Shown here piece after piece: positions 1 through 64,000 of a DNA stretch of 64,000 nt. The position numbers and the translations under genes were made by a program. Positions within the stretch are counted from its first letter, which is position 1; every line of letters begins with the position of its first letter. The notes beneath the pieces are model-generated. The model did no database searches and was not told where the DNA came from. It saw nothing but the letters and a program-made list of their open reading frames with translations. This stretch comes from Acidimicrobiales bacterium (GTDB taxonomy: Bacteria; Actinomycetota; Acidimicrobiia; Acidimicrobiales; Bin134), in assembly GCA_965115985.1 (NCBI GenBank), contig OZ220474.1:2396909-2460908 (forward strand), in the 5' to 3' direction.

Positions 1-2
1 TA

Positions 3-179
3 TGGCCAGTGATTCTGGTTGCCGGTTTGGTCGTCATGGGGTTCTGTGTCCTTGAGGGGCTGGCCATCGGTGATGATCTGCACGAGGCCGGCAGTCGGGT
101 TGGCTCCGGCCTGTTCGTCGCCTATGCCGGAGGGAGCACGGCCTCGGTGGGCGGTGTGCTGCTCAGACCGAGCCGGTGA
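3..179 (+). CDS. 3' end of a hydrophobic membrane protein (5' partial, runs off window)
   Basis: Frame 3 is open from the window edge to TGA 177-179 and reads WPVILVAGLVVMGFCVLEGLAIGDD... It has no in-window start, so it is absent from the ORF track. Confidence 0.3.
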   Translation, partial: WPVILVAGLVVMGFCVLEGLAIGDDLHEAGSRVGSGLFVAYAGGSTASVGGVLLRPSR

Positions 180-316
180 GGTTCACCCGCCTAATAGCCG
201 GCAACTCCACCTCGAAGGGGCACAACCAGCATCACCGTAAGCGAGGTTCACCCGCCTAATAGCCGGCAACTCCACCTCGAAGGGGCACAACCAGCATCAA
301 CAGGTTCACCCGCCCC
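178..316. repeat. Tandem repeat, 65/58-bp unit x2.3
   Basis: gaggttcacccgcc... restarts at 178, 243 and 302. The array begins on the stop codon of the partial upstream CDS and fills the gap to the convergent kinase gene. Confidence 0.9.
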
Positions 317-334
317 ATCTTGGACGAGCGGGAA

Positions 335-2584
335 CTAGGCCGGGCGGGTCAGCGGCAGTTCCACCACCATCTCGGTGAACTCGCCCGGTTCGGTGTTGAC
401 GGTGATGGTGCCACCATGCTCCCGAATGATGTCGTTGGACAGGGCCAGGCCCAAACCGGTGCCCTCATTGGTGGGTTTGGTGGTGAAGAAGGGGTCGAAG
501 ATTTTCTCGGCCACATCCGGGGGGATGCCGTTTCCGTTGTCCCTCACGCTGAGGATGGCGCTCTCCTCGGTACGGCGGGTCCTCAAAACGATGGTGGGGG
601 AGAAGTCATCGGCATCGGAGGAGCCCGATTCGATCAGTTCCTTCTGCTTCTTGTTGGTGGCGTAGCCGGCATTGGCCACGAAGTTGAGAAACACCCGGCC
701 CAGGTCTTGGGGCACGACCTCGAGTTGCCCCATGTCCGGGTCGAACTCCTCGTCCATGGTGACCTGGAAATCGGGATCCTGGGCTCGAGCACTGTGAAAG
801 GCCAGCAGGGAGTGCTCATGGATCAGATCGTTGATGTTGGTGAGCTGGGTCTCGCCCCCGCCCCGGCCCATCAGGAGCATGTCCTGGACGATCCGGTTGG
901 CCCGGCTGCCGTGCGATTGAATGCGTTCCAGGTTGTCGTTCAGGTCCTGGTTGATCTCCTCCAGCAGGTCACGCTGCTCGTCGGTGAGGTCGTCGATGAA
1001 CTCTTCCACTATCTCGGTCATCTCTTCGAGCAATTCGGCCGATGCCGCGGAGAAGTTGTTGATGAAGTTGAGCGGATTGCGGATCTCATGCGCCACTCCG
1101 GCGGTGACCTCTCCCAGCGCGGCCAGCTTCTCCCGGGCGACGATCTGATCCTGGGCTTGGCCCAACTCCTCCAGCACGGCTTGAAGTTCGTTGTTGCGCT
1201 CGCCCAGTTCCTGGGCCAGTTCCTCCACCAGGTTCAACCGCTGAATCTCCAGGGCGTGGCGACGGAACACCTCAAGAGCCGAGGCCATCTCCGCGATCTC
1301 GTCGCGACCACTGACCTCCACCTCCTCCTCCAACTCCCCCTTGGCCAGTGTTCGCATGCGACTGGACAGGCGGCCGATTCGGCGCAGTAGGACACGGCCC
1401 ACGAAGAGCCAACTGATCAGGCCGGCACCGATGACACCGATAACGCTGATGATCACCAGCAGGATTCGGGCAGTGCTGATGGTTTGCGCGGAGTTCTCGG
1501 TGGCCTCGTCGGCCCCGGCCCGGGCGGCGTCCACGAGGGCGTTGACCTCTTCCAGAAGTTCGACCGCGATGGTTTGGTTCTGAGCCAGAAGGTTGTTCTG
1601 GCGCTCGATGATCTTCAGGCGGTCGACCGATACCTCAAAGGCGCTTTGCTCCCCGTTGCCGAGGGCCAGTAGCTGGTTCACCGCTGATTCCAGTCCCGGG
1701 ATCATTTCCGACGCGGCCACCGCGGACAGGCTGATCCGGATGCGATCCTCCACCGACTCGAAGCTCTCCTGTAGAGGTTCGACGAACTCGGCGGTGGAAG
1801 CAATCAGAGCGCTGCCCATCAATTCGGATGCTTGGGCAACGTCGGCCTGCAACGCGTTGAAGTGTCGATAGAGGAGCAGCTCGTCTCCCGATGTGCGAGT
1901 GGCGGCATCGGTGGGCTCGGAAACGAAGTCTCGATATCCGGTTACCTGGAAGAAGAGTTGGTCGTCGATGGCGGGCAGAATGATGCTGTTGGCTTGATCG
2001 CTCAGAGCCGGAATCTGGTTCTGGAGTTTTTCGATCTCTCCGGTCAAGCCGTAGTAGTGGGGCATATCGGCAGTTATGGTCGTGATGTTCGTCTCCAACG
2101 TTCTGGCGGATTCCCGGATTGCTTCAACGTGTACGTCTCCCGGGTTCTCATCGGCGAGGAGTTCAAAATTCTGCTTGAACTCCTGTTGGGCAGTGGTGAC
2201 TTCTGCGGAGATGGTCGAGAATTGATCGGGGGAAGACGTGGTTAGTCTGGGAGCGGCTGCCACCAGAGCGCTGCTCAATTCGGCCAGCCGAAATGCGCCG
2301 GCCAACTCGGGTACGCTTTCCTGGTTCACTCGATTCTGGCTTCTGCTTACGTTGGTGAACGAGATCCAACTCACGACGCTGGCTACGATGGTCAGAACAA
2401 CGGCACCGAAGATCCCGGCATACAATTGAGTGGAAATCCGTCGATGGGCGGCCGGACGTTGAGCGCCGGTGTCGGGGTTCTCGATCTCGGGGGTTTGTGG
2501 GTCGGGTGTGGCGGTCACGGGCTGGTACTCCCCGGTGTCGGGGTTCTCGATCTCGGGGGTTTCTGGGTCGGGTGTGGCGGTCAC
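335..2584 (-). CDS. Sensor histidine kinase (2 TM, ~300-aa extracytoplasmic domain, HAMP, HisKA, HATPase_c)
   Basis: H-box HEIRNPL, DNGNGI and GTGLGL ATP-lid motifs, a HAMP-like segment after the second TM. GTG start 2584 overlaps the upstream TGA (GTGA). An alternative in-frame GTG lies at 2518 in the second repeat copy. Confidence 0.9.
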   Translation of the reverse strand: MTATPDPETPEIENPDTGEYQPVTATPDPQTPEIENPDTGAQRPAAHRRISTQLYAGIFGAVVLTIVASVVSWISFTNVSRSQNRVNQESVPELAGAFRLAELSSALVAAAPRLTTSSPDQFSTISAEVTTAQQEFKQNFELLADENPGDVHVEAIRESARTLETNITTITADMPHYYGLTGEIEKLQNQIPALSDQANSIILPAIDDQLFFQVTGYRDFVSEPTDAATRTSGDELLLYRHFNALQADVAQASELMGSALIASTAEFVEPLQESFESVEDRIRISLSAVAASEMIPGLESAVNQLLALGNGEQSAFEVSVDRLKIIERQNNLLAQNQTIAVELLEEVNALVDAARAGADEATENSAQTISTARILLVIISVIGVIGAGLISWLFVGRVLLRRIGRLSSRMRTLAKGELEEEVEVSGRDEIAEMASALEVFRRHALEIQRLNLVEELAQELGERNNELQAVLEELGQAQDQIVAREKLAALGEVTAGVAHEIRNPLNFINNFSAASAELLEEMTEIVEEFIDDLTDEQRDLLEEINQDLNDNLERIQSHGSRANRIVQDMLLMGRGGGETQLTNINDLIHEHSLLAFHSARAQDPDFQVTMDEEFDPDMGQLEVVPQDLGRVFLNFVANAGYATNKKQKELIESGSSDADDFSPTIVLRTRRTEESAILSVRDNGNGIPPDVAEKIFDPFFTTKPTNEGTGLGLALSNDIIREHGGTITVNTEPGEFTEMVVELPLTRPA

Positions 2585-2599
2585 GGGCTGGTACTCCCC
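2468..2599. repeat. 66-bp tandem duplication x2 spanning the SBP-stop/kinase-start GTGA junction
   Basis: ggtgtcggggttctcgatctcggggg... begins at 2468 and 2534 with 1 mismatch. It encodes the duplicated TATPDP(E/Q)TPEIENPDTG N-terminus of the kinase. Confidence 0.95.
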
Positions 2600-4014
2600 A
2601 GAGCACTAGCGGATCGGTAGCGGCCATTGGCATCCAGGACGGTCAAAAAGACGGCATCCGAACCTTGGTTGTCCACTGCCCGGTCTGCTTCTTCGCCGAA
2701 GTCGAGCACGAATCCGTCGATGCTGATCCGACCGGCACCCAATAGGTTCTCCAGGAAGCAGTCGCGGGTCGGATCGGAACCGCACGCTTCCAGTCCGGCT
2801 ATGGCCAGCCTCCCGGCCAGGTATCCCTCGAGGGACACGAAACCGGGTTCGGCTTCGGGGTCGAACCCGGCCAGGGCTCGGGTATAGGAGGCCACGACCG
2901 GGATGGAGTTGTCGTGGGGGAACGGAACCACCTGGGTGACGTAAACACCCTCCCCGCCCGTCCCCAACTCGGTGGCCAACGCGTTACTGCCCACGAAGGA
3001 GACCGTCATGAATATGGGATCGAAGCCGATGTGGCGGGCCCAGGATATGACGGCGGCGACCGGTTGATAGGCCCCCACCAGGATCACTGCCTCGGGATCG
3101 CCCCGTCTCAGGTCGAGCAGCGCCGACTTCACTGCGGTGGTGTTGCGGGGGTAAACGCCGGTGGCCACCGGGACCATTCCTCGCCGCCCCAGTGCGGCCA
3201 ACACCCCGTTGTAACCGGCCCGCCCGAACGAGTCGTCCTGGAACATCACCGCGATACGACTGATGCCGGCATCGGTGGTGAGACGTTCGACCATCTCCTC
3301 GGTCTCCTGGGCGTAGGAGGCCCGGAGGTTGACGATGTTGTCCTGACCGTCGTTGCGCAAAAAGCCCGCTCCGGTGAACGGAGCTACGTAGGGGACCCCG
3401 GCATCGGCTGCCACCGGGGTGGCCGAACGCGAAGTCGGTGTGCCCACCGCGCCGATGAGGGCGAAAACCCGCTCTTCGTCGATGAGGGCCTGGGTGTTGG
3501 TTATGGCCGCCTCGGGTTCGTAAGCGTCGTCGCGGGTTGTCAACTCGAGGCGACGTCCGTTCACCCCGCCCCGGCGGTTCACCTCCTCGAAGGCTGCCTG
3601 GATGCCGAGCCTCATGTTGATGCCCAGTTCCTGAGCCGGCCCGCTCAGGGCTGCCGACTGCCCGAAAACCACCCGGTCGTCGAAAACCCCGAGTCTTCCC
3701 GGGTCCACCAAGGTCGGTTCGGGAGTCGGCGGGGGCGTTGAAGGAGGAACCACCGGATCGGACCCCCCCGATCGACATCCCGATGCGATGAGGGCCAGCG
3801 CGGCGATGACGAGTCCTACTGGTCGCAGGGCGCGGGGTTTGATGACGAGTCCTACTGGTCGCAGGGCGCGGGGTTTGATGACGAGTCCTACTGGTCGCAG
3901 GGCGCGGGGTTTGATGACGAGTCCTACTGGTCGCAGGGCGCGGGGTTTGATGACGAGTTGGAGTTCCCTCGGTTTGGTGGACAGGTTGTTTTGCTGGATT
4001 GTAGTGGTGTTCAT
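2581..4014 (-). CDS. Periplasmic substrate-binding lipoprotein, LivK/Peripla_BP_6-like; native 5' end severed by IS3, current start inside the IS end
   Basis: The mature part resembles branched-chain amino-acid binding proteins. Lipobox LIASGC is preceded by four KPRALRPVGLVI repeats. ATG 4014 lies in the IS terminal repeat. The long track ORF 2581..4593 is read-through into the IS. Confidence 0.75.
   Translation of the reverse strand: MNTTTIQQNNLSTKPRELQLVIKPRALRPVGLVIKPRALRPVGLVIKPRALRPVGLVIKPRALRPVGLVIAALALIASGCRSGGSDPVVPPSTPPPTPEPTLVDPGRLGVFDDRVVFGQSAALSGPAQELGINMRLGIQAAFEEVNRRGGVNGRRLELTTRDDAYEPEAAITNTQALIDEERVFALIGAVGTPTSRSATPVAADAGVPYVAPFTGAGFLRNDGQDNIVNLRASYAQETEEMVERLTTDAGISRIAVMFQDDSFGRAGYNGVLAALGRRGMVPVATGVYPRNTTAVKSALLDLRRGDPEAVILVGAYQPVAAVISWARHIGFDPIFMTVSFVGSNALATELGTGGEGVYVTQVVPFPHDNSIPVVASYTRALAGFDPEAEPGFVSLEGYLAGRLAIAGLEACGSDPTRDCFLENLLGAGRISIDGFVLDFGEEADRAVDNQGSDAVFLTVLDANGRYRSASALGSTSP
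3805..3958. repeat. 36-bp in-frame tandem repeat x4.3 (left half of an array split by IS3)
   Basis: Unit gatgacgagtcctactggtcgcagggcgcggggttt encodes VIKPRALRPVGL. The array ends at the IS3 target-site duplication. Confidence 0.95.
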
Positions 4015-4880
4015 GCGGCTTGGTGGTGGGTGTAGGTCTGGGCGGGGGTGCGGTGGCCGAGTGAGCTGTGGTGGCGTTGGCGGTTGTGGAACACTTCGAT
4101 GTAGTCGAACAGGATGGTTCGGAGTCGTGTGTGGTGGAGGTGTTCCCAGGGGCCGTGGATGTGGCGGATTTCTTTTTTGAGGGTGGCCCAGAACGATTCC
4201 ATGGCGGCGTTGTCGTAGCAATCTCCGACGCTTCCCCAGGAGCCGACGAAGTCGGCTTGGGCGAGGCGGTCGCTGAACGCCATGGAGGTGTATTGGGTTC
4301 CGTGGTCGCTGTGGTGGATCAGTCCGGGTTCGGGTCGGCGGCGGGCGATGGCCATGGTCAAGGCGTCGACGACGAGGTCCGTGGTTTGGTGCTCGGCGAT
4401 GGACCAGCCCACCAGGGTGCGGTCGCAGAGGTCCAGGATTCCCGCCAGGTGGACTTTGGTGTCGGCGCAACCGAACGAGGTTATGTCGGCCACCCATTTG
4501 CGGTCGGGAGCCTCGGCGGTGAAGTCCCGGTCCAGCAGGTCCCCGGCGGGCACTGTTTTGGCGCCGGGATCGCGGCGACGACGGTGGGAACACGCCCCCA
4601 CCAGGCGGTTCGCTCGCATCAGGCGGGCCACCCGGTTGCGGCCCACGCGGTGACCGCGGCGGCGGAGCTGCTCGTGGATCCTCGGGGAGCCGTAGGTGCG
4701 TCTCGAGGTCTGGTGGATCTCGCGGATCTCGACCAAAAGCTCGGCGTCGGAGGTCTCACGCCTGGACGGGCGTCTTTTGGCCCAGGCGTAGAACCCGGAC
4801 CGGCACACCCCGGCGACGCGGCACAAATCGGTGACCCGGTACTCGGCTCGGTGGTCGTGGACGAACCGGTAGCCGATCAC
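4011..4880 (-). CDS. IS3 transposase OrfB (DDE integrase core)
   Basis: rve-type sequence (HSDHGTQYTS, CYDNAAMESFWATLK). It overlaps orfA by 4 nt. Stop TGA 4011-4013 overlaps ATG 4012-4014 of the SBP fusion start. Confidence 0.9.
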   Translation of the reverse strand: MIGYRFVHDHRAEYRVTDLCRVAGVCRSGFYAWAKRRPSRRETSDAELLVEIREIHQTSRRTYGSPRIHEQLRRRGHRVGRNRVARLMRANRLVGACSHRRRRDPGAKTVPAGDLLDRDFTAEAPDRKWVADITSFGCADTKVHLAGILDLCDRTLVGWSIAEHQTTDLVVDALTMAIARRRPEPGLIHHSDHGTQYTSMAFSDRLAQADFVGSWGSVGDCYDNAAMESFWATLKKEIRHIHGPWEHLHHTRLRTILFDYIEVFHNRQRHHSSLGHRTPAQTYTHHQAA

Positions 4881-5173
4881 CGGTTCGTCTCCCTCGCGAA
4901 ATACGCGGCCGCCTTCCCCAGAATCTCCAAATCGATCTCCTGCTGAGCCACCCGCCTGCGCAACCTCTTCAACTCCTCACGCTCGGACACGCTCAACGCC
5001 TCGGGATCGGCCGCTCGCTCGCGTCGCTCACGATCGGCCTTGACCCAGTTCCACAGCGTTCCCTCGCTGATCCCCAACGACCGGGCCACCCCAGCAACCG
5101 AACGACCCGACGACACCGCCAACGCCACCGCCTCACGACGAAACTCAGGCGGATACTTCGACACACGACCCAT
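4877..5173 (-). CDS. IS3 transposase OrfA (HTH)
   Basis: MGRVSKYPPEFRREAV... with a leucine-zipper-like end. An AGGAGG site lies upstream of ATG 5173. The track ORF extends to 5239, but that part is the IS end. Confidence 0.85.
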   Translation of the reverse strand: MGRVSKYPPEFRREAVALAVSSGRSVAGVARSLGISEGTLWNWVKADRERRERAADPEALSVSEREELKRLRRRVAQQEIDLEILGKAAAYFARETNR

Positions 5174-5238
5174 ACGAGCCTCCTTCCCCAGGGACCGAAC
5201 CCCCATAATCAGGTGTCCACCAAACCGGGGCAACTCCA

Positions 5239-5411
5239 AGTCCTACTGGTCGCAGGGCGCGGGGTTTGATGACGAGTCCTACTGGTCGCAGGGCGCGGGG
5301 TTTGGGGACGAGTCCTACTGGTCGCAGGGCGCGGGGTTTGATGACGAGTCCTGCTGGTCGCAGGGCGCGGGGTTTGGGGACGAGTCCTACTGGTCGCAGG
5401 GCGCGGGGTTT
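5239..5411. repeat. 36-bp tandem repeat x4.8 (right half of the IS-split array; alternating gat/ggg variants)
   Basis: Same unit as 3805-3958. Joining 3958 to 5242 restores a seamless 9-copy array. Confidence 0.95.
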
Positions 5412-5432
5412 CCTCCGGCCGGCGGGTTTCAC
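5242..5432 (-). pseudogene. Detached original 5' end of the SBP gene
   Basis: GTG 5432 overlaps the TGA of the upstream kinase gene (GTGA) and reads MKPAGRRKPRALRPVGLV... through the repeats until the IS3 insertion. Confidence 0.7.
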
Positions 5433-5860
5433 GACTCGGGAAGCACGACCAGCTTGAGGTGGTTGCGGCCGTGCTCGTTGTGGTACTCCAAATCCTGGCC
5501 CAAGGTCCGCACCAGATAGAGCCCCAGACCACCGATGGGGCGCTCGGCCAGTGACAACGTCAGGTCGGGCTCGGGGGCGTCCTCGAGTGGATTGAAGAGG
5601 GCTCCGTCGTCGGTCACGCGGATGGTCAGCGCTCCGTCGTCGGATTCCAGCTCGAGGTCGATGGTCGTGAGTCCGCTGGTGTCCCCATGGGTGAGGGTGT
5701 TGAGCACCAGTTCTTCCAGTATCAGATTGGCCCGCATGGTCAACGTCACCGGCCAGTTCTCCGCCTCGGCCATTTCTTCCAGGACATTCTCGATCTCCGG
5801 CAGGACGGACGAGGGTTCACCCTGTTCCAGAGGGAGAGAGAAGCGCAGCGATCGCTGCAT
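5429..5860 (-). CDS. RsbW/SpoIIAB-like anti-sigma-type serine kinase (HATPase_c_2)
   Basis: 143 aa with NTLTHG and GGLGLYLV motifs, in an operon with STAS and PP2C genes. Confidence 0.8.
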   Translation of the reverse strand: MQRSLRFSLPLEQGEPSSVLPEIENVLEEMAEAENWPVTLTMRANLILEELVLNTLTHGDTSGLTTIDLELESDDGALTIRVTDDGALFNPLEDAPEPDLTLSLAERPIGGLGLYLVRTLGQDLEYHNEHGRNHLKLVVLPES

Positions 5861-6103
5861 GTCAGCAGCTAGCTCCCACGGTCGGCGCGAGGATCGAGTG
5901 GCTAGCTCCCACGGTCGGCGCGAGGATCGAGCGGCTACCTCCCACGGTCGGCGCGAGGATCGAGCGGCTACCTCCCACGGTCGGCGCGAGGATCGAGCGG
6001 CTACCTCCCACGGTCGGCGCGAGGATCGAGCGGCTACCTCCCACGGTCGGCGCGAGGATCGAGCGACTAGCTCCCACGGTCGGCGCGAGGATCGAGGCGG
6101 CCA
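5861..6103. repeat. 33-bp tandem repeat x7 filling the whole intergenic gap
   Basis: Unit ggctacctcccacggtcggcgcgaggatcgagc with contiguous copies and no spacers. It carries the 80-codon ORF 5862..6104. Confidence 0.95.
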
Positions 6104-7255
6104 TCAGGGGCGGCGAAGCGTCAGACAGGTGATGTCGTCGGACTGGGGGGCGTCGCCCGTGAAACTCCTCACACTCTCGAACACCGCCTGGTTGGCGGCC
6201 GACGCGCTGTCGGGGGGGTGACCGTTGAAGACCTCGGTCAAACGATGCATACCGAACTGTTCGCTGGTGGCGTTCATGGCCTCGGTGACCCCATCGGTGA
6301 ACAACACGATGGTGTCCCCCGGGGCCAACGTGATCGTCTCCTGGGAGTAGGTGATGTCGGGAGCGACCCCCAGGGCTACACCATCGGTGAGCGGCAACTC
6401 GGTGACCGTGCCGTCCCTGCCGACCAGAAGCGGGGGGTCATGGCCCGCGGTCGAATAGGTGAACGACCCGGTGTCCGGGTTGAACAGGGCATAGATCAAT
6501 GTCACGAACATGAAGGTGGGGTTGTCCTGATGGAGTTGGTTGTTGACCTCGCCCAGCACCATTTCCGGGTCTCGGACACCGATGGCCGCCCCTTTCAGTG
6601 CGGTACGGCTGGACATCATGAACATCGACGCGGGGATTCCCTTGTCGGACACGTCGGCCACCACGAGGCCGATTTTGTCCTCGAGCGTGAAATAGTCGTA
6701 GAAGTCGCCGCCGACATTGCGAGCCGGTTCCATGTTGGCGGCCACTTCGTATCCGTCGTTGGCCGGGGGGGTCTTGGGCAGGATGGATTGCTGGAGTTGG
6801 CTGGCAATGCTCAGCTCGTTCTGAAGGGCCACCAGTTGGTCTCGGGACGACAACGCCTCCCGCCACTCGGCCAAGTGTTCCAAGGTGCGGGTGATGGTGA
6901 TCTTGAGGTCGTCGAAGTCGATGGGCTTGGTTACGAAATCGAAGGCCCCCCGGTTCATGGCGGTGCGGATGTTGTCCATGTCACCGTAGGCGGAGATGAT
7001 CACCGCCCTGAGATTGGGATCAACCCCGGGAAGCTGCTGGAGCAGGGTGAGGCCATCCATCTTGGGCATGTTGATGTCCGACAGCACCATATCGATGGTC
7101 GGATCGGCGTTGAGCTTTTCCAACGCCTCCACCCCATTTTGAGCAAAAACGAACTCGTATTCGTTGGAGCGGATCTTGCGGCGCATCCTCTGAAGGATCA
7201 GAGGTTCGAGGTCCGGTTCGTCGTCGACGACCAGGATTCTGTAGGGATGATGCAA
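6104..7255 (-). CDS. Response-regulator receiver fused to PP2C/SpoIIE phosphatase (RsbU-like)
   Basis: N-terminal REC domain (VVDDEPD...DINMPKMDG) and a C-terminal PP2C-type domain (GGDFYD, DGVTEA). Confidence 0.9.
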   Translation of the reverse strand: MHHPYRILVVDDEPDLEPLILQRMRRKIRSNEYEFVFAQNGVEALEKLNADPTIDMVLSDINMPKMDGLTLLQQLPGVDPNLRAVIISAYGDMDNIRTAMNRGAFDFVTKPIDFDDLKITITRTLEHLAEWREALSSRDQLVALQNELSIASQLQQSILPKTPPANDGYEVAANMEPARNVGGDFYDYFTLEDKIGLVVADVSDKGIPASMFMMSSRTALKGAAIGVRDPEMVLGEVNNQLHQDNPTFMFVTLIYALFNPDTGSFTYSTAGHDPPLLVGRDGTVTELPLTDGVALGVAPDITYSQETITLAPGDTIVLFTDGVTEAMNATSEQFGMHRLTEVFNGHPPDSASAANQAVFESVRSFTGDAPQSDDITCLTLRRP

Positions 7256-7259
7256 GGGA

Positions 7260-7589
7260 TTACCCCTGTTTGGCGTCTTCCACCGATGGAAATACGTTGA
7301 TGATCTGGTCGAAACCGCTGATGCGGAATACGTCGCCCACGGTCTCCGACAACGAGCAGATGCTGAAGGACTTGTTCTGCTTGTCGAGGCCCTGGGCCGC
7401 CATCAGCAGTACCCGCAACCCGGCACTGCTTATGTATTCGAGGCCGCCGAGATCCAGGATGACCTTCTGGTCGCCGGGATCGAACAAGCCCTGGAGGGAC
7501 TCGAGGAGATCGGATGCGTTGGATCCGTCCACCCGGCCGGAAGCATTGACGACCAGTACATCACCATTGCGATCATGACTCAATTCCAT
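7260..7589 (-). CDS. STAS-domain anti-sigma-factor antagonist (RsbV/SpoIIAA-like)
   Basis: MELSHDRNGDVLVVNASGRVD...YISSAGLRVL. ATG 7589 is preceded by AAGAGAGG. The track start 7649 is probably too long. Confidence 0.85.
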   Translation of the reverse strand: MELSHDRNGDVLVVNASGRVDGSNASDLLESLQGLFDPGDQKVILDLGGLEYISSAGLRVLLMAAQGLDKQNKSFSICSLSETVGDVFRISGFDQIINVFPSVEDAKQG

Positions 7590-7674
7590 GGCTGGGGCCT
7601 CTCTTTTCTTATTCCGTGGCCGAATATTTTGCCAGCCAGCACTATACACAACCCACCGGGCTCAACGGGTAGCG

Positions 7675-7828
7675 GCGACCGGCAGCGCTGGTGGGGGCGA
7701 GGGGTCAGCGGGGTTGGGGCGCGCTGGTGGGGGCGAGGGGTCAGCGGCGACCGGCAGCGCTGGTGGGGGCGAGGGGTCAGCGGGGTTGGGGCGCGCTGGT
7801 GGGGGCGAGGGGTCAGCGGGGTTGGGAG
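7675..7828. repeat. 36-bp tandem repeat x4 (72-bp higher order) copying the 3' end and stop of the thiolase-like gene
   Basis: The 26-nt core gcgctggtgggggcgaggggtcagcg occurs at 7685, 7721, 7757 and 7793, with alternating 10-nt linkers. The last core contains the real stop at 7813-7815. Confidence 0.9.
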
Positions 7829-8991
7829 AGGATGAGCGCGCTGGTGGGGACGGCGGTGCCTGCGGTGGCCAGCACGTTCTGCACGTTGTCGATCTGGTTC
7901 ACCGAGGTGCCCCGGATCTGCCGCACGCCCTCGGCGATGCCGTTTAGACCGTGGATGTAGGCTTCCCCGAGCTGCCCGCCGTTGGTGTTGATGGGTAGGC
8001 GGCCGTCCCGCTCCAGATGGCCGTCGCGGATGAAGTCCTTGGCCTCGCCCCGAGCGCAGAAGCCGAACTCCTCCAGTTGGGGAAGTACCAGTGGGGTGAA
8101 GTGGTCGTAGATTATGGCGGTCCGGACGTCATCGGCCGACAGGCCGCTGGACCGGTAGAGCTGGCGGGCGCACAACCCCATCTCGGGGATGCCGGTGATG
8201 CTGTCCCGGTAGTAGCTCCTCATCATGTGCTGGTCCTCGGCCGCGCCCTGCGCGGCGGCGGCGACCACGGCCGGCTTCTGCTTCAGGTCCCGGGCCCGCT
8301 CGGCCGAGGTCACCAGCAGGGCCTGGGCCCCGTCGGTCTCCTGGCAGCAGTCCAGCAGGTGCAGCGGCTCCACGATCCAGCGGCTGTTCTGGTGGTCCTC
8401 CAGGGTGATGGGCCGCTGGTAGAAGTGGGCGTGGGGGTTGGTGGCCGCGAACGACCGGTCCACCACCGACACCCGGCCGAAGTCCTCGGAGGTGGCTCCG
8501 TACTCGTGCATGTAGCGGGTGGCGAACATCGCCACCCAGGAGGCCGGGGTGACCAGCCCGAACGGCGAGCTCCACGAGAAGCTGACCTCGGCGGCTTCGG
8601 CCCCGGCGGGCCGATCCTGCACCCCGGTACCGAACCGATGCCAGGAGCGCTCGTTGAAGGCCCGGTAGCACAGCACGTAGTCGGCTGCCCCGGAGTAGAC
8701 GGCCTGACAGGCCAGGGCGACCACCCCGCAGGCCGCCCCGCCCCCATGATGGACCATGGAGAAGTGGGTCAGCTCCTCGACGCCCAGGTTGCGGGCCAAC
8801 TCTATTTCGGGATTCTGCTCGGCCGAGTAGGTCACCATGCCGTTGACCTTCTCCGGGGGGAGGCCGGCGTCCTCGCAGGCGGCCAGGCAGGCTTCCACCG
8901 CCTGGGCCATGGGGGTGCGGCCCGATTCCTTGGTGAACCGGGTGGCTCCGATGCCGGCGATGGCGCAGTGGTAGGCGTATTTCAGGGTCAT
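7813..8991 (-). CDS. Thiolase-fold protein, SCP-x/lipid-transfer (Ltp)-type
   Basis: 392 aa. MTLKYAYHCAIAGIGATRFTKESGR... is typical of non-canonical thiolases that pair with DUF35 proteins. Confidence 0.8.
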   Translation of the reverse strand: MTLKYAYHCAIAGIGATRFTKESGRTPMAQAVEACLAACEDAGLPPEKVNGMVTYSAEQNPEIELARNLGVEELTHFSMVHHGGGAACGVVALACQAVYSGAADYVLCYRAFNERSWHRFGTGVQDRPAGAEAAEVSFSWSSPFGLVTPASWVAMFATRYMHEYGATSEDFGRVSVVDRSFAATNPHAHFYQRPITLEDHQNSRWIVEPLHLLDCCQETDGAQALLVTSAERARDLKQKPAVVAAAAQGAAEDQHMMRSYYRDSITGIPEMGLCARQLYRSSGLSADDVRTAIIYDHFTPLVLPQLEEFGFCARGEAKDFIRDGHLERDGRLPINTNGGQLGEAYIHGLNGIAEGVRQIRGTSVNQIDNVQNVLATAGTAVPTSALILSQPR

Positions 8992-10445
8992 GGCGTTCTC
9001 CTACGACCGGGGAGGACCAGTTCGGCCGTTCCGGTCACGTGCGGTCCTCGGCTGTTCAGGCCCTGGAAGGAGACCTCGGCGGTTCCCACTCCATCGACCT
9101 CCTGCTTGGCGGTTACCGACCCCGACAGGGTCATGCAGTCGTAGGGATAGTTGGGGGCACCGAGGCGGATCCTCAGGTTCTTGAGGATGGCGTCGGGACC
9201 GGCCCAGTCACCGATGTAGCGGGCCGAGAGGCCGCTGGACGTCAGGATGTTCATGAATATGTCCTCGGACCCCTTGCGGATCGCCATGTCCCGGTCGTGG
9301 TGGACGTCCTGATAATCGCGTGACGCAATGGCGGTGGACACGATCAACGTGGGGGTGAGCGGGATCGGGCACAGCGGCAGCTCGTCACCCACGTTCACCT
9401 CGTCGAGGGTGAGGGTGGTCGGATTGCGGGGGATCCGGGCGGGCCGGAACATCGGCAGGCTCACGTCCTCGTGGGTCGGCATGTGCCAGACCTCGAGGGG
9501 CATGCCCACCTTGAGCTGTTCCGATCGGCAGTCGGTAATGTTGGTGACCAGGCGGACACCCTCCTCCAGCTCGACCAGTCCGATGTTCAGCGGGTAGTCG
9601 AACGAGGGGACCCGGGGGTGGTGGGCCACCACGTAGGAATAGAGAGTGCCCCTACCGGAGACCACGCGGTACCCCATGGAGGTGGCCCCGCAGGCCGGGC
9701 AGCGGTTACCGGGCGGGTGCTGGAGATACCCGCACTCCCGGCACTGCTGGATTCGCAGCTCACCGACCCGGCTGCCCTCCCAGAAGAAGTCGGTATCCTG
9801 GTTGCGACCGGGGCGGGGGCGCGGCGGCCGCTCGCCGGTGTCGTTGCTGGTGCTACTGCTGCTGGTGCCGCTTTTTCCACTGGTGCTGCCGGCGGTGGCG
9901 CTGCTGCGTCCCGTGCCGGGGCGGAACTTGAGGATGCGGAAGAACATGGATCCGACGTGGCCGCCGTGCTGGTCGTGGTACTCGGCCTCGGTGGTCACGA
10001 AGTGGCCGATGCCCAGGGCGGTTTGCTTCTCGTCCGAGACCTCCACCAGCTTCACGGTTCCGGTGAGGTGGTCGCCGAGCCGGAGATAGCGGTGGTAGAC
10101 GTGCTCGGAGTTGGTGGCCACCACGCCGACGTATCCGGCTTGGTCCAGCATGGCGTACACCCCCGAGGCGGGATCCTGGGGGTCGTCCTCCCGGGGGACC
10201 AGCCCGATCATGGTCCAGGCGTTGAGCATGGCCGGAGGGGCGGTGATCTCCCCGTGGGGGCCCTGGCGAGCGGCGTCGGGATCGGTGTATAGGGGGTTGG
10301 CGTCGTCCATGGCGTCGCACCAGTGGTGGATCATGGGTTGGTTGACCGGATCACGAGCAGTGGTCGGGGTGCCGGTGCGGCCGACCTGTCGACGCAGCTC
10401 GGCTACGAACGCCTCCTTCTGCTCGTCGGTCATCCCATCGCTCAT
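8988..10445 (-). CDS. MaoC_N hotdog - DUF35 (Zn-ribbon/OB) - MaoC hotdog fusion protein
   Basis: CRECGYLQHPPGNRCPACG ribbon plus OB segment sits between two hotdog-like halves. ATG 10445 is preceded by GGGGGGAG. The track start 10577 lies inside the upstream repeat array. Confidence 0.7.
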   Translation of the reverse strand: MSDGMTDEQKEAFVAELRRQVGRTGTPTTARDPVNQPMIHHWCDAMDDANPLYTDPDAARQGPHGEITAPPAMLNAWTMIGLVPREDDPQDPASGVYAMLDQAGYVGVVATNSEHVYHRYLRLGDHLTGTVKLVEVSDEKQTALGIGHFVTTEAEYHDQHGGHVGSMFFRILKFRPGTGRSSATAGSTSGKSGTSSSSTSNDTGERPPRPRPGRNQDTDFFWEGSRVGELRIQQCRECGYLQHPPGNRCPACGATSMGYRVVSGRGTLYSYVVAHHPRVPSFDYPLNIGLVELEEGVRLVTNITDCRSEQLKVGMPLEVWHMPTHEDVSLPMFRPARIPRNPTTLTLDEVNVGDELPLCPIPLTPTLIVSTAIASRDYQDVHHDRDMAIRKGSEDIFMNILTSSGLSARYIGDWAGPDAILKNLRIRLGAPNYPYDCMTLSGSVTAKQEVDGVGTAEVSFQGLNSRGPHVTGTAELVLPGRRRTP

Positions 10446-10491
10446 GCTCCCCCCTTTGCTGCCGCGCACGTTAGCGCGGCCGGCACTGGGG

Positions 10492-10742
10492 GGTGGAAAG
10501 TGAGGCGCATCGGTCATCTTCTGGGGGGTTGTCTTGGTCAGCGCGACTGGCATTGCGGGGTGGAAAGTGAGGCGCATCGGTCATCTTCTGGGGGGTTGTC
10601 TCGGTCAGCGCGACTGGCATTGCGGGCAGAAGGTGAGAGTGCGGGCATCGGTCATCTTCTGGGGGGTTGTCTCGGTCAGCGCGACTGGCATTGCGGGCAG
10701 AAGGTGAGAGTGCGGGCATCGTAGGTGCGGTGTTGGAGCGGG
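10492..10742. repeat. 67/71-bp tandem repeat x3.7 copying the 3' end and stop of fpg
   Basis: ...tcagcgcgactggcattgcgg... recurs with unit starts at 10492, 10559, 10626 and 10697. The real stop is at 10676-10678. Confidence 0.9.
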
Positions 10743-11488
10743 GTGGCGCAGCGCAGGCACGGTTGGCCGGAGCGGCCGTAGCAGGCCAGGGCGTTTTGGT
10801 GGTTTCCCCGGCCGCCGTCGGCGTCGCGGTAGTCCCGAAGCGTGGTGCCACCGTTGGCCAGCCCGGCTTCCAGAACCTGGACGAGGGCGGTGTGGAGCTT
10901 CGTGGCCGCGCCCCGGCTGATCCGGCGCTCGGCCGGGTGAATCCCGGCCATCCACAGGGCCTCGGTGGCGTAGATGTTGCCGACACCGGCCACCGGCTTC
11001 TGGCTCAACAACTGGGTGGGGATGCGTCGGCGGCTCCGGCGCAGGGCCTGATGGAGGCTCTCGGTGGTGAACTCGGGGCTGAGAGCGTCCGGGCCTTGAG
11101 CAGCCAACGTGGGGATGGTGTCGTACTGGCCCTCGGGCACGCACCGGATCCGACCGAAGCGGCGGACGTCCCGGAAGACCAGTCGCTCGTCGTGATCGAG
11201 TTGCCACCATGCCCGGATGTGGGGATCCTCGGTGCTGTCGGTGCTGTCGGCGGTGCTGACCATGAGCGAGCCGGTCATGCCCAGGTGGACGATGAGTTCC
11301 CGTCCGTCGTCCAGGGGGGCGATCAGGTACTTGCCTCGGCGGTTGACGTCCTGGATCGTGGTACCGACGGCGGCCCGGGCCGGGGTGAACTTGTCCGAGG
11401 GATGGCTGTGGGCGGCCCGGATGCGCCGTCCTCGAAGTCGGGGCACCAGTTGCCGGCGGATCGTCTCCACCTCGGGTAGTTCGGGCAC
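10676..11488 (-). CDS. mutM: Formamidopyrimidine-DNA glycosylase (Fpg/MutM)
   Basis: GTG 11488 is followed by PELPEVETIRRQL. The C-terminal zinc finger is CLRC...CPQC. 270 aa. Confidence 0.9.
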   Translation of the reverse strand: MPELPEVETIRRQLVPRLRGRRIRAAHSHPSDKFTPARAAVGTTIQDVNRRGKYLIAPLDDGRELIVHLGMTGSLMVSTADSTDSTEDPHIRAWWQLDHDERLVFRDVRRFGRIRCVPEGQYDTIPTLAAQGPDALSPEFTTESLHQALRRSRRRIPTQLLSQKPVAGVGNIYATEALWMAGIHPAERRISRGAATKLHTALVQVLEAGLANGGTTLRDYRDADGGRGNHQNALACYGRSGQPCLRCATPLQHRTYDARTLTFCPQCQSR

Positions 11489-11508
11489 CGACCCGATTGT
11501 CGCACGGA

Positions 11509-11747
11509 TGCACGGGTGGGGCTTATTGGCGGGAACCGAGGAGGTCGGTGGTGACGCGGTGCAGGAGCGGGGTTTATCGGCGGGAACCGAGGAGGTCGGT
11601 GGTGACGCGGTGCAGGAGCGGGGTTTATCGGCGGGAACCGAGGAGGTCGGTGGTGACGCGGTGCAGGAGCGGGGTTTATCGGCGGGAACCGAGGAGGTCG
11701 GTGGTGACGCGGTGCAGGAGCGGGGTTTATCGGCGGGAACCGAGGAG
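11509..11747. repeat. 51-bp tandem repeat x4.6 copying the 3' end and TAA stop of the nucleotidyltransferase gene
   Basis: ttatcggcgggaaccgaggag... occurs at 11523 (variant), 11574, 11625, 11676 and 11727 (native). Confidence 0.95.
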
Positions 11748-12533
11748 GGTGCGGGCAATCTCCAGGTCCTCGGGGTTGGTGATCCCGATCCAGGATTCGT
11801 CGGTGGTGACGACCCGGACGGTGAGGGCCCCGGCCTCCATTCGGGCCGCGACGGCCCGGGGGAGGAGGTACTCGGCGGTGGGACTGTGGCGGTTCTCCTC
11901 GAGGAAGCGGGCGAAGCCGTCCCGCAGGCTGTTCATGAACCCGGGGGGGAAGGCCCACAGGTTCATGGACACCAGGGTGTCGGCGGGAAAATCGTTGCCG
12001 GCTCGAGATATCCCCTCCTGTTCGGTGATGCCGGTGAGACGATCACCGTCCACGCGGCACACGCCCCGGGTCACCGAGCCCTCGGCCGGCAGGGTGCGGT
12101 CGAGGTGGTAGCCGCACAACCAGGCCTCGTTGTCGGCCATTGTTCTCATGGCTCGGGCCAGGGCGGTGTACGCGGTGGGGCCGTAGTAATCGTCGGCGTT
12201 GCCCACCATGAACGGGCCGGTCACCGCCCCGGCGGCCGACAGCACGGCGTGGGCCGTGCCCCATGGCTTCGGGCGGGGAGGGCCGTGCTCGTCCTGGCGC
12301 ACGAAGGTCACCTCCAGATCGGCGGGTAGTCCGCCGCGAGCCTCGAAGTGTCGGTTCACGTCGGCCTCGATGTCGCTTCGCACGATGAGCACCACTCGGT
12401 CGGCCCCCGCGGCCCGGGCATCGGTAATGGCGAAGTCCAAAAAGGCCTCGCCCCGGGGTCCCACCCGGGCGAGTTGCTTGGTCCCGCCGAAACGCGACCC
12501 CAGCCCCGCGGCCATCACTATGAAAGTGAACAT
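11727..12533 (-). CDS. Nucleotidyltransferase-family protein (sugar-phosphate NTP-transferase fold)
   Basis: N-terminal MAAGLGSRFGG..K signature. 268 aa. Confidence 0.75.
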   Translation of the reverse strand: MFTFIVMAAGLGSRFGGTKQLARVGPRGEAFLDFAITDARAAGADRVVLIVRSDIEADVNRHFEARGGLPADLEVTFVRQDEHGPPRPKPWGTAHAVLSAAGAVTGPFMVGNADDYYGPTAYTALARAMRTMADNEAWLCGYHLDRTLPAEGSVTRGVCRVDGDRLTGITEQEGISRAGNDFPADTLVSMNLWAFPPGFMNSLRDGFARFLEENRHSPTAEYLLPRAVAARMEAGALTVRVVTTDESWIGITNPEDLEIARTLLGSRR

Positions 12534-12624
12534 TGTTCCAGTCTCCGGCGCAGGGTGGGCATGCAGAGGGGTTTGGCTACGGCCATCACTATGAAAGTGA
12601 ACATTGTTCCAGTCTCCGGCGCAC
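12511..12624. repeat. 71-bp-period duplication of the overlapping stop/start junction (43-nt core x2)
   Basis: gccatcactatgaaagtgaacattgttccagtctccggcgca occurs at 12511 and 12582. The upstream copy supplies the helicase TAG (12589-91) and the downstream copy supplies ATG 12533. Confidence 0.9.
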
Positions 12625-15600
12625 TTCCTGTCGGGCCGAGGCCAGGTCGTCGTCGGTGATGGCGACCTCCTCGGCCGGTTGGCCCTTGCGGGCGAACACC
12701 AGCATGCCGCGGGCCACCGGCTCGTCCACCACTTGCTCGACCATCAGGCAGTAGGCGGCCACCTGGAGCTTGTAGCGGTCGATCTTGGCTCGTCGGGCCT
12801 CGTCGTCGTGGATGTCGTCGGTCTTGAAGTCCACCACCACCAATCCGTTGTCGGAACGGTAGAGCAGATCGATGTAGCCCTCCACCACCCTCCCTTCCAC
12901 CGGGGCGGCCACGAACAGCTCCTTCCAGTGATCGGCGACGGCGGCCTCCTTGACGGTGCCCGACCTCAGAACGGATTCGGCCAGTGAGCGCACGGTCCGG
13001 ACGTCCCCGGGGATGCCCTCGGTCTCGGCTTGGGTCTCTGCCACCGGCAAAAGGCCGGCGGGGTCGACGTCCAACCCCACGGTTTGCAGCACGCCGTGGA
13101 CCGCTCGGCCCACCTTCGTACCACCCCGACCCCTGGACCCCGAGGATCGCCGATCGTCGTCGCCGGGTTCGTCCTGGTCGAGGTCGAGGTGGTCGAGTCC
13201 GACCATCGCTGTAATCACCCGCGGGGAGTCCTGGTCGACGTCGGGGTCGTCGGGGCGGTGGTCCTGGCTACCGAGCAGGTGGGCGTCCTGGTCGAGGTCG
13301 AGGTGGTCGGGATCGTCGGGGGCAGCGACAGGTACGACTCCTCCGGTCTCGGCCTCGGCTCGGGCAATTGCCGAGGGGCTGGTGGCGGATGCCTTCCTGG
13401 CACGATCCAGGGCAGCCTCTCGCTCGCTCTCCCAGTCGGGCTTGAACTTGGCGGAGGATTGCTGGGAATGCAGGCGGCCGAACCACAGCTCTGCTGGGGG
13501 AAGCTCGGCTGCGTGGTCCGCCACCATGTCGGCCATGGAGGGGCCGCCGCGTCCGCTCTCGCTTCTCTCCAGACGATGGGTGGATACCACCAGGTGGTCC
13601 CGAGCCCGGGTGAGGGCCACGTACAGCAGGCGTATCTGCTCGGCGCTCCCCATGGTCTTCTCATGCTCCTCGCACTGGTTGAATCCTTTGGTTCGCAATT
13701 TTTTGTTGAAACCGACCTCGAACCCGCCCTCGGGGGGCCACAGCACCGTGGGTGGGGTGGATCGTCCCTGGGCGTAGGTTCCCGACACTATGGCGATGGG
13801 AAACTCCCGGCCCTTGGCCGCATGGATGGTGGTTATGCGAACCGCGTCGTCATCGGTCTCCGACAGGATGGCATCGGGTTCCCGGGCTCGTTCGTCGATC
13901 TTGCGGTTGGCCCAGGCGACGAACTCCCTCAGCCCCCGTCCGCCGGATTCCTCGAACCGGCGGGCCTGGTCGATCAACAGGCCGAGGCTGTGCCACACGT
14001 CTCGGGATCTGCGGGGGCCGAAGCAGCTTGATTCCAGCAGTCGCCGTTCCCGCACGATTCGCTCGAGCAACTCGCTGGGATCCAGCCAACGCACCCGGGA
14101 GTGCAGGTCGGCCAGCCACGCCATGGCCTCGCCCACCGGGTGATCCTCGGGCAGTAGCGCGGGTCGTGGTGCCATGTAGCTCCATCGGCCCTCGTGGGTC
14201 ACCTTGAAGTCGAACAGGTCGTCGTCGCCGCAACCGAAGACCGGGGAGCGCAGGGCATTGACCAGGGACACCTCGTCGGTGGGGTCGGCCAAGGCTCGGA
14301 CCGTGGCCATCACCTCCCGGATGATCCTGCCGGTCCAGACGAGCGAACCGGCCTCGATGCGGTAGGGGATGTCGTGCTGCTCCAGCGCTTCCTCGAGTTG
14401 GGGCAGCGAGGTGCGGGTCGGCACCAGGATGCAGACGTCCTCCAGCTTGGCCGGTCGCCAGTGGTCCCGACCGTTCTCGTCCCGGCCGCTGCTCACCGAC
14501 CAGTGCCGGCCGATGGCGGTCAGCACGACCTGGGCCACCTCCCGAGCCTCGATCTCTCGTAGGGAACGAATGTTGGTTTTCGGGGGATGCTCGTGGCCGA
14601 GAACCGTCACCGGTGGTCCCATCGGTGGCCGTCCCCGAACCGAATCCAGGGCTTGGTAATCGGGTTGGACGTACAGCAGTTTCGGATTGCTGGGTGCGGT
14701 CATGAAACCGTCGAAGAGCGCGTTTATCCAGCCAATTATCGGTTCCACCGTGCGGAAATTGCGGGTGAGCGATTTGCGAACCGCGGTTCGGGATTGTCCC
14801 GCCCGGGCGAACAGAGCGATGTCCGCCCGACGGAATCGGTAGATGGACTGCTTGGGGTCGCCCACGTAGAACAGGTGACCGGGCTCGTCCTGCAATTCGG
14901 GCCAGTCCCGGGTGTCGTCGGGGGGCGCGGCGATCAGCTTGGCCAGCTCTATCTGGATGGGGTCGGTGTCCTGGAACTCGTCCAGCAGCAGTCGTTGGTA
15001 GCGCTGGGCCAGGGTCCGTCTCACTTCCTGGCCGTGCTCGGGGTGTCGCAGCAGGTTTCGGGTGAGAACCAGCAGGTCGTGGTATTCCAGCACCCCCTTG
15101 TGGGTGCGGTCCTCGGCTGCTTCGAGGGTGAACGCTCCCAGTACCAGGGTCAGCCGCCGGATCAGCCCATCGGCCACGCGGTTCCTCAGATCCTCGATGG
15201 CTCCACCCAGTTGGGCCAGACGGTCGGTCACCTCGCTCAAGGACGGCAACCCGCTGTCCTCGTCGGGCCAGTTGTTCTTCCTGCCCGCTCTGGTGAAGCT
15301 CAGCCCGGGCAAGAGCAGTATGCGGAGCATCTGTTCTCGGTCTGACCCTGCTTCGTGCAACAACTCGGCCCGCTCGCCGATCGTTCTCAGCTTGGGCAGC
15401 ATCTTGTCGGAGGGATCCCGACAGTAGGACTCCAGGGCGGCTATTTCGGTGAACCTCTCGGGCAGGGAAAGGCCGCGAATATCGGGAAGCTCGATCGGGC
15501 CGGTGGGAGGCGGGACTTCCCCCATTCGCTGGGCCACCAGGTCCCAATTGTTGTCCAGGAATTGGGACAAATCCCGAAGATGGCTCGACTTTATTTCCAG

Positions 15601-16065
15601 GGTTCGAGCCATGACCAGGGCATGCTCCTGATCGGGATCGCTCAGCAGTTTGCTCAGGTACTCCTCCCAACGGTCCTCGAACGTTTCGTTCGGGCTCACC
15701 TCGAGGTGGGGGGGTAGTCCGGCCTCGATGGCGTGCTGGGAAAGGATGCGGAGTGCGAACCCGTGGAGGGTGGTGATGGCTGCGCCGTCCAGATGGTCGA
15801 GGGCCTCGGAGTGTTCCCCCGAGGCGGAGAGCTGCCGGCGCAGGCGGTTCCTCAGTTCGGCGGCGGCCTTCTCGGTGAAGGTGATGGCCGCGATGTTCTC
15901 CATGGCCACCCCGGAGTCGAGCAGGGCCAGCACCCGGTTGATCAGCTCGGTGGTCTTGCCCGACCCGGCCCCGGCCTCCACGAACAAGGTGGAGTCCAGC
16001 TCGGTGGCGATGGCTTCCCGGTCGGCCTGGTCGCGGGCGGTGTCGTCGGGGGGTGGCGAGGTCAT
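12589..16065 (-). CDS. UvrD-type helicase with C-terminal RecB-type nuclease (AdnB/AddA-like subunit)
   Basis: Walker A GAGSGKT, UvrD motifs, and a C-terminal GYIDLLYR...VVVDFKTD nuclease motif. It overlaps the upstream partner gene by 4 nt. Confidence 0.85.
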   Translation of the reverse strand: MTSPPPDDTARDQADREAIATELDSTLFVEAGAGSGKTTELINRVLALLDSGVAMENIAAITFTEKAAAELRNRLRRQLSASGEHSEALDHLDGAAITTLHGFALRILSQHAIEAGLPPHLEVSPNETFEDRWEEYLSKLLSDPDQEHALVMARTLEIKSSHLRDLSQFLDNNWDLVAQRMGEVPPPTGPIELPDIRGLSLPERFTEIAALESYCRDPSDKMLPKLRTIGERAELLHEAGSDREQMLRILLLPGLSFTRAGRKNNWPDEDSGLPSLSEVTDRLAQLGGAIEDLRNRVADGLIRRLTLVLGAFTLEAAEDRTHKGVLEYHDLLVLTRNLLRHPEHGQEVRRTLAQRYQRLLLDEFQDTDPIQIELAKLIAAPPDDTRDWPELQDEPGHLFYVGDPKQSIYRFRRADIALFARAGQSRTAVRKSLTRNFRTVEPIIGWINALFDGFMTAPSNPKLLYVQPDYQALDSVRGRPPMGPPVTVLGHEHPPKTNIRSLREIEAREVAQVVLTAIGRHWSVSSGRDENGRDHWRPAKLEDVCILVPTRTSLPQLEEALEQHDIPYRIEAGSLVWTGRIIREVMATVRALADPTDEVSLVNALRSPVFGCGDDDLFDFKVTHEGRWSYMAPRPALLPEDHPVGEAMAWLADLHSRVRWLDPSELLERIVRERRLLESSCFGPRRSRDVWHSLGLLIDQARRFEESGGRGLREFVAWANRKIDERAREPDAILSETDDDAVRITTIHAAKGREFPIAIVSGTYAQGRSTPPTVLWPPEGGFEVGFNKKLRTKGFNQCEEHEKTMGSAEQIRLLYVALTRARDHLVVSTHRLERSESGRGGPSMADMVADHAAELPPAELWFGRLHSQQSSAKFKPDWESEREAALDRARKASATSPSAIARAEAETGGVVPVAAPDDPDHLDLDQDAHLLGSQDHRPDDPDVDQDSPRVITAMVGLDHLDLDQDEPGDDDRRSSGSRGRGGTKVGRAVHGVLQTVGLDVDPAGLLPVAETQAETEGIPGDVRTVRSLAESVLRSGTVKEAAVADHWKELFVAAPVEGRVVEGYIDLLYRSDNGLVVVDFKTDDIHDDEARRAKIDRYKLQVAAYCLMVEQVVDEPVARGMLVFARKGQPAEEVAITDDDLASARQEVRRRLEQCSLS

Positions 16066-19000
16066 TGTTTGTCCGGTTCCTCTTCCGGTTCTTCTTCCGA
16101 GTCATCGGGTGGTTCGGCCAGATGGCGGTAGCCGGCCAGCTCGTCTCGTTCCTGCATGGTCTCCCACTCCCGGCGGCGGTCCTGGGTGCCGAGCCGGTCG
16201 GCGTTGCAGTAGTCGCAACGCTGGCTGTACTGCCCTTCCGTACGATCGGGTTGGGGTCGGTCGCAGAACACCCCGGCCTCGATGCCCTCGGTGATGGCGT
16301 CCACCACCGTGCGGAAACGATCCATCGCTCCGTCGTCCAGCGGGTAGCCGAAGGTATGGAACCCCCCGTCCTCGGTGACGAACCAATACTGGGTGGTGAC
16401 CGGGGCATCGGGGTTCTCGGTGAGTGCCCGGGCGGCCAACCCGTAAACCGGAAGCTGGAGCCGGGTTCCCCGTTGGACGGGGTCCCCGTTCTGGCTGCGG
16501 GCATCCAGGTCCCGGTAGCCATCGGCCTTGCCGGTCTTGTAGTCGGTGACCAGCAGTTTGTCGCCCCGGCCCTGATCGACCCGATCGGCCCGGCCCCTGA
16601 ACCGAACCTGCCGACCGCGGGGAAGCTCCACGGTTACCGCCTCCAAATCGTCGTCGGGCGCTCCGAACCCCAACTCGCCGGCGATGGTGGTGACGCCCGT
16701 CCGGCGACGCTGCTCGTAGTCCTCCATCAAAAAGCGGCGCAGATCGAACAGAATCCGGCTTCGGTCGTAGCCCCAGAACACCGGCGAGCCGGTCAGCCCC
16801 CGGGCCTCGGCCTCCTCGCACTGCTGCGTCCCGATGGCGACGAGCCGGTCCTGCTGCTCCCCGCTCCAGCGTTGGCCCGGTGGCGGAACCCGGCTGGCTT
16901 CCAGTTGCTCGCACAGGAACAGTTCGAGGATCCGATGAATCAGCGAGCCCTTCTCCGAGGCCGAGATCTCCGACAGTTCCTCGGGTTGATCCGCGGCCTG
17001 CACCCGCAGGACGTGCCGGAACAGGTAGCGCATCGGACAATCGGCCCACATCTCCAGGCTGGTGGGCGATACTGCGTCCCCGATCAGTCCGGCGGTGTCG
17101 AGGCCGGCCAGGTTGCCGTCGAAGCGGGTGAACCGATCCGAGGCCCGGGCGGCCATCATCTCGGCTCCCCGGGCCAGGATCGGATCATCGTCCGGCACCT
17201 GGTATCCCCTCTGGTTCGTGCGGGCGACGGGGTCGGGGCTTAGGGGTGGCTGCTCGGCCTGATTCGTATGGGCGACAAGGTCGGGGTCTTCGTGTGGCTG
17301 TCCGGCCTGGTTCGTGCGGGCGACGGGGTCGGGGCTCAAGGGTTGTTGGCGTGGGGGCCGTCCGGCCTGGTTCGCATGGGCAATGGCCTGCAACCGGAAC
17401 TCCTGGGCGGTGGCGGGGAAATCGGCGTGAAGCACCCTCCCCGAGAACGAAGGGACGTGCTCGAACCATTCGGGGGTCCGGTCGCCGGCCAGGCTCTCCA
17501 GGTTGGTGCTGTCCACCGGTTGTCCGGCCAGGGCGGTGGCGGTGTCCAGGAGCCAGCGGGACGGGTACTGTTCACAGGCCTCTCGCGAATTGCTTCGGGC
17601 GTAGATCAGGGTGCTGATCTCGGTTGAAGCCAGCACGACCAGAAAGTGGCGGTGCTGTTCGTCCAATCGGTCGGAGATCAGGGTCAGGTCGCCGCCGGTG
17701 GCCCGGCGTTCCCGGTCGGGAAGCAGGGGGTTGTCGGCGGGACTGTGGGGGAACGTTCCCTCGGCCATGCCGATGAGGATCGCCCGGCGCAGCTCCATTC
17801 CCGTGGAGGCACCGATCAGCTCGGTCAGCACCCCGTGACCTACCCGGCCGGTGCGCTTGGTGGGGGTGGCCAGCTCCGAGGTCAAGGCGTGGCGGAAGGC
17901 AGTCGGCCGGGGAGATGCCTCGATCCGGTCCAGGTTGGCCAGGCCATCGAGGACGTTTTGGATCTGATCGGCCGCATGCTGCTCGGACTCGGGCCAGGCG
18001 GCCACGGCGCTGTCGTCGGCCAGGTACTTGCCGATCAGGTCCTTGATCCACTGGCACCACGCTTCCCAGGTGGTCGGTTCGGGATCGGGGGACAGGTCGT
18101 CGATGAGTTCGGCCATGAACCGGGCGAGGGAGTCGGTGTGGTCGGCTTCTCGCCGGTGCCACTCGGCCCATCTCTCGGTCTGGTCGGGATCGTCTTGCTC
18201 TCGTTCCCCGGCTTCCCGCAGCTCCTGGGCATAGCCCCCGAGCCGGGCCCTCCACTGCTCGGTGCCCCGAACCACTCCTGCTCGGCGGGCCACTCGCTCC
18301 CAGGCCACCACCGGGATGCCCACAGGTCGGGTCTGTCCGGTGGTCTCGGTCGAAGCCATCGGGGAGGGGGCCGCCACCGACAGCAGGTCGAACACCTCGT
18401 CGCGACGGAAGTCGCGGTTGTGCAGATTGAGCAGGGCCAGCACTCCCCGTCCCACCAGCGATTCGGCCAGTGTGCGTCCGCTGGGGCCGTTGAACGGGAT
18501 GCCGGCTGCGGTTAGGTGATCCTGCAAATGGCGGATGGTGGACATGCCGCTGCCACTGAGGACGGCGATTCGATCCAAGGGAATGCCTTCTTGGGTTGCG
18601 TTGACCACCTCACGAACCGCCACCCGTACTTCCTCGTCGGCACCGGCGGTGCTGATGATTCGTTGTCCGTGGGCAGGGCTGATGCCCGCGTCGACTTCCT
18701 CGTCGGCACCGGCGGTGCTGATGATTCGTTGTCCGTGGGCAGGGCTGATGCCCGCGTCGGCTTCCTCGTCGGCACCGGCGGTGCTGATGATTCGTTGTCC
18801 GTGGGCAGGGCTGATGCCCGCGTCGGCTTGAGGTTCTTCCCCCATGCGGCCGATCGACTCCCGCACGGCGGCGTCGGCCTTGTGGTTTCCGGTGAGTCCG
18901 GCAACCACCGCGACCGTTGTTCTGCGGGCCAGGGCACCGATCATGCGCCCCTGGGACCGGGTGACCCGTTGGGGGAGGTGGATTATCACCGGGCCGAGTT

Positions 19001-19577
19001 CTTCGAGGACGTCGTCGATCGGTTCTGATTCGATCGGTTCTGATTCCAGCGCGGCGATGGCCAGGTGGTTGAGATCCTGGCCGTCGCACCAGCGACCCTT
19101 CAGTCTGTCCCTCACCTGGCGGTGGACGCGGACCACCTCGGCGGCTCGTCGGCTCTGCGAGGCCAGCATGTCCAGTTCCTGGTCGGTCAGGTCGCGAAGG
19201 TCGCGGTAGGCCTGCACCAGGGCCTGCTCGGTGGCGGGATGGCGGGCCGAGGCCCCGAACAGGCCGGGGTCGGTCTCCAGCACGTTTCTCACGGTCGCGC
19301 CGATCACCGGTCCGGGGAGCGGCCTGCGCCCATCCTCTCCACCCACCCGAGAACCGGCCAGCCGCTCGGCCAGGTCGAACAGCTTGAGGAAGTTCACCGC
19401 GGCAATTCCCCGCTTCTTGGCCCCGATGACTCGCCGGATGGCCACACCGGCCATGTTGGTGGGCACAACCACGGTGACTGCTCGAAAGGGGTCGTCGTTC
19501 TTGTATTCGCGTACCAGCGTTTCGAGTTGCTCGCAAGCAGGTCTACCGTACGATGTGTATTCGATTCGTAAGGCCAT
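16062..19577 (-). CDS. AdnA/AddB-like helicase-nuclease subunit (degenerate motor, PD-(D/E)XK nuclease with Cys cluster)
   Basis: No GxxGK[ST] was seen by eye. The C-terminal part has LLVTDYKTGK plus WADCP...C-x16-CDYC cysteines. 1171 aa. Confidence 0.75.
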   Translation of the reverse strand: MALRIEYTSYGRPACEQLETLVREYKNDDPFRAVTVVVPTNMAGVAIRRVIGAKKRGIAAVNFLKLFDLAERLAGSRVGGEDGRRPLPGPVIGATVRNVLETDPGLFGASARHPATEQALVQAYRDLRDLTDQELDMLASQSRRAAEVVRVHRQVRDRLKGRWCDGQDLNHLAIAALESEPIESEPIDDVLEELGPVIIHLPQRVTRSQGRMIGALARRTTVAVVAGLTGNHKADAAVRESIGRMGEEPQADAGISPAHGQRIISTAGADEEADAGISPAHGQRIISTAGADEEVDAGISPAHGQRIISTAGADEEVRVAVREVVNATQEGIPLDRIAVLSGSGMSTIRHLQDHLTAAGIPFNGPSGRTLAESLVGRGVLALLNLHNRDFRRDEVFDLLSVAAPSPMASTETTGQTRPVGIPVVAWERVARRAGVVRGTEQWRARLGGYAQELREAGEREQDDPDQTERWAEWHRREADHTDSLARFMAELIDDLSPDPEPTTWEAWCQWIKDLIGKYLADDSAVAAWPESEQHAADQIQNVLDGLANLDRIEASPRPTAFRHALTSELATPTKRTGRVGHGVLTELIGASTGMELRRAILIGMAEGTFPHSPADNPLLPDRERRATGGDLTLISDRLDEQHRHFLVVLASTEISTLIYARSNSREACEQYPSRWLLDTATALAGQPVDSTNLESLAGDRTPEWFEHVPSFSGRVLHADFPATAQEFRLQAIAHANQAGRPPRQQPLSPDPVARTNQAGQPHEDPDLVAHTNQAEQPPLSPDPVARTNQRGYQVPDDDPILARGAEMMAARASDRFTRFDGNLAGLDTAGLIGDAVSPTSLEMWADCPMRYLFRHVLRVQAADQPEELSEISASEKGSLIHRILELFLCEQLEASRVPPPGQRWSGEQQDRLVAIGTQQCEEAEARGLTGSPVFWGYDRSRILFDLRRFLMEDYEQRRRTGVTTIAGELGFGAPDDDLEAVTVELPRGRQVRFRGRADRVDQGRGDKLLVTDYKTGKADGYRDLDARSQNGDPVQRGTRLQLPVYGLAARALTENPDAPVTTQYWFVTEDGGFHTFGYPLDDGAMDRFRTVVDAITEGIEAGVFCDRPQPDRTEGQYSQRCDYCNADRLGTQDRRREWETMQERDELAGYRHLAEPPDDSEEEPEEEPDKQ
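17211..17375. repeat. Degenerate in-frame 48-60-bp repeats inside the AdnA-like gene
   Basis: ctggttcgtgcgggcgacggggtcgggg... recurs three to four times. The protein has repeated NQAG.PP...SPDPVARTNQ. Confidence 0.7.
18629..18826. repeat. 66-bp in-frame tandem repeat x3 inside the AdnA-like gene
   Basis: Copies at 18629, 18695 and 18761 are nearly identical and encode DAGISPAHGQRIISTAGADEE(A/V) x3. Confidence 0.95.
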
Positions 19578-19663
19578 ACCCCCAAGTGTAGGTAAGGCAG
19601 TGACAGTTCCTATATGGCATCCGTATGGCTCCTGTGCGGCCTCAACAAGTGGGCAGGGGTGGG

Positions 19664-20863
19664 TCAGAAGTGGGTGAGTTGGGTGTGGGCCAGGCGGCCC
19701 ATGGCGGGGGCCATGAGGGCTTGTTCTCGGAGTGCGTTTCGGGCCAGGTAGTGGGCGAGTTGGGCGTCGTCGGTGAGGTCGAGGTGATGTCGGTCGGCCT
19801 GGTCCTGTTCGGCCAGTGTCGGGCCGATGCGGTCGACCATGTCGAGGTAGCGAACCAGGCGGGCGATTGATTTGGCCCGGACTGCGGCGTACCCGTCCAG
19901 GGCGGGGGTGATGACCGTGCGCAGGTCGTCCAGAACGGCGGCGTAGATGTCGCTCACCTCGGTGTCGGGGGGTTCGGGCAGCTCCGGGGGTTCCACCACC
20001 ACCCCCAGGGCCCGGCAGACCAGCTCGGCGGTCACTCGCCGATGGAGAACGGCGAACAGCTTGCCCATGCCCGGGTCGCCACCGGCGGTACCCGGAACCC
20101 CCAACCCGACCAGGTTGCGCACCTGGCAGGCCAGTTGCCAGTACCGCACCCGCTCGACGTCCACCGGGCCGTCGTACCAGCCGAACGCGGTATCGACGTC
20201 CACGAACGGGGTGAGCATGGCCCGTACCGTTATCCAGGCCAGATCCTCCATGGGGTCACCGACGTGGGCCAGTTCCCAGTCGCACAGTCCGGTCACCCGC
20301 CGGCCGTCGTGCATCACGTTGCCCGGCCCCAGATCACCATGAACCAGCACCGCCCGCTCGGGCGGCCCGGGCGCAGCCTCGGCCAGGTGGCGCAGACCGA
20401 GGTCGATCAGTGGATCGGCCTCGGGGCAGTGTTCGTCGTAGATGCGAGTCCACCGGGCCAGGTCGTCGACCTCCAGGTGATCGGGCGGTTCCAGAGCATG
20501 GAGGGCGTTCACCTGACCCATGAAGTCCTGGGCCACCTCCGCCTCGTCCAGCGGCCCCGGAGCGCCCTCGAGGAACTCCAGCAGCAGGACTCGTCCATCG
20601 GGGTCGGCACCGTAGGATGCGGCCGCCCTCACGGGGGTGTCGGCCAGCCAGTCGTACACCCGGGCCTCGCGGGCCAGGTCGTATCCCACGATGGTCAGCG
20701 GAGACGTTCCGTTGTCCATTCTCAAAAAACGGCGCTGGCCGTCCAGCAAGCCCACCACCCACGCCTGGCGGGACGCCCCTCCCGGTATCCGCACCGCCTC
20801 GACGACCGACTGCCCGCAGCGATGCTCGATCCAGTCGATCAGCTCCCGGTCGAGGTTGTTCAT
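19664..20863 (-). CDS. Phosphotransferase-family kinase (APH/choline-kinase fold)
   Basis: LVHGDLGPGNVM catalytic loop and DWE motif. ATG 20863 (MNNLDRELIDWIEHRCG) is the only repeat-borne start followed by the gene body. Confidence 0.8.
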   Translation of the reverse strand: MNNLDRELIDWIEHRCGQSVVEAVRIPGGASRQAWVVGLLDGQRRFLRMDNGTSPLTIVGYDLAREARVYDWLADTPVRAAASYGADPDGRVLLLEFLEGAPGPLDEAEVAQDFMGQVNALHALEPPDHLEVDDLARWTRIYDEHCPEADPLIDLGLRHLAEAAPGPPERAVLVHGDLGPGNVMHDGRRVTGLCDWELAHVGDPMEDLAWITVRAMLTPFVDVDTAFGWYDGPVDVERVRYWQLACQVRNLVGLGVPGTAGGDPGMGKLFAVLHRRVTAELVCRALGVVVEPPELPEPPDTEVSDIYAAVLDDLRTVITPALDGYAAVRAKSIARLVRYLDMVDRIGPTLAEQDQADRHHLDLTDDAQLAHYLARNALREQALMAPAMGRLAHTQLTHF

Positions 20864-21117
20864 CGGGTGGATCCCGCCTGGCGTCCCCCACCGATCCAGT
20901 CGATCAGCTCCCGGTCGAGGTTGTTCATCGGGTGGATCCCGCCTGGCGTCCCCCACCGATCCAGTCGATCAGCTCCCGGTCGAGGTTGTTCATCGGGTGG
21001 ATCCCGCCTGGCGTCCCCCACCGATCCAGTCGATCAGCTCCCGGTCGAGGTTGTTCATCGGGTGGATCCCGCCTGGCGTCCCCCACCGATCCAGTCGATC
21101 AGCTCCCGGTCGAGCAT
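20827..21117. repeat. 65-bp tandem repeat x4.4 containing the kinase start codon and first 12 codons
   Basis: cgatccagtcgatcagctcccggtcgaggttgttcatcgggtgg... occurs at 20827, 20892, 20957, 21022 and 21087 (partial variant). Confidence 0.95.
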
Positions 21118-21501
21118 TGGGTCAGTCCGGCTCTTCGCGTTTATGCGGGGAGGGGGGTGTTTTAGGGGTATCCATGTTTTGGGTGGGGGCCTCGCCGATT
21201 CTTGTGCTCGCCGGTTCTTGTGACTGTCACGTAGTCGAGGAGTCGGGAGGCCCTTGGTGGTCGAGGATAGTTGTTTGTCGGGTTCGCCGGGGATGCCTCG
21301 TTGGCCGTCGATCCGTTCCACATCGTGCGCCTCGGGGTTCGAGCCCTCGACGAGGGCCGCCGACACACCCCCAACGAGATCACCGGTTGTAGGGGCAGAA
21401 AACCGGACCCGGCTCCACCGAGCAAGGAAACTGCTGGTAACAGCAGCCAATCGCTACCGGCCAACAACCATGCCAAACCAATATTCCGGCCCCCAAACGA
21501 C

Positions 21502-21533
21502 CGGTGCCCCGGACCGGAAGGTCCGGGGCACCG
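21502..21533 (-). terminator. Strong hairpin downstream of the LPXTG gene
   Basis: cggtgccccggacc-ggaa-ggtccggggcaccg forms a perfect 14-bp stem. On the minus strand it is followed by gtcgttt. Confidence 0.5.
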
Positions 21534-21557
21534 AGTATTCAGTTCAGGAAAATAACG

Positions 21558-22082
21558 CTACAGGGTGCGTAGTCTTCGGCTGAGGCCGAGCACCATCAGG
21601 CCGGCAAGCAACACCGACACAGCGATGACGGCGATCAGCGGAGCGTTGGAACCGGTATTGGGCAACATGTCCATGTCATCCATGTCACCGCCGATCATTA
21701 CCGAAGCACTGGCGCTTTCCCCATCCGGCACCAATTGGAACAGCAAGAAGGTCACGCCGTCTTCGCCGACCTCCACGTCTTCGATTGTGTCGGAGTAGGT
21801 GCCGCCTTCCAAGCTCACAGGCACCCCAAGACCTCCGCAATACTGCGTCAATCCCGCCATGTCGGTAATGAGAGACGTATCGCCGGTGTTGCACACCGCA
21901 AGGTTCACACTGGAAACGGTGAAACCCGATGCGCTTATCGTGAAGTCGTAGGTGCCGGCTTCCGGTACCGAAGCGGGATCGACCGTCATGGTTTGGCCGT
22001 CCTGGGCCGAGGCGGAGCCGGCGAACAAGAAGCCGGCCAACGCCACCGCCAAGGCAACGAAAATCAATTTGTGTTTGGTCAT
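21558..22082 (-). CDS. Sortase-anchored surface protein (signal peptide + LPNTG + TM + basic tail)
   Basis: MTKHKLIFVALAVALAGFLFAGSASA signal. The C-terminus is LPNTGSNAPLIAVIAVSVLLAGLMVLGLSRRLRTL. An AAGGAG site lies 8 nt upstream of ATG 22082. Confidence 0.85.
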   Translation of the reverse strand: MTKHKLIFVALAVALAGFLFAGSASAQDGQTMTVDPASVPEAGTYDFTISASGFTVSSVNLAVCNTGDTSLITDMAGLTQYCGGLGVPVSLEGGTYSDTIEDVEVGEDGVTFLLFQLVPDGESASASVMIGGDMDDMDMLPNTGSNAPLIAVIAVSVLLAGLMVLGLSRRLRTL

Positions 22083-22248
22083 GATTGTATCTCCTTCGAG
22101 CAAGCCTCCGGTCGGCTCGCTCCTTGCCTACCTTGCCATACCGCCGGGCGTTTTTCCACCCCGACCACAAGAATCAGAACCCACGAACCCTCGCCCAAAC
22201 GCGAAGAGCCATCAGTCCCGCCCGATGTCCCCAGCGTTCAGGCCGGGC

Positions 22249-23187
22249 TCAGCCTGCTGGTTCGGAACGGGTCCCGGAAATCAGTTCCCTCGCCGGAGCG
22301 TCGGCCCGCAGCTTGCCCGCCGCATCTCGCTCGAGCACGTGGTCGGTGCCCTCGGGGCAATGGGCGACGAAGGGGCACCAACCGCACAGGGGGCCCACGG
22401 TGGCCGAGAACTCCTGCGAGATGCAGCTATCCAGGATCGCCAACCATGTGGCTCGCAGCTCCGTGGTGGCCTCGTCCAGGTTCTCGTCGGTGATCTCGAC
22501 CTCGACCACCTTCTGCCCCAGGTAGAGCAATTGGGCCTTCACCGGCTTGCTGCCCTCCGCCTCGGTCAATGCCGCCGCGTAAAGCAGCATCTGGGTGACG
22601 TAGTTGGACGAAAACCGCTCGGAGGGGGCTTTGCCCGATTTGTAGTCGGTAACCACCAGGCCCTCGTCGGTTTCGTCGACCCGGTCGATGATGCCCCGGA
22701 ACGGCACCTTGTTTACCTCCACCCGAACGTCCTGCTCGGTGGCTGCGACCCTCACCTCGCGGGGATCCTCCAATTCCCAGAGGCCTTCGATGGCCTTCCA
22801 ACCGTTGATGCGGAAGTCCAGTCCGCCCCGCTCGTCCAACTCCAGTCCCTGGTAATCGGAGCTGGCCTCCATGGTGGGCCAGAGCTCACGAGCCAGCTTC
22901 TTGGCCCGTTCCACCGTGCGGTTCTCCACCGGTTCCTGCATCAACCTCTCCAGCACCATGTGGGCGAAGGTGCCGGTGACCGCGGCCTCGCCGGGAGGAT
23001 CGGGCAGGCGATCCACGTAGCGGAACTTCCACCGTCGGGCACACTCCCGGAACGAGGATGCGCTGGACGGCGAAAGATATTTGGGCGTGTAGCGCTCGGG
23101 AATCTCCAACAGGACCTCCGATGGGGTTTCCCGCGATTCTTCGTCGGTGGCCTCGGCGGCTGGTGCTGCTGGTTTGGTGATGGTCAT
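22249..23187 (-). CDS. PD-(D/E)XK nuclease, RecB/Cas4-like with 4-Cys cluster
   Basis: IIDRVDE...VVTDYKSGK, QMLLYA, N-terminal C (FRECARRW) and C-terminal CGWCPFVAHC. Confidence 0.8.
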   Translation of the reverse strand: MTITKPAAPAAEATDEESRETPSEVLLEIPERYTPKYLSPSSASSFRECARRWKFRYVDRLPDPPGEAAVTGTFAHMVLERLMQEPVENRTVERAKKLARELWPTMEASSDYQGLELDERGGLDFRINGWKAIEGLWELEDPREVRVAATEQDVRVEVNKVPFRGIIDRVDETDEGLVVTDYKSGKAPSERFSSNYVTQMLLYAAALTEAEGSKPVKAQLLYLGQKVVEVEITDENLDEATTELRATWLAILDSCISQEFSATVGPLCGWCPFVAHCPEGTDHVLERDAAGKLRADAPARELISGTRSEPAG

Positions 23188-23209
23188 GTGGATTATCCCC
23201 TTGTGAAGG

Positions 23210-25441
23210 TCAGAAATCGAGGGCGTCGCGGTCGACCAGGTTGCTGTGGGCCACCAGGAAGTCCTTGCGGCGGCCCACGTCGGACCCCATCAGGGTCTCG
23301 AACATCTCGTCGGCGGCGGTGCCGTCGTCCAGGGTGAGCCGGCGCAGGGTGCGGGTGGTCGGGTCGAGGGCGCACTCGGCCAACTCGTCGGTGTCCATCT
23401 CTCCCAGCCCCTTGAACCGGGACCAACGAATGTTCTCGGCCTTGCGGTTGCCCCGGGCCAGCTCGGCGGTTTTTTGGTCCCGCTCGGCATCGGACCACGC
23501 CCGATGGGTTCGGTCGCCCACTTTGGCGGTGTACAGCGGGGGCTGGGCGGCGAACACCCGGCCCGCCTCCAGCATCGGACGCATGAACCGGTGGATGAGG
23601 GTGAGCAGCAGGCAGCGGATGTGACTGCCGTCCACATCGGCGTCGCACAGGATGATGATGCGCCCGTACCGGGCCTTGGCCAAGTCGAAGCCGTCGCCCG
23701 AACCGGCCCCCATGGCGGTGAACAGGGCCTGGGCCTCGGCATTGTCCAGCACCTGCTTCACCGACGACTTGGCTGCGTTCACCACCTTGCCCCGCAGCGG
23801 GAGGATGGCCATGTTCTCGGCGTTGCGCCCGGCCTTGGCCGGCCCGGCGGCCGAGTCGCCCTCCACCAGGATCAACTCGGAATCCGGGCCGTGGACCCGG
23901 CAGTCGGCCAGCTTGTCGGGCATCCCGGTGGAGCCCAACGACGCGGCCCGTCGTCGGTTCTCCAGGGTCTGACGGGCCGACACCCGGGTCACCACCGCGT
24001 CGACGATCTTGGACTGCAAGGCGGTCACATGGCTCTTGGGACCGGTTTGGAACCAGCTCTCCAACCCGTCCTTGAGCACGTTGTAGACGATGGACTGCAC
24101 CGGTGGGGTGCCCAGCTCCTGTTTGGTCTGGCCCCGGAATTGCGGTTCGGGCAGGGTGACCTTGATCGCGGCCACCAGGCCCTCCTGCACGTCCTCCCGC
24201 TGGGCCCGGTCGTGGCCCTGCTTGGCCAGGCGGGCCAGCTTCTTGGAGTCGGCCAGCAGGCTGTCGTTGATGGCCCGGGTCAGGGCCCTCTCGAAGCCGG
24301 TCAGGTGGGTGCCGCCGTGGGGGGTGGGGATGGTGTTGACGAACGTGGCCACCCGGGTGTCGTAGTCCTTCACCCAGCGCATGGCGATGTCCACCTGGCA
24401 CCGGCGCTCCACCATGGTCATGGCTCCGTCCACCGGGACCTTCTCCTCGAAGGCCCCCTCCCCGGGAATGGAGACGATCTCGGTCACGGTCTCCGACGTC
24501 GACAGGTGGCCCACCAGGTCGGCCAGCCCGCCGTGGGAGATCAGATCGACCGGCTCGTTGTCGTGGCCCCGTCGCTTGTCCTCCAGCGTGATCCGCAATC
24601 CGGGTACCAAAAAGCAGGCCTGTTGGGCTCGCTCCCTGATGGATTCGTAGTCCACCGTTGCATCGGGGTCGAACATGTCCAGGTCGGGCCAGAAGCGGAT
24701 ACGGGTGCCGGTTCTGCGGGTGGTGCGGGCCTTGCGGAGCTTGTGGCCCCCGACGAAGCGGTCCCCGACGAACTGGCCCGCCTTCTGGCCGGAGAACCAG
24801 AGTTGCCAGGTGGCCCCGTCCCGGTCCACCTCGGCCCTGAGCCGGGTGGACAGGGCATTGACCACCGAGGCCCCCACACCGTGCAGCCCGCCGGAGGCAC
24901 TGTAGACCCCGCCCCCGAACTTGCCGCCGGAGTGCAGCTCGGTGAGCACCACCTCCAGGGCCGACACCTTCTTGGTGGGGTGCGGATCGATCGGGATGCC
25001 CCGACCGTTGTCGCCCACCTCGATCGAACCGTCGGCATGGAGGGTCACGTCGATACGGGTGGCGAATCCGGCCCCGGCCTCGTCCACCCCGTTGTCGATC
25101 AGCTCCCACACCAGATGCATGAGGCCGTCACCGCCGGTGCTCCCGATGTACATCCCCGGGCGTTTGCGAACCGCTTCCAGCCCCTCCAGGGTGACGATGT
25201 CGGCGGCGTCGTAGCGGACGCGGCCTTTGGCTTTGCCTTTGCCGCGGCCGTTGCCCTTGCTATTGCCGCGGCCGTTGCTCTTGTCGTTGCCGCCGCCGTT
25301 GCTCTTGTCGTTGCCGCGGCCGTTGCTCTTGCCTTTGTCGTTGCCGTTGCCATTGCCATTGCCATTGTCGGCCTGCGCCGCGGTGAGGAGGTTGACGTCT
25401 CGGCTCGGGGCGGGGGAAGCGGAGTCGGTTCGGGTCACCAT
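23210..25441 (-). CDS. Type IIA topoisomerase ATPase subunit (GyrB/ParE/TopoM-like) with G/N/K-rich N-terminal extension
   Basis: GHKL ATPase, TOPRIM (EGDSAAG) and PLRGK motifs. ATG 25441 overlaps the stop of the A subunit (ATGgTGA). Confidence 0.9.
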   Translation of the reverse strand: MVTRTDSASPAPSRDVNLLTAAQADNGNGNGNGNDKGKSNGRGNDKSNGGGNDKSNGRGNSKGNGRGKGKAKGRVRYDAADIVTLEGLEAVRKRPGMYIGSTGGDGLMHLVWELIDNGVDEAGAGFATRIDVTLHADGSIEVGDNGRGIPIDPHPTKKVSALEVVLTELHSGGKFGGGVYSASGGLHGVGASVVNALSTRLRAEVDRDGATWQLWFSGQKAGQFVGDRFVGGHKLRKARTTRRTGTRIRFWPDLDMFDPDATVDYESIRERAQQACFLVPGLRITLEDKRRGHDNEPVDLISHGGLADLVGHLSTSETVTEIVSIPGEGAFEEKVPVDGAMTMVERRCQVDIAMRWVKDYDTRVATFVNTIPTPHGGTHLTGFERALTRAINDSLLADSKKLARLAKQGHDRAQREDVQEGLVAAIKVTLPEPQFRGQTKQELGTPPVQSIVYNVLKDGLESWFQTGPKSHVTALQSKIVDAVVTRVSARQTLENRRRAASLGSTGMPDKLADCRVHGPDSELILVEGDSAAGPAKAGRNAENMAILPLRGKVVNAAKSSVKQVLDNAEAQALFTAMGAGSGDGFDLAKARYGRIIILCDADVDGSHIRCLLLTLIHRFMRPMLEAGRVFAAQPPLYTAKVGDRTHRAWSDAERDQKTAELARGNRKAENIRWSRFKGLGEMDTDELAECALDPTTRTLRRLTLDDGTAADEMFETLMGSDVGRRKDFLVAHSNLVDRDALDF
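25215..25372. repeat. In-frame low-complexity 24-27-bp repeats (GNDKSNGRG-type)
   Basis: gccgcggccgttgctcttgtcgtt variants are repeated about six times in the 5' end of the B-subunit gene. Confidence 0.8.
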
Positions 25442-27861
25442 CGGGGCCTCCCCACGCTCAGGACCGCAGCGTGATCGACGTCCTCGCTGGGCCGGGGGAG
25501 CGGCACCGGGGTCTTGGCCGGTTTCCCGTTCTCGTCCACCTCGGCCAGCAGGTCGGCCGGTGGGGCCACCACCGCCATGGCCGGCTCTTCCTCCCCGGAC
25601 CCGGCCAATGCCGTGCCCAGCCCCCCCCGAGCGGTGGCCGGAATGTCGGTCACCGGGGTTATGGCCACCGACCCCCCGGTACCCACTGCGATGACCGCCT
25701 CGTTCCCGCTCGCCCCTCCGGCGGCGATGATCCGGTCGTCGTTTCGCAGCTTCATGCCCACGACCCCGGTTGCGCCCCGCCCCTGCACCGGAACCGATGC
25801 GACGGGAGCTCGCAGTGCCCGCCCTTGGGCGCTGACCAGCACCATCTCCGCGGCCTCCGGGGCGTAGAACGCGGCGACGACCCGGTCGCCGGGCTTCAGC
25901 TTGATGATCTGCTTGGTCATCCGGCCCCGGTCGGCCTCGGACAGATCGACCCGCTTCACCGTGCCCGAGGTGGTGACCATCACCAGAGGATCGTCGCCCG
26001 GCGTGACCAGGGTCAGCACCGCCTCGCTGCGCATGGTGCCGAACACCTCCGACGCCGGTGCCCCCCGGCTGCGACCGGCAACCTCGGGGAGCGACGAGAC
26101 CGACGAGGCGACGACCCGCCCCCCCGAGGTCACCGCCAGAATCGTGTCCGTGGCATCGGCCTCCACCGATGCGGCCAGCACGTCGTGTCGTCCGAACCGG
26201 GATCGACGACGTCCCCCCACCGGGGCCCGCCCCACGACTCCGGTGGTGGACAACGTGATCACGTACGGCCCATCGGTCGATGCGGTCAGCTCGGCCGTCG
26301 GAGTGGCCTCGTACACCGGGGCGTCCTGGTGGGCCACGATCTCGGTGCGGCGATCCTGTCCGAACCGCTCCACCAGATCGTCCAGTTCCCTCAGAACCAC
26401 CGTGCGCCGGCGCGGCTCCGAGCCCAGCAGCTTCTCCAACTCCTCGACCAGGGCGATCAGCTCGTTGCGCTCGTCGATGATCCTCTGCTTCTCCAGTGCG
26501 GTGAGTCGCCGAAGCTGCATGTCAAGGATGTGAGCGGCCTGGGTCTCGGTCAGCTCCAGGGCGTCCTGCAACCGCCGGCGGGCCACCCCGGCGTCGTCGG
26601 ACCCCCGGATGATGGCCACCACCTCGTCGATGTTGTCCAGGGCGATGATGAGCCCCTCCAGAATGTGGAGGCGGTCCCGGGCCCGTCCCAGGCGGTACCG
26701 GGTGCGGCGCACCACCACGTCGAGGCGGTGGTCGATGTAGTGTTGGCACAGATCGGCCAGGCCGACGGTGGTGGGCACCCCGTGTACCAGCACCACGTTG
26801 TTGACCGCGAAGGTCTCCTCCAGGGGGGTGAGACGGCACAGGTCGTGGTACAGCTTCTCGGGAGCCACGTGGGGCTCGCATTCGATGAGGATGCGAAGAC
26901 CGTGGTGGCGGTCGGACAGGTTGCGGGCGTCGTGGACTCCGGGCAGCTTGCCGTCCACGATCAAATCGTTGATGCGCTTCACCACCTTCTCGGGCCCCAC
27001 CATGTAGGGCAGCTCGGTGACCTCGATGCCCCAGCGGCTGCGGGTGAGCCGCACCGGGTTCATCCTGGCCTGGATGCGGAACGAGCCCCGGCCGGTGGCC
27101 ATGGCCTGGCGCAACCCTCCGTCCTCGAGGTCGATGATCCTTCCCCCGGTGGGGAAGTCGGGGCCGGGCAGCACCTCCAGCAACTCGTCGATGGTCGGCT
27201 TGGGGCGGCGCTTGTTCATCACCAGCCTGATGGCCTCGGCCACCTCCCGCAGGTTGTGGGGAGCCATGTTGGTGGCCATGCCCACCGCGATCCCGGTGGT
27301 GCCGTTCACCAGCAGGTTGGGCAATCGCCCCGGCAGGCACTCGGGCTCGACGCTCTCCCCGTCGTAGGTGGACCGGTGATCCACGGTGTCCTCGTCGATC
27401 TCGGCCAGCATCTCCATGGCCGCCTCGGCCAGGCGGCACTCGGTGTAGCGGGGGGCGGCCGGAGGGTCGTCGGGGGTGCCGAAGTTGCCGTGGGGATCGA
27501 TCAACGGGACGGGCCGGGAGAACTCCTGGGCCAGTCGCACGAGGGCGTCGTAGATGGCGGCGTCCCCGTGGGGGTGGTACTTGCCCATGGTGTCGCCCAC
27601 CACCCGGGCGCTCTTGCGGTGGGGTCCGTCGGGGCGGATCCCCATGTTCAGCATCGAGTAGAGGATGCGGCGCTGAACCGGCTTCAGACCGTCGCGAGCA
27701 TCGGGGATGGCCCGGGAGGTGATGACCGACAGGGAGTAGGCCAGGAAAGACTCCGACATCTCGTCGGCCACCGGGACGTTCACCAGATCGCGGGCGAAAT
27801 CGACCCCGCTCCCGGGGTCGTCGGACCCGGTGGGGAGTGATAACTGTGTTGGTTGGGCCAT
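25435..27861 (-). CDS. Type IIA topoisomerase DNA-cleavage subunit (GyrA/ParC/TopoN-like)
   Basis: The catalytic [10 protein letters not shown] tyrosine region and a beta-pinwheel C-terminal domain are present. No canonical GyrA-box QxRGGxG was seen by eye. 808 aa. Confidence 0.9.
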
Positions 27862-27912
27862 GATTGCCTTGGCAGTTTCTCGGGGGCGAAACAGGGTTGT
27901 TGCGCCCGATTA

Positions 27913-28025
27913 GACGGTACCCGGTGGCGGTGACGGTTATGGGGCAATCCGGCACCGCCTGGATACCGACAAGGTGGTGACGGTACCCGGTGGCGGTGAC
28001 GGTTATGGGGCAATCCGGCACCGCC
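27913..28025. repeat. 66-bp-period duplication (47-nt core x2) between the GT2 stop and the topoisomerase start
   Basis: gacggtacccggtggcggtgacggttatggggcaatccggcaccgcc occurs at 27913 and 27979. Confidence 0.9.
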
Positions 28026-28047
28026 GCGGGCAATCAGTGCGGGCGGG

Positions 28048-28968
28048 TCATAGTTGTTGTGTTGGGGCGGCGGGGATGCGGGTGCGGCTGAGGCGCACGG
28101 TCTGGCCGAAGGAACGAACGGCGGCTCGAAGCGCTCTCAGGCCGAGCATGGACACCTGTCCGGTGGTGCGATCCCGGTGGGGCACGGGCACTTCGGCCAG
28201 GTGGCCCCCGGATCGGGCCAGCATCCCCGAGAGCACCACGTTGGGGGCGAAGGTGTCGTCGGGGATTAGCGCCACCAACCGGGCCAGCACGGTCGAGCGC
28301 ATGAGTCGGTAGGGGCAGTTCACGTCGGCCAGCTTGCAGCCGAAGGCGGCTCGGGCGGTGAACCGGGCCACCCGGGAGATGGCCCGCCGCCCCGGTGACT
28401 GGTTCCGATTGGTGCGGATGCCGATGACCGCGTCCACCTCGCGGCGCAGGTTCCACAGCTCGCCGAATGCGTCGGCGGGCATCTCGTCGTCGGAGTCGGT
28501 CTGGAACACCCAGTCGGCGGTGATCACCCCCCGTCGGTAGCCCCGCAGCACGGTGGGCCCGTGTCCGCTATTGGCCTTGACGTCCACCACCAGGCAAGGG
28601 TGGTGCTCGGCCACCTCCCGCAGGATCTCCTCGCTGGCATCGGTGGCCCCGTCCACGATGGTCACCAGCTCGTAGCGGATTCCCAGGCGGTCGAGAACCC
28701 CGAGCCAGTCATCGACCACCTTGGCGATGATCCCCTCCTCGTTGTGTACCGGCATGACCACGCTCAGATCCAGCCGTTCGTCCGGTGGGGTGGTGGTCAT
28801 TGCCGCCGGTTCCAGGCGTTCGTCCGGTGGGGTGGTGGTCATTGCCGCCGGTTCCAGCCGTTCGTCCGGTGGGGTGGTGGATGTCACTTCGGGCTCGGTA
28901 CCGGCCGATGATTGCCGGTGGGGGTTGCCAGTGGTTGATGCCGCAGTCGCCTCGGGTTCGGCGGTCAC
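28048..28968 (-). CDS. Family-2 glycosyltransferase (Dpm1/polyprenol-phosphate type)
   Basis: VVMPVHNEEG...DGATD...DSDDE motifs. GTG 28968 overlaps the SDR stop (GTGA). Alternative ATGs lie inside the repeat (for example 28800). Confidence 0.8.
   Translation of the reverse strand: MTAEPEATAASTTGNPHRQSSAGTEPEVTSTTPPDERLEPAAMTTTPPDERLEPAAMTTTPPDERLDLSVVMPVHNEEGIIAKVVDDWLGVLDRLGIRYELVTIVDGATDASEEILREVAEHHPCLVVDVKANSGHGPTVLRGYRRGVITADWVFQTDSDDEMPADAFGELWNLRREVDAVIGIRTNRNQSPGRRAISRVARFTARAAFGCKLADVNCPYRLMRSTVLARLVALIPDDTFAPNVVLSGMLARSGGHLAEVPVPHRDRTTGQVSMLGLRALRAAVRSFGQTVRLSRTRIPAAPTQQL
28770..28890. repeat. 42-bp in-frame tandem repeat x2.9 in the GT2 N-terminus
   Basis: It encodes TTPPDERLEPAAM x3. 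Each copy carries an ATG. Confidence 0.9.
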
Positions 28969-29900
28969 CCCTCGGGGGTGCTTTCAGCCAGAAGCCGGGC
29001 CTCCTTGTCGGCCAGGACGGCACCGCTCAGGTCGTAGCGGATGGCGGCGGTGTTGGGCTCCGGCCCGTCCCAGCCGGGCAGCAGACCCCGCTCGTGGCAG
29101 AAGAACTGGGCCTCCACATTGGTGCCGTTCAGTTCCCGGGCCTCGGGGTCGGTGGCCAGCCAGGCCACCACCGCGCCGATCACGTCGGGAGGTTGACCGG
29201 TGTCGTCGAAGCCGAACTGGGCCATGTCCTGGGCGATGCGTTCGGTGGAGATGTAGCCGGGCTGCACGTTGAAGGCGTTGATGCCGTCGTCGCCGTGCTC
29301 CACGGCCAAGAACCCGGCCACCCGATGGAAGGCCCCCTTGCTGATGCCGTAGCCCATGCCCCATCCCCCGCCCCCGGCCGCTGCGGTGGGATCGGCATAG
29401 CCCGAGGCCGAGGTGATGTTCACGATGGTGCCGTGTCCCCGCTCGATCATTCGGGGCAGGAACGCCTTGGTCAGCACCAGCGGGGCCAGGCAGTTGGCCC
29501 GCAGGTGGCGGTCCAGCAGCTCGATGGGGGTATCCAGCAGGCGGTCCATGTGGCCCGGTCCGATATAGCGTCCGTTGTTCACCAGCACGTCCACCCGACC
29601 CCAACGTTCCAGTACCGTGGCGGCCGCGGCCCCCAGGGAGGCGTCGTCGAGCAGGTCGGCGGCCACGATCAGCGCCTCGCCCCCGGCCTCGGCCACCAGG
29701 GCCGCGGTGGACGACAGGCTGCCCGGCAGCGGCGAGGTGTCCGACCGCTTGACGGTGGACGAATGCTCCCGCTCCTCGCCCTCCCGGACGGTCCGGGCCG
29801 ACACCGCGACGTCGAAACCCGCCCGAGCCAGATGCACCGAACACGCCTTGCCGATCCCCCGACTGGCCCCGGTGACGAACGCCACCGGTCGGTCACCCAT
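28965..29900 (-). CDS. Short-chain dehydrogenase/reductase
   Basis: VAFVTGASRGIGKA and YGISKGA motifs. ATG 29900 is in the downstream copy of the duplicated junction. Confidence 0.85.
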   Translation of the reverse strand: MGDRPVAFVTGASRGIGKACSVHLARAGFDVAVSARTVREGEEREHSSTVKRSDTSPLPGSLSSTAALVAEAGGEALIVAADLLDDASLGAAAATVLERWGRVDVLVNNGRYIGPGHMDRLLDTPIELLDRHLRANCLAPLVLTKAFLPRMIERGHGTIVNITSASGYADPTAAAGGGGWGMGYGISKGAFHRVAGFLAVEHGDDGINAFNVQPGYISTERIAQDMAQFGFDDTGQPPDVIGAVVAWLATDPEARELNGTNVEAQFFCHERGLLPGWDGPEPNTAAIRYDLSGAVLADKEARLLAESTPEG

Positions 29901-29968
29901 GGCGGAACCCTGGGCGGGGCCGAACCGTTCCCGACGGTGGGACCACCGCCCGGTCACCCATGGCGGAA
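29885..29968. repeat. 61-bp-period duplication of the ATGGGTGA stop/start junction
   Basis: ggtcacccatggcggaa occurs at 29891 and 29952. Confidence 0.85.
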
Positions 29969-30442
29969 GCTCTTTCCGTGCCAGTCGCTTCGCAGCTCGT
30001 CGGGGGCTTCGGGCACCGGGCCGCGCACCCACTGGGGTACGGCGGTTCGGGCGGTGATGAGCCAGCGGTCGCCGAATCGGGCCACGTCGTCGCAGTAGCG
30101 CAGCCCCAGGACGAGATCATCGATGCCCGACTCCTCCGGTTGCATGTGGTAGGCCACCGCGTAGGTCTCCACATGGCCCTCGTCGGCTCCCTCGACCAGA
30201 TCCACGTACTGGTTGCCCATCACGTGCAGGGTGGCCTCGAACTTGGCCAGCTCCTTTTCCGTCCAGTCCAGGTAGGGGTCCAGCGGCCCCGACACCACTG
30301 TCCCGTGGACGACGCAGTCGGGGTGGAAGTTGGATCGCACCAGGTCGAAATCGATGCGATCGATTCCCCGGGCGTACCGCTGGGGGAGATCCTTGATCAA
30401 CTCCCGATCCTTCAACCATTGCACCGTGGACTCGATGCTCAT
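29954..30442 (-). CDS. SnoaL/NTF2-like fold protein
   Basis: 162 aa. LIKDLPQRYARGIDRIDFDLVRSNFHPDCV is typical of SnoaL_4 proteins. Confidence 0.7.
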   Translation of the reverse strand: MSIESTVQWLKDRELIKDLPQRYARGIDRIDFDLVRSNFHPDCVVHGTVVSGPLDPYLDWTEKELAKFEATLHVMGNQYVDLVEGADEGHVETYAVAYHMQPEESGIDDLVLGLRYCDDVARFGDRWLITARTAVPQWVRGPVPEAPDELRSDWHGKSFRHG

Positions 30443-30495
30443 TGTTGCCTCCCTTGTCCCTGTTCGATCAGTTCTTGTCGCGCTACGGTTGCCCC

Positions 30496-32064
30496 ATGAA
30501 AGAGCTGATATATCACCGGCTGTTCTACCCGGCAGTGGAACGGTACGCCAACAAGGAGGCCATTGTCGACGGCGGCCACCGGGCGAGCTTCGAGGCCCAC
30601 GGGGAGCGGGTCACCCGACTGGCCAACGCCATGGGAAGCGAACTGGGGGTCAAAAAGGGCGACCGGGTGGCCATCATGGCCCTCAACAGTGCGGCCTACC
30701 TGGAGCTCTACCATGCCTGCTACCTGGGCGCGGGCGTCATCAATCCCTTGAACCTGCGGTTGGCCGGCCCCGAGCTGGACTACATCGTGCGGGACTCGGG
30801 CACCGAGGTGGCGTTCGTGGATCCCTTCTTCGCCGAACCGTTCGCAAAAGCCATGGAGGCGGCCGGCGGCAGCAGTCCCATCCGCACCGTGGTGCTCATC
30901 GGTTCGGGCGACGGGCCCCACGACGTGGCCTACGAGGACTTGATCGCCGCGGGCGACAACATCGTCCCCCCGGAGCCCGAGGAGGACGATCCGGTGGTGC
31001 TCATGTACACCGGGGGCACCACCGGCCTGCCCAAGGGAGTGCTGATCCAGCAGCGGGCCGAGATGCTCAACGTGTACCACGTGGTCATCGGATTGGGTGG
31101 TCTGGTGGACAGCGAGGTGTTCTTGAGCCAGACCCCGCTGTTCCACGCCGCCTCCATGGCCAGCTTGTTGTCCATTCCCGCCGCCGGGTCCAAGATGGTG
31201 ACCATTCCCGCGTTCGATCCGGCCGGGGTGATGAACCTCATCGAGGCCGAGGGGGTCACCCAGACGGTGATGGTGCCCACCATGATCGGGATGTGCATCC
31301 AGCACCCCGAGTACCGACCCGACCGGCTGGGTTCTCTGCGCGAGCTGGTCTACGGGGCCTCGCCCATGCCCGAGGCCATCCTCGACCACCTTCTGGAGCA
31401 CCTGCCGGATGTGAGCCTGCTTCAGGGCTACGGAATGACCGAGTGCTCGTCGGTGCTCACCTTTTTGCCCCCCGAGGACCACGTGGTCGGCAGCCCCCGG
31501 TTGCGGTCGGTGGGTCGCCCGCTGTTCGGGGTCACCCTGTCCATTCGGGACGAGGACGGCAACGTTCTGCCCGATGGGGAGGTCGGCGAGGTGTGCGCCC
31601 GGGCCGGCAACTTCATGAAGGAGTACTGGAACAAGCCCGAGGCCACCGCCGAGGCGTTCCGGGACGGCTGGTACCGCACCGGCGACGCCGGTTACCTGGA
31701 CGACGAGGGGTATTTGTTCCTGGTCGACCGGGTGAAGGACATGATCGTCTCCGGCGGCGAGAACGTGTACTCCTCCGAGGTGGAGAGCGCCATCTCCACC
31801 CATCCGGGCATCGCCCAGGTGGCGGTGATCGGCATTCCCGACCCGGTATGGGGAGAGGCGGTCCATGCCGTGGTGGTTCCCGTACCGGGCCAGGAGTTGA
31901 CCGAAGACGAGGTCTGCGAACACGCCCGCCGATCCATTGCCGGCTACAAAGTGCCCAAATCCGTGGAGTTCCGCTCGGAACCCCTCCCCCTGTCCGGGGC
32001 CATGAAGGTGCTCAAACGAGAACTGCGGGCCCCCTACTGGGAGAGTGGGGACAACAACATCTGA
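30496..32064 (+). CDS. AMP-dependent acyl-CoA synthetase/ligase (FadD-like)
   Basis: LMYTGGTTGLPKGV AMP-binding motif, YRTGD, GENVYS and a C-terminal K. ATG 30496 (MKELIYHRL). Confidence 0.9.
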   Translation: MKELIYHRLFYPAVERYANKEAIVDGGHRASFEAHGERVTRLANAMGSELGVKKGDRVAIMALNSAAYLELYHACYLGAGVINPLNLRLAGPELDYIVRDSGTEVAFVDPFFAEPFAKAMEAAGGSSPIRTVVLIGSGDGPHDVAYEDLIAAGDNIVPPEPEEDDPVVLMYTGGTTGLPKGVLIQQRAEMLNVYHVVIGLGGLVDSEVFLSQTPLFHAASMASLLSIPAAGSKMVTIPAFDPAGVMNLIEAEGVTQTVMVPTMIGMCIQHPEYRPDRLGSLRELVYGASPMPEAILDHLLEHLPDVSLLQGYGMTECSSVLTFLPPEDHVVGSPRLRSVGRPLFGVTLSIRDEDGNVLPDGEVGEVCARAGNFMKEYWNKPEATAEAFRDGWYRTGDAGYLDDEGYLFLVDRVKDMIVSGGENVYSSEVESAISTHPGIAQVAVIGIPDPVWGEAVHAVVVPVPGQELTEDEVCEHARRSIAGYKVPKSVEFRSEPLPLSGAMKVLKRELRAPYWESGDNNI

Positions 32065-32126
32065 CTTTTGTTTGATTCCGCCGGTGATCTTTCAAATGGT
32101 CCGGTTGGGGTCCGGTTCAGGGTCTC

Positions 32127-32259
32127 GGGGTTGGTGTTGGGAGGTTGTGGCGAATCGGTCGCAGCGGGGGGCTGGGAGGCTGGTTGTTCAGCGTCTTGGG
32201 GTTGGTGTTGGGGGGTTGTGACGGGTCGGTCGCAGCGGGGGGCTGGGAGGCTGGTTGTT
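32127..32259. repeat. 71-bp-period duplication (62-nt core x2) of the 3' end and stop region of the DUF222-HNH gene
   Basis: ggggttggtgttggg.ggttgtg.....tcggtcgcagcggggggctgggaggctggttgtt occurs at 32127 and 32198. Confidence 0.9.
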
Positions 32260-33534
32260 GTCGGTGGGTTTGGGTGTATGAGGAGATCTCATGACGGACC
32301 GATCGTCCCGGTGGTTGGGGGGTTGACTGTCGCCTGCGGGTTTGGGCGGTTTCTGCCAGGGTGGTCGTAGGTGGTGGCGGCGGGTGTCGGGGTGTTTTTC
32401 GACTTTCCAGTTTTGGTGGTGAATGTTGTGGTGGCAGTCGTGGCAGACCAACACCAAGTTGTTGGCCTGGGTGGGTCCGCCTTTGTGCCAGTGTTCGATG
32501 TGGTGGCTGACGCACCATTCGGGTTGTTTGCCGCAGCCTACGCATCCTTGGTCGCGGGCTACGAGCGTGGCTCGGAGTTGGGGGCTGGGGTGTCGTTGGC
32601 GGCCCAGCGACAGGCATTCGAGGTCGCCGTTGAAGATGCCGGGCAGTATCTCGGCATCGCAGGCGAGTTCGTGGAACTTCTCGGCCGGTAGTGGGGTGCC
32701 GTCGGAGAGGCGGGGCCGACCGAGTTGTTGGTCGATGGTGTCGTAGTCGGCGATGATGACCAGGCTGGTGGGCTGGGGCCGCTCCCGGCTGGTTCCACCA
32801 TCGGCGTGCTCGGTGGTGCGGGTCAACAACTCCGCAATGGCATCGGCCCGACGATGACGAGCATCGAGGCGCTCACGGCCGGTGGTCGCGTACCAGGCCA
32901 TGTCCGTTTTCTGGTTGAGAGCCGCTCGGATGCGCTGCCCGGTCACAGGATCGAACAAGGCGTACAGGCACCACATGCCGTCCTCTTGCTCGCCGAAGGT
33001 GGCCATGCGGGCGTTCCTCTGCCGTTCCAGTCGTTTGGTGCCGTCGTCGCCGACCAACTCGTCTTGATGATCGCGTATCGTGCGGCGGAACTGATCGGGA
33101 GACTCGGTTTCGGCGGCGGCCACCATCTTTTTTTCGTCCAAAGGTCCGGCCTTGGCTGCTCGGCCCAGGATGCGGGCGTGCTCGGAGGTGATACGACTGT
33201 CCACCAACGCGTCACGCGTGGTCGGTAGTTCCTCCAGTTGTTCGGCGTCCTCCAGGATGCGTCGAGCCTTGCGACCCGACTGGCGCAACCCGGCCCTCAG
33301 AGCCTCCTTGGTGTCGTACGCACCGGTGCGGCGGTTCTTCTCGGCCACCGCCTCGGCCAAGAACCCATCCAAACGATTACGGGCACTGCCCAACAGCCGC
33401 AGCCGTGAGTCCAAACCGGCATCGTCCAACCCGGCCACATCCACTGTGTCTATATGCACCCCCGAACCGGCCCCGCCCGTGGGAGCGGGCTGCACCGCTG
33501 CGAGTTTGTCCCTGGTCAGAGGCTTCAAATCCAT
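32188..33534 (-). CDS. DUF222 + HNH endonuclease protein (REP13E12-type family of Actinobacteria)
   Basis: HNH region CVGCGK...HHIEHWHKGGPTQANNLVLVCHDCHHNIH. ATG 33534 lies 7 nt after a TAGACT box. GTG 33540 is also possible. Confidence 0.85.
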   Translation of the reverse strand: MDLKPLTRDKLAAVQPAPTGGAGSGVHIDTVDVAGLDDAGLDSRLRLLGSARNRLDGFLAEAVAEKNRRTGAYDTKEALRAGLRQSGRKARRILEDAEQLEELPTTRDALVDSRITSEHARILGRAAKAGPLDEKKMVAAAETESPDQFRRTIRDHQDELVGDDGTKRLERQRNARMATFGEQEDGMWCLYALFDPVTGQRIRAALNQKTDMAWYATTGRERLDARHRRADAIAELLTRTTEHADGGTSRERPQPTSLVIIADYDTIDQQLGRPRLSDGTPLPAEKFHELACDAEILPGIFNGDLECLSLGRQRHPSPQLRATLVARDQGCVGCGKQPEWCVSHHIEHWHKGGPTQANNLVLVCHDCHHNIHHQNWKVEKHPDTRRHHLRPPWQKPPKPAGDSQPPNHRDDRSVMRSPHTPKPTDNNQPPSPPLRPTRHNPPTPTPRR

Positions 33535-33541
33535 GCCCACC

Positions 33542-33547
33542 AGTCTA
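33542..33547 (-). promoter_or_regulatory. -10-like TAGACT box placed for a leaderless transcript
   Basis: TGTCACAGGTGTCGGTAGACT-N7-ATG. The same arrangement is found upstream of the second DUF222-HNH gene at 49028-49033. Confidence 0.45.
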
Positions 33548-34175
33548 CCGACACCTGTGACAACATCTACTGTGAGCCCTGGTCACCACGAAAAATTGTT
33601 TATAGATAATTGAAAATAGCTGATACTTGCTAATACCGACTCGGAACTTGAAACCCAACCCGTCGCGACCTCCGTTGAAGTTCATCTTTCCTCACCACCA
33701 CCGAGGTCGAGGATGCACATTGAGTTAAGTGGCCCCTGCCCCCCCTGTCTCACCAAACCGCTCACAGGGAGCCGCAGCGGTTCCCGCTCCGATCACCACC
33801 GACAGCCCGAAACCCTGGAGAAGCCGTCCCTTGCCCCCGCAGGTCACCGCCCCGACCACCACCGCCCTACCAAACCCCCCGCTGACTCACTTCTTGCTTC
33901 CTCGCCAAGCCTGGAACTGCATGTGAGTGTGGGCGATCACGGTGCTCCAGCTAAACTCCGCTTCTTGCGCTCCCCCGACAAACCATGTACCTTCCCCGAT
34001 ATCAGCGACAAAACCCGCGAGACTCGTTCCCTCTGCGGCCAGACCTAGATATGACCGGGCTTCGTTTCTGGTTCTCTCTAAATCTGGCTGCGGGTTGTCG
34101 CTGATACGAAAAGTCCGGCTTATTTGTAGGGAACCACCCTTGATGACTACCACCGACCCCTGCTAAAATGTTCTG

Positions 34176-34481
34176 ATGGTCACCCCACCACCAACGGACG
34201 ATACCACCGAGGCCGACAATAACCCGGCCCCGAACACACCACCACCAATCCAACCACCTACAACCACCAAACAAAAGAGACCTTTCTACCATTTTTGGCG
34301 TATAAACTTGCGCAAAGTTTATAGTACTGTTTTTACTGTTATTATGTTTTTAATACCAGTGACAGCAATTAGAACATTGCATTGGCTTGGCCTTTATTAT
34401 TGGATTAGTTTTATAGTTGGTGTAATTGTTGCAGCATTGGTAGCAATTACGCTTACTAGAATAGAAAATATAAAGAGATAA
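34176..34481 (+). CDS. Small membrane protein, paralog 1 (Pro/Thr-rich N-terminus, 2 TM)
   Basis: PPIQPPTTTKQKRPFYHFW is followed by two hydrophobic segments and a basic tail. Confidence 0.55.
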   Translation: MVTPPPTDDTTEADNNPAPNTPPPIQPPTTTKQKRPFYHFWRINLRKVYSTVFTVIMFLIPVTAIRTLHWLGLYYWISFIVGVIVAALVAITLTRIENIKR

Positions 34482-34571
34482 AATCTTAGAATAAAACTTC
34501 CATGACCATGCAGGGGTCGGTGGTGGTCATCAAGGGTGGTTCCATTAGAGATAATCGAGGGGAATACGAAA

Positions 34572-34724
34572 ATGTTTCGCAAGTGTTTGGTGATTACGGT
34601 TTGCCTTACCGTGTTTGCTACGGTGACTCCGGCGGTGCAGGCTCACGACCTGGAGACTGTGACTAGGACGATCCCGGCGGTCACGCGACATGAACCCATT
34701 TACAAGGATGTCGAAGAAACCTAA
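34572..34724 (+). CDS. Small secreted peptide (50 aa)
   Basis: MFRKCLVITVCLTVFATVTPAVQA signal-like N-terminus. A GAGGGG site lies 8 nt upstream. Confidence 0.4.
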   Translation: MFRKCLVITVCLTVFATVTPAVQAHDLETVTRTIPAVTRHEPIYKDVEET

Positions 34725-34770
34725 AAATTGAGGGTTCCCTATATGGAGACTTACAATTTGAGGGTTGGCC

Positions 34771-34779
34771 GTGGTATAA
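34771..34779 (+). promoter_or_regulatory. Extended -10 element TGgTATAAT
   Basis: tggtataat lies about 26 nt upstream of ATG 34805, with GAGAGGAA between them. Confidence 0.35.
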
Positions 34780-34804
34780 TCCGGCTACTTGAGAGGAACT
34801 GCCT

Positions 34805-35113
34805 ATGACAACCACCAACACTCCAACAATGAACAGCACCCCGGACATACCCCCACCACCAACCTAACCACCCACAACTACCGGACAAAATAAGATATGG
34901 TACAAACCCTCCTGGAGTTCCATTAAATATTATTTTTGGAATTTTATTGCGCTGATTATATCAAATACAGTGTCTAATTTTTTGCCCGAACCTTTTTATA
35001 GTCATCGCTATCTTCTTCTTATAATAGTAGGTTCAGGTACCTTAATTATATTTGGTGCAATTGTACCTGGCGCATTGGTTTGGGCATGGTTGCGGTCAAG
35101 ATACGGTCGATGA
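34805..35113 (+). pseudogene. Small membrane protein, paralog 2, with in-frame TAA at 34865-34867
   Basis: MTTTNTPTMNSTPDIPPPPT*PPTTTGQNKIWYKP...LPEPFYSH... is homologous to the neighbours but interrupted. No in-frame ATG follows the stop. Confidence 0.5.
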
Positions 35114-35412
35114 GGAGCCTAAAAGTAATAATCGAGTAACTATCAAGGGGACTGTTAGTTATGAGAAAGCCTTTTGAATTGGTAGTCCCCTAATCGTGGG
35201 TGAGCAAATGGCGGGGTTCCTATAGCAAGCACGACAATAAACACTACAACTACTAAGCTCTTACGAAGCCTCTTTGTGTTCCTCTCGATTATCTTGAGGG
35301 TAACCACCCTTGACGACCACCACTGACCCCTGCTACATGGCCCCGAAAGCTTTAACGTAACATTTTATCTCATAACTAACAACCCCCTCGATAGTTACTC
35401 GATTACTATTAC

Positions 35413-35862
35413 TTAGACTTTCCGTTGTCTATTCCTAAGCAACATAAATACACTAATGAGTATTATAGCAATACCAAACACTCCAGCAAGTAGAGTAAAA
35501 TCACTAGCAAAAGGTTCAGGTAAATAGCGGGATATCAAAAACGCCAAAAAAATCACTAACCAATGAACTAACGTCCCAATAGGTATTATAATCCAAGAAG
35601 TGCTGCGCTTTCTCTTTAGTTTGGTAGTTGTGGGTGGTGGGGGAATGGTTGGGGCCATGTCGGCATCGGTAGCAACCGGTGGTGCGGCGGTGTTGGCCGA
35701 GGTGTGGTAGGCACCGGTGGCAGTGTCGGCTGGGGTGGCTGGTGATCCGATGTTGGCCATCATAACTCGGTGGCGGGGCTGGGGGTGGCTGTTGAGCCTG
35801 GTTGGCGGCGGGGCCGGGGGTGGTGCAGATTCCCGGCCCTCGTCGGTGGGGGTCTGTTCCAT
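35413..35862 (-). CDS. Small membrane protein, paralog 3 (start uncertain)
   Basis: PPPPTTTKLKRKRSTSW..., LPEPF between two TM segments, and a basic tail RNRQRKV. Confidence 0.55.
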   Translation of the reverse strand: MEQTPTDEGRESAPPPAPPPTRLNSHPQPRHRVMMANIGSPATPADTATGAYHTSANTAAPPVATDADMAPTIPPPPTTTKLKRKRSTSWIIIPIGTLVHWLVIFLAFLISRYLPEPFASDFTLLAGVFGIAIILISVFMLLRNRQRKV

Positions 35863-35891
35863 TTCGAGGGGGTGGCGGGTAGGGTGGGGGT

Positions 35892-36575
35892 ATGCAGGTA
35901 GATATTCGTCATGCTCCCAGTTTTGCGGTTGCCCGGTGCGTTCTGAGCGGTGGGGAACAGGTCAAGGTCGAGGCGGGGGCCATGTCGGCCCATTCCATGG
36001 GGATGTCGCTGGAGGCCAAGATCGATGGCGGGGTGTTCAAGGGGCTCAAGCGCAGCATCCTGGGTGGCGAGTCGCTGTTCTTGTCCACCTTCACCGCCCC
36101 GGCCGAGGGTGGTTGGGTGGATGTGGCCGCCAAGCTGCCCGGCGACCTGCGGGTACTCGAGTTGGACGGCTCGCAGGCGTGGGTGATCGAGCGGGGCAAC
36201 TGGCTGGCCTCCGATGCCTCGGTGGGGGTGGACACCAAGTGGAGCGGGTTCAAGTCGATGGTCGGCGGCGAGGGCGGTTTCATGGTTCACGCCGAGGGCA
36301 CCGGCAAGGTGGTGGTGGCCTCCTACGGGGCCATCGATGTGATCTCGCTGGCGGCCGGCGAGTCGGTGGTGGTGGATACCAGTCACATGCTGGCCTTCCC
36401 CGACACGGTTAGCTACGAGCTGCGTCGGGCGGTGGAGGGTCGCTCGATCCAGTCGATGAAGTCGGGCGAGGGCTTCGTATTCCACTTCACCGGCCCCGGC
36501 GACATCTTGACCCAGACCCGCAACCAGCAACAGCTCATCGCCTGGATCAACACCGAGATCGGTTCCCGGGAGTAG
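35892..36575 (+). CDS. AIM24/DUF124 (TIGR00266) family protein
   Basis: MQVDIRHAPSFAVARCVL..GEQVKVEAGAM...GESLF is characteristic of the family. Confidence 0.85.
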   Translation: MQVDIRHAPSFAVARCVLSGGEQVKVEAGAMSAHSMGMSLEAKIDGGVFKGLKRSILGGESLFLSTFTAPAEGGWVDVAAKLPGDLRVLELDGSQAWVIERGNWLASDASVGVDTKWSGFKSMVGGEGGFMVHAEGTGKVVVASYGAIDVISLAAGESVVVDTSHMLAFPDTVSYELRRAVEGRSIQSMKSGEGFVFHFTGPGDILTQTRNQQQLIAWINTEIGSRE

Positions 36576-36730
36576 GAGCCTGGATCAACACCGAGATCGG
36601 TTCCCGGGAGTAGGAGCCTGGATCAACACCGAGATCGGTTCCCGGGAGTAGGAGCCTGGATCAACACCGAGATCGGCTCCCGCGAGTAGGAACCTGGATC
36701 AACACCGAGATCGGCTCCCGCGACGCGAGG
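36541..36730. repeat. 38-bp tandem repeat x5 copying the last 11 codons and TAG of the AIM24 gene
   Basis: cctggatcaacaccgagatcggttcccgggagtaggag occurs at 36541, 36579, 36617, 36655 and 36693. Confidence 0.95.
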
Positions 36731-36762
36731 CTCCCGGGAGTAGCCCTGGGAGGCTCTCCCGT

Positions 36763-37731
36763 CTAGCGGTGACAGCAGTCGGTGGGGCAGGGGGGTGGTG
36801 GGGGAGCGAGGGCGAGGTCGGCGATCATGGCCACGAATGCGGGGTGGGTGCCGACGGTGGGGACTCGGGAGAACCGGAGTCCCAAGGAGTCGGCTCGCCC
36901 CCGGGCCTCGGTGTCGAGGTCGTAGATGACCTCCATGTGGTCGGCCACGAAACCGATGGGCACCACGATCACCGCGTCCGCCCCGTCTCGGGCCAACCGG
37001 TCGAGTTCGTCGCCGATGTCGGGTTCCAACCACGGCACCCGGGGCGGGCCGCTGCGGCTCTGGTAGGCCAGCGACCACCGGTCGGTTCCGGTGCGGGTCG
37101 CCACCTGGAGACAGGCCCGGTCGAGCTGGGACTGATAAGGAGCGGTGGCCGCCATTGAATGGGGAATGCTGTGGGCGGTGAACACCACGGGGGCGCTTGG
37201 CTCCGCCTCCCGGGCGACGGCCAGATTGGCGGCCATGGCCGACAAAAAGCCCTCGTGCTCCCAGAACGGAGGCAGCTTGTCGATTACCGGTGCATCGGGT
37301 CCGACCGCCGCCCGGGCCCGGTCGATGTCCTCGGCGTACTGCCGACAGCCCGAGTAGGAGCCGAAGGCCGAGGTGACGAACCCTGTCGACCGGGTAATGC
37401 CGTCGTCGCGCATCTCGGCCACGGCGTCGGTCAGCATGGGTGTCCAGTTCCGGTTGCCCCAGTAAACCGGAATATCGGCTCCCCGCCCGGCCAACTCGTC
37501 AACCAGGGCGGCCATCAGGTCACGGTTGCACTGGTTGATGGGACTGATGCCGTCGAACAAGTAGTAATGCTCGGCCACCGCGGCCAGGCGGTCGTCACCG
37601 ATACCCCGTCCCCGGGTCACGTTGCGCAAGAACGGCATGACGTCATCGGGCTCCTCGGGTCCGCCGAACGACACGATCAGGATCGCGTCGGGACGGGAGC
37701 CAGGCATTGCGGTTGAGGATACCGTGGGCAT
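36763..37731 (-). CDS. hemH: Ferrochelatase (actinobacterial type with C-terminal Cys cluster)
   Basis: ILIVSFGGPE, PFWEHEGF and HSIPHSM motifs. The C-terminus is PPPCPTDCCHR. Confidence 0.9.
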   Translation of the reverse strand: MPTVSSTAMPGSRPDAILIVSFGGPEEPDDVMPFLRNVTRGRGIGDDRLAAVAEHYYLFDGISPINQCNRDLMAALVDELAGRGADIPVYWGNRNWTPMLTDAVAEMRDDGITRSTGFVTSAFGSYSGCRQYAEDIDRARAAVGPDAPVIDKLPPFWEHEGFLSAMAANLAVAREAEPSAPVVFTAHSIPHSMAATAPYQSQLDRACLQVATRTGTDRWSLAYQSRSGPPRVPWLEPDIGDELDRLARDGADAVIVVPIGFVADHMEVIYDLDTEARGRADSLGLRFSRVPTVGTHPAFVAMIADLALAPPPPPCPTDCCHR

Positions 37732-37866
37732 GGTCGGTTGCCGACTGCGGTCAGCCCGGAGCCAGGCATTGCGGTTGAGGATACCGTGGGCATGGTCGGT
37801 TGCCGACTGCGGTCAGCCCGGAGCCGGAGGCATTGCGGTTGAGGATACCGTGGGCATGGTCGGTAG
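37697..37866. repeat. 62/64-bp tandem repeat x2.7 containing the hemH start codon
   Basis: gagccaggcattgcggttgaggataccgtgggcatggtcggttgccgactgcggtcagcccg occurs at 37697, 37759 and 37821. ATG copies lie at 37731, 37793 and 37857. Confidence 0.95.
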
Positions 37867-37952
37867 GGTCTGGTGACGGAACAGGGGTCTCGCCGCCCAG
37901 GAAGTAGTGAGCGGCGGAACCATCCTTAGGGTAGCCGAACCAGGGAGAGAGT

Positions 37953-38861
37953 TTGCGGGTTAGAGAACGCAGTCGTCTGACGGTTCTTATCAGTGCCGTG
38001 GCCGCCACCTTGGCGACTGCCGGCGGGGTCGCTCTTGGGCAGATGGATGGACAGAGCGATGGAGACGACGATCCGATCTCGCCGGTAGCGGTCGAGTCGG
38101 CCGACCCGGCGTGGCGCGATCTGAACCGAGCTCTCCAGGATCTCGAGACCGCCGAAGCGGCCCGCGACGCCGTTCAGTCCTCCATTGACCGCACGACCGA
38201 CGAACTGAACCTGGAACTGGGTCGGCTGGATCAACTCAACCGCACCGATGCCGGCAAGCGGTTGCTGGAGGGGGAGGCCCGACAGTTGGTCGTGCAGGAG
38301 TACATGCTGGGGGGCCATCTTGAGGATCTGGTGTTCGTCCTGGGGGTGTCCGAGGCCACCGACGCCATTTGGCGCAATGCCCTGCTTTCGGAGGTGTCCG
38401 AGGTGATGGACGATGCCTTGAGGTCGACCGATGACGTGCCCGGGGAGCGGGAGCGAACCGAGGCTCGCATTCGGCGGCTCAACAACGCCCTGCCGTATCT
38501 GAACGACCGCGTGGCCGATGCCAAGCAATCGGTGGCGGCGGCCGAGTGGGTGGTGTACATCGCCGAGATCAACGATCTGGCCGACCGCGAGCTGGCGGCC
38601 AACGGATGGATAGAGCCCACCGAGAGTCATTGGCACAACCTCCGGTGGTGCGAATCCCGCAACAACTATCGCATCGAGAGTGCCAACGGCCTGTTCTACG
38701 GTGCCTACCAGTTCGAGCCCCGGACATGGAGAACGGTGGGCGGCACCGGCAACCCGGCCCACGCCCCGCCCGAGGAGCAGGATGCCCGAGCCCGTCTGCT
38801 GTACGCCCGCAGGGGGGCCCAGCCCTGGCCCCGGGACTACTGCGGTCGGTGGCTGCCGTAG
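37953..38861 (+). CDS. Secreted Rpf-like transglycosylase-domain protein with coiled-coil N-terminal region
   Basis: Signal-like N-terminus after a TTG start with GGGAGAGAG upstream. The C-terminal WHNLRWCESRNNYRIESANGLFYGAYQFEPRTW resembles the Rpf/transglycosylase-like domain. Confidence 0.75.
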   Translation: MRVRERSRLTVLISAVAATLATAGGVALGQMDGQSDGDDDPISPVAVESADPAWRDLNRALQDLETAEAARDAVQSSIDRTTDELNLELGRLDQLNRTDAGKRLLEGEARQLVVQEYMLGGHLEDLVFVLGVSEATDAIWRNALLSEVSEVMDDALRSTDDVPGERERTEARIRRLNNALPYLNDRVADAKQSVAAAEWVVYIAEINDLADRELAANGWIEPTESHWHNLRWCESRNNYRIESANGLFYGAYQFEPRTWRTVGGTGNPAHAPPEEQDARARLLYARRGAQPWPRDYCGRWLP

Positions 38862-38977
38862 TTCCAACCCAAGTCCCCCCAGTACCGGGCGGCCCCAGTA
38901 GTTCCAACCCAAGTCCCCCCAGTGTCGGGCGGCCCCAGTAGTTCCAACCCAAGTCCCCCCGGTGCCGGGCGGCCCAG
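38858..38977. repeat. 40-bp tandem repeat x3 starting on the rpf-like TAG stop
   Basis: gtagttccaacccaagtcccccc.gt..cgggcggcccca occurs at 38858, 38898 and 38938. Confidence 0.95.
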
Positions 38978-38996
38978 GTACTAGGTTTGTGGCCGG

Positions 38997-40997
38997 ATGA
39001 TGTTCTGGGTCGCTCTGTTTCTGGCCAACTGCGTGCTCGTCGGCATAGGCCTCACCTATCTGACCGGGCTGAAGCTGCTCATCGAGGAGAGGGTGGCTTA
39101 TGGAGCGGTGGTCGGGTTCATGGCGGTCACCCTGGTCGGCTACGTCGCGGGGTGGGTGTCGGGAGGGCTGAACGGCTGGGTGGTGGCCGTGTCCGCTCTG
39201 GTGGCCGCCGCGATATCGGTGACGGGATGGCGAACCGGTGGGCACCAGATCGGCCGGGAATGTCGCGATTTTCGACACCGCCTGGCCCGGCCCGTCTATC
39301 ACCCGGAGAACCCCGCCCCCCTTCTCATCCTGACCGCCCCGGCCTGGGTGGTCACCGTGATCATCCTGAACCGGGCCTATGTGCCCGACGGCTCCGGTGG
39401 CGTGATGGCCGGCCACCTCTCGTCGTGGACCGACTGGCAGGCTCATCTGACCTACGCATCGTCGTTCGCCCATGCCGAGAACTTCCCCCCCGAGCTGCCG
39501 ACTGCCTTCGGGGTGGACAAGCTGCCCTACCACTTCGGCATCGACTTCTTCGCGGCCATGCTCGACCGGGCCGGGTTGAGCGCCTTCGGCGGACTGGAGG
39601 TGTCGTCGGGCTACCTGGCGTTCGCCTTCGTGCCCGTCATGTACCTGGTGGGAGTGCGGCTGTTCGACAGTCGGGCGGTGGGGGCGACCGCGGTAATGCT
39701 GTTCACCCTGTTCGGCGGGTTGGGATGGCTGCGTTTCCTCGACGATCTGGCCGATGGCGGGTGGAGCATCATGTGGAACCTGCCCACCGACTACACCCGC
39801 CACCACGCCGGGAACATCCTCATGGAGAACGCGGTCACCGGCAACCTCTTTCCCCAGCGTCCGACCCTGGCGGGATTCTCCCTTCTGTTGATCGCGGTGG
39901 TGCTCCTGCGGGAGGCCCACCTGTCGGGATCGCGCCGGGTGTTCGTCGCGACCGGAGTGATGGTGGGCCTGATGCCACTGTTCCACGTGTATTCGTTCGG
40001 GGTGGCGGTGGGACTGGGGGTGATCTGGGCGTTGTTGAATCATCGCCGGCAATGGTTGTGGTTCGTCGTGCCCGCGGTGGTGCTCTCGGTGCCGGTGGCC
40101 TTGTGGATCCGACCGCTGAACACCGAGATCGTGGTGGAGACCTGGGTGGGGGGCGACTGGATGCAACCCAAGGACTACTCGGTGGACCAGGACAACTTCT
40201 TCACCTTCTGGTGGCGCAACGCCGGGGTGTTCTTGATCCTGATGCTGGTGGCCCAGCTCTGGAGGGGCACGCTGCCCCGAATCCTGTTGTGGGGGTCCAT
40301 TCCGGTGTGGCTCTGGCTGATCGTCCCCAACTTCGTGCGGGTGGACCCGTCCCATCCCTGGAACAACACCCACTGGTTCGTGCCGGTGATCCTGCTGGGG
40401 TCGTTCCTGGTGGCCGCGGTGGTGGTCAGGCTGGTCTCGGTGGGGACGTTCGGGGCGGCGGGCGGGGATCAAGGCTCATCGTCACCGGTTGCATCCCTGC
40501 CCCTGGTCTCGGTGGGGACGTTGGGGGCGGCGGCCGCGGTGATTCTGGTCGGGATCATGACGTTCTCGGGGGCACTGGACGTCTGGAAAGCGATGGATCC
40601 CAAGGTGAACGCATGGCCCGTTCCGATCACCTCGGCCGACGGGATCGCCGCCGGGGAGTGGGCCCGCGACCAAACCCCGCCCGACAGCGTGTTCCTGATC
40701 GGTTTCGAGCACACCCACCCGGTGCCGGCGCTCAGCGGCCGACAGGCTGTGGTGGGATATGCGGGCTGGATCAACGACCTCGGGGTTACCGACTGGGGGG
40801 AACGCCAGGACCATGCCCGGACAATGCTGAGAGGCTCGGAGGGCACCGAGGAACTGTTGGACGACTACGAAGTGGACTACGTGGTGGTCGGGCCGATCGA
40901 GCGCGGGGTCAAAGTCAACGTCAACCAGCCGTTCTGGGCCGACCGGGGAACGCTGGTCTTCAACCAGGGCGAATACGCCATCTACCAGGTGGATTGA
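38997..40997 (+). CDS. Polytopic membrane protein, possible GT-C-fold glycosyltransferase
   Basis: More than 12 hydrophobic segments and a soluble C-terminal domain. It sits adjacent to a PMT_2/TIGR03663-like gene. Function is inferred only from context. Confidence 0.6.
   Translation: MMFWVALFLANCVLVGIGLTYLTGLKLLIEERVAYGAVVGFMAVTLVGYVAGWVSGGLNGWVVAVSALVAAAISVTGWRTGGHQIGRECRDFRHRLARPVYHPENPAPLLILTAPAWVVTVIILNRAYVPDGSGGVMAGHLSSWTDWQAHLTYASSFAHAENFPPELPTAFGVDKLPYHFGIDFFAAMLDRAGLSAFGGLEVSSGYLAFAFVPVMYLVGVRLFDSRAVGATAVMLFTLFGGLGWLRFLDDLADGGWSIMWNLPTDYTRHHAGNILMENAVTGNLFPQRPTLAGFSLLLIAVVLLREAHLSGSRRVFVATGVMVGLMPLFHVYSFGVAVGLGVIWALLNHRRQWLWFVVPAVVLSVPVALWIRPLNTEIVVETWVGGDWMQPKDYSVDQDNFFTFWWRNAGVFLILMLVAQLWRGTLPRILLWGSIPVWLWLIVPNFVRVDPSHPWNNTHWFVPVILLGSFLVAAVVVRLVSVGTFGAAGGDQGSSSPVASLPLVSVGTLGAAAAVILVGIMTFSGALDVWKAMDPKVNAWPVPITSADGIAAGEWARDQTPPDSVFLIGFEHTHPVPALSGRQAVVGYAGWINDLGVTDWGERQDHARTMLRGSEGTEELLDDYEVDYVVVGPIERGVKVNVNQPFWADRGTLVFNQGEYAIYQVD
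40431..40532. repeat. 72-bp-period in-frame duplication inside the membrane-protein gene
   Basis: ctggtctcggtggggacgtt.ggggcggcgg occurs at 40431 and 40503 (LVSVGT.GAA twice). Confidence 0.85.
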
Positions 40998-41010
40998 TCT
41001 GCCGGGTGGG

Positions 41011-41076
41011 TTGGCTATGAGTTGGATCGACTATCGGGGGGATTGGCTACGAGTTGGATCGACTATCAGGGGGATT
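41011..41076. repeat. 33-bp tandem repeat x2 resembling the 3' end and TGA of the upstream gene
   Basis: ttggcta.gagttggatcgactatc.gggggat occurs at 41011 and 41044. The unit end ctatcagggggattga resembles the native ctaccaggtggattga. Confidence 0.85.
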
Positions 41077-41084
41077 GAGGGGCA

Positions 41085-42968
41085 GTGCGAGCAATAGTCC
41101 GTGAGCGAAAGGTACCTCTGGAGGGTCGGAGCCCGCGTGAGTTCTGGCACCGCCGACCCGAGACGGCGCTGGCCATCACCGTGGGGGCGATGGCGCTGGC
41201 CGGGTTGGTGCTACGGCTCGTGGAGTTGGGCGAGCGGCCGTTGCATCACGACGAGAGCCTGGACGCCTGGTACTCCTGGAAGTTCATCGAGGGCACCTAC
41301 GAGGGCTACGACCCGACCTACCACGGGCCGTTGCGGTTCTACCTGACCGGCGGGATCTTCTGGCTATTGGGAGAGTCGCACACCACCGCCCGGCTTATGT
41401 CGGTCCTGGCCGGTGTGGGCTTGATCGTTCTGCCCTGGTTCCTGCGCCGATCCCTGGGCCCGATCGTCACCCTGGTTACGGCCGCGGTGCTGGCGTTCAG
41501 CCCGATCTCGCTGTATGTGACCCGACTGGGCCGAGAGGATGCGCTCATCGCTCTCATCACGCTGGCGATGATGGTGGTGATCGTCAGGTTCATGGACCGC
41601 CCCCGGCTGTTGCTGCCCTCCCTGCTCGGGTTCCTTCTGGCCGCGGGGTTCGCGGTCAAGGAGACCACGTTCATCGTCCTGTTCATCTTCGGATCGTTCT
41701 TCCTGGCCCTTCTGGCCGAGCAGGCCGTCCGGGTGACCCTGGGCACCGAGGACGAGCCCACCGGGTGGTCGTGGATGTTGCCCGCCGGGTTGGTGCCCAT
41801 GGGGATCGCCTTCGTGGTCAGCACCCGATTCGACCTGAACGTCTTCATCACCCTGGGCGTATACGGGATACTGCTGGTGGTGGCCGTTTGGGTACCGGCC
41901 GGGTTCCGGGCCATCGGGGAACTGCCCGCGGTGCGGATCGTCCGCAGCGTGCCCACCTGGGGGTGGGTGCTGGCGGCGGCGGTGTTCCTGTTCTTCTTCG
42001 CCCTGTGGTTCACGGTCTTCTTCACCCATCCCGAGGGCTTTCGGGACGGCTTCACCGACGGCATCACCTACTGGCGGGGGGAGCAGGACACCAACCGGGG
42101 CGGCGAGCCGTGGTACTACTACCTGTACGCCGTCCCGCTGTACGAGTATCTGGTGGGCGCGCTGGCGGCGGTAGGAGCCGTCCACGTGTTCCGCAACCCC
42201 ACGTTCGTGGGCAAGTTCATGGTGTGGACCGCCGGGGCCAGTTGGTTGTCGTACTCCTGGGCCGCCGAGCGATTCCCGTGGCTGGCGCTTCACCTCCTGG
42301 TGCCGATGAGCTTCGTGGCCGGCTACGGCGTGCTGGCGCTGTGGCAGGCCCGTGCCCGGGTGTGGGCGGTACACCAGTCGCGGGTGTGGGCGGTCCCCGT
42401 CGTCGCGGTGATGTTGATGGGGCTTGTGGCCACCACCCTCTACGGCTCCTACATCTCCAACTACGTGAACCAGCGCGACCCCCGGGAACTGCTCACCCAG
42501 GTTCACACCACCGATGAGTACGTGAACACGGTGAACCGCATCGAAGCGCTCGACGAGTACAGCAGGTCGGTGGGCGAGGGCCCGATCACGGTGGCCATGG
42601 ACACCACCCTCTCGGTGCCCAACCTGTGGTACATGCGGGACTACGAGAACCTTACGTGGATCGACAGCGCCTCGGCGTCGTCGGCGTCCGCCGATTTCGT
42701 CCTCGTCTCGTCGCCGGGCGACCCGGAGTCGGTCCCCGATCCCGACAATTACCAGACCACCCGTTTGCCCCTGCGGGATTGGTGGGCTCCCCAGTTCCAG
42801 TCCTACCACGACGGCTGGTTCTCCGGTTGGGCCAAGTGGTTGGTGAACCGGGAGATCTGGGACGACTCCAGCCTGGGCAGCACCGACTTCGATCTCTCGG
42901 TCAGCCTCCGGGCTCGCCACCTCGAGACCCGGATGGCCGAGTCCCGGGAGGGCCGAGTCCCGGAGTGA
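41085..42968 (+). CDS. TIGR03663/PMT_2-like membrane glycosyltransferase-family protein
   Basis: N-terminal LVELGERPLHHDESLDAWYSW...YDPTYHGPLRFY and a WYYYLY motif. Polytopic. Confidence 0.7.
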   Translation: MRAIVRERKVPLEGRSPREFWHRRPETALAITVGAMALAGLVLRLVELGERPLHHDESLDAWYSWKFIEGTYEGYDPTYHGPLRFYLTGGIFWLLGESHTTARLMSVLAGVGLIVLPWFLRRSLGPIVTLVTAAVLAFSPISLYVTRLGREDALIALITLAMMVVIVRFMDRPRLLLPSLLGFLLAAGFAVKETTFIVLFIFGSFFLALLAEQAVRVTLGTEDEPTGWSWMLPAGLVPMGIAFVVSTRFDLNVFITLGVYGILLVVAVWVPAGFRAIGELPAVRIVRSVPTWGWVLAAAVFLFFFALWFTVFFTHPEGFRDGFTDGITYWRGEQDTNRGGEPWYYYLYAVPLYEYLVGALAAVGAVHVFRNPTFVGKFMVWTAGASWLSYSWAAERFPWLALHLLVPMSFVAGYGVLALWQARARVWAVHQSRVWAVPVVAVMLMGLVATTLYGSYISNYVNQRDPRELLTQVHTTDEYVNTVNRIEALDEYSRSVGEGPITVAMDTTLSVPNLWYMRDYENLTWIDSASASSASADFVLVSSPGDPESVPDPDNYQTTRLPLRDWWAPQFQSYHDGWFSGWAKWLVNREIWDDSSLGSTDFDLSVSLRARHLETRMAESREGRVPE

Positions 42969-42976
42969 TCGGGCTG

Positions 42977-43318
42977 TCAGCCGTCGCCGAGCAGTCGGTT
43001 GACCATTCGGGCCATCGGGCCGGGTCGGGGAGGTTCGTAGTCGTCGGGCACCAGGTGGGGGGCGTAGTGGGCCAGGGTGGTCATTACCCGGTCGGGTGTG
43101 GGGTTCACCATGGCGGTGTCACCCACCACCACGGTGGGCACCGTTTCGTTGCCGGCGGCCACCGATCGGACAAAGGCGGCCGCCGAGGGATCCTCCCAGA
43201 TGTTGTGCATGTCCATGTGTACGCCGAGTTCGTCCAGCTTGCGGTGCAGGTGAGCGCAGAACCCGCATCCCGGTCGCCAGTAGAACGTGATGCCGCCCAC
43301 CGGGGAGTTCGAGCTCAC
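42977..43318 (-). CDS. Glutaredoxin-like protein (mycoredoxin type, CGFC)
   Basis: ITFYWRPGCGFCAHL...TVPTVVVG. The GTG start at 43318 lies within a GTGA. Confidence 0.8.
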   Translation of the reverse strand: MSSNSPVGGITFYWRPGCGFCAHLHRKLDELGVHMDMHNIWEDPSAAAFVRSVAAGNETVPTVVVGDTAMVNPTPDRVMTTLAHYAPHLVPDDYEPPRPGPMARMVNRLLGDG

Positions 43319-43432
43319 GGCACGTAGGGCAGGGCCAGCACCACCCGCTCGGCCAGGTCGCGGTCGCCGCTCACGGCACGTAGGGCAGGGCCAGCACCAC
43401 CCGCTCGGCCAGGTCGCGGTCGCCGCTCACGG
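43314..43432. repeat. 56-bp tandem repeat x2.1 of the GTGA junction and last 19 codons of the DinB-like gene
   Basis: ctcacggcacgtagggcagggccagcaccacccgctcggccaggtcgcggtcgccg occurs at 43314 and 43370, with a partial copy at 43426. Confidence 0.95.
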
Positions 43433-44168
43433 TAACCAGCCCGGTGGCCAGTGCCCCGGCCGGATCGGTGCGGCCGCAGCACAGCGCGTTGTAGGTGTCC
43501 ACGTCGGTATGCACGGTAGCGGTGGGCTCGGAGGCCGGGGCCGAGGGCTTGGCCCGACCATCGATCACCGCCACCCCTCGGGGGCCGCCGGTGTCGCCCT
43601 CGACGTCGAATACCACGGTGCTTCCCTCGGGAGCGCCCGCCTTCTTGCCCACCACGAAGCCCATGTTGTTGGCGTGCCAGTCCAGGCAGTGTCTAACCAC
43701 CGGACCACTCAGATGACCGGGGATACCGAGCGCCCGGCGCATGTCCTGCTCGTGGGCCCAGCAGTCGAACACCCGGATGTGCATGAACGTCCGGTAAGGG
43801 GCCTTGCCGATCGGGGTGAAACCCACCTCGTCCCACTTCTCCTCGGGCATGGTTCGCAGCATCTCCAGCCGCCGGGCGCAGAGATCGATCATCTCGGCCA
43901 GCACCTCCGCGCCGGGGCGGGATCGTCGGGGGGCGATCTGACCCTCGTTGAACGCGGCGATGTCGTCCAGCCCATCCCCAGTGGCGGGGGGTTCGGTGTC
44001 CACCCCGGCCAGCATCCGCTCGGTGCCGATGATGTGGCTGACCTGGTCACGCACCGACCAACCGGGGCACTCGGTGGGCAGGTCCCACTGCTCGTCGCTC
44101 AGTCCCGCGCCGAGGTCGGCAATGGAGTCCCAAACCGATTCCAACAACTCGATGACCGGATCGCTCAT
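43371..44168 (-). CDS. Mycothiol-dependent maleylpyruvate-isomerase-like DinB-fold protein (TIGR03083 type)
   Basis: MSDPVIELLESVWDSIADLGAGLSDEQWDLPTECPGWSVRDQVSHI. Confidence 0.8.
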   Translation of the reverse strand: MSDPVIELLESVWDSIADLGAGLSDEQWDLPTECPGWSVRDQVSHIIGTERMLAGVDTEPPATGDGLDDIAAFNEGQIAPRRSRPGAEVLAEMIDLCARRLEMLRTMPEEKWDEVGFTPIGKAPYRTFMHIRVFDCWAHEQDMRRALGIPGHLSGPVVRHCLDWHANNMGFVVGKKAGAPEGSTVVFDVEGDTGGPRGVAVIDGRAKPSAPASEPTATVHTDVDTYNALCCGRTDPAGALATGLVTVSGDRDLAERVVLALPYVP

Positions 44169-44314
44169 CCTGGTGTCCTTTTCATCAATGGATCGTCCGT
44201 CATGTCTGCCGGCCGCCTGGTGTCCTTTTTATCAATGGATCGTCCGTCATGTCTGCCGGCTCTTCATCCGGGGGCCGCTTCCGACGTGTAGCCCTTCATC
44301 CGGGGGCCGCTCAT
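44165..44314. repeat. Composite repeat (47-bp x2 and 33-bp x2) carrying five ATGA overlaps
   Basis: cctggtgtcctttt.atcaatggatcgtccgtcatgtctgccgg occurs at 44169 and 44216. cttcatccgggggccgct occurs at 44263 and 44295. Confidence 0.9.
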
Positions 44315-45042
44315 GTCTCCAACCCCACGGTGAACGACCGGGTGTCGTCGTCGAGCATCTGGCGTATGGCCTCGGCCACCGGACCCCGGATGATGCGTCG
44401 AGTGGCCGCGAACGCCGTGATCGACAGCCCCTCGGCCAGCGCCGCGGCCTCGGCCATGGCGGCCTCCTCCAGCTCCTCGGCCGGCACCACTCGATCGAGG
44501 TAGCCGGCATCGACCGCGGTGTCGGGCGAGTAGAGCCGGGCCAGCAGAACCGAGGAGTGAACGTGGCGGGGGGACAGCCGGTCGCGGGCCAGCGTTATCA
44601 CCGACGCGGGCAGCACCATGCCTATGGCGGTCTCGTTGAGTCCGATCTTGGCCGGGACGGCCGCACCGATGCGCACGTCGCAGCTCATCAGCCAGATGGC
44701 CCCGGCGGCCAGGGCGTGGCCGGTGCAGGCGGCCACCACCGGGATGGGGAACTCGTACAGCCTCAGGAACAGATCCATGCCCGCTCGGAACAGGTTGCGG
44801 GCCGCTTCGGGGCCGGACTCCATCACCTTCAGATCGAATCCGGCGGTGAACCGGCCCGGGCGACCCATCATCACCACGGCCCTGGCCTCCTCGGCCGCTT
44901 GATCGAGCACCGTCTCCAGGCCGGTGATGACCTCGTGGGACAAGACGTTGACCTTGCCGTCGTCCAGCCTGATGATGGCGACGTCGCCGTTCGGTTCGTA
45001 GCCGACCGAGGCGCTGGTTGTCCCTGTCATGGCCGATGACAC
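44311..45042 (-). CDS. Enoyl-CoA hydratase/isomerase (crotonase) family
   Basis: VAIIRLDDGKVNVLS...GRFTAGFDL oxyanion-hole region. 243 aa. Confidence 0.85.
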   Translation of the reverse strand: MSSAMTGTTSASVGYEPNGDVAIIRLDDGKVNVLSHEVITGLETVLDQAAEEARAVVMMGRPGRFTAGFDLKVMESGPEAARNLFRAGMDLFLRLYEFPIPVVAACTGHALAAGAIWLMSCDVRIGAAVPAKIGLNETAIGMVLPASVITLARDRLSPRHVHSSVLLARLYSPDTAVDAGYLDRVVPAEELEEAAMAEAAALAEGLSITAFAATRRIIRGPVAEAIRQMLDDDTRSFTVGLET

Positions 45043-45083
45043 TATCCCACCCGTCCGCCAGGATCATCAGCATCGGGATCGTC

Positions 45084-45246
45084 CCCGCTCGGATCGTCGG
45101 AACCGGGACCGCCGGCACCCGGATCGTCCCTATTCGGATCGCCGGCGCTCGGATCGTCCCGTCCCTATTCGGACCGCCAGAACCGGGATCGCCAGCGCTC
45201 GGATCGTCCCGTCCCTATTCGGACCGCCAGAACCGGGATCGCCACC
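45084..45246. repeat. 48-bp tandem repeat x~3.4 in a divergent promoter region
   Basis: gcgctcggatcgtcccgtccctattcggaccgccagaaccgggatcgcca occurs at 45146 and 45194, with degenerate copies upstream. Confidence 0.85.
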
Positions 45247-45262
45247 ATTAGAATTGCTCGTC

Positions 45263-46204
45263 GTGGTGGCTGCCATTTCTGTTCGCGGTATGCGCCGAAC
45301 CTACGGAGAGGTGGTGGCGGTCGACTCGCTCGACCTCGAGGTGGCCGAGGGGGAGGTCTACGGATTTCTGGGCCCCAACGGCGCCGGTAAGTCCACTGCG
45401 GTGAGGATGCTGTGTACGTTGGTGTCGATGACCTCGGGGACGGCCTCGGTCGCCGGTTACGACGTGGCCACCCAGGGCGATCGGGTGCGGCTCAGCATCG
45501 GGGTGGCCCTTCAGGACGCGGCCCTCGACGGCAAGCTCACCGGGCGGGAGACGCTGACCCTTCAGGGCCGGTACTACGGTCTGGAGCGGGCATCCATCAC
45601 CGCTCGCATGGAGCAGTTGGCCCCCCTGCTGGAGATGGATGCCATCGACCGGCGAGTGTCCACCTACTCGGGGGGTATGAAGCGCCGACTGGATCTGGCC
45701 GCCGCGCTGATGCACAACCCCAAGGTTCTGTTCCTGGACGAGCCCACCACCGGACTCGACCCCATCAGCCGAGCCACGGTCTGGGAACAGATCCGGCGGT
45801 TGAATCGTGAGCTGGGCATGACCATCTTCCTCACCACCCAGTACCTGGAGGAGGCCGACATGCTGACCCACCGGGTGGGGATTTTGAACGAGGGTCGCCT
45901 CGTGGCCGAGGGAACGCCCGATGAGCTCAAGCGCACGGTGGGCTCCGACGTGGTGGTGGCCCGGGTGGTCGGCAACCCCGAGGTGGCGGCCGCGGCCATC
46001 GGCGAGGTGCCGGGCATAAGCAACGTGGAGGTCTACGAGAACGAAGTGAGCGCGGCCACCGGCGACGGGGCCTCGGTGATAAGCCCGGTGGCGGTGGCGT
46101 TGTCGGCGGCCGGAGTGGAGGTATCCGACCTGTCGATCCACCCCACCACGCTCGACGACGTGTTCCTCGAGCTCACCGGAGCCCGGATAGAGGTGGAGGA
46201 ATGA
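45263..46204 (+). CDS. ABC transporter ATP-binding protein (DrrA/ABC-2 type); start approximate
   Basis: GPNGAGKST, LSGGMKRRL and LFLDEPT motifs. The start is probably GTG 45263/45266 just before ISVRGMRRTYG. Confidence 0.85.
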   Translation: MVAAISVRGMRRTYGEVVAVDSLDLEVAEGEVYGFLGPNGAGKSTAVRMLCTLVSMTSGTASVAGYDVATQGDRVRLSIGVALQDAALDGKLTGRETLTLQGRYYGLERASITARMEQLAPLLEMDAIDRRVSTYSGGMKRRLDLAAALMHNPKVLFLDEPTTGLDPISRATVWEQIRRLNRELGMTIFLTTQYLEEADMLTHRVGILNEGRLVAEGTPDELKRTVGSDVVVARVVGNPEVAAAAIGEVPGISNVEVYENEVSAATGDGASVISPVAVALSAAGVEVSDLSIHPTTLDDVFLELTGARIEVEE

Positions 46205-46285
46205 GCGACCCGGCCTGCGACTCGTGCCAGGAGGCGGTGCGCTGCACCGGAGCCCGGATAGAGGTGGAGGAATGAGCGACCCGGC
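46174..46285. repeat. 71-bp-period duplication (41-nt core x2) of the ATGA ATPase-stop/permease-start junction
   Basis: caccggagcccggatagaggtggaggaatgagcgacccggc occurs at 46174 and 46245. Confidence 0.95.
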
Positions 46286-47090
46286 TCGGACGGCCCGGCC
46301 GGTCGCCTCGGTGATCGAGGCTCGCCCGTCGGGGTTCTTCACCGACATGGCCTCGGTGGCCAACCGGGCGCTGCGACTGCTGCCCCGGGACCTGGAGGCG
46401 ATCATTCCGGCCATGCTGGTGCCCCTGTTCTTTTTGGTGGTCACCATCGGGGCCATCCAGAACCTGGCCTCCGAGGCGGTTTCGGGGATCGACTACAAGG
46501 CGTTCCAGCTTCCGGTGGCGATAATGACCGCAGTCACCGGCATGTCCCGGGCCAATTCGCTCGTGATCGACATCTCCGACGGTTACTTCGACCGCCTGCT
46601 GATGACGCCGGTGAACCGCCATGCCCTGTTGCTGGGGCTGATGGTGGCCGACTTCACGCTGTTCGTGGTCATGTCGGTGCCGGTGATCGTGCTGGGTTTC
46701 ATCATCGGTGTGGGCTTCGGGGCCACCGGGTTTCCGGGCCTGGTGGTGTTCGTGTTGTTCGGTGCATTGTGGGGGCTGGCCTACACCGGCTTTCCCTACG
46801 CCATCGCGCTTCGCACCGGGAACCCCGCCGCGGTGAACTCCAGCTTCCTGCTGTTCTTCCCCTTCATGTTTTTGACCACCGCCTGGGTGAGCCGAGAGGT
46901 GATGACCGACTGGCTGGCCGCCATCACCTGGTTCAACCCCATGACCTACGCCCTGGAGGGCATGCGCTCGCTGTTCTCCGGCTGGAACGGCTGGGCCCTG
47001 GCCCGGGCCCTGCTGGCCATAAGCTCGGTAGGCCTCCTGGCCCAAACCCTCGCCTTCCGATCCCTACGAGGCCGCATCCGCCGAGGCTGA
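46272..47090 (+). CDS. ABC-2 type transporter permease
   Basis: Six hydrophobic segments. ATG 46272 (MSDPARTARP) is in the second junction copy. Confidence 0.8.
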   Translation: MSDPARTARPVASVIEARPSGFFTDMASVANRALRLLPRDLEAIIPAMLVPLFFLVVTIGAIQNLASEAVSGIDYKAFQLPVAIMTAVTGMSRANSLVIDISDGYFDRLLMTPVNRHALLLGLMVADFTLFVVMSVPVIVLGFIIGVGFGATGFPGLVVFVLFGALWGLAYTGFPYAIALRTGNPAAVNSSFLLFFPFMFLTTAWVSREVMTDWLAAITWFNPMTYALEGMRSLFSGWNGWALARALLAISSVGLLAQTLAFRSLRGRIRRG

Positions 47091-47091
47091 G

Positions 47092-47198
47092 GCGGATTGC
47101 GGACCGCCGGCGGGTACCTGCACACACGGCCCGTACAGGCCAGTTTCTCCCAAGGTTGCTCCCCCCAGAATCAGGTGTCCACCGAACCGGGGCAACTC
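47092..47198 (-). mobile_element. Remnant of an IS3-family end (terminal repeat plus first orfA codons)
   Basis: cccc.a.aatcaggtgtccacc.aaccggggcaactccaa matches 5196-5238. The similarity continues over the orfA start region (cacacg.ccc.tac). Confidence 0.7.
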
Positions 47199-47202
47199 CA
47201 AC

Positions 47203-47231
47203 TTGACACGGGGGGGGGGGGGGGGTAGTTA
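47203..47231 (+). promoter_or_regulatory. TTGACA-c-G16-TAGTTA element (candidate promoter with homopolymer spacer)
   Basis: A -35-like TTGACA (47203-08), a 17-nt spacer made of c plus 16 G (47210-25), then TAGTTA, 11 nt before ATG 47243. An identical 28-nt core lies inverted at 61200-61227. Confidence 0.4.
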
Positions 47232-47242
47232 TACAGACCGCT

Positions 47243-47509
47243 ATGACAAGTCCCTACGACAGTCCGGTTGCCAAGCCCCCCAATGGATTGGCGACGGCAG
47301 GATTCATACTTTCCTTCTTTACGCTTCTCCCGTTCTTCGGGTTCTTCGTCTTCATCCTTAGCGTGATCTTTTGTAGTATCGGGTTGCGTCGGGCCAACGC
47401 TGAGGGCCGTCAGGGCAAAGGTCTGGCGATAGCCGGCCTCGTAATCAACATAGCCACGCTGCTTCTCACAATCATTTTCGTCATAGCGATACTAGGGGCA
47501 GCCTCGTAA
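47243..47509 (+). CDS. Small membrane protein, DUF4190-like (2 TM)
   Basis: NGLATAGFILSFF... and GLAIAGLVINIATLLLTIIFVI. Lower G+C than the flanks. Confidence 0.7.
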   Translation: MTSPYDSPVAKPPNGLATAGFILSFFTLLPFFGFFVFILSVIFCSIGLRRANAEGRQGKGLAIAGLVINIATLLLTIIFVIAILGAAS

Positions 47510-47605
47510 TAGCGATTTTTGCTGATTGCGCGGCTATTACACAGCTTGGGTGGCAGGAGGTTGTGCGGCCCGGGTTGATGGGATAGGTGTCGTCAAGCTG
47601 GCTGG

Positions 47606-47714
47606 GGAACATCCGGCTTATTGCTCATGGTTCGGTTGGCTCTCTCGCATGATGGTTCCCGCCCGGCTCAGGCTGCGCAGGGAACATCCGGCTTATTGCT
47701 CATGGTTCGGTTGG
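47606..47714. repeat. 74-bp-period duplication (35-nt core x2) of the 3' end of the second DUF222-HNH gene
   Basis: ggaacatccggcttattgctcatggttcggttggc occurs at 47606 and 47680. Confidence 0.9.
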
Positions 47715-49020
47715 CCCGGTTGGTGTAACGCTTTTTGGCCGGGGGTTTGAGTTTGTGCTGCCCTTCGGGTTCGGTGGTCACGGTGTAGCCGTGTTTGTGG
47801 ACCTTGGTGTGGCAGGTGGGGCATAGCAGTACCAGGTTGGTGATGTCGGTGGGTCCGCCGTGTTCCCACCACAAGATGTGGTGGGCCTCACAAGCAGTGG
47901 CCCGCAGCCCGCAGCCGATGCAGTGCTTGTCCCGGGCGTAAAGAGCCAGCCTCTGTGCTTGTGTGGCTGATCGTTGTTTTCTGCCCAGGTACAACGGCAC
48001 CCCGTCGCCACCAAAGATGGCCGGTATCACCCCGGCATCGCAAGCGATCCTCCGTAGATCGTCGATGCCGATAGGGGTTCCGTCGATCAGCCCGGCGTTC
48101 TTCAGTCGCCCGGTCAACTCGTCGTAGTCAACCGTGACCAGCAATGTCGTGGCCTGCACGGCGACATCCTCGGTGGCAGCGTCCCCGCCGGTGGCAGTAT
48201 TCCCGCTGGAAGCAGCGTCCCCGCCGGTGGCAGCAGCACCCCCGTCGGAAACAGCATTGCCGCCGCCGGTGCTGGCGGGGGTTTGGGTGATGAGCGCGAC
48301 CAGAGCGTCGGCGTTGCGTTGTTCGTGGGTGCGGTCGTTGCCTGCTTTGAAGTCGTCTCGGAACATGCGGTCGTGGAGGTCGTCCAGCGCGGTTCTCACT
48401 CGCTCTCCGGAGAGGCGGTCGAGTTCGGCGTGGATGATGATCATGTCGTCGTCGCCGTCGAACACGCCGGCTCTCCGGCGTTTGCGTTGTTGTTCCAATC
48501 GGCTGGTTCCGTCGTCGCCGCATCGTTGGTTTTCGTGGCGGTCCACGGTTTTTTTGAACTGGTCGAAGTCCTGGGTTATGGCCAGGGCGATGAGCTCGAA
48601 CTCCTGGTCGTCGCCCAGGGGCACTCGTTGGTGGGATTCGCCCATCAGTCGGGCGTGGTCCATGGGTATCCATCCGTCCTGCACTGCGTCCAGTGTGGTG
48701 GGCAGTGCTTTGAGCACTTCCGCGGTCTTGGCCTGTTTGCGGGCCCGATAACGACCCAGGCCGAACTGGCGGCACACATCGGCCACCGCGTCATCGCCCT
48801 CCAGGTCACCCAGGCGACCCAGCAAGGCGGTCAGGTAGCCGTCGAGCCCGCGGCGGGCCGCGTCGGCTTGGAAGATCAGCTTGAGCAGATCCTCGGTGCC
48901 CAGCTTGGTGGGGGCGACCTGGTTCGCCTTCGAGCAAACACACGAGCAAGCACACCCGGCCTCCCGGCCTCCCGGTCCGGCCTGCTCGGCGTCGTCCCTG
49001 GTCACAGCGTCGATTTCCAT
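47668..49020 (-). CDS. DUF222 + HNH endonuclease protein, second paralog
   Basis: Same architecture as 32188..33534, with CIGCG...HHILWWEHGGPTDITNLVLLCPTCHTKVH. Confidence 0.85.
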   Translation of the reverse strand: MEIDAVTRDDAEQAGPGGREAGCACSCVCSKANQVAPTKLGTEDLLKLIFQADAARRGLDGYLTALLGRLGDLEGDDAVADVCRQFGLGRYRARKQAKTAEVLKALPTTLDAVQDGWIPMDHARLMGESHQRVPLGDDQEFELIALAITQDFDQFKKTVDRHENQRCGDDGTSRLEQQRKRRRAGVFDGDDDMIIIHAELDRLSGERVRTALDDLHDRMFRDDFKAGNDRTHEQRNADALVALITQTPASTGGGNAVSDGGAAATGGDAASSGNTATGGDAATEDVAVQATTLLVTVDYDELTGRLKNAGLIDGTPIGIDDLRRIACDAGVIPAIFGGDGVPLYLGRKQRSATQAQRLALYARDKHCIGCGLRATACEAHHILWWEHGGPTDITNLVLLCPTCHTKVHKHGYTVTTEPEGQHKLKPPAKKRYTNRANRTMSNKPDVPCAA

Positions 49021-49027
49021 ACCCCAC

Positions 49028-49033
49028 AGTCTA
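49028..49033 (-). promoter_or_regulatory. -10-like TAGACT box, leaderless arrangement
   Basis: TGTCACAGGTGTCGATAGACT-N7-ATG(49020). Confidence 0.45.
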
Positions 49034-49149
49034 TCGACACCTGTGACAGTATCCCCCCTGAATCATCTTCAGCCATAAGAATCAACGTAAAAAATATAGA
49101 AATATCCAGAATTTAATCGGTTTGAATGACAAAAACCTCCTACCTCTCC

Positions 49150-49186
49150 AGCAAGGCCCCGGAACCAGGAGCCCACCAAACCGGGG
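49150..49186 (-). mobile_element. Degenerate IS3-end-like fragment
   Basis: caggagcccaccaaaccggggcaacccc compared with caggtgtccaccaaaccggggcaactcc at 5212-5238. Confidence 0.4.
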
Positions 49187-49216
49187 CAACCCCATGGCAA
49201 CCCAAATATCGGCTTC

Positions 49217-49356
49217 GCGATGTTCGGGTCGTGGGGCCACGGCCAGCGTCCGGGTGGCGCACTGCCGGCCTGCACCGCGATGTTCGGGTCGTGGGGCCAC
49301 GGCCAGCGTCCGGGTGGCGCACTGCCGGCCTGCACCGCGATGTTCGGGTCGGGCAG
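49217..49356. repeat. 60-bp perfect tandem repeat x2.3 upstream of the NfuA-like gene
   Basis: cgcgatgttcgggtcgtggggccacggccagcgtccgggtggcgcactgccggcctgcac occurs at 49217 and 49277, with a partial copy at 49337. Confidence 0.95.
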
Positions 49357-49400
49357 GTCGGGGTCGAGTTCGGGCGGGTGGCTCGGGTAGGCTGGTCGGC

Positions 49401-50024
49401 GTGAGCGAGACGGTTCAAGCCCAACTGTTCGAGGTGACCGAGGCGGCCATTGCCAAGGTACTCGAGATCCGATCCAACGAGGATGATTCCGAAGCCCTCG
49501 GCCTGCGTATCGAGGTGACCGGGGTCAGCGGTGCCGACTACACCTACGATCTGGCGTTCGAGGAGATTGCCCAGTGCGTGGAGGGCCATCGCAGCATCAT
49601 CGCCGGGGGCCTTACGGTGATGATCCCCGAGGAGTCGGTCGAGGCGCTGACCGGAGCCACACTGGATCTGCCCAACAACCCCATGCAGGGTGGGCTGGTC
49701 ATCCGCAACCCCAACAAGCCCGACCTCTTGGCCGGTGCCGATCTGGAGCTCGCCGGCACGGTCCCCGAAAAGCTCCAGCAGCTTCTCGATCAGCACATCA
49801 ATCCCTCGCTGGCCTCCCACGGTGGTTTCGCCACCCTGCTGGGGGTGGAGGGGCCCACCGCCTACATCACCATGGGCGGCGGATGCCAGGGCTGTGCCAT
49901 GAGCGCGGCCACGCTGCGGGAGGGCATAACCGTGATGATCACCGAGGCGATCCCCGAGATCACCGATGTGGTGGACGCCACCGACCACGAGGCCGGCGAC
50001 AACCCCTACTTCGCCCGCACCTGA
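49401..50024 (+). CDS. Fe-S cluster carrier, IscA/HesB-like N-domain + NifU C-terminal domain (NfuA-like)
   Basis: GTG 49401. The protein has FEVTEAAIAKVLEIR... and HGGFATLLGVEG...GGGCQGCAMS. Confidence 0.8.
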   Translation: MSETVQAQLFEVTEAAIAKVLEIRSNEDDSEALGLRIEVTGVSGADYTYDLAFEEIAQCVEGHRSIIAGGLTVMIPEESVEALTGATLDLPNNPMQGGLVIRNPNKPDLLAGADLELAGTVPEKLQQLLDQHINPSLASHGGFATLLGVEGPTAYITMGGGCQGCAMSAATLREGITVMITEAIPEITDVVDATDHEAGDNPYFART

Positions 50025-50046
50025 ACCTCCCCCGACCCACCTGCTC

Positions 50047-50275
50047 CCCCGCCCGTCCGGGACGTGACCCGGATATGAGTCGTTCGGTCCGAGGCCGCCC
50101 GTCCGGGACATGACCCGGATGTGAACTGCCCGGTTCGGGCCCCGCCCGTCCGGGACATGACCCGGATGTGAACTGCCCGCTTTGGCCCCGCCCGTCCGGG
50201 ACGTGACCCGGATGTGAGTTGCCCGCTTCGGGCCCGTCCGTCCGGGACGTGACCCGGATGTGAGTTGTCGGCGCG
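50047..50275. repeat. 46/47-bp tandem repeat x5
   Basis: cgtccgggac(a/g)tgacccggat(g/a)tga... occurs at 50054, 50100, 50147, 50193 and 50239. Confidence 0.9.
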
Positions 50276-50294
50276 GCCTGGCAGAATGGCGGGC

Positions 50295-51992
50295 ATGTTC
50301 GATCTTTTGATTCGTGGGGGCACGGTTGTGGACGGGACGGGATCCGTTCCCAGGGTTGCCGATGTGGCGGTGGCCGATGGGGTGGTGGCCGCGATCCAAG
50401 CCGGTCTCGTCGCCGAGGCCACCGAGGTGATCGATGCCACCGGACGCTACGTGACCCCGGGGTTCGTGGACGTGCATACCCACTACGACGGCCAGGCCAC
50501 CTGGGATCCGATCATGGCCCCCTCGGCCTGGCACGGGGTGACCACGGTGGTGATGGGCAACTGCGGGGTGGGTTTCGCCCCCGCCGATCCCGATGCCCAC
50601 GACTGGCTGATCGAGCTGATGGAGGGGGTGGAGGACATCCCCGGGGCGGCCCTCCACGAGGGGATCACCTGGCGATGGGAGACCTTCCCCGAGTACATGG
50701 ACGAGCTCGAACGGCTCGACCGCACCATCGACGTGGCCGCCCAGGTGCCCCACGGGGCGGTGCGGGCCTACGTCATGGGCCAGCGGGGGGCCACCACCGA
50801 GGCGGCCACCGCGCCCGAGCTGGCCGAGATGGCCCGCATCGTGGGCGAGGGAACCGGTGCCGGTGCGGTGGCGTTCTCCACCAACCGATTGCCGCTGCAC
50901 ACCTCGCTGTCGGGGGTGCCGGTGCCGGGTACCTTCGCCGACCATCAGGAGCTGGCCGCCCTCGTGGGGGCGCTTTCGGGCCGGTCGCTGGTGGAGGTGG
51001 TGCCGGCCGGCTCCATGGGCGAGGATCCCGACGCCCCCATCCGGGAGGTGGAGCTGTACCGGCGGTTGAGCCTCGAGACCGGTCGAGCCATCACCTTCAC
51101 CATGGTGCAGATCCACGCCAACCCCGGCCAGTGGCGACGGCAGATGGACATCGTGGAGCGAGCCAACGCCGAGGGGGCCAGGCTGGTGCCCCAGGTGCAG
51201 GGCCGCCCCGGCGGGCTGCTCGCCGGATGGGATCAGTTCAACCCGTTCGCCAAGCGCCCGTCCTACCAGGCACTGGGCCACCTGCCGCTGGAGGAACGAT
51301 TGACCGAGCTGCGCCGCCCGAAGTTGCGTGCGGCGATCCTGGCCGAGGATATTCCCGGCGATCCGGCCATGGGCATCCTGCGCCATTCCCTGCACGCCAC
51401 GTTCCCGTTCGACGACGGCCCGGTGTTCGAGCCCGACCCCGCCGATTCGGTGGCGGTTATGGCCGACCGCACCGGCACCGATGTGCTCGAGCTTTTGTAC
51501 GACCTGATGTGCGACCGGGGGATGCTCCAGGTGTTCTTCACCGGCTACCACCACGGCGACCTCGAGGACCTGCGGGAGATGATGGTTCATCCCATGACCG
51601 TGGTCGGGTTGGCCGACGGCGGGGCCCACTGCCGGGTGATCTCCGACGCCAGCCTGCCCACCTACGTGCTCCAGCACTGGGTGCGCGACCGCCGGCGAGG
51701 ACCGAAGCTGTCCATGGCCGAGGCGGTGAGGCTGTTGACCTCCGAACCGGCCGAGCTCTACGGCTTCGACGACCGGGGCGTGCTGGCCACCGGCAAGCGG
51801 GCCGACCTCAACGTCGTCGACCTCGAGGCCATGCGCCTCCACCTGCCCGAAGTGGTGGCCGACCTTCCCACCGGGGCCCGCCGCCTGCTCCAGAGCGCCG
51901 ATGGTTACGACGCCACCGTCTGCGCCGGCGAGGTCACCTTCCGCCACGGCCACCCCACCGGTGCTCGTCCCGGAACCCTCATCCGGGGCTAG
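50295..51992 (+). CDS. N-acyl-D-amino-acid deacylase (D-aminoacylase) family amidohydrolase
   Basis: [16 protein letters not shown]...[13 protein letters not shown]. Confidence 0.85.
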
Positions 51993-52042
51993 CCCCATCC
52001 CCCGAGCAGTCGCGCCCGGCATCGACCCTCTTGTTTTGACCG

Positions 52043-52133
52043 CCCCTTGTCGCCATGAAGTGCCCATGATGACCATTCGTCGGAGTCGGCGACCGATGCC
52101 GAGCCCGGCATTGATCCCCTTGTCGCCATGAAG
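52043..52133. repeat. 73-bp-period duplication of the helicase start region
   Basis: ccccttgtcgccatgaag occurs at 52043 and 52116. The decoy ATG 52055 opens only MKCP*. Confidence 0.85.
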
Positions 52134-54941
52134 GGCCCCGAACCCCTGGGCCGCAGTGCTCTTGTCGCGGTGGGGCAGTCGGCACCGCAAGCCTGGCAGG
52201 GTTGCCCACGCCTGAGGGTGCGAACCGACCGCTTCGATCCGGCGGTGGGGCGGGAGCTGAGACGAGCGTGGGTGGAACGCACCCCGGTGGTGATCGAACT
52301 GCAAGGCAACCTGCCGGAGGCCGAGCCGGTCATTCATACCCATTGGTGGGAGCTCAATGCCGGTTTGACCATGCCCGCCGAGGTGTTCGGTCATCTCCTC
52401 ACCGCCAACACCGTGGATTGGCGTGATCCCCACCACCCCCGATTCGAGCCCCGGGAGCGAGCGCTGGTGCTGGGAGCCCGCCCGACCGCGGAGGGCGAGC
52501 CCGGTGATGTGGTGACCGCCACCGGACCGATCTGGTGCGACGGCGGGCCGTTCGCGGTGTTCGACCCCGAAGCGCTGGGGGCCGGATCGGTTCCCGCCGT
52601 TCCCGCCGTCAACCTGGCGGCCGGGAGCCTGGTCGCCCCGACCCCGACCCGACCCCGGGCCGACCTGGCCGACGACCAGATGGCCGCGGTGGCCCATCTG
52701 GGCGGCGGTGCCTGCATCGTGGCCCCGGCCGGTTCGGGCAAGACCCGGGTGCTCACCGAACGAGCCCGCTACCTGGTGCGCGACCTCGGCGTCGATCCCC
52801 GAGCCGTCTGCCTGGTGGCGTTCAACGTGCGGGCTCGGGCCGAGATGGCCGAACGCACCGCCGATCTCCCCGGTCTGGAGGTGCGCACGCTCAACAGCCT
52901 GGCCCTGGCGGTAACCAACGGCACCGGCCCGTTCGCCCGCCCCCGCGACCACGGCCGGGTGGAGGTGATCGACGAGCGCAGGGTGCGGGACCTGCTCGAC
53001 GGGATGGTGCCCCGCAAGCGGCGGGCCATGACCGACCAGCTCGCTCCCTGGATCGAGGCTCTGGGCGCGTCCCGGCTGGGTCTGCGGGATCCCGCCGAGG
53101 TGGAGCGCGACTTCCATCCCGATGTGCCCGACTTCTCGGTGATCGCCCCCCGATACGTCGATCTGCTCGACGAACGGGGCCTGGTGGACTTCGACCAGCA
53201 GATCGTTCGGGCCATCGACGTCCTGCTCGGCGACCCCGCGGCTCGGGCCGCGGCCCGGCGGGTGTGCGGCATCCTCTTGGTGGACGAGTTCCAGGATCTC
53301 ACCCCCGCACACCTGCTTTTGGTGCGGCTGCTGGCCGGACCCCGAGCCGATGTGTTCGGGGTGGGCGACGACGACCAGACCATCTACGGCTACTCCGGGG
53401 CGTCCCCGCAGTGGCTGATCGACTACGACAAGTTCTTCCCCGGATCCCGCCGCCACGAACTGCACGTCAACTACCGCTGCCCTCCCGAGGTGGTGGATGC
53501 CGCCTCCAACCTCCTGTCCCACAACCGCCGACGCATCGACAAGCAGATCACCGCGGCTGGGGGCCAAGCCGACCCCGACAATCCCGGCCAGGACCGCCCC
53601 GCCCGTTCCGGCCCGGACCGCCCCACCCCCGACCGCCCCGCCCCCGCCCGCCCCGGCCCGGTTGCACCCATCACCGTCCGGACGGCAGCCTACGGAGCAC
53701 CGGTACTGCGTCGGACCGTCGAATCCCTGCTGAACGCCGGTGTCCATCCCCACCACATCGCCGTTTTGGCTCGGGTGAACAGCACCCTGTTGGTTCCCCA
53801 GATCGTTCTTGGCGAGATGGAGGTGCCGTCCACCCGACCGGTGGGTCACTGGTTCCTGGAGCGCACCGGGGTGGCCGCCGCCCTGGCCTGGCTGGACATC
53901 GCCACCGCCCCGGAGCGGGGCCTGCCCGCCCAGGCCCTGGCCGATGCCGCCCGCCGTCCCCCCCGAGGCATCTCCCCTCGGGTCATCGAATGGATCGCCG
54001 AACAACAAAGCGTCTCGGAGATCAAGGCCCTGGCCCGCCGCATCAAGGACGAACGCTCCTCCCGGAAGGTGAGCGAGTTGGCCGACGATGTCAAGATGCT
54101 GCGGTCGAGGGCTCGCAAGGCCGGTGGTCGGGTCACCACCCGGGCCCTGCTGGAGACGGTGCGCGACGAGATGGGCCTGGGCGGAAGCCTGGACACTCGC
54201 CTGGACGCCTCCCGCCGCTCGGTGGATCGATCGGCCCACGGCGACGATCTACGAGCGCTCATCTCGGTGGCTCATCTGCACCCCGACCCGACCGATTTCA
54301 GGGAGTGGCTGGCCGACAGGCTGCCGGACGCAGGTGGGGGCGACCGGGGTGTCCGGCTGGCCACCGTGCATCGGGTGAAGGGGCTCGAGTGGCCCCACGT
54401 GATTGTCTACGAGGCGTCCAAGGGGCTGATGCCCCATCGCTTGTCGGGAGACCTGGAGGAGGAACGGCGGGTGTTCCACGTGGCCCTCACCCGCTGCTCG
54501 GAATCGGTCACCCTCATCTGCGGCGACCCACCCACCACCTTTCACCAGGAACTACTGACCCGCCACCAACCCCCTCCCGACCCCGACCCGACCACCACCG
54601 CCGACCTGCTCACGCCCCCCATCGTCACCGCCCCCACCCCACTACCCGACTCGCCCCCCAGCAAAACACCCACCAACAAGCCACCCTCACGCTCCAATCC
54701 CCATCCCCCCTCCGACCCCGTCGGCAGCGCCGCATTCGAGGCCCTGAAAGCCTGGAGACGCGAACGCAGCCGAGCCGACGGCGTTCCCGCCTACATCGTG
54801 TTCACCAACGCCACCCTGATGGAACTAGCCACCCACCGCCCCACCACCGACACCGAACTCCTATCCATCCCCGGCATCGGCCCCACCAAACTCACCACCT
54901 ACGGCGAAGACATCAAAAAAGTCCTCACCCAGTTCCACTAA
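52128..54941 (+). CDS. UvrD/Rep-family helicase with ~180-aa N-terminal extension and C-terminal HRDC domain (UvrD2-like)
   Basis: APAGSGKT Walker A, DEFQD, VHRVKGLEW, and a C-terminal AFEALKAWRRERS...IPGIGPTKL HRDC domain after a Pro/Thr-rich linker. Confidence 0.9.
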   Translation: MKGPEPLGRSALVAVGQSAPQAWQGCPRLRVRTDRFDPAVGRELRRAWVERTPVVIELQGNLPEAEPVIHTHWWELNAGLTMPAEVFGHLLTANTVDWRDPHHPRFEPRERALVLGARPTAEGEPGDVVTATGPIWCDGGPFAVFDPEALGAGSVPAVPAVNLAAGSLVAPTPTRPRADLADDQMAAVAHLGGGACIVAPAGSGKTRVLTERARYLVRDLGVDPRAVCLVAFNVRARAEMAERTADLPGLEVRTLNSLALAVTNGTGPFARPRDHGRVEVIDERRVRDLLDGMVPRKRRAMTDQLAPWIEALGASRLGLRDPAEVERDFHPDVPDFSVIAPRYVDLLDERGLVDFDQQIVRAIDVLLGDPAARAAARRVCGILLVDEFQDLTPAHLLLVRLLAGPRADVFGVGDDDQTIYGYSGASPQWLIDYDKFFPGSRRHELHVNYRCPPEVVDAASNLLSHNRRRIDKQITAAGGQADPDNPGQDRPARSGPDRPTPDRPAPARPGPVAPITVRTAAYGAPVLRRTVESLLNAGVHPHHIAVLARVNSTLLVPQIVLGEMEVPSTRPVGHWFLERTGVAAALAWLDIATAPERGLPAQALADAARRPPRGISPRVIEWIAEQQSVSEIKALARRIKDERSSRKVSELADDVKMLRSRARKAGGRVTTRALLETVRDEMGLGGSLDTRLDASRRSVDRSAHGDDLRALISVAHLHPDPTDFREWLADRLPDAGGGDRGVRLATVHRVKGLEWPHVIVYEASKGLMPHRLSGDLEEERRVFHVALTRCSESVTLICGDPPTTFHQELLTRHQPPPDPDPTTTADLLTPPIVTAPTPLPDSPPSKTPTNKPPSRSNPHPPSDPVGSAAFEALKAWRRERSRADGVPAYIVFTNATLMELATHRPTTDTELLSIPGIGPTKLTTYGEDIKKVLTQFH

Positions 54942-54975
54942 CCCTCGGCAAAAATAACTCCCACCGCTCATCGGA
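54654..54975. repeat. Segmental duplication copy 1 (HRDC-coding 3' end plus ~30 nt downstream)
   Basis: About 93% identical by eye to 61868-62172. Confidence 0.85.
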
Positions 54976-55315
54976 TATCGAATGTTGGCAATACCAACAG
55001 GGGAGAGACAGGTGAGGAGTTTATAAGAAGGTGTCTGAGGAGAGCAGGCTTTTCAGATAATGTTCAACATCTGGAGGAAGAACGAAGCCAACGAAGGACT
55101 AGCTGGCCACTTAGTGATGATGGCACAGGATCAGGATATTACCTATAAACTAACTAAACAATTAGCAGATATGAAACCTATAGATGAAATGGCTGAAATC
55201 CTACTTGAAAAAATGGTTGATGAATAAGTACTCCTGATAATTAACTTTGGCTACGCAAATAGATTGTGTTATAGCTCTCAATCCACCCGCTACTATTCAA
55301 AGTAGTAGGCTGATT

Positions 55316-57469
55316 TCAATTACTGGAATTCCACCGTCCATCCAAGCGCATTGAAGTCAAGCCCCAACATTCTGCTTTCCCAGTTTCCCGGAGGCCACAA
55401 GCATGGTAACCGTGGACTGATACCGATGTGAACCGACCACTGGGTACGTTCGTTATCAAATCTAGGCTCCTCCCGTACACATCTAGGTCACTCCCCCAGC
55501 ACACAATGGTGCCGTTTTCTCTTAGTCCACACGAGAACATAGCCTCTTTGGATGAGGCGATCGCGCTGAATCGACCATCCGGGGGATCTAGCACCCCGGT
55601 AGGGTTTCCATCTGGGTAGTAAACTTTATCATCCCCCCAACAAACCAGGGTACTATCCTCGCGTATACCACATGCATAGAAGAGCCCTGTGGACACTGCA
55701 GTAAACCGTCCTTCTGGTGCGTTCAGTTCCTTGAAAAAGTATTCATAAGTCCTATCATCATCCCGGATAAATGTTGTTGAAATCGCATCTTTTTTCCAGC
55801 ACTCGACTGTCCCATCTTCTCGCAGGCCACAGGTATGAAGGTCGCTCGTAGAAACTTCCATAAACTCGCCGCCAGAGTAATTATATAAAGGCCATAGTGT
55901 ATAGCCATTGGAATTCCAGCATACAATAGTATTGTCGATAGAGACACCACAATACAACCCCAATAAATTACTACTACTACCACTTATAGAGGTGAACTGG
56001 CCCTCAGGCTCATAGAAAGAAGTCTTATTCAAAGCCATACTATAACCATAGTCCCAGCAGCGGATATTTCCATCTATTAGAAGACCGCAACTATCACGAC
56101 GAGTATGAGCAATATCAATAAACTTGCCTTTAGGCATATTTAGTGTTTCCCCCATTCCCCATCCCCAGCACTGGATCGTACCATCGTTACGAATACCGCA
56201 TGTGGAGTTGCCATATCCTGCATGGACACTTTTGAACTGGGAGTCAGGTGCACCAGTCTTCTCAATACTGCACCGGTCACCCTCGGGCCAACCAAGTAGT
56301 TTGAGGTGCCCACAGCCGATGTAAGAAGTTATATTACCACCATAGTTGAAAGTATACGGGCTGCACCCTATACCGTACATGATCGAACAATCTTGTGGGT
56401 GGTCAAGATAAAACACCGAATGTCCAATCTCATGTGCAACTAAAGGAAGATTCCAATATCTATGGCAATCAGCCTTATCCATGCTCAAACGCGAGTTACC
56501 AGACTCACCTCCGTCAGGACAATTAGGTGCAAATACATGACGGTACCAAGGTTCTTCATACCATGGATGGGCACTAATATACCATTCATAAAATGATTCA
56601 GGAGTATAAACCACTGCATACTTTCCATAACTCGCGTAGCCTGCCGCACCACCCCCTGGGGCTGCATCAACTAATATTAACAAATTGTTGTAGTCTCCTA
56701 AATCTTGGATTGCAGTAAGACATGGCTTACCTTCTAACTTACTAAGGCCGCCTATAGTCAAACCTTTCCATTCTATATTTGGTGAAACAATTCCTCCATA
56801 AATGAATTCAAGGCTTACTAGGTTAGATGATTGCTTAGCGTAGAAAGTAGACACTACATCATTCAATCTAGCTATATCATGATTGATATATATATCTGTG
56901 TATCGCTGACTATCAGGCACACAGTAGAACACTGTAATATCTACCTTACCTGTGAAAGGCACTGGTGAGAGTGGGAGGGTCAATGGTGAGCTGTATAGCC
57001 ACCGGCCGGTGGGAGCATCAAGGGGGAAATAGCGGACCTGGGGCAAGAGGTGACCACCCCATGTGTTATCAACTCGACCCAACTGAAGGGCGAACTCAGT
57101 CCTGCCACTGATCAGCCTGCGAGCTGCAATACGGACGGTTCCAGTTTCAATAGTAAGCGGTGAACTGGATAGCCACCAGTCGATGGAGGTGGAAGTAGGG
57201 AAGTAACGAGTGCTGGGCAAGAGGCGGTCACCCCAAGTGTTATCGAGCTGACGTAACTGAGCGGCAAACTCAATTCTACCGTCACTCAATTTGCGGGCCG
57301 CGATACGTACCTCCAACTCATCGTCATCACCAATCAGTTCCTGTGCAGTGGCTTCGGAAGAAACAACCACCAAGCCCACCGCTATCGACACCACCACCAA
57401 ACCGACACCCACCAGACTCCTCCACCATTGTCGAATTGGAGAGGAAGGGGAGAGGAGGGGAGGGTTCAT
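55316..57469 (-). CDS. Secreted multidomain protein: 2 N-terminal ~55-aa modules + HExxH metalloprotease-like domain + degenerate RCC1-like repeats
   Basis: Signal/TM region WWRSLVGVGLVVVSIAVGLVVVSS, VAHEIGHSVFYLDHP, and seven C(G/W)-type blades (CGIRNDGTIQCWG ... ACGLRETGKAECWG). The gene is A+T-rich. Confidence 0.75.
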   Translation of the reverse strand: MNPPLLSPSSPIRQWWRSLVGVGLVVVSIAVGLVVVSSEATAQELIGDDDELEVRIAARKLSDGRIEFAAQLRQLDNTWGDRLLPSTRYFPTSTSIDWWLSSSPLTIETGTVRIAARRLISGRTEFALQLGRVDNTWGGHLLPQVRYFPLDAPTGRWLYSSPLTLPLSPVPFTGKVDITVFYCVPDSQRYTDIYINHDIARLNDVVSTFYAKQSSNLVSLEFIYGGIVSPNIEWKGLTIGGLSKLEGKPCLTAIQDLGDYNNLLILVDAAPGGGAAGYASYGKYAVVYTPESFYEWYISAHPWYEEPWYRHVFAPNCPDGGESGNSRLSMDKADCHRYWNLPLVAHEIGHSVFYLDHPQDCSIMYGIGCSPYTFNYGGNITSYIGCGHLKLLGWPEGDRCSIEKTGAPDSQFKSVHAGYGNSTCGIRNDGTIQCWGWGMGETLNMPKGKFIDIAHTRRDSCGLLIDGNIRCWDYGYSMALNKTSFYEPEGQFTSISGSSSNLLGLYCGVSIDNTIVCWNSNGYTLWPLYNYSGGEFMEVSTSDLHTCGLREDGTVECWKKDAISTTFIRDDDRTYEYFFKELNAPEGRFTAVSTGLFYACGIREDSTLVCWGDDKVYYPDGNPTGVLDPPDGRFSAIASSKEAMFSCGLRENGTIVCWGSDLDVYGRSLDLITNVPSGRFTSVSVHGYHACGLRETGKAECWGLTSMRLDGRWNSSN

Positions 57470-57519
57470 CTTTAAAGATTATACTTAGGACATCGGGATT
57501 GCAACTGTAACACGGCGTT

Positions 57520-58400
57520 TGTGTGCAGATAAGTGTTTTCGGATCGAGGCGATAGTCAAGTTGGAGTGCTTGATGTCCGAGATCGTTCGGCGGTCGGGTC
57601 GGAACCGCTCCGCGGTGTGACGGGAGTTAGCCCGCAAAGGTCGACGACCGTGCCGAACCCGATCACTGGGAGAGCAATCTATTGGCAAGCTCTATTGGTG
57701 GTCGCGACAGAGTTCATTGTAGATGGTTTGGGCTGTTCGCCAGTTGCGGGGGTTTGCGGGGCATGGTGTCGGGCTGGTCCTCGATGATGGCGAGGCGTAC
57801 CGGGTTGATATCCAGGTCGGTCGATTTGAGCACCCAGCGTCTTATCTGTTCGTTGGTGGCTCGCTGCCAGGGCGAGCGCGCCTCGCAGAAATAGACCTCG
57901 ATACCCAGGGCGTTTTCGATGTCGGCCCATTGGGCCATCTCGGTGCCCTGGTCCCAGGTCAAAGTCTTGACCATGGCCGACGGTTGGCGACCCAGCACCG
58001 CGGTGGCGGCTCGTGCGGTGCTGTTGGTGTCGTAGCCGTCGGGCAACGCCACCAACAGGGTATGGCGGCTGGTTCTTTCCACCAGGGAGATAATGGCCGT
58101 CCGGTTGTTCCGGCCGATGATCAGATCGCCCTCCCAGTGGCCCGCCTCGCAGCGGTCGTCGACCTCGACGGGTCGCTCGGTCAAGCACCGGTAGTCGCCC
58201 AGCACGGAGCGTTCGTTGCGGGCGACCTCCCGCCACACCGCCGAGCGGCTCCGACCCAACCGCCGCGTAACCTCGGCCACAGAGAGCCCCAACCCGACCA
58301 TCGCCTCGATCCGAAACCGCTCACCCGCACCCAAACGCCGTGCCATAATAGAAACCTCCACCGGTTGATTGCCGACACTTCTAACCGGCCATTATGGCCG
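57520..58400. mobile_element. IS30-family debris (two fragments in opposite orientation)
   Basis: ORF 57714..58361 (-) has an HTH (LSVAEVTRRLGRSRSAVWREVARN) joined directly to a partial DDE core (HWEGDLI, TWDQGTEM), too short for an intact IS30 transposase. 57590-57660 (+) reads SEIVRRSGRNRSAV*RELARKG, a second broken HTH fragment. Confidence 0.7.
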
Positions 58401-58692
58401 ACCCGTCGCAACCACCAGTGGAGTTCAACGACTGTTGCTTTGAAGCTCACGCTGGCAAGTTGCCACCCACCACAGGATAAAGGTCGGCTGGGTCTCTACA
58501 GGTGTCAACCACAACGACTAAACTCCTTTGCCCTGACCAGCACAGCCACCCTAGGTTTGCTCCAACACATCAGTACCCTTCACCTTTATCGCGGCTACAG
58601 GAGCGAACCCTAGCACCTAATCTGCCTGGACCACAGCATCAATGATGTCGTCCGAACTCCCAACGACCGTCCAGCAAAAACGCCTCCTACGC

Positions 58693-60588
58693 TCAGCCAA
58701 GTCGTAGGTTGAGGTTGCCGTTGCCCCAGCAGGTGATGGTGCCGTCGATGCGCAGCTTGCACGAATGCGACCCGCCGGCGGATACCGCGGCGAATCGGAT
58801 GTCGGGTGCCTCCGCCCGCCCGTGGTCGTTGTCGCCCCAGCAGGTGATCGTGCCATCGGTGCGCAGCCCGCACGAATGCGATCCGCCGGCGGATACTGCG
58901 GTGAATTGCCCGCCGGGTGCTACTACCTGCCCGTGGTCGTTGTCGCCCCAGCAGGTGATCGTGCCGTTGGTGCGCAAACCACAAGAATGCGATCCGCCGG
59001 CGGATACCGCGGTGAATTGCCCGCCGGGTGCCTCCGCCCGCCTGGAGTCGTTGTCGCCCCAGCAGGTGATCGTGCCGTTGGTGCGCAAACCACAAGAATG
59101 CGATCCGCCGGCGGATACCGCGGTGAATTGCCCGCCGGGTGCCTCCGCCCGCCCGGAGCCGTTGTAGCCCCAGCAGGTGATCGTGCCGTTGGTGCGCAAA
59201 CCACAAGAGTGCGATCCGCCGGCGGATACCGCGGTGAACTGTCCGTCCGGTGCCTCCGCCTGCCCGTAGCCGTTGTTGCCCCAGCAGGTGATCGTGCCAT
59301 CGGTGCGCAAACCGCACGAATGCTCGCCGCCGGCGGATACCGCGGTGAATTGCCCGCCGGGTGCCTCCGCCCGCCCGTTGTTGCGCCAGCAGGTGATCGT
59401 GCCATCGGTGCGCAAACCGCACGAATGCGATCCGCCGGCGGATACCGCGGCGAACTGTCCATCCGGTGCCTCCGCCCGCCCGTAGCCGTTGTCGCCCCAG
59501 CAGGTGATCGTGCCGTTGATGCGCGCACCGCACGAATGCGATCCGCCGGCGGATACCGCGGCGAATCGGATGTCGGGTGCCTCCGCCCGTCCGTGGTCGT
59601 TGTCGCCCCAGCAGGTGATCGTGCCATCGGTGCGCAGCCCGCACGAATGCGATCCGCCGGCGGATACTGCGGTGAATTGCCCGCCGGGTGCTACTACCTG
59701 CCCGTGGTCGTTGTCGCCCCAGCAGGTGATCGTGCCGTTGGTGCGCAAACCACAAGAATGCGATCCGCCGGCGGATACCGCGGTGAATTGCCCGCCGGGT
59801 GCCTCCGCCCGCCTGGAGTCGTTGTAGCCCCAGCAGGTGATCGTGCCGTTGGTGCGCAAACCACAAGAATGCGATCCGCCGGCGGATACCGCGGCGAACT
59901 GCCCGTCCGGTGCCTCCGCCCGCCCGTAGCCGTTGTCGCCCCAGCAGGTGATCGTGCCATCGGTGCGCAAACCACAAGAATGCGGTCCGCCGGCGGATAC
60001 CGCGGCGAACTGCCCGTCCGGTGCCTCCGCCCGCCCGTAGCCGTTGTCGCCCCAGCAGGTGATCGTGCCATCGGTGCGCAAACCGCACGAATGCTCGCCG
60101 CCGGCGGATACCGCGGCGAACTGCCCGTCCGGTGCCTCCGCCTGCCCGTAGCCGTTGTTGCCCCAGCAGGTGATCGTGCCATCGGTGCGCAAACCGCACG
60201 AATGCTCGCCGCCGGCGGATACCGCGGTGAACTGTTCTGCCGTGACTCGTTCTGGGTTGGGGGTAGGTGTGGGTTGGAGGGTGAGGGGGGAGCTGTTGAG
60301 CCATTGGCCGGTGGAGGCGGTGGTGGGGAAGTAGCGCTTGTCGGGTAGGAGGCGGTCGCTCCATGTGTTGTCGGGCTGGCGGGTTTGGAGGGCGAACTCG
60401 ATCCTGCCGCTGTTCAATTTGCGGGCGGTGATTCGTACTTCCCGCGTACCATCATCAGCAGTCTGGGTTTGGGTGGCTACAGTGGGAGCAACGGCTGTGA
60501 CCCCTACTGAGATTGCCAGTATCACCGCGCTGGCCCACACCAACGATTTTACTTTTTTCTTGCCCATTTTTACTTTTCCCCTGTCCAT
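58693..60588 (-). CDS. Secreted RCC1-like repeat protein (one N-terminal module + 14 x 37-aa blades)
   Basis: Signal/TM region KSLVWASAVILAISVGVTAVA. The unit GQFTAVSAGGSHSCGLRTDGTITCWGDNGYGRAEAPD is 111 bp. Alternative start at 60567. Confidence 0.85.
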   Translation of the reverse strand: MDRGKVKMGKKKVKSLVWASAVILAISVGVTAVAPTVATQTQTADDGTREVRITARKLNSGRIEFALQTRQPDNTWSDRLLPDKRYFPTTASTGQWLNSSPLTLQPTPTPNPERVTAEQFTAVSAGGEHSCGLRTDGTITCWGNNGYGQAEAPDGQFAAVSAGGEHSCGLRTDGTITCWGDNGYGRAEAPDGQFAAVSAGGPHSCGLRTDGTITCWGDNGYGRAEAPDGQFAAVSAGGSHSCGLRTNGTITCWGYNDSRRAEAPGGQFTAVSAGGSHSCGLRTNGTITCWGDNDHGQVVAPGGQFTAVSAGGSHSCGLRTDGTITCWGDNDHGRAEAPDIRFAAVSAGGSHSCGARINGTITCWGDNGYGRAEAPDGQFAAVSAGGSHSCGLRTDGTITCWRNNGRAEAPGGQFTAVSAGGEHSCGLRTDGTITCWGNNGYGQAEAPDGQFTAVSAGGSHSCGLRTNGTITCWGYNGSGRAEAPGGQFTAVSAGGSHSCGLRTNGTITCWGDNDSRRAEAPGGQFTAVSAGGSHSCGLRTNGTITCWGDNDHGQVVAPGGQFTAVSAGGSHSCGLRTDGTITCWGDNDHGRAEAPDIRFAAVSAGGSHSCKLRIDGTITCWGNGNLNLRLG

Positions 60589-60590
60589 TT

Positions 60591-61118
60591 CTAGCCCTTG
60601 TAGCTTTCACCGAAACTTTTGCCTGGGAAGCCTCCGGATTCGGTATCGTCCTTGTTGCCGTCGGAAAACCCGTCCTCGTATCCATCCTCGAATGCGTTCT
60701 TCATATCCTCCAACGTGTTAATGCTGATCCCGTTTAGGCACGCTATGTAACCCAGCCTGTAACCGTAATCATTGTTTCTGGCTGGATCTTCATCCTTGCA
60801 ATCTTTGTGGCCATCTTCGATGTCATCCATACCGCCCAAATCATACATAAAGCTGTCTGCACTGTCGTGATCGAAGTTGTTTGAGTACCAGCCATCGTCG
60901 TAGCCTTCGTTGTAGCCATATCCGTAGCCGATCTCTTTGGCCAAACCCCCGGCTCCTCCCCCTCCGCAAGCAGTGGCCAGAGCCACTACAAAAAGAACGA
61001 TGATCGCCAGCGGCTTGTATGCCGTGGTGGCATGGTTGCCCGCGACCCCGGTGTCCGGCTCCGAGGCTGGAGCGTCCCATTCTCTCGTGTCCACCGATTC
61101 GCGTCCCTGCTCTGACAT
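60591..61118 (-). CDS. Acidic Gly/Tyr/Asp-rich lipoprotein
   Basis: TM and lipobox IIVLFVVALATAC. Its stop is 2 nt from the start of the RCC1 gene. Confidence 0.65.
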   Translation of the reverse strand: MSEQGRESVDTREWDAPASEPDTGVAGNHATTAYKPLAIIVLFVVALATACGGGGAGGLAKEIGYGYGYNEGYDDGWYSNNFDHDSADSFMYDLGGMDDIEDGHKDCKDEDPARNNDYGYRLGYIACLNGISINTLEDMKNAFEDGYEDGFSDGNKDDTESGGFPGKSFGESYKG

Positions 61119-61197
61119 GATCTTGTACCTGTCCTTCCCCCCTGGAAAGTCAGCAAACTTCCCAAGTCCCGGTTGAATGCAGTGCTATCAGATTGCA

Positions 61198-61226
61198 GTT
61201 CTACCCCCCCCCCCCCCCCGTGTCAA
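61198..61226 (-). promoter_or_regulatory. Inverted twin of the TTGACA-c-G16-TAG element
   Basis: Plus strand ctaC16gtgtcaag (C run 61204-61219). On the minus strand this reads TTGACA-c-G16-TAGAAC, about 80 nt upstream of ATG 61118. Confidence 0.35.
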
Positions 61227-61345
61227 GCCTTAGGGCAGAGAAATCCAAAAAATCCAGGAACGATCCGGACTGCCTGGCCAGCGGGGGTGAACCCGCCGGC
61301 GGGCTACTGCCCCGGGCACCCTCGTCGGCACCCCGGTGCCGGAGG

Positions 61346-61852
61346 CTAGACCCGAGCCAGCGTCTCCCGGGCGGCGGTGGCGATGCCGGCGGGGTCGAGG
61401 CCGCAGTGGGCGAGGATTTGGTCGGGTTTGCCGTGGGCGATGTACTGGTTGGGCACGCCGAGCACTCGGATGGGGGGTACGGGGCCGTGGTGGCCGCGGT
61501 GGGCCAGGTGGTCGGCGATGGAGCTGCCGGCTCCGCCGTCGCGCCAGCCGTCCTCGATGGTCACCACCGCGCGGTGGGCGGCGGCGTCGGCCAGCATGTC
61601 GGGGTCTAGCGGCTTGACGCAGCGGACGTCCCACACGGTGGCCGATACGTCGTCGGCGGCCAGCAGATCGGCGGCTTCTGTGGCGGCGGCCAGCATCTTG
61701 CCCACGGCCAGCAGGCACACGTCGGTGCCCGACCGGGCCTTGCGTCCCCGCAGGCCGTAGCCCACCTGGTCGTCGGGCACCGAGGGGGCCGCGGTCTTGG
61801 CCCAACGCAGGGCCACCGGGCCGGTGGTGACCTCCAGGGCGTCGTGGAGCAT
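61346..61852 (-). pseudogene. dxs: 3' fragment (last ~168 codons) of 1-deoxy-D-xylulose-5-phosphate synthase
   Basis: It matches only the transketolase C-terminal domain of DXS (LLAVGKM..., VWDVRCVKPLD, TIEDG). An in-frame stop lies 13 codons upstream of the first Met, and homology ends at ~61853. Confidence 0.75.
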
Positions 61853-61867
61853 CTGCCCCCACCACCC

Positions 61868-62172
61868 GCGCCCCCCAAAAAGCCACCCTCACGCTCCAAC
61901 CCTCGTTCCCCCACCGATCCCGTCGGCAGCGCCGCGTTCGAGGCCCTGAAAGCCTGGAGGCGCGAACGCAGCCGAGCCGACGGCGTTCCCGCCTACATCG
62001 TGTTCACCAACGCCACCCTGATGGAGCTGGCCACCCACCGTCCCACCACCGACACCGAACTCCTGTCCATTCCCGGCATCGGCCCCACCAAACTCACCAC
62101 CTACGGCGAAGACATCAAAAAAATCCTCACCCAGTTCCACTAACCCCCGGCAAAAATGCCTTCCACGCTTAC
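61868..62172. repeat. Segmental duplication copy 2: orphan HRDC-coding fragment (track ORF 61844..62143)
   Basis: It encodes ...DPVGSAAFEALKAWRRERSRADGVPAYIVFTNATLMELATHRPTTDTELLSIPGIGPTKLTTYGEDIKKILTQFH, differing at about 3 residues from the helicase C-terminus. No helicase core precedes it. Confidence 0.85.
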
Positions 62173-64000
62173 CCAGAACCTCTGCCAAGGTACCAGCAGG
62201 TGATGGTGCCATCCGTGCGCACACCACACGAACGCACGCCCGAAAGATGTTGTTCATGGCCGCCAACGGACACTGCGGTGAACTGTCCATCCGGTGTCGC
62301 CTGTCCGTACTCGTCACTGTAGCCCCAGCAAGTTACCGTGCCATTGGTGCGCAGACCACATGAATTCGATCCGCTGGCGGATACTGCGGTGAACTGTCCA
62401 TCTGGAGCATCCGCCTGACCGTAGGCGTTGTCACCCCAGCAGGTGATGGTGCCGTCGGTGCGCAGACCACACGGGGACTCGCCGCCGGTGGATACTGCGG
62501 TGAATTGTCCGTCGGGAGCATCCGCCTGACCGTAGGCGTTGTCACCCCAGCAGGTGATGGTGCCGTCGGTGCGCAGACCACACGGGGACTCGCCGCCGGT
62601 GGATACTGCGGTGAATTGTCCGTCGGGTGCCTCTGTTTGACCAGATAAGTTCTTGCCCCAGCAGGTGATGGTGCTGTTGGTGCGCAGGCCGCATGAATGC
62701 CAGCGGCCAGTGGATACTGCGGTGAACTGTCCATCTGGAGCATCCGCCTGACCGTAGGCGTTGCCGCCCCAGCAGGTGATGGTGCCGTCGGTGCGCAGGC
62801 CGCACGAATGACCCCAGCCAACGGTTATTGCGGTGAATTGTCCGTCGGGTGCCTCTGCCTGCCCGCTCTCGTTGTTGCCCCAGCAGGTGATGGTGCCGTC
62901 GGTGCGCAGACCGCACAAATGATCGGGACTGGCGGTTATTGCGGTGAATTGTCCGTCGGGTGCCTCTGCCTGCCCGCTCTCGTTGCCGCCCCAGCAGGTG
63001 ATGGTGTCGTTGGTGCGCAGGCCGCATGAATGCCCGTTGCCGGTGGATACTGCGGTGAATTGTCCGTCGGGAGCATCCGCCTGACCGAGATAATCTCCTT
63101 GCCAGTCGTTGTTGTTGCCCCAGCAGGTGATGGTGCCGTTGGTGCGCAGCCCGCACGAATGGTTGCCGCCGGCGGATACTGCGGTGAATTGCCCGTCGGG
63201 TGCCTCTGTTTGACCAGATAAGTTCTTGCCCCAGCAGGTGATGGTGCCGTTGGTGCGCAGCCCGCACGAATGGTTGCCGCCGGCGGATACTGCGGTGAAT
63301 TGTCCATCTGGAGCATCCGCCTGCCCTTGGTAGTTGTTGCCCCAGCAGGTGATGGTGCTGTTGGTGCGCAGACCACACGGGGACTCGCCGCCGGCGGATA
63401 CTGCGGTGAATTGTCCGTCGGGAGCATCCACCTGGCCGCTCCCGTAGCCGCCCCAGCAGGTGATGGTGTCGTTGGTGCGCAGACCACATGAATGCCCGTT
63501 GCCGGCGGATACTGCGGTGAATTGTCCGTCGGGAGCATCCGTCTGCCCTTGGTAGTTGTTGCCCCAGCAGGTGATGGTGTCGTTGGTGCGCAGGCCGCAT
63601 GAATGCCCGTTGCCGGCGGATACTGCGGTGAATTGTCCATCTGGAGCATCCGCCTGCCAGCTGCTGCCCCAGCAGGTGATGGTGCCGTTGGTGCGCAGGC
63701 CGCACGAATGGCTACCGCCGGCGGATACTGCGGTGAATTGGTTTTGGTTGGGGGCCGGTGTGGGTTGGAGGGTGAGTGGTGAGCTTGTGAGCCACCGGCC
63801 TGTAGGAGCGGTGGTGGGGAAGTAGCGCTTGTCGGGCAGCAAACGGCTACCCCATGCGTTATCGGCCTCGCGAGGTTGAAGGGCGAACTCAACCCTGCCG
63901 CTGTTCAGTTTGCGAGCCATGATGCGTGCTGTGCTGGTTTTTAGGGTGAGTGGGGAGCTGGTGAGCCAGCGGCCGGTGGGTGCGGTGGTGGGGAAGTAGC
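62169..64000 (-). CDS. RCC1-like repeat surface protein, 5' partial (continues beyond window)
   Basis: About 14 blades (34-41 aa) are preceded by at least two N-terminal modules. The frame stays open through 63921-64000 (YFPTTAPTGRWLTSSPLTLKTSTARI before the track Met). Confidence 0.85.
   Translation of the reverse strand, partial: YFPTTAPTGRWLTSSPLTLKTSTARIMARKLNSGRVEFALQPREADNAWGSRLLPDKRYFPTTAPTGRWLTSSPLTLQPTPAPNQNQFTAVSAGGSHSCGLRTNGTITCWGSSWQADAPDGQFTAVSAGNGHSCGLRTNDTITCWGNNYQGQTDAPDGQFTAVSAGNGHSCGLRTNDTITCWGGYGSGQVDAPDGQFTAVSAGGESPCGLRTNSTITCWGNNYQGQADAPDGQFTAVSAGGNHSCGLRTNGTITCWGKNLSGQTEAPDGQFTAVSAGGNHSCGLRTNGTITCWGNNNDWQGDYLGQADAPDGQFTAVSTGNGHSCGLRTNDTITCWGGNESGQAEAPDGQFTAITASPDHLCGLRTDGTITCWGNNESGQAEAPDGQFTAITVGWGHSCGLRTDGTITCWGGNAYGQADAPDGQFTAVSTGRWHSCGLRTNSTITCWGKNLSGQTEAPDGQFTAVSTGGESPCGLRTDGTITCWGDNAYGQADAPDGQFTAVSTGGESPCGLRTDGTITCWGDNAYGQADAPDGQFTAVSASGSNSCGLRTNGTVTCWGYSDEYGQATPDGQFTAVSVGGHEQHLSGVRSCGVRTDGTITCWYLGRGSG

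Follow-up and report, generated by a model that had tools for sequence, protein, structure and literature searches.

Poly-G tracts lie between the -35 and -10 elements of porA in Neisseria meningitidis and of tp0126 in Treponema pallidum, where expression peaks at a spacing of 17 nt and slipped-strand mispairing gives rise to population heterogeneity (PMC7864442). The locus described here resembles both promoters in that a G homopolymer fills a sigma-70-type spacer (here a candidate one) and that genes for envelope proteins (here predicted) lie downstream. It differs from them in the length of the tract (16 nt here, about 8-12 there), in its non-canonical -10 boxes and the probable absence of a leader from one of the two targets, and in the presence of two copies, identical over 27 nt, at the edges of accessory islands. 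The host also differs, being an uncultured Acidimicrobiia animal symbiont, known here from sequence alone, rather than a pathogen. To our knowledge, nearly all characterised phase-variable promoters are from pathogens, and a full-text search combining 'sponge symbiont' with 'phase variation' returned no paper on the combination among its top matches. Promoter-associated homopolymers likewise modulate the transcription of surface proteins at Bordetella fim, Neisseria opc and the poly-C/G tracts of T. pallidum tprE/G/J/L; there, the tract overlaps the -35, the -10 or an activator site, whereas here it would simply fill the spacer. A likeness to the outward -35 elements and hybrid promoters carried by insertion sequences is seen in the IS3-family end that lies 2 nt upstream of the left -35, although the TTGACA here falls outside the IS terminus and the right copy has no adjoining IS. 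Finally, propagated or 'mobile' promoters place identical promoter cores upstream of unrelated genes; the 27-nt core is similarly identical before non-homologous genes, with two copies seen here.

The two copies of the core and their components occupy the following positions in the window, that is, the whole 64-kb stretch of DNA that was analysed:

47202-47228, plus strand: left core, cTTGACAc-G16-TAG, 27 nt
47203-47208, plus strand: left -35 hexamer TTGACA, a perfect consensus, followed by c at 47209
47210-47225, plus strand: left G16 homopolymer in the candidate promoter spacer
61201-61227, minus strand: right copy of the 27-nt core
61221-61226, minus strand: right -35 hexamer TTGACA
61204-61219, minus strand: right G16 (C16 on the plus strand)

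The two cores are perfect inverted repeats, 13,972 nt apart. A preliminary description had placed TTGACA-c-G16-TAG upstream of a small membrane protein, which the sequence bears out (the ATG at 47243 is 11 nt after TAGTTA), and had reported an inverted second copy with the same tract length; both the copy and its length stand, whereas its position is corrected from 61200-61227 to 61201-61227 and the common core measures 27 nt (47202-47228) rather than 28. Its remark that no other comparable run occurs in the window also holds, since runs longer than 8 nt are limited to the two 16-mers. Specifically, G/C runs of 4, 5, 6, 7 and 8 nt number 603, 179, 61, 9 and 1 in the 64-kb window, and the next in length are the two 16-mers; a G10 pattern matches 14 times, compared with a mean of 2.6 in shuffled sequences. 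TTGACA itself occurs six times in the 64 kb, counting both strands, and two of these hexamers are the core sites. The combination of the tract with a perfect TTGACA is exceptional for this DNA, and the G16 found at both sites falls within the length of about 8 nt or more that is characteristic of the homopolymer in spacer-type slipped-strand promoters.

Local alignment on both sides of the cores gave no similarity beyond the 27 nt above that of shuffled controls. The perfect identity of these 27 nt extends to the flanking c and TAG, which are non-essential, and suggests that one promoter was copied (propagated) instead of arising twice independently; insertion of the IS may have erased further upstream similarity between the copies. 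Both window tracts and the analogous tract of a relative (L170, below) measure exactly G16, a uniformity that is odd for hypermutable tracts and could reflect recent copying or an effect of consensus calling. Scanning the window against Rfam and for tRNA genes returned nothing. A sigma-F/B-like (GGGTAT) or ECF-type core was considered and rejected, as no matching -35 was seen by eye and the GGGTA motif is absent from the L170 site. A 13-nt match to the left-core junction (ACTCCAACTTGAC; 57559, minus strand) falls within a fragment of an IS30 transposase gene in antisense orientation and was regarded as a coincidence.

Three hexamers are candidates for the -10 element:

47226-47231, plus strand: left -10 candidate TAGTTA, spacer of 17 nt, 11 nt before the ATG, no T at position 6
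47230-47235, plus strand: left -10 candidate TATACA, spacer of 21 nt, 7 nt before the ATG
61198-61203, minus strand: right -10 candidate TAGAAC, spacer of 17 nt, C at the last position

The -10 candidates are poor at both copies, and a promoter consensus scan called neither core site. A T at position 6 of the -10 element is near-invariant; its absence from TAGTTA and TAGAAC had been pointed out in the preliminary description, and TATACA likewise lacks it. The tract lies between a -35 hexamer that is perfect and is kept in homologues, and -10 candidates that are all without the T at position 6. TAGAAC agrees at five of six positions with the TAGRRT of the actinomycete consensus TTGACR-N-TAGRRT. 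On the left, TAGTTA is indeed present at a spacing of 17 nt, as previously proposed, but the geometry of homologous promoters favours TATACA at a spacing of 21 nt.

This geometry comes from homologues of the gene downstream of the left core, which has the following neighbourhood:

47243-47509, plus strand: gene for an 88-aa DUF4190 membrane protein with two helices, without a Shine-Dalgarno sequence
47091-47200, plus strand: solo IS3-family right-end remnant, ending 1 nt before the core
3959-5238: intact IS3-family element with TG...CA ends, a 3-bp AGT target duplication and an HTH_21/rve ORF

Candidatus Poriferisocius, a genus of Acidimicrobiia from metagenomes of marine invertebrates, supplies the nearest relatives of both the 88-aa product (69-75% identity) and the neighbouring ABC-2 permease (85-91% identity). 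Exact-protein look-ups with the 88-aa product and with the 175-aa product of the right copy matched no record, and the searches of public data turned up no closely related strain. Three DUF4190 homologues are preceded by TTGAC(A/G)-17 nt-TATnnn-7/8 nt-ATG without a G tract, as exemplified by TTGACA-17 nt-TATAAG-7 nt-ATG in L043 and TTGACG-17 nt-TATGGA-8 nt-ATG in L169, and the corresponding arrangement in the window is TTGACA-21 nt-TATACA-7 nt-ATG. The left copy therefore looks like a candidate leaderless promoter, the spacer of which may have been expanded by four bases. A nearby gene for a 717-aa RCC1 protein is preceded by TATAAT-8 nt-ATG, consistent with a leaderless geometry being in use in this part of the window. 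In L169, a Logan contig, a G11 tract (120-130) was also observed ~190 nt upstream of the DUF4190 homologue; on the other strand it lies 1 nt before a possible divergent ATG, and it has no TTGACA context.

The left copy adjoins an IS3 remnant, as had been noted: the solo right end stops at 47200, 1 nt before the core. An outward promoter at the IS end was rejected as the origin of the -35, because the IS ends in ...CTCCA (47200) and the TTGACA begins at 47203, outside the terminus. The intact IS3-family copy is followed by DNA unrelated to the core, with no TTGACA past its end, so that the TTGACA is not an IS-borne -35.

Downstream of the right copy, a lipoprotein and an RCC1 protein had been predicted, and the corresponding genes are present:

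60591-61118, minus strand: gene for a 175-aa orphan protein with a lipobox-like LATAC motif
58693-60588, minus strand: gene for a 631-aa RCC1-repeat protein with an N-terminal signal peptide or anchor
61251-61271, minus strand: terminator-like hairpin with a T-run, at the end of the upstream DXS fragment and immediately ahead of the right core

The lipobox gene has a leader of 79 nt from TAGAAC to the ATG, with a GAAGGA Shine-Dalgarno sequence, and the gene for the 631-aa protein, with its signal peptide, starts 2 nt past the stop codon of the lipobox gene. No homologue of the 175-aa protein was found among 5.8 billion proteins, and the right promoter is therefore not comparable across species.

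A second instance of the architecture occurs in a relative. In L170, a circular Candidatus Poriferisocius genome at 194x coverage, cCTTGACTTGAC-G16-TGAGAGGTAGCTT occupies the same slot between the ABC-2 and NifU genes, upstream of the gene for a 452-aa fn3/Calx-beta protein. The products encoded downstream of the tracts (the DUF4190 membrane protein, the lipobox protein and the signal-peptide RCC1 protein in the window, the fn3/Calx-beta protein in L170) are thus of the surface type associated with contingency genes. A contig from another sample (L171) matches L170 over 12,579 nt with 0 mismatches but carries G13; at 3x coverage, it shows one further difference from L170, a 1-nt G indel elsewhere. 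The difference between G13 and G16 is suggestive of tract-length variation, albeit in a contig with 3x coverage, and corresponds to spacers of 19 nt at G13 and 22 nt at G16 to a TAGCTT hexamer. In 392 kb of DNA from the lineage, TTGAC followed within 2 nt by at least five G occurs only at the window and L170/L171-type sites.

Comparison with relatives places both cores at the boundaries of inserted DNA. The common backbone has the order ABC ATPase, ABC-2 permease, NifU, amidohydrolase, UvrD/HRDC helicase and convergent DXS, and six Poriferisocius-like backbone types (L172, L173, L174-L181, L182) keep this order with almost no intergenic DNA. Breakpoints were placed by blastn against L170, L172 and L173, which assigned to the backbone the DNA up to 47090, the segment 49380-54941 (NifU, amidohydrolase, UvrD) and the DNA from 61345 onwards, where the backbone resumes after the second island with a 512-nt 3' fragment of DXS (61345-61856). 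Two islands interrupt it:

47091-49379: island A, between the ABC-2 permease and NifU genes, containing the IS3 remnant, the core, the DUF4190 gene, an HNH/DUF222 gene and a second IS3-end remnant (~49160-49195)
54942-61344: island B, between the convergent UvrD/HRDC and DXS genes, containing a low-GC RCC1 gene (717 aa), IS30 remnants, the gene for the 631-aa RCC1 protein, the lipobox gene and the core

Both islands are missing from the six backbone-only types of relative genome. Each core forms the outer, promoter-proximal edge of its own island, into which it is directed. Of the 14 kb that separate the cores, 5.5 kb are collinear backbone, in the same order relative to the outside flanks and in five relatives; the cores therefore do not bound a single mobile element, and the DNA between them has kept its orientation.

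To place the architecture in a wider context, we scanned 185,579 species-representative genomes (GTDB) for CTTGACAC-G11. The scan returned 42 loci from very diverse phyla, representing ~30 unrelated lineages, with tracts of G11-G21. Among the 41 CTTGACAC-G(>=11) sites with enough downstream sequence, 13 are followed by an exact TATAAT and 25 by a -10 match of at least 5/6 within 18 nt. The corresponding counts for G16-TA tracts from metagenomes are 0/112 and 6/112; this sample (H-G16-TA, n=120) consists mostly of contig-end junk and eukaryote-like DNA, contains TTGACA in 0/120 cases, and serves as a control for co-occurrence with a -10 element only. The exact-TATAAT sites have a mean spacer of ~18.9 nt (range 16-22), and long, probably sub-optimal spacer states seem to be common. 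A mean near 19 nt may hint either that G-tract DNA needs more than the canonical 17 nt or that the majority state is OFF. Tract lengths vary among related copies: G13, 13, 14, 14, 16 and 18 among the paralogues of one Saccharibacteria MAG, G12 and G13 among paralogues in a Kiritimatiellia MAG, and G11 and G12 in two Xanthomonadales orthologues. The genes downstream mostly encode surface or secreted proteins, with Listeria-Bacteroides repeats, GLUG, collagen repeats, BspA LRR, PEP-CTERM, M26-N and DUF1565 domains. A metagenome scan for CTTGACAC-G8..-GTAGWWMTRC gave 0 matches. Scans of viral contigs gave 0 matches for the real pattern and for each of two scrambled 8-mers, and are uninformative as an enrichment control.

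The Candidatus Nanosyncoccus MAG JAZUMU01 (Saccharibacteria; L005, L016, L022, L030, L036 and L040) carries six paralogous promoters of the form cccTTGACAC-G13..18-TAGTAGAAT/TAATATAAT with a conserved leader, at least one of them upstream of a surface protein with Listeria-Bacteroides repeats. This set has the appearance of a family of phase-variable genes in a CPR bacterium.

We consider it on balance probable that the two cores of the window are slippage-prone, phase-variable promoters of the porA/TP0126 type. Each copy would constitute the core of a promoter for the housekeeping sigma factor (sigma-70/SigA type), formed by TTGACA and a spacer filled by G16, and would be placed at the upstream edge of an accessory cassette for envelope or secreted proteins: the DUF4190 membrane protein on the left, the lipobox and RCC1-repeat proteins on the right. 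A 16-nt homopolymer is intrinsically slippage-prone, and since a run of this length slips, the distance between -35 and -10 should vary from cell to cell, and the strength of the promoter with it. Slippage of the G-run during replication would accordingly yield phase-variable or 'rheostat' expression. At G16, the right promoter would have the optimal spacing of 17 nt to TAGAAC, while the left would have 17 nt (to TAGTTA) or 21 nt (to TATACA). If TATACA is used, the DUF4190 gene would be largely OFF or weakly expressed in the sequenced majority, and ON, at optimal spacing, near G12-13. Transcription initiation, the choice of -10 box and switching are inferred here from the DNA. The phase-variable reading had already been offered in the preliminary description; the conserved -35, the hairpin, the L170/L171 tract and the recurrence across phyla have since strengthened it, and the poor -10 boxes weaken it.

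The inverted arrangement of the cores invites explanations in terms of mobile DNA. Perfect 27-nt inverted repeats 13,972 nt apart could be the terminal repeats of one 14-kb transposon or the borders of an invertible segment, but the 5.5 kb of backbone in the interval (49380-54941) is collinear with the flanks and with five relatives, there is neither a target duplication nor a recombinase, and flipping the segment would leave each core facing the same gene; we regard this explanation as extremely improbable. Specifically, the outer flanks of the cores differ (CTCCAA versus CCTTAG), and the search for a cognate transposase between the cores found only IS30/IS3 remnants and HNH genes. An invertible promoter switch was rejected as well, because the repeats themselves contain the promoter cores and face inward over 14 kb, with no recombinase found nearby. 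The possibility raised at the outset, that the element is simply the terminus of a mobile element, is thereby rejected in its simplest form, the synteny revealing two separate insertion slots. A subtler version holds that the 27-nt core is a conserved end or integration site of mobile accessory cassettes, with its promoter likeness secondary or incidental. Each copy does sit at the outer edge of an inserted island, with perfect identity over 27 nt and unrelated flanks; the L170 tract is also an island edge, in the same ABC2/NifU slot; and IS3-end remnants bracket island A. However, the distal ends of the islands share no motif above shuffled controls, neither island has a recombinase, an intact transposase or a target duplication, the L170 site has only CTTGAC and the G-run in common with the cores, and no copy occurs in GTDB relatives. 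In addition, the DUF4190 homologues keep TTGACA at the same place with neither island nor tract. Together these observations make a cassette-end origin unlikely.

Slippage-prone, phase-variable promoters must also be set against two readings in which the tract does not switch. G16 could be a fixed spacer, or a G-quadruplex or A-form element that sets promoter strength or blocks read-through, without length switching. A length of 16 at three independent sites would fit such a role, as would the placement of G on the sense strand at all three, with co-directional upstream genes; moreover, G16 could in principle form a three-tetrad quadruplex, the sequence permitting G3-G-G3-G-G3-G-G3. The G13 of L171, the differing tract lengths among paralogues and orthologues of other lineages, and the intrinsic tendency of a 16-nt homopolymer to slip all argue against fixity, and we judge this alternative rather improbable. 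Alternatively, the tract could be a poly-G read artefact or a homopolymer miscall, insofar as many G16 tracts of metagenome contigs are end-of-contig junk and long reads are prone to err on the exact length of a 16-nt run. Both tracts are, however, internal to a 3.37-Mb contig, with unique flanks on both sides and identical borders of 8 and 3 nt, and an analogous tract exists in the 194x circular genome of the relative, which leaves very little room for an artefact.

A more tentative proposal, which we hold to be possible but doubtful, is that TTGAC(A/G)-Gn promoters are widespread and largely unrecognised contingency switches of uncultured bacteria, which in Candidatus Poriferisocius have become a portable module at the leading edge of accessory cassettes. 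Their wider range may include Saccharibacteria, Kiritimatiellia, gut Clostridia, Dehalococcoidia and Xanthomonadales, and the Poriferisocius cassettes, inserted at genomic hot spots, would carry genes for surface proteins of eukaryote-like type (RCC1, fn3/Calx-beta). On this view, stochastic on/off switching of host-interaction proteins would be at work in a beneficial animal symbiont. Confirmation of phase-variable promoters at this locus would bring an uncultured actinobacterial symbiont of sponges and corals within the scope of contingency-locus biology, and would tie the mechanism to eukaryote-like surface proteins that are thought to mediate host recognition. In practical terms, the search pattern TTGACA-c-Gn-TA recovers good candidate switches in many uncultured phyla, and a note of caution applies to annotation, as the tract length in a consensus genome represents the majority state only.

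Several further observations concern the islands and the surrounding DNA. The 3' end of UvrD/HRDC is duplicated (54669-54964 and 61871-62166; 296 nt, 93% identity), with both HRDC copies directly next to the 3' end of an RCC1-repeat gene. Island B is separated from the HRDC duplicate by the 512-nt 3' fragment of DXS, and no complete DXS gene was observed in the window. This arrangement suggests that island B may have grown by duplication of the UvrD/DXS junction. The 717-aa RCC1-repeat gene (55316-57469) has a GC content of 43-48%, compared to 65% for the genome, suggesting a recent foreign origin. RCC1_2-repeat genes at 58600-60340 and 62200-63750 consist of 13-14 near-identical units of 111 nt, with identities of up to 99% between units, and these arrays are a likely substrate for recombinational variation in the length and sequence of a surface protein. 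Inverted repeats of 127 nt (57511-57637 and 58216-58342; 79% complementary) represent an inverted partial copy of the 5' region of an IS30-like transposase gene, from which the scrambled IS30 remnant results.

Towards the distal end of island A, just upstream of NifU, there is a perfect 60-nt tandem duplication (49216-49335), and a tandem repeat of 46-47 nt in 4-5 copies (50047-50278) separates NifU from the amidohydrolase gene. A third break in backbone synteny, at 32062-35870, contains a second HNH/DUF222 gene (32188-33540) with 77% DNA identity to the one beside the DUF4190 gene in L043; several of these genomes have HNH/DUF222 genes alongside their accessory islands. At 45050-45260, periodic repeats of 15 nt produce an N-terminal extension of the ABC ATPase ORF, which encodes 391 aa, compared to 304-326 aa in relatives, where the extension is absent. 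Finally, the intact IS3-family element interrupts an array of a 36-nt head-to-tail tandem repeat, GTCCTACTGGTCGCAGGGCGCGGGGTTTGATGACGA (3880-3958 and 5239-5340+), which is located at the N-terminus of the ORF for a Peripla_BP_6 protein (2581-4593) or upstream of it.

What the first reader, a model, noticed from the sequence alone, without database searches (positions are those of the whole stretch)
55316..64000. Three surface proteins share an unassigned ~55-aa N-terminal module upstream of RCC1-like blades
The module is approximately (V/A)RI(A/T)ARKLxxGR(I/V/T)EFALQ-x6-W(G/S)xRLLPxxRYFPxxxxxxxWLxSSPLT(L/I). It occurs once in 58693..60588, twice in 55316..57469 and at least twice in 62169..>64000, always between the signal/TM region and the repeat domain. 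I cannot assign it to a named family from memory. The rest of each protein is built from RCC1_2-like C..G..C-W-G blades. One paralog inserts an HExxH domain between the module and the blades.
Basis: partly seen in the sequence, partly recalled or inferred. Interest (0 to 1): 0.65.

Follow-up and report, generated by a model that had tools for sequence, protein, structure and literature searches.

The report
Unnamed terminal module of secreted proteins
Three secreted repeat proteins in this window start with a roughly 55-residue all-beta module that no database names, and the same module heads or ends well over a thousand different secreted proteins in genomes that appear to come mainly from marine-sponge bacteria, so it is probably a shared attachment handle.

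Summary
Five copies of a 54-residue module lie only in the three minus-strand genes: two in p1, one in p2, and one full plus one cut copy in p3 (E 1e-35 to 1e-37 for full copies). Each full copy in p1 and p2 follows a Sec-type signal peptide and precedes RCC1_2 blades (7, 14, 14). p1 also carries an HExxH domain that looks metzincin-like but is unproven.

The module matches nothing in Pfam-A, NCBIfam, PADLOC or PDB sequences. An exhaustive HMMER search finds it in 1,590 protein clusters, usually as a tandem pair. About 90% of these sit just after a signal peptide and about 9% at the extreme C-terminus.

RCC1 is only one of many partners. Others are LRR, trypsin-like peptidases, cadherin/fn3 adhesins, ankyrin, SLH, haem peroxidase, a muramoyl-alanine amidase, an OpuAC binding protein and a thioredoxin-like protein.

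All 80 genome hits listed (of 159 confirmed) are MAGs, mostly Dehalococcoidia and Acidimicrobiia, including the sponge symbiont Ca. Poriferisocius.

AlphaFold2 gives a confident all-beta pair (pLDDT 94.5, pTM 0.87) with no Foldseek match.

Best reading: a new domain family that acts as a terminal retention or attachment handle. The function is inferred, not shown.

The parts
55316..57469 (-). p1 gene (717 aa): signal peptide, two modules, HExxH (metzincin-like) domain, 7 RCC1_2 blades. Compositional outlier: GC 47% against 65% for the window.
57341..57469 (-). p1 N-terminal signal-peptide-like region (aa 1-43; hydrophobic VGVGLVVVSIAVGLVVVSS followed by EATA|QE)
   Evidence: read from the sequence; no signal-peptide predictor was available
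57149..57310 (-). p1 module copy 1 (aa 54-107)
   Evidence: E 2.5e-35; AF2 model
56975..57136 (-). p1 module copy 2 (aa 112-165)
   Evidence: E 1.4e-34; AF2 model
56210..56962 (-). p1 HExxH domain (aa ~170-420), putative metzincin-like Zn peptidase. HEIGHSVFYLDH starts at aa 346 (HEIGH = 56420-56434), with SIMY just downstream.
   Evidence: sub-threshold hits, all metzincins; AF2 failed
55319..56209 (-). p1 RCC1_2 blade array (7 blades)
   Evidence: PF13540, E 1.3e-17; plus inspection
58693..60588 (-). p2 gene (631 aa): signal peptide, one module, 14 RCC1_2 blades of 37 aa (111-nt period)
60277..60438 (-). p2 module (aa 51-104)
   Evidence: E 9e-37
58726..60198 (-). p2 RCC1_2 blade array (14 blades, two Cys per blade)
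   Evidence: E 1.8e-132
62169..64000 (-). p3 gene, 5' end off the window: at least 1.35 modules and 14 RCC1_2 blades
63768..63929 (-). p3 full module copy
   Evidence: E 6.9e-36
63942..63998 (-). p3 upstream module copy, cut by the window edge (last 19 residues)
   Evidence: E 1.3e-8
62193..63704 (-). p3 RCC1_2 blade array (14 blades)
   Evidence: E 1.1e-104
57714..58361 (-). Context: truncated IS30-type transposase (rve + HTH_38) between p1 and p2
61871..62166 (+). Context: 296-nt copy (93% identical) of the 3' end (HRDC domain) of the UvrD-type helicase gene at 54669-54964. It marks a 7.2-kb segmental rearrangement that holds p1, the IS fragment, p2 and a Transketolase_C gene fragment.

Best explanation
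The ~55-residue module is a member of a large protein-domain family that none of the libraries searched here describes. It is an autonomous, extracytoplasmic, all-beta domain whose working unit is most likely a tandem pair. It sits at one end of a secreted protein: usually directly after a Sec signal peptide, so at the N-terminus of the mature protein, and less often at the extreme C-terminus. It is combined with many unrelated 'payload' domains. In the window the payloads are one or two 7-bladed RCC1-like propellers, and in p1 a metzincin-like peptidase as well. I propose that the pair acts as a non-covalent retention or attachment handle that keeps exported proteins on the producer's own cell envelope. 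That would be functionally analogous to SLH, LysM, GW/SH3b or CWB repeats, but unrelated to them in sequence and predicted fold. The family appears to have spread by lateral transfer among sponge-associated Dehalococcoidia and Acidimicrobiia. p1 itself looks like a recent import. What is shown: the family exists; it is unannotated; its position, copy number, partner domains and taxonomic spread; and a confident predicted fold. What is inferred: the signal peptides (read by eye), the pair as the unit, the sponge habitat of most carriers, and the anchoring function and its ligand.
For: Real and repeated. Unannotated: no hit in Pfam, NCBIfam, PADLOC or PDB sequences, and every module-only hit carries '-' for precomputed Pfam and no name beyond 'hypothetical protein'. 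Size of the family: 1,590 clusters at E<=1e-3 and 1,191 at E<=1e-10 among 1.84 billion representatives. Pair as unit: copy numbers are 2 (138), 4 (10), 3 (4), 1 (3), 5 (1) among 156 retrieved proteins (the 150 best-scoring hits, a ranking that favours multi-copy proteins, plus six short word-index hits), and 2 (75), 1 (21), 4 (7), 3 (1) in genome loci. AF2 of the p1 pair gives pLDDT 94.5 and pTM 0.87, so the inter-module packing is also confident, with five strands per module. Terminal position: 135 N-terminal, 13 C-terminal and 2 internal among the top 150; 118 of 120 N-terminal heads contain a hydrophobic run, many ending AxA|Q. Proteins with C-terminal modules and complete N-termini also begin with Sec-like signals. 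Promiscuous payloads: LRR, trypsin-like peptidase, SLH, Ank, cadherin, PPC, PD40, fn3, CAP, Big_12 and An_peroxidase. Payloads that normally work at the cell's own envelope: Amidase_3 (L007:7153-8430), an OpuAC substrate-binding domain (L035:5707-7143) and a TlpA-like thioredoxin fold (L082). In other bacteria such proteins carry a wall-binding domain or a lipid/TM anchor where this module sits (established knowledge of amidases, solute-binding proteins and TlpA). No lipobox appears in the N-terminal heads listed, and the three window proteins show no sortase motif or C-terminal TM segment, so nothing else would retain them. Taxonomy: of 159 confirmed loci in 185,579 species genomes, the 80 listed are all MAGs, mostly Dehalococcoidia/Chloroflexi and Acidimicrobiales/Acidimicrobiia, including Ca. 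Poriferisocius. Both are monoderm lineages, which must retain exported proteins without an outer membrane. Lateral transfer: p1 has GC 47% against 65%, lies beside an IS30 fragment, is assembled at the same depth as its flanks in run X1, and is ~96-97% identical in a second sample.
Against: No binding or localisation experiment exists, and the ligand is unknown. Two members (P0111, P0156) also carry SLH domains, an accepted wall anchor, so the module may do something else there. One locus is binned to Gemmatimonadetes, a diderm (L032). No conserved neighbour gene, such as a polymer-synthesis or sorting gene, was found across 80 loci. The OpuAC fusion does not lie in a transporter operon. Many payloads are eukaryote-like repeats and adhesin domains, which fits a host-directed role equally well. 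Net charge per module is only about +2, so there is no strong signature for binding anionic wall polymers. The sponge origin of most MAGs rests on names I recognise, not on metadata I could read.
Confidence: 0.45

Rival explanations
1. The module pair binds a host or environmental ligand, such as a sponge extracellular-matrix glycan or protein. It would then be the adhesive tip of the protein, not the end held on the bacterium.
For: The distribution follows habitat across two or three phyla, not phylogeny. It is fused to eukaryote-like LRR, Ank, RCC1, cadherin, fn3, Calx-beta and Spondin_N domains, classes reported as enriched and laterally transferred in sponge symbionts and linked to host attachment (PMC8163846, PMC11706023). 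It co-occurs with SLH in two proteins, which would leave the module free for another ligand. Conserved aromatic and arginine positions (F17, W28, F38/39, W48, R4, R14, R31, R37) resemble glycan-binding surfaces.
Against: Housekeeping envelope payloads (muramoyl-alanine amidase, OpuAC binding protein, TlpA-like redoxin) gain little from binding the host. Most carriers would then have no means of staying on the cell.
Confidence: 0.25
2. The module is an oligomerisation or scaffolding unit. Pairs fold on each other within a chain, and single-copy proteins such as p2 dimerise through it, which makes the payloads multivalent.
For: Even copy numbers dominate. AF2 packs the two copies confidently into one body (pTM 0.87). 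Single-copy proteins exist (21 of 104 locus ORFs, p2).
Against: Multimerisation alone does not explain the strict terminal placement next to the signal peptide across dozens of unrelated payloads per genome. No multimer prediction could be run. This reading is also compatible with, not exclusive of, an anchoring role.
Confidence: 0.12
3. The module is an export-related element: a pro-domain, an intramolecular chaperone, or a recognition tag for a dedicated secretion or sorting machine.
For: It lies immediately after the signal peptide in about 90% of cases. Many sponge MAGs lack classical secretion systems although they encode eukaryote-like repeat proteins (PMC8163846).
Against: It also occurs at the extreme C-terminus and occasionally internally. 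It is a stably folded, duplicated 55-residue domain, not a short tag. Sec signals are already present. No conserved sorting-enzyme gene lies nearby.
Confidence: 0.06
4. The module is a diverged form of something already known, such as a degenerate RCC1/Kelch blade or a known wall-binding repeat, that my searches missed.
For: The weak Foldseek top hits include Kelch blades and 5-bladed propellers. The module sits next to propellers in the window.
Against: hhalign of module against RCC1 blade profiles gives probability about 1%. Most carriers have no propeller. No PDB match has E<=1e-3, and TM is 0.35 or less. Pfam, NCBIfam and PDB profile searches are empty even at E<=10.
Confidence: 0.04

Closest known systems
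Non-covalent cell-wall anchoring repeats of monoderm bacteria (SLH, LysM, GW/SH3b, CWB2, choline-binding repeats)
   Same: Small modules in tandem copies, placed at the N-terminus (after the signal peptide) or the C-terminus of secreted proteins. One module type serves many unrelated payloads in one genome, including wall amidases, proteases and adhesins.
   Different: There is no sequence match to any of them (Pfam scan empty) and no fold match. The predicted fold is a five-stranded beta unit that pairs. The ligand is unknown. Two members carry SLH as well.
Bacterial RCC1_2 / RCC1-like beta-propeller proteins (PF13540, PF25390)
   Same: The C-terminal parts of p1, p2 and p3 are genuine members: 7 or 14 blades with the C..G..C-W-G signature, far above Pfam's threshold.
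   Different: The blades are short (37 aa) with two Cys per blade, in exported proteins. The N-terminal module is unrelated to the blades.
Metzincin zinc endopeptidases (reprolysin/M12B, serralysin and matrixin/M10, fragilysin)
   Same: The p1 middle domain has HExxH plus a further His or Asp and a downstream S-I-M-Y that resembles a Met-turn. Its only database hits, though weak, are metzincins.
   Different: The spacing is HExxHxxxxxDH, one residue longer than HExxHxxGxxH/D, with Phe where the Gly should be. All hits are below threshold (best E 0.005 against PDB, 0.0012 against Pfam). Only one or two homologs are known (P0264, an L004 ORF). The structure prediction failed.
Eukaryote-like repeat proteins of sponge symbionts (ANK, LRR, TPR, WD40, cadherin, fn3)
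   Same: The same organisms and the same payload classes. Lateral transfer between phyla has been reported (PMC8163846, PMC11706023).
   Different: Those studies count Pfam repeat classes. The papers I read and the literature searches I ran do not mention this shared terminal module, which Pfam cannot detect.

Membership tests
Any described domain family (Pfam-A 2025, NCBIfam 20.0, PADLOC, PDB sequences) for the module | Significant profile match of the 55-aa module | tested here: not met
   There are no hits for the module in whole-protein scans at E<=1, module-only scans at E<=10, a profile search of PDB at E<=10, or PADLOC. Precomputed Pfam is '-' for module-only proteins.
Any solved or viral-predicted fold for the module pair | Foldseek match with E<=1e-3 or TM>0.5 | tested here: not met
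RCC1_2 / RCC1-like propeller | PF13540 above the gathering score; blade number a multiple of 7 | tested here: met
   Scores are 63.5, 428.8 and 340.4 bits against a cut-off of 22. Blade counts are 7, 14 and 14 (plus inspection).
RCC1 blade (as the origin of the module) | Profile-profile similarity between module and blade | tested here: not met
   hhalign probability about 1%, with 3 aligned columns.
Metzincin metallopeptidase (p1 aa ~170-420) | Extended zinc motif HExxHxxGxxH/D | tested here: not met
   p1 has HEIGHSVFYLDH, P0264 has HEIGHLLFDLNH and the L004 ORF has HELGHSLFGLGH. The third ligand candidate lies one residue further along, and Phe replaces Gly.
Metzincin metallopeptidase (p1 aa ~170-420) | Met-turn downstream of the zinc motif | tested here: inconclusive
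   SIMY (p1), SIM (P0264) and SLM (L004 ORF) lie 5 to about 20 residues downstream. This is a pattern only, with no structure behind it.
Metzincin metallopeptidase (p1 aa ~170-420) | Significant sequence or fold match to M10/M12 families | tested here: inconclusive
   Hits are to metzincins only, but all are sub-threshold: PDB 6x5x E 0.0054; Reprolysin_5 E 0.0012; Peptidase_M10 E 0.057. The AF2 model is unusable (pLDDT 30).
Sec-exported protein | N-terminal n-h-c signal peptide with an AxA cleavage site | tested here: inconclusive
   Seen by inspection in p1 and p2 and in relatives. 118 of 120 heads have a hydrophobic run of at least 11 residues. No SignalP-type predictor was available.
Cell-wall anchoring repeat (functional class) | Binding to peptidoglycan or a secondary wall polymer | not testable with these tools
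   This needs binding assays. Only architectural analogy is available: terminal, tandem, many payloads including Amidase_3.

The most novel reading that the evidence does not exclude
The module is a new protein fold that serves as a niche-specific surface-display or attachment handle, passed laterally between unrelated phyla (Chloroflexota, Actinomycetota). It would be the common means by which exported eukaryote-like repeat proteins, proteases and adhesins are held at the symbiont-host interface in sponges. That would bear on the open question of how these bacteria present such proteins without classical effector secretion systems.
Probability: 0.35. Interest if true: 0.75.

Novelty: new variant of a known kind. 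Interest (0 to 1): 0.62.

Why it matters
Sponge symbionts are known for large sets of eukaryote-like repeat proteins, yet how these proteins are exported and where they act is unresolved. Robbins et al. (PMC8163846) note that most sponge MAGs lack the secretion systems used in other symbioses.

A single unannotated module marks well over a thousand exported proteins in sponge-associated Chloroflexota and Acidimicrobiia. Three consequences follow.

- It gives a sequence handle for cataloguing the exported repertoire of these uncultured bacteria, which Pfam-based surveys cannot see.
- It offers a concrete, testable candidate for the anchoring or attachment step, because the pair is small, predicted to fold well and should be easy to express.
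- It is a candidate for a new domain entry, and probably a new fold, in the domain databases.

For the window itself, the result turns three 'hypothetical' genes into signal peptide + handle + propeller (plus a peptidase in p1) and flags p1 as a recent horizontal import.

Tried and rejected
- The word-indexed protein search with four module copies returned only 6 short hits. Its sensitivity was too low, so I replaced it with the exhaustive HMMER search.
- A third word-indexed search with the p1 HExxH domain found a single homolog. The resulting two-sequence AF2 job failed (pLDDT 30), so no fold search was run on it.
- Module as a degenerate RCC1 blade: rejected by hhalign.
- Conserved partner genes around 80 loci: none. 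The only other large cluster (59 loci, 157 members, none carrying the module) was not inspected; I assumed it consists of antisense shadow ORFs of the repeat genes.
- An ABC-transporter operon around the OpuAC fusion: absent.
- Literature: no paper contains the module's core peptides. Searches on RCC1, sponge symbionts and eukaryotic-like proteins, and on Poriferisocius, gave background only. SRP109090 was not found and PMC7174397 is not held.
- The window's own genome is not among the GTDB loci, and p2 is not on record by exact sequence.
- No run labelled as RNA was found for p1. The two runs returned are of unknown type with coded names, so expression and habitat could not be read.
- Predicted-model coordinates are not exposed, so I could not map conserved residues onto the surface.


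Full report
**1. The observation**

The region holds three long minus-strand ORFs:
- p1 = 55316..57469 (717 aa)
- p2 = 58693..60588 (631 aa)
- p3 = 62169..>64000

p3's reading frame stays open to the last base of the window. Many other long 'ORFs' overlap these genes. They are shadow frames of GC-rich 111-nt repeats.

I built an HMM from the four complete module copies and ran it over the six-frame translation of the whole window. It finds the module five times and only in these genes:
- 57149-57310 and 56975-57136 (p1)
- 60277-60438 (p2)
- 63768-63929 (p3)
- a copy cut by the window edge at 63942-63998

Full copies score E 1e-35 to 1e-37 and share 28 invariant residues. Everything else in 64 kb scores E > 3.

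Pfam confirms RCC1_2 repeats in all three proteins, with E 1.3e-17, 1.8e-132 and 1.1e-104. The blade motif occurs 7, 14 and 14 times (plus one p1 blade found by eye). That corresponds to one propeller in p1 and two each in p2 and p3. Blades are 37 aa long with two cysteines each, which suits an exported protein.

p1 and p2 begin with a basic, then hydrophobic, then AxA-type stretch (…SSEATA|QE and …APTVA|TQ). This was read by eye because no signal-peptide predictor is available here.

**2. The module is not in the domain libraries**

- The whole proteins were scanned against Pfam-A and NCBIfam at E<=1, and nothing covers the module.
- The isolated modules at E<=10 also give nothing.
- A module profile against all PDB chain sequences at E<=10 gives zero hits.
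- PADLOC gives nothing.
- Profile-profile comparison with the RCC1 blades of the same proteins shows no relationship (probability about 1%), so the module is not a degenerate blade.

**3. It is a large family elsewhere**

The word-indexed search is insensitive for a 55-residue query and returned only 6 hits. An exhaustive HMMER search with a 10-sequence profile covered 1.84 billion cluster representatives. It finds 1,590 proteins at E<=1e-3, 1,191 at E<=1e-10 and 339 at E<=1e-30.

Copy numbers favour pairs:
- Among 156 retrieved proteins (the 150 best hits plus six short word-index hits): 2 copies (138), 4 (10), 3 (4), 1 (3), 5 (1). Ranking by whole-protein score favours multi-copy proteins.
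- In ORFs extracted from reference genomes: 2 (75), 1 (21), 4 (7), 3 (1).

Position is strongly terminal. Among the top 150, 135 have the modules near the N-terminus (median start residue 41.5), 13 within 30 residues of the C-terminus, and 2 internally. Of 120 N-terminal heads, 118 contain a signal-like hydrophobic run, and many end in AxA|Q. Proteins with C-terminal modules and complete N-termini also begin with Sec-like signals.

The consensus over 514 copies is xEVRIxARRLADGRxEFALQQRxxDGxWGERxLPRxRFFPAxAxVGRWLxSSPLTV. R4, E16, F17, R37 and W48 are at least 95% conserved; A7, W28, P34, P40 and S51 are 91-94% conserved. Net charge is about +2.

**4. Partner domains**

RCC1 is only one partner: 37 of 156 proteins have RCC1-like repeats.

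A Pfam census of the other 97 proteins gives:
- LRR 17
- trypsin-like peptidases 8
- SLH 4
- ankyrin 3
- cadherin 3
- PPC, PD40, fn3, CAP and Big_12

An independent census of 81 module proteins from GTDB reference genomes gives:
- RCC1_2 16
- LRR 15
- trypsin-like peptidases 11
- animal haem peroxidase 4
- cadherin and Calx-beta
- one OpuAC substrate-binding domain (L035:5707-7143)
- one Amidase_3 N-acetylmuramoyl-L-alanine amidase (L007:7153-8430)

The giants with C-terminal modules are adhesin-like, carrying cadherin, Calx-beta, fn3, Big_9 and Spondin_N. Several other HExxH peptidase types also occur. About twenty short hits are signal + pair + acidic linker + a thioredoxin-like start.

Module genes often lie in paralog arrays, as in the window: L003 has 3, L007 has 4, and L025 and L057 have 3 each. 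No other gene family recurs next to them across 80 loci.

**5. Who carries it**

I scanned one genome per species for 185,579 species. 159 loci were confirmed, and the 80 listed are all MAGs. They are mostly Dehalococcoidia/Chloroflexi and Acidimicrobiales/Acidimicrobiia. They include three loci in Candidatus Poriferisocius, an Acidimicrobiales genus. There is also one Gemmatimonadetes bin and a few unclassified bins.

Bin names such as SB06xx, IRC4, COS4 and APA, and the genus name, point to marine-sponge metagenomes. That is my own recognition of the names, not metadata I could read, so sponge specificity is an inference.

The window's closest relatives are Acidimicrobiales loci: the best module match is L002, and the RCC1 DNA is 74% identical to L031. 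Its GC content is 65%. It therefore probably comes from a sponge-associated Acidimicrobiia genome.

The payload classes are those reported as enriched and laterally transferred in sponge symbionts (PMC8163846, PMC11706023). Neither paper, nor any paper found by searching the core peptides, mentions this module.

**6. Predicted structure**

AlphaFold2 on the p1 pair, with a 46-sequence alignment of pairs, gives mean pLDDT 94.5 and pTM 0.87. Each module has a long beta-hairpin (about 10 and 8 residues), a third strand and two short strands. The last strand of copy 1 runs straight into the first strand of copy 2.

The high pTM means the relative placement of the two copies is also predicted with confidence. 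Together with the dominance of even copy numbers, this suggests the pair is the folding and functional unit. A single-copy protein such as p2 might reconstitute the unit by dimerising. That step is inference.

**7. Likely function**

The anatomy is that of a targeting or retention handle. It is small, duplicated and terminal, sits directly behind the signal peptide, and is shared by dozens of unrelated exported payloads per genome.

Three payloads normally act at the producer's own envelope: a muramoyl-alanine amidase, a solute-binding protein and a TlpA-like redoxin. In other bacteria these are held there by a wall-binding domain or a lipid or TM anchor. Here the module occupies that position. 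No lipobox is visible in the N-terminal heads inspected, and the window proteins have no sortase signal or C-terminal TM segment.

The two main carrier lineages are monoderm, so exported proteins are lost unless they are retained. I therefore favour non-covalent retention on the cell envelope (confidence 0.45 for the whole explanation).

Evidence against this reading:
- Two members also carry SLH.
- One bin is from a diderm lineage (L032).
- There is no conserved neighbour gene.
- The OpuAC fusion is not in a transporter operon.
- The many eukaryote-like and adhesin payloads would fit a host-matrix-binding module equally well (rival, 0.25).
- Oligomerisation (0.12), an export-related role (0.06) and a missed known domain (0.04) remain possible.

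**8. The HExxH domain of p1**

Residues ~170-420 carry HEIGHSVFYLDH followed by SIMY. There are only two detectable relatives. P0264 has HEIGHLLFDLNH…SIM and is also followed by RCC1 blades. An ORF in the Ca. Poriferisocius locus L004 has HELGHSLFGLGH…SLM.

A three-sequence profile hits only metzincins, all below threshold:
- snake-venom reprolysin 6x5x, E 0.0054
- serralysin PrtC
- fragilysin
- MMPs
- Pfam Reprolysin_5, E 0.0012
- Pfam Peptidase_M10, E 0.057

The zinc-motif spacing is one residue longer than the canonical HExxHxxGxxH/D. AF2 with two sequences failed (pLDDT 30). 'Metzincin-like, unproven' is the most that can be said.

**9. Local genome history**

- p1 is a compositional outlier, with GC 47% and GC3 44% against 65% for the window. 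It lies next to a truncated IS30-type transposase.
- The 3' 296 nt of the UvrD/HRDC helicase gene (54669-54964) recur at 93% identity at 61871-62166, just downstream of p3. A Transketolase_C gene fragment lies at 61346-61852.
- The original arrangement was probably helicase -> <- p3. A 7.2-kb rearrangement then brought in p1, the IS fragment, p2, a small lipoprotein-like ORF and the gene fragment.
- In public run X1, p1 is assembled in one contig at the same depth as its flanks. In X2 an ortholog about 96-97% identical, with in-frame indels, is present. The island is therefore real and not an assembly chimera.

**10. Verdict**

The module is a genuine, widespread and so far unnamed domain family with a confidently predicted fold that has no match. 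RCC1 is just one of its many partners. Its function is inferred. The finding is a good candidate for a new domain entry and for a simple binding experiment.

Noticed in passing
L082:6001-7038 (and hits P0157, P0176, P0177, P0181-P0193, P0196, P0198, P0200): About 20 module-bearing proteins all end at '...GETPLLFWLWSPY'. In L082 the stop is TGA and the frame continues 'U-GIC QSHAPAIEQF...' for about 98 more codons. This looks like a TlpA/redoxin-type thioredoxin fold with a U-x-x-C motif, so a possible exported selenoprotein that gene callers truncate. A hairpin starts about 10 nt after the TGA, but its folding energy is not exceptional (z -1.6).
   Followed up: partly
window 55316-57469 and 57714-58361: p1 has GC 47% (GC3 44%) against 65% for the window and lies beside a truncated IS30-type transposase, so it is probably a recent horizontal import. 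Short-read contigs of run X1 cover it at the same depth as the flanks. Run X2 holds an ortholog about 96-97% identical, with in-frame 3-, 3- and 15-nt indels.
   Followed up: yes
window 54669-54964 and 61871-62166; 61346-61852: The HRDC-coding 3' end of the UvrD-type helicase gene is duplicated (296 nt, 93% identity) 7.2 kb away, next to a Transketolase_C gene fragment. Both are remnants of a segmental rearrangement that separates p3 from the helicase.
   Followed up: partly
window 60591-61118 (-): A 175-aa ORF ends 2 nt before the p2 start codon. It has a hydrophobic segment ending ...LATAC (lipobox-like), then a Gly-rich and Asp/Gly/Tyr-rich low-complexity region. It has no Pfam match. It may be a lipoprotein co-translated with p2.
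   Followed up: partly
L045:5713-7815, L064:5713-7815, L070:5713-7815 (Acidimicrobiia MAGs): These are 701-aa proteins with signal + module pair + an animal-type haem peroxidase domain. Pfam counts four An_peroxidase carriers in the census (best E 3e-154), and a peroxidase motif search points to these three ORFs. It is an unusual eukaryote-like enzyme payload on the same handle.
   Followed up: no
L007:5842-10385 (Acidimicrobiales MAG): This is an array of three adjacent module genes plus a fragment. One is a module pair + Amidase_3 wall amidase (7153-8430) and another a module pair + RCC1 propeller (9033-10385). The paralog clustering resembles that in the window.
   Followed up: partly
L001:7900-9000: In a 1.7-Mb contig the signal + two modules + RCC1 gene is split by a frameshift inside the second module (P0004 is the 5' piece). 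This is either a pseudogene or a long-read indel error.
   Followed up: no
window 58610-60364, 58765-60348, 62542-63705, 62936-63892 and others: Long ORFs in other frames and on the opposite strand of the RCC1 arrays are shadow frames of the GC-rich 111-nt repeat, not genes. The same artefact probably explains a large 'family' of antisense ORFs across the related loci, which was not inspected.
   Followed up: partly
window 34000-35500 and 32188-33540: A second low-GC island (42-46%) holds only small ORFs that look membrane-embedded. It lies next to a 450-aa ORF with an HNH-type Cys/His motif (…CHDCHHNIH…). It is unrelated to the finding.
   Followed up: no
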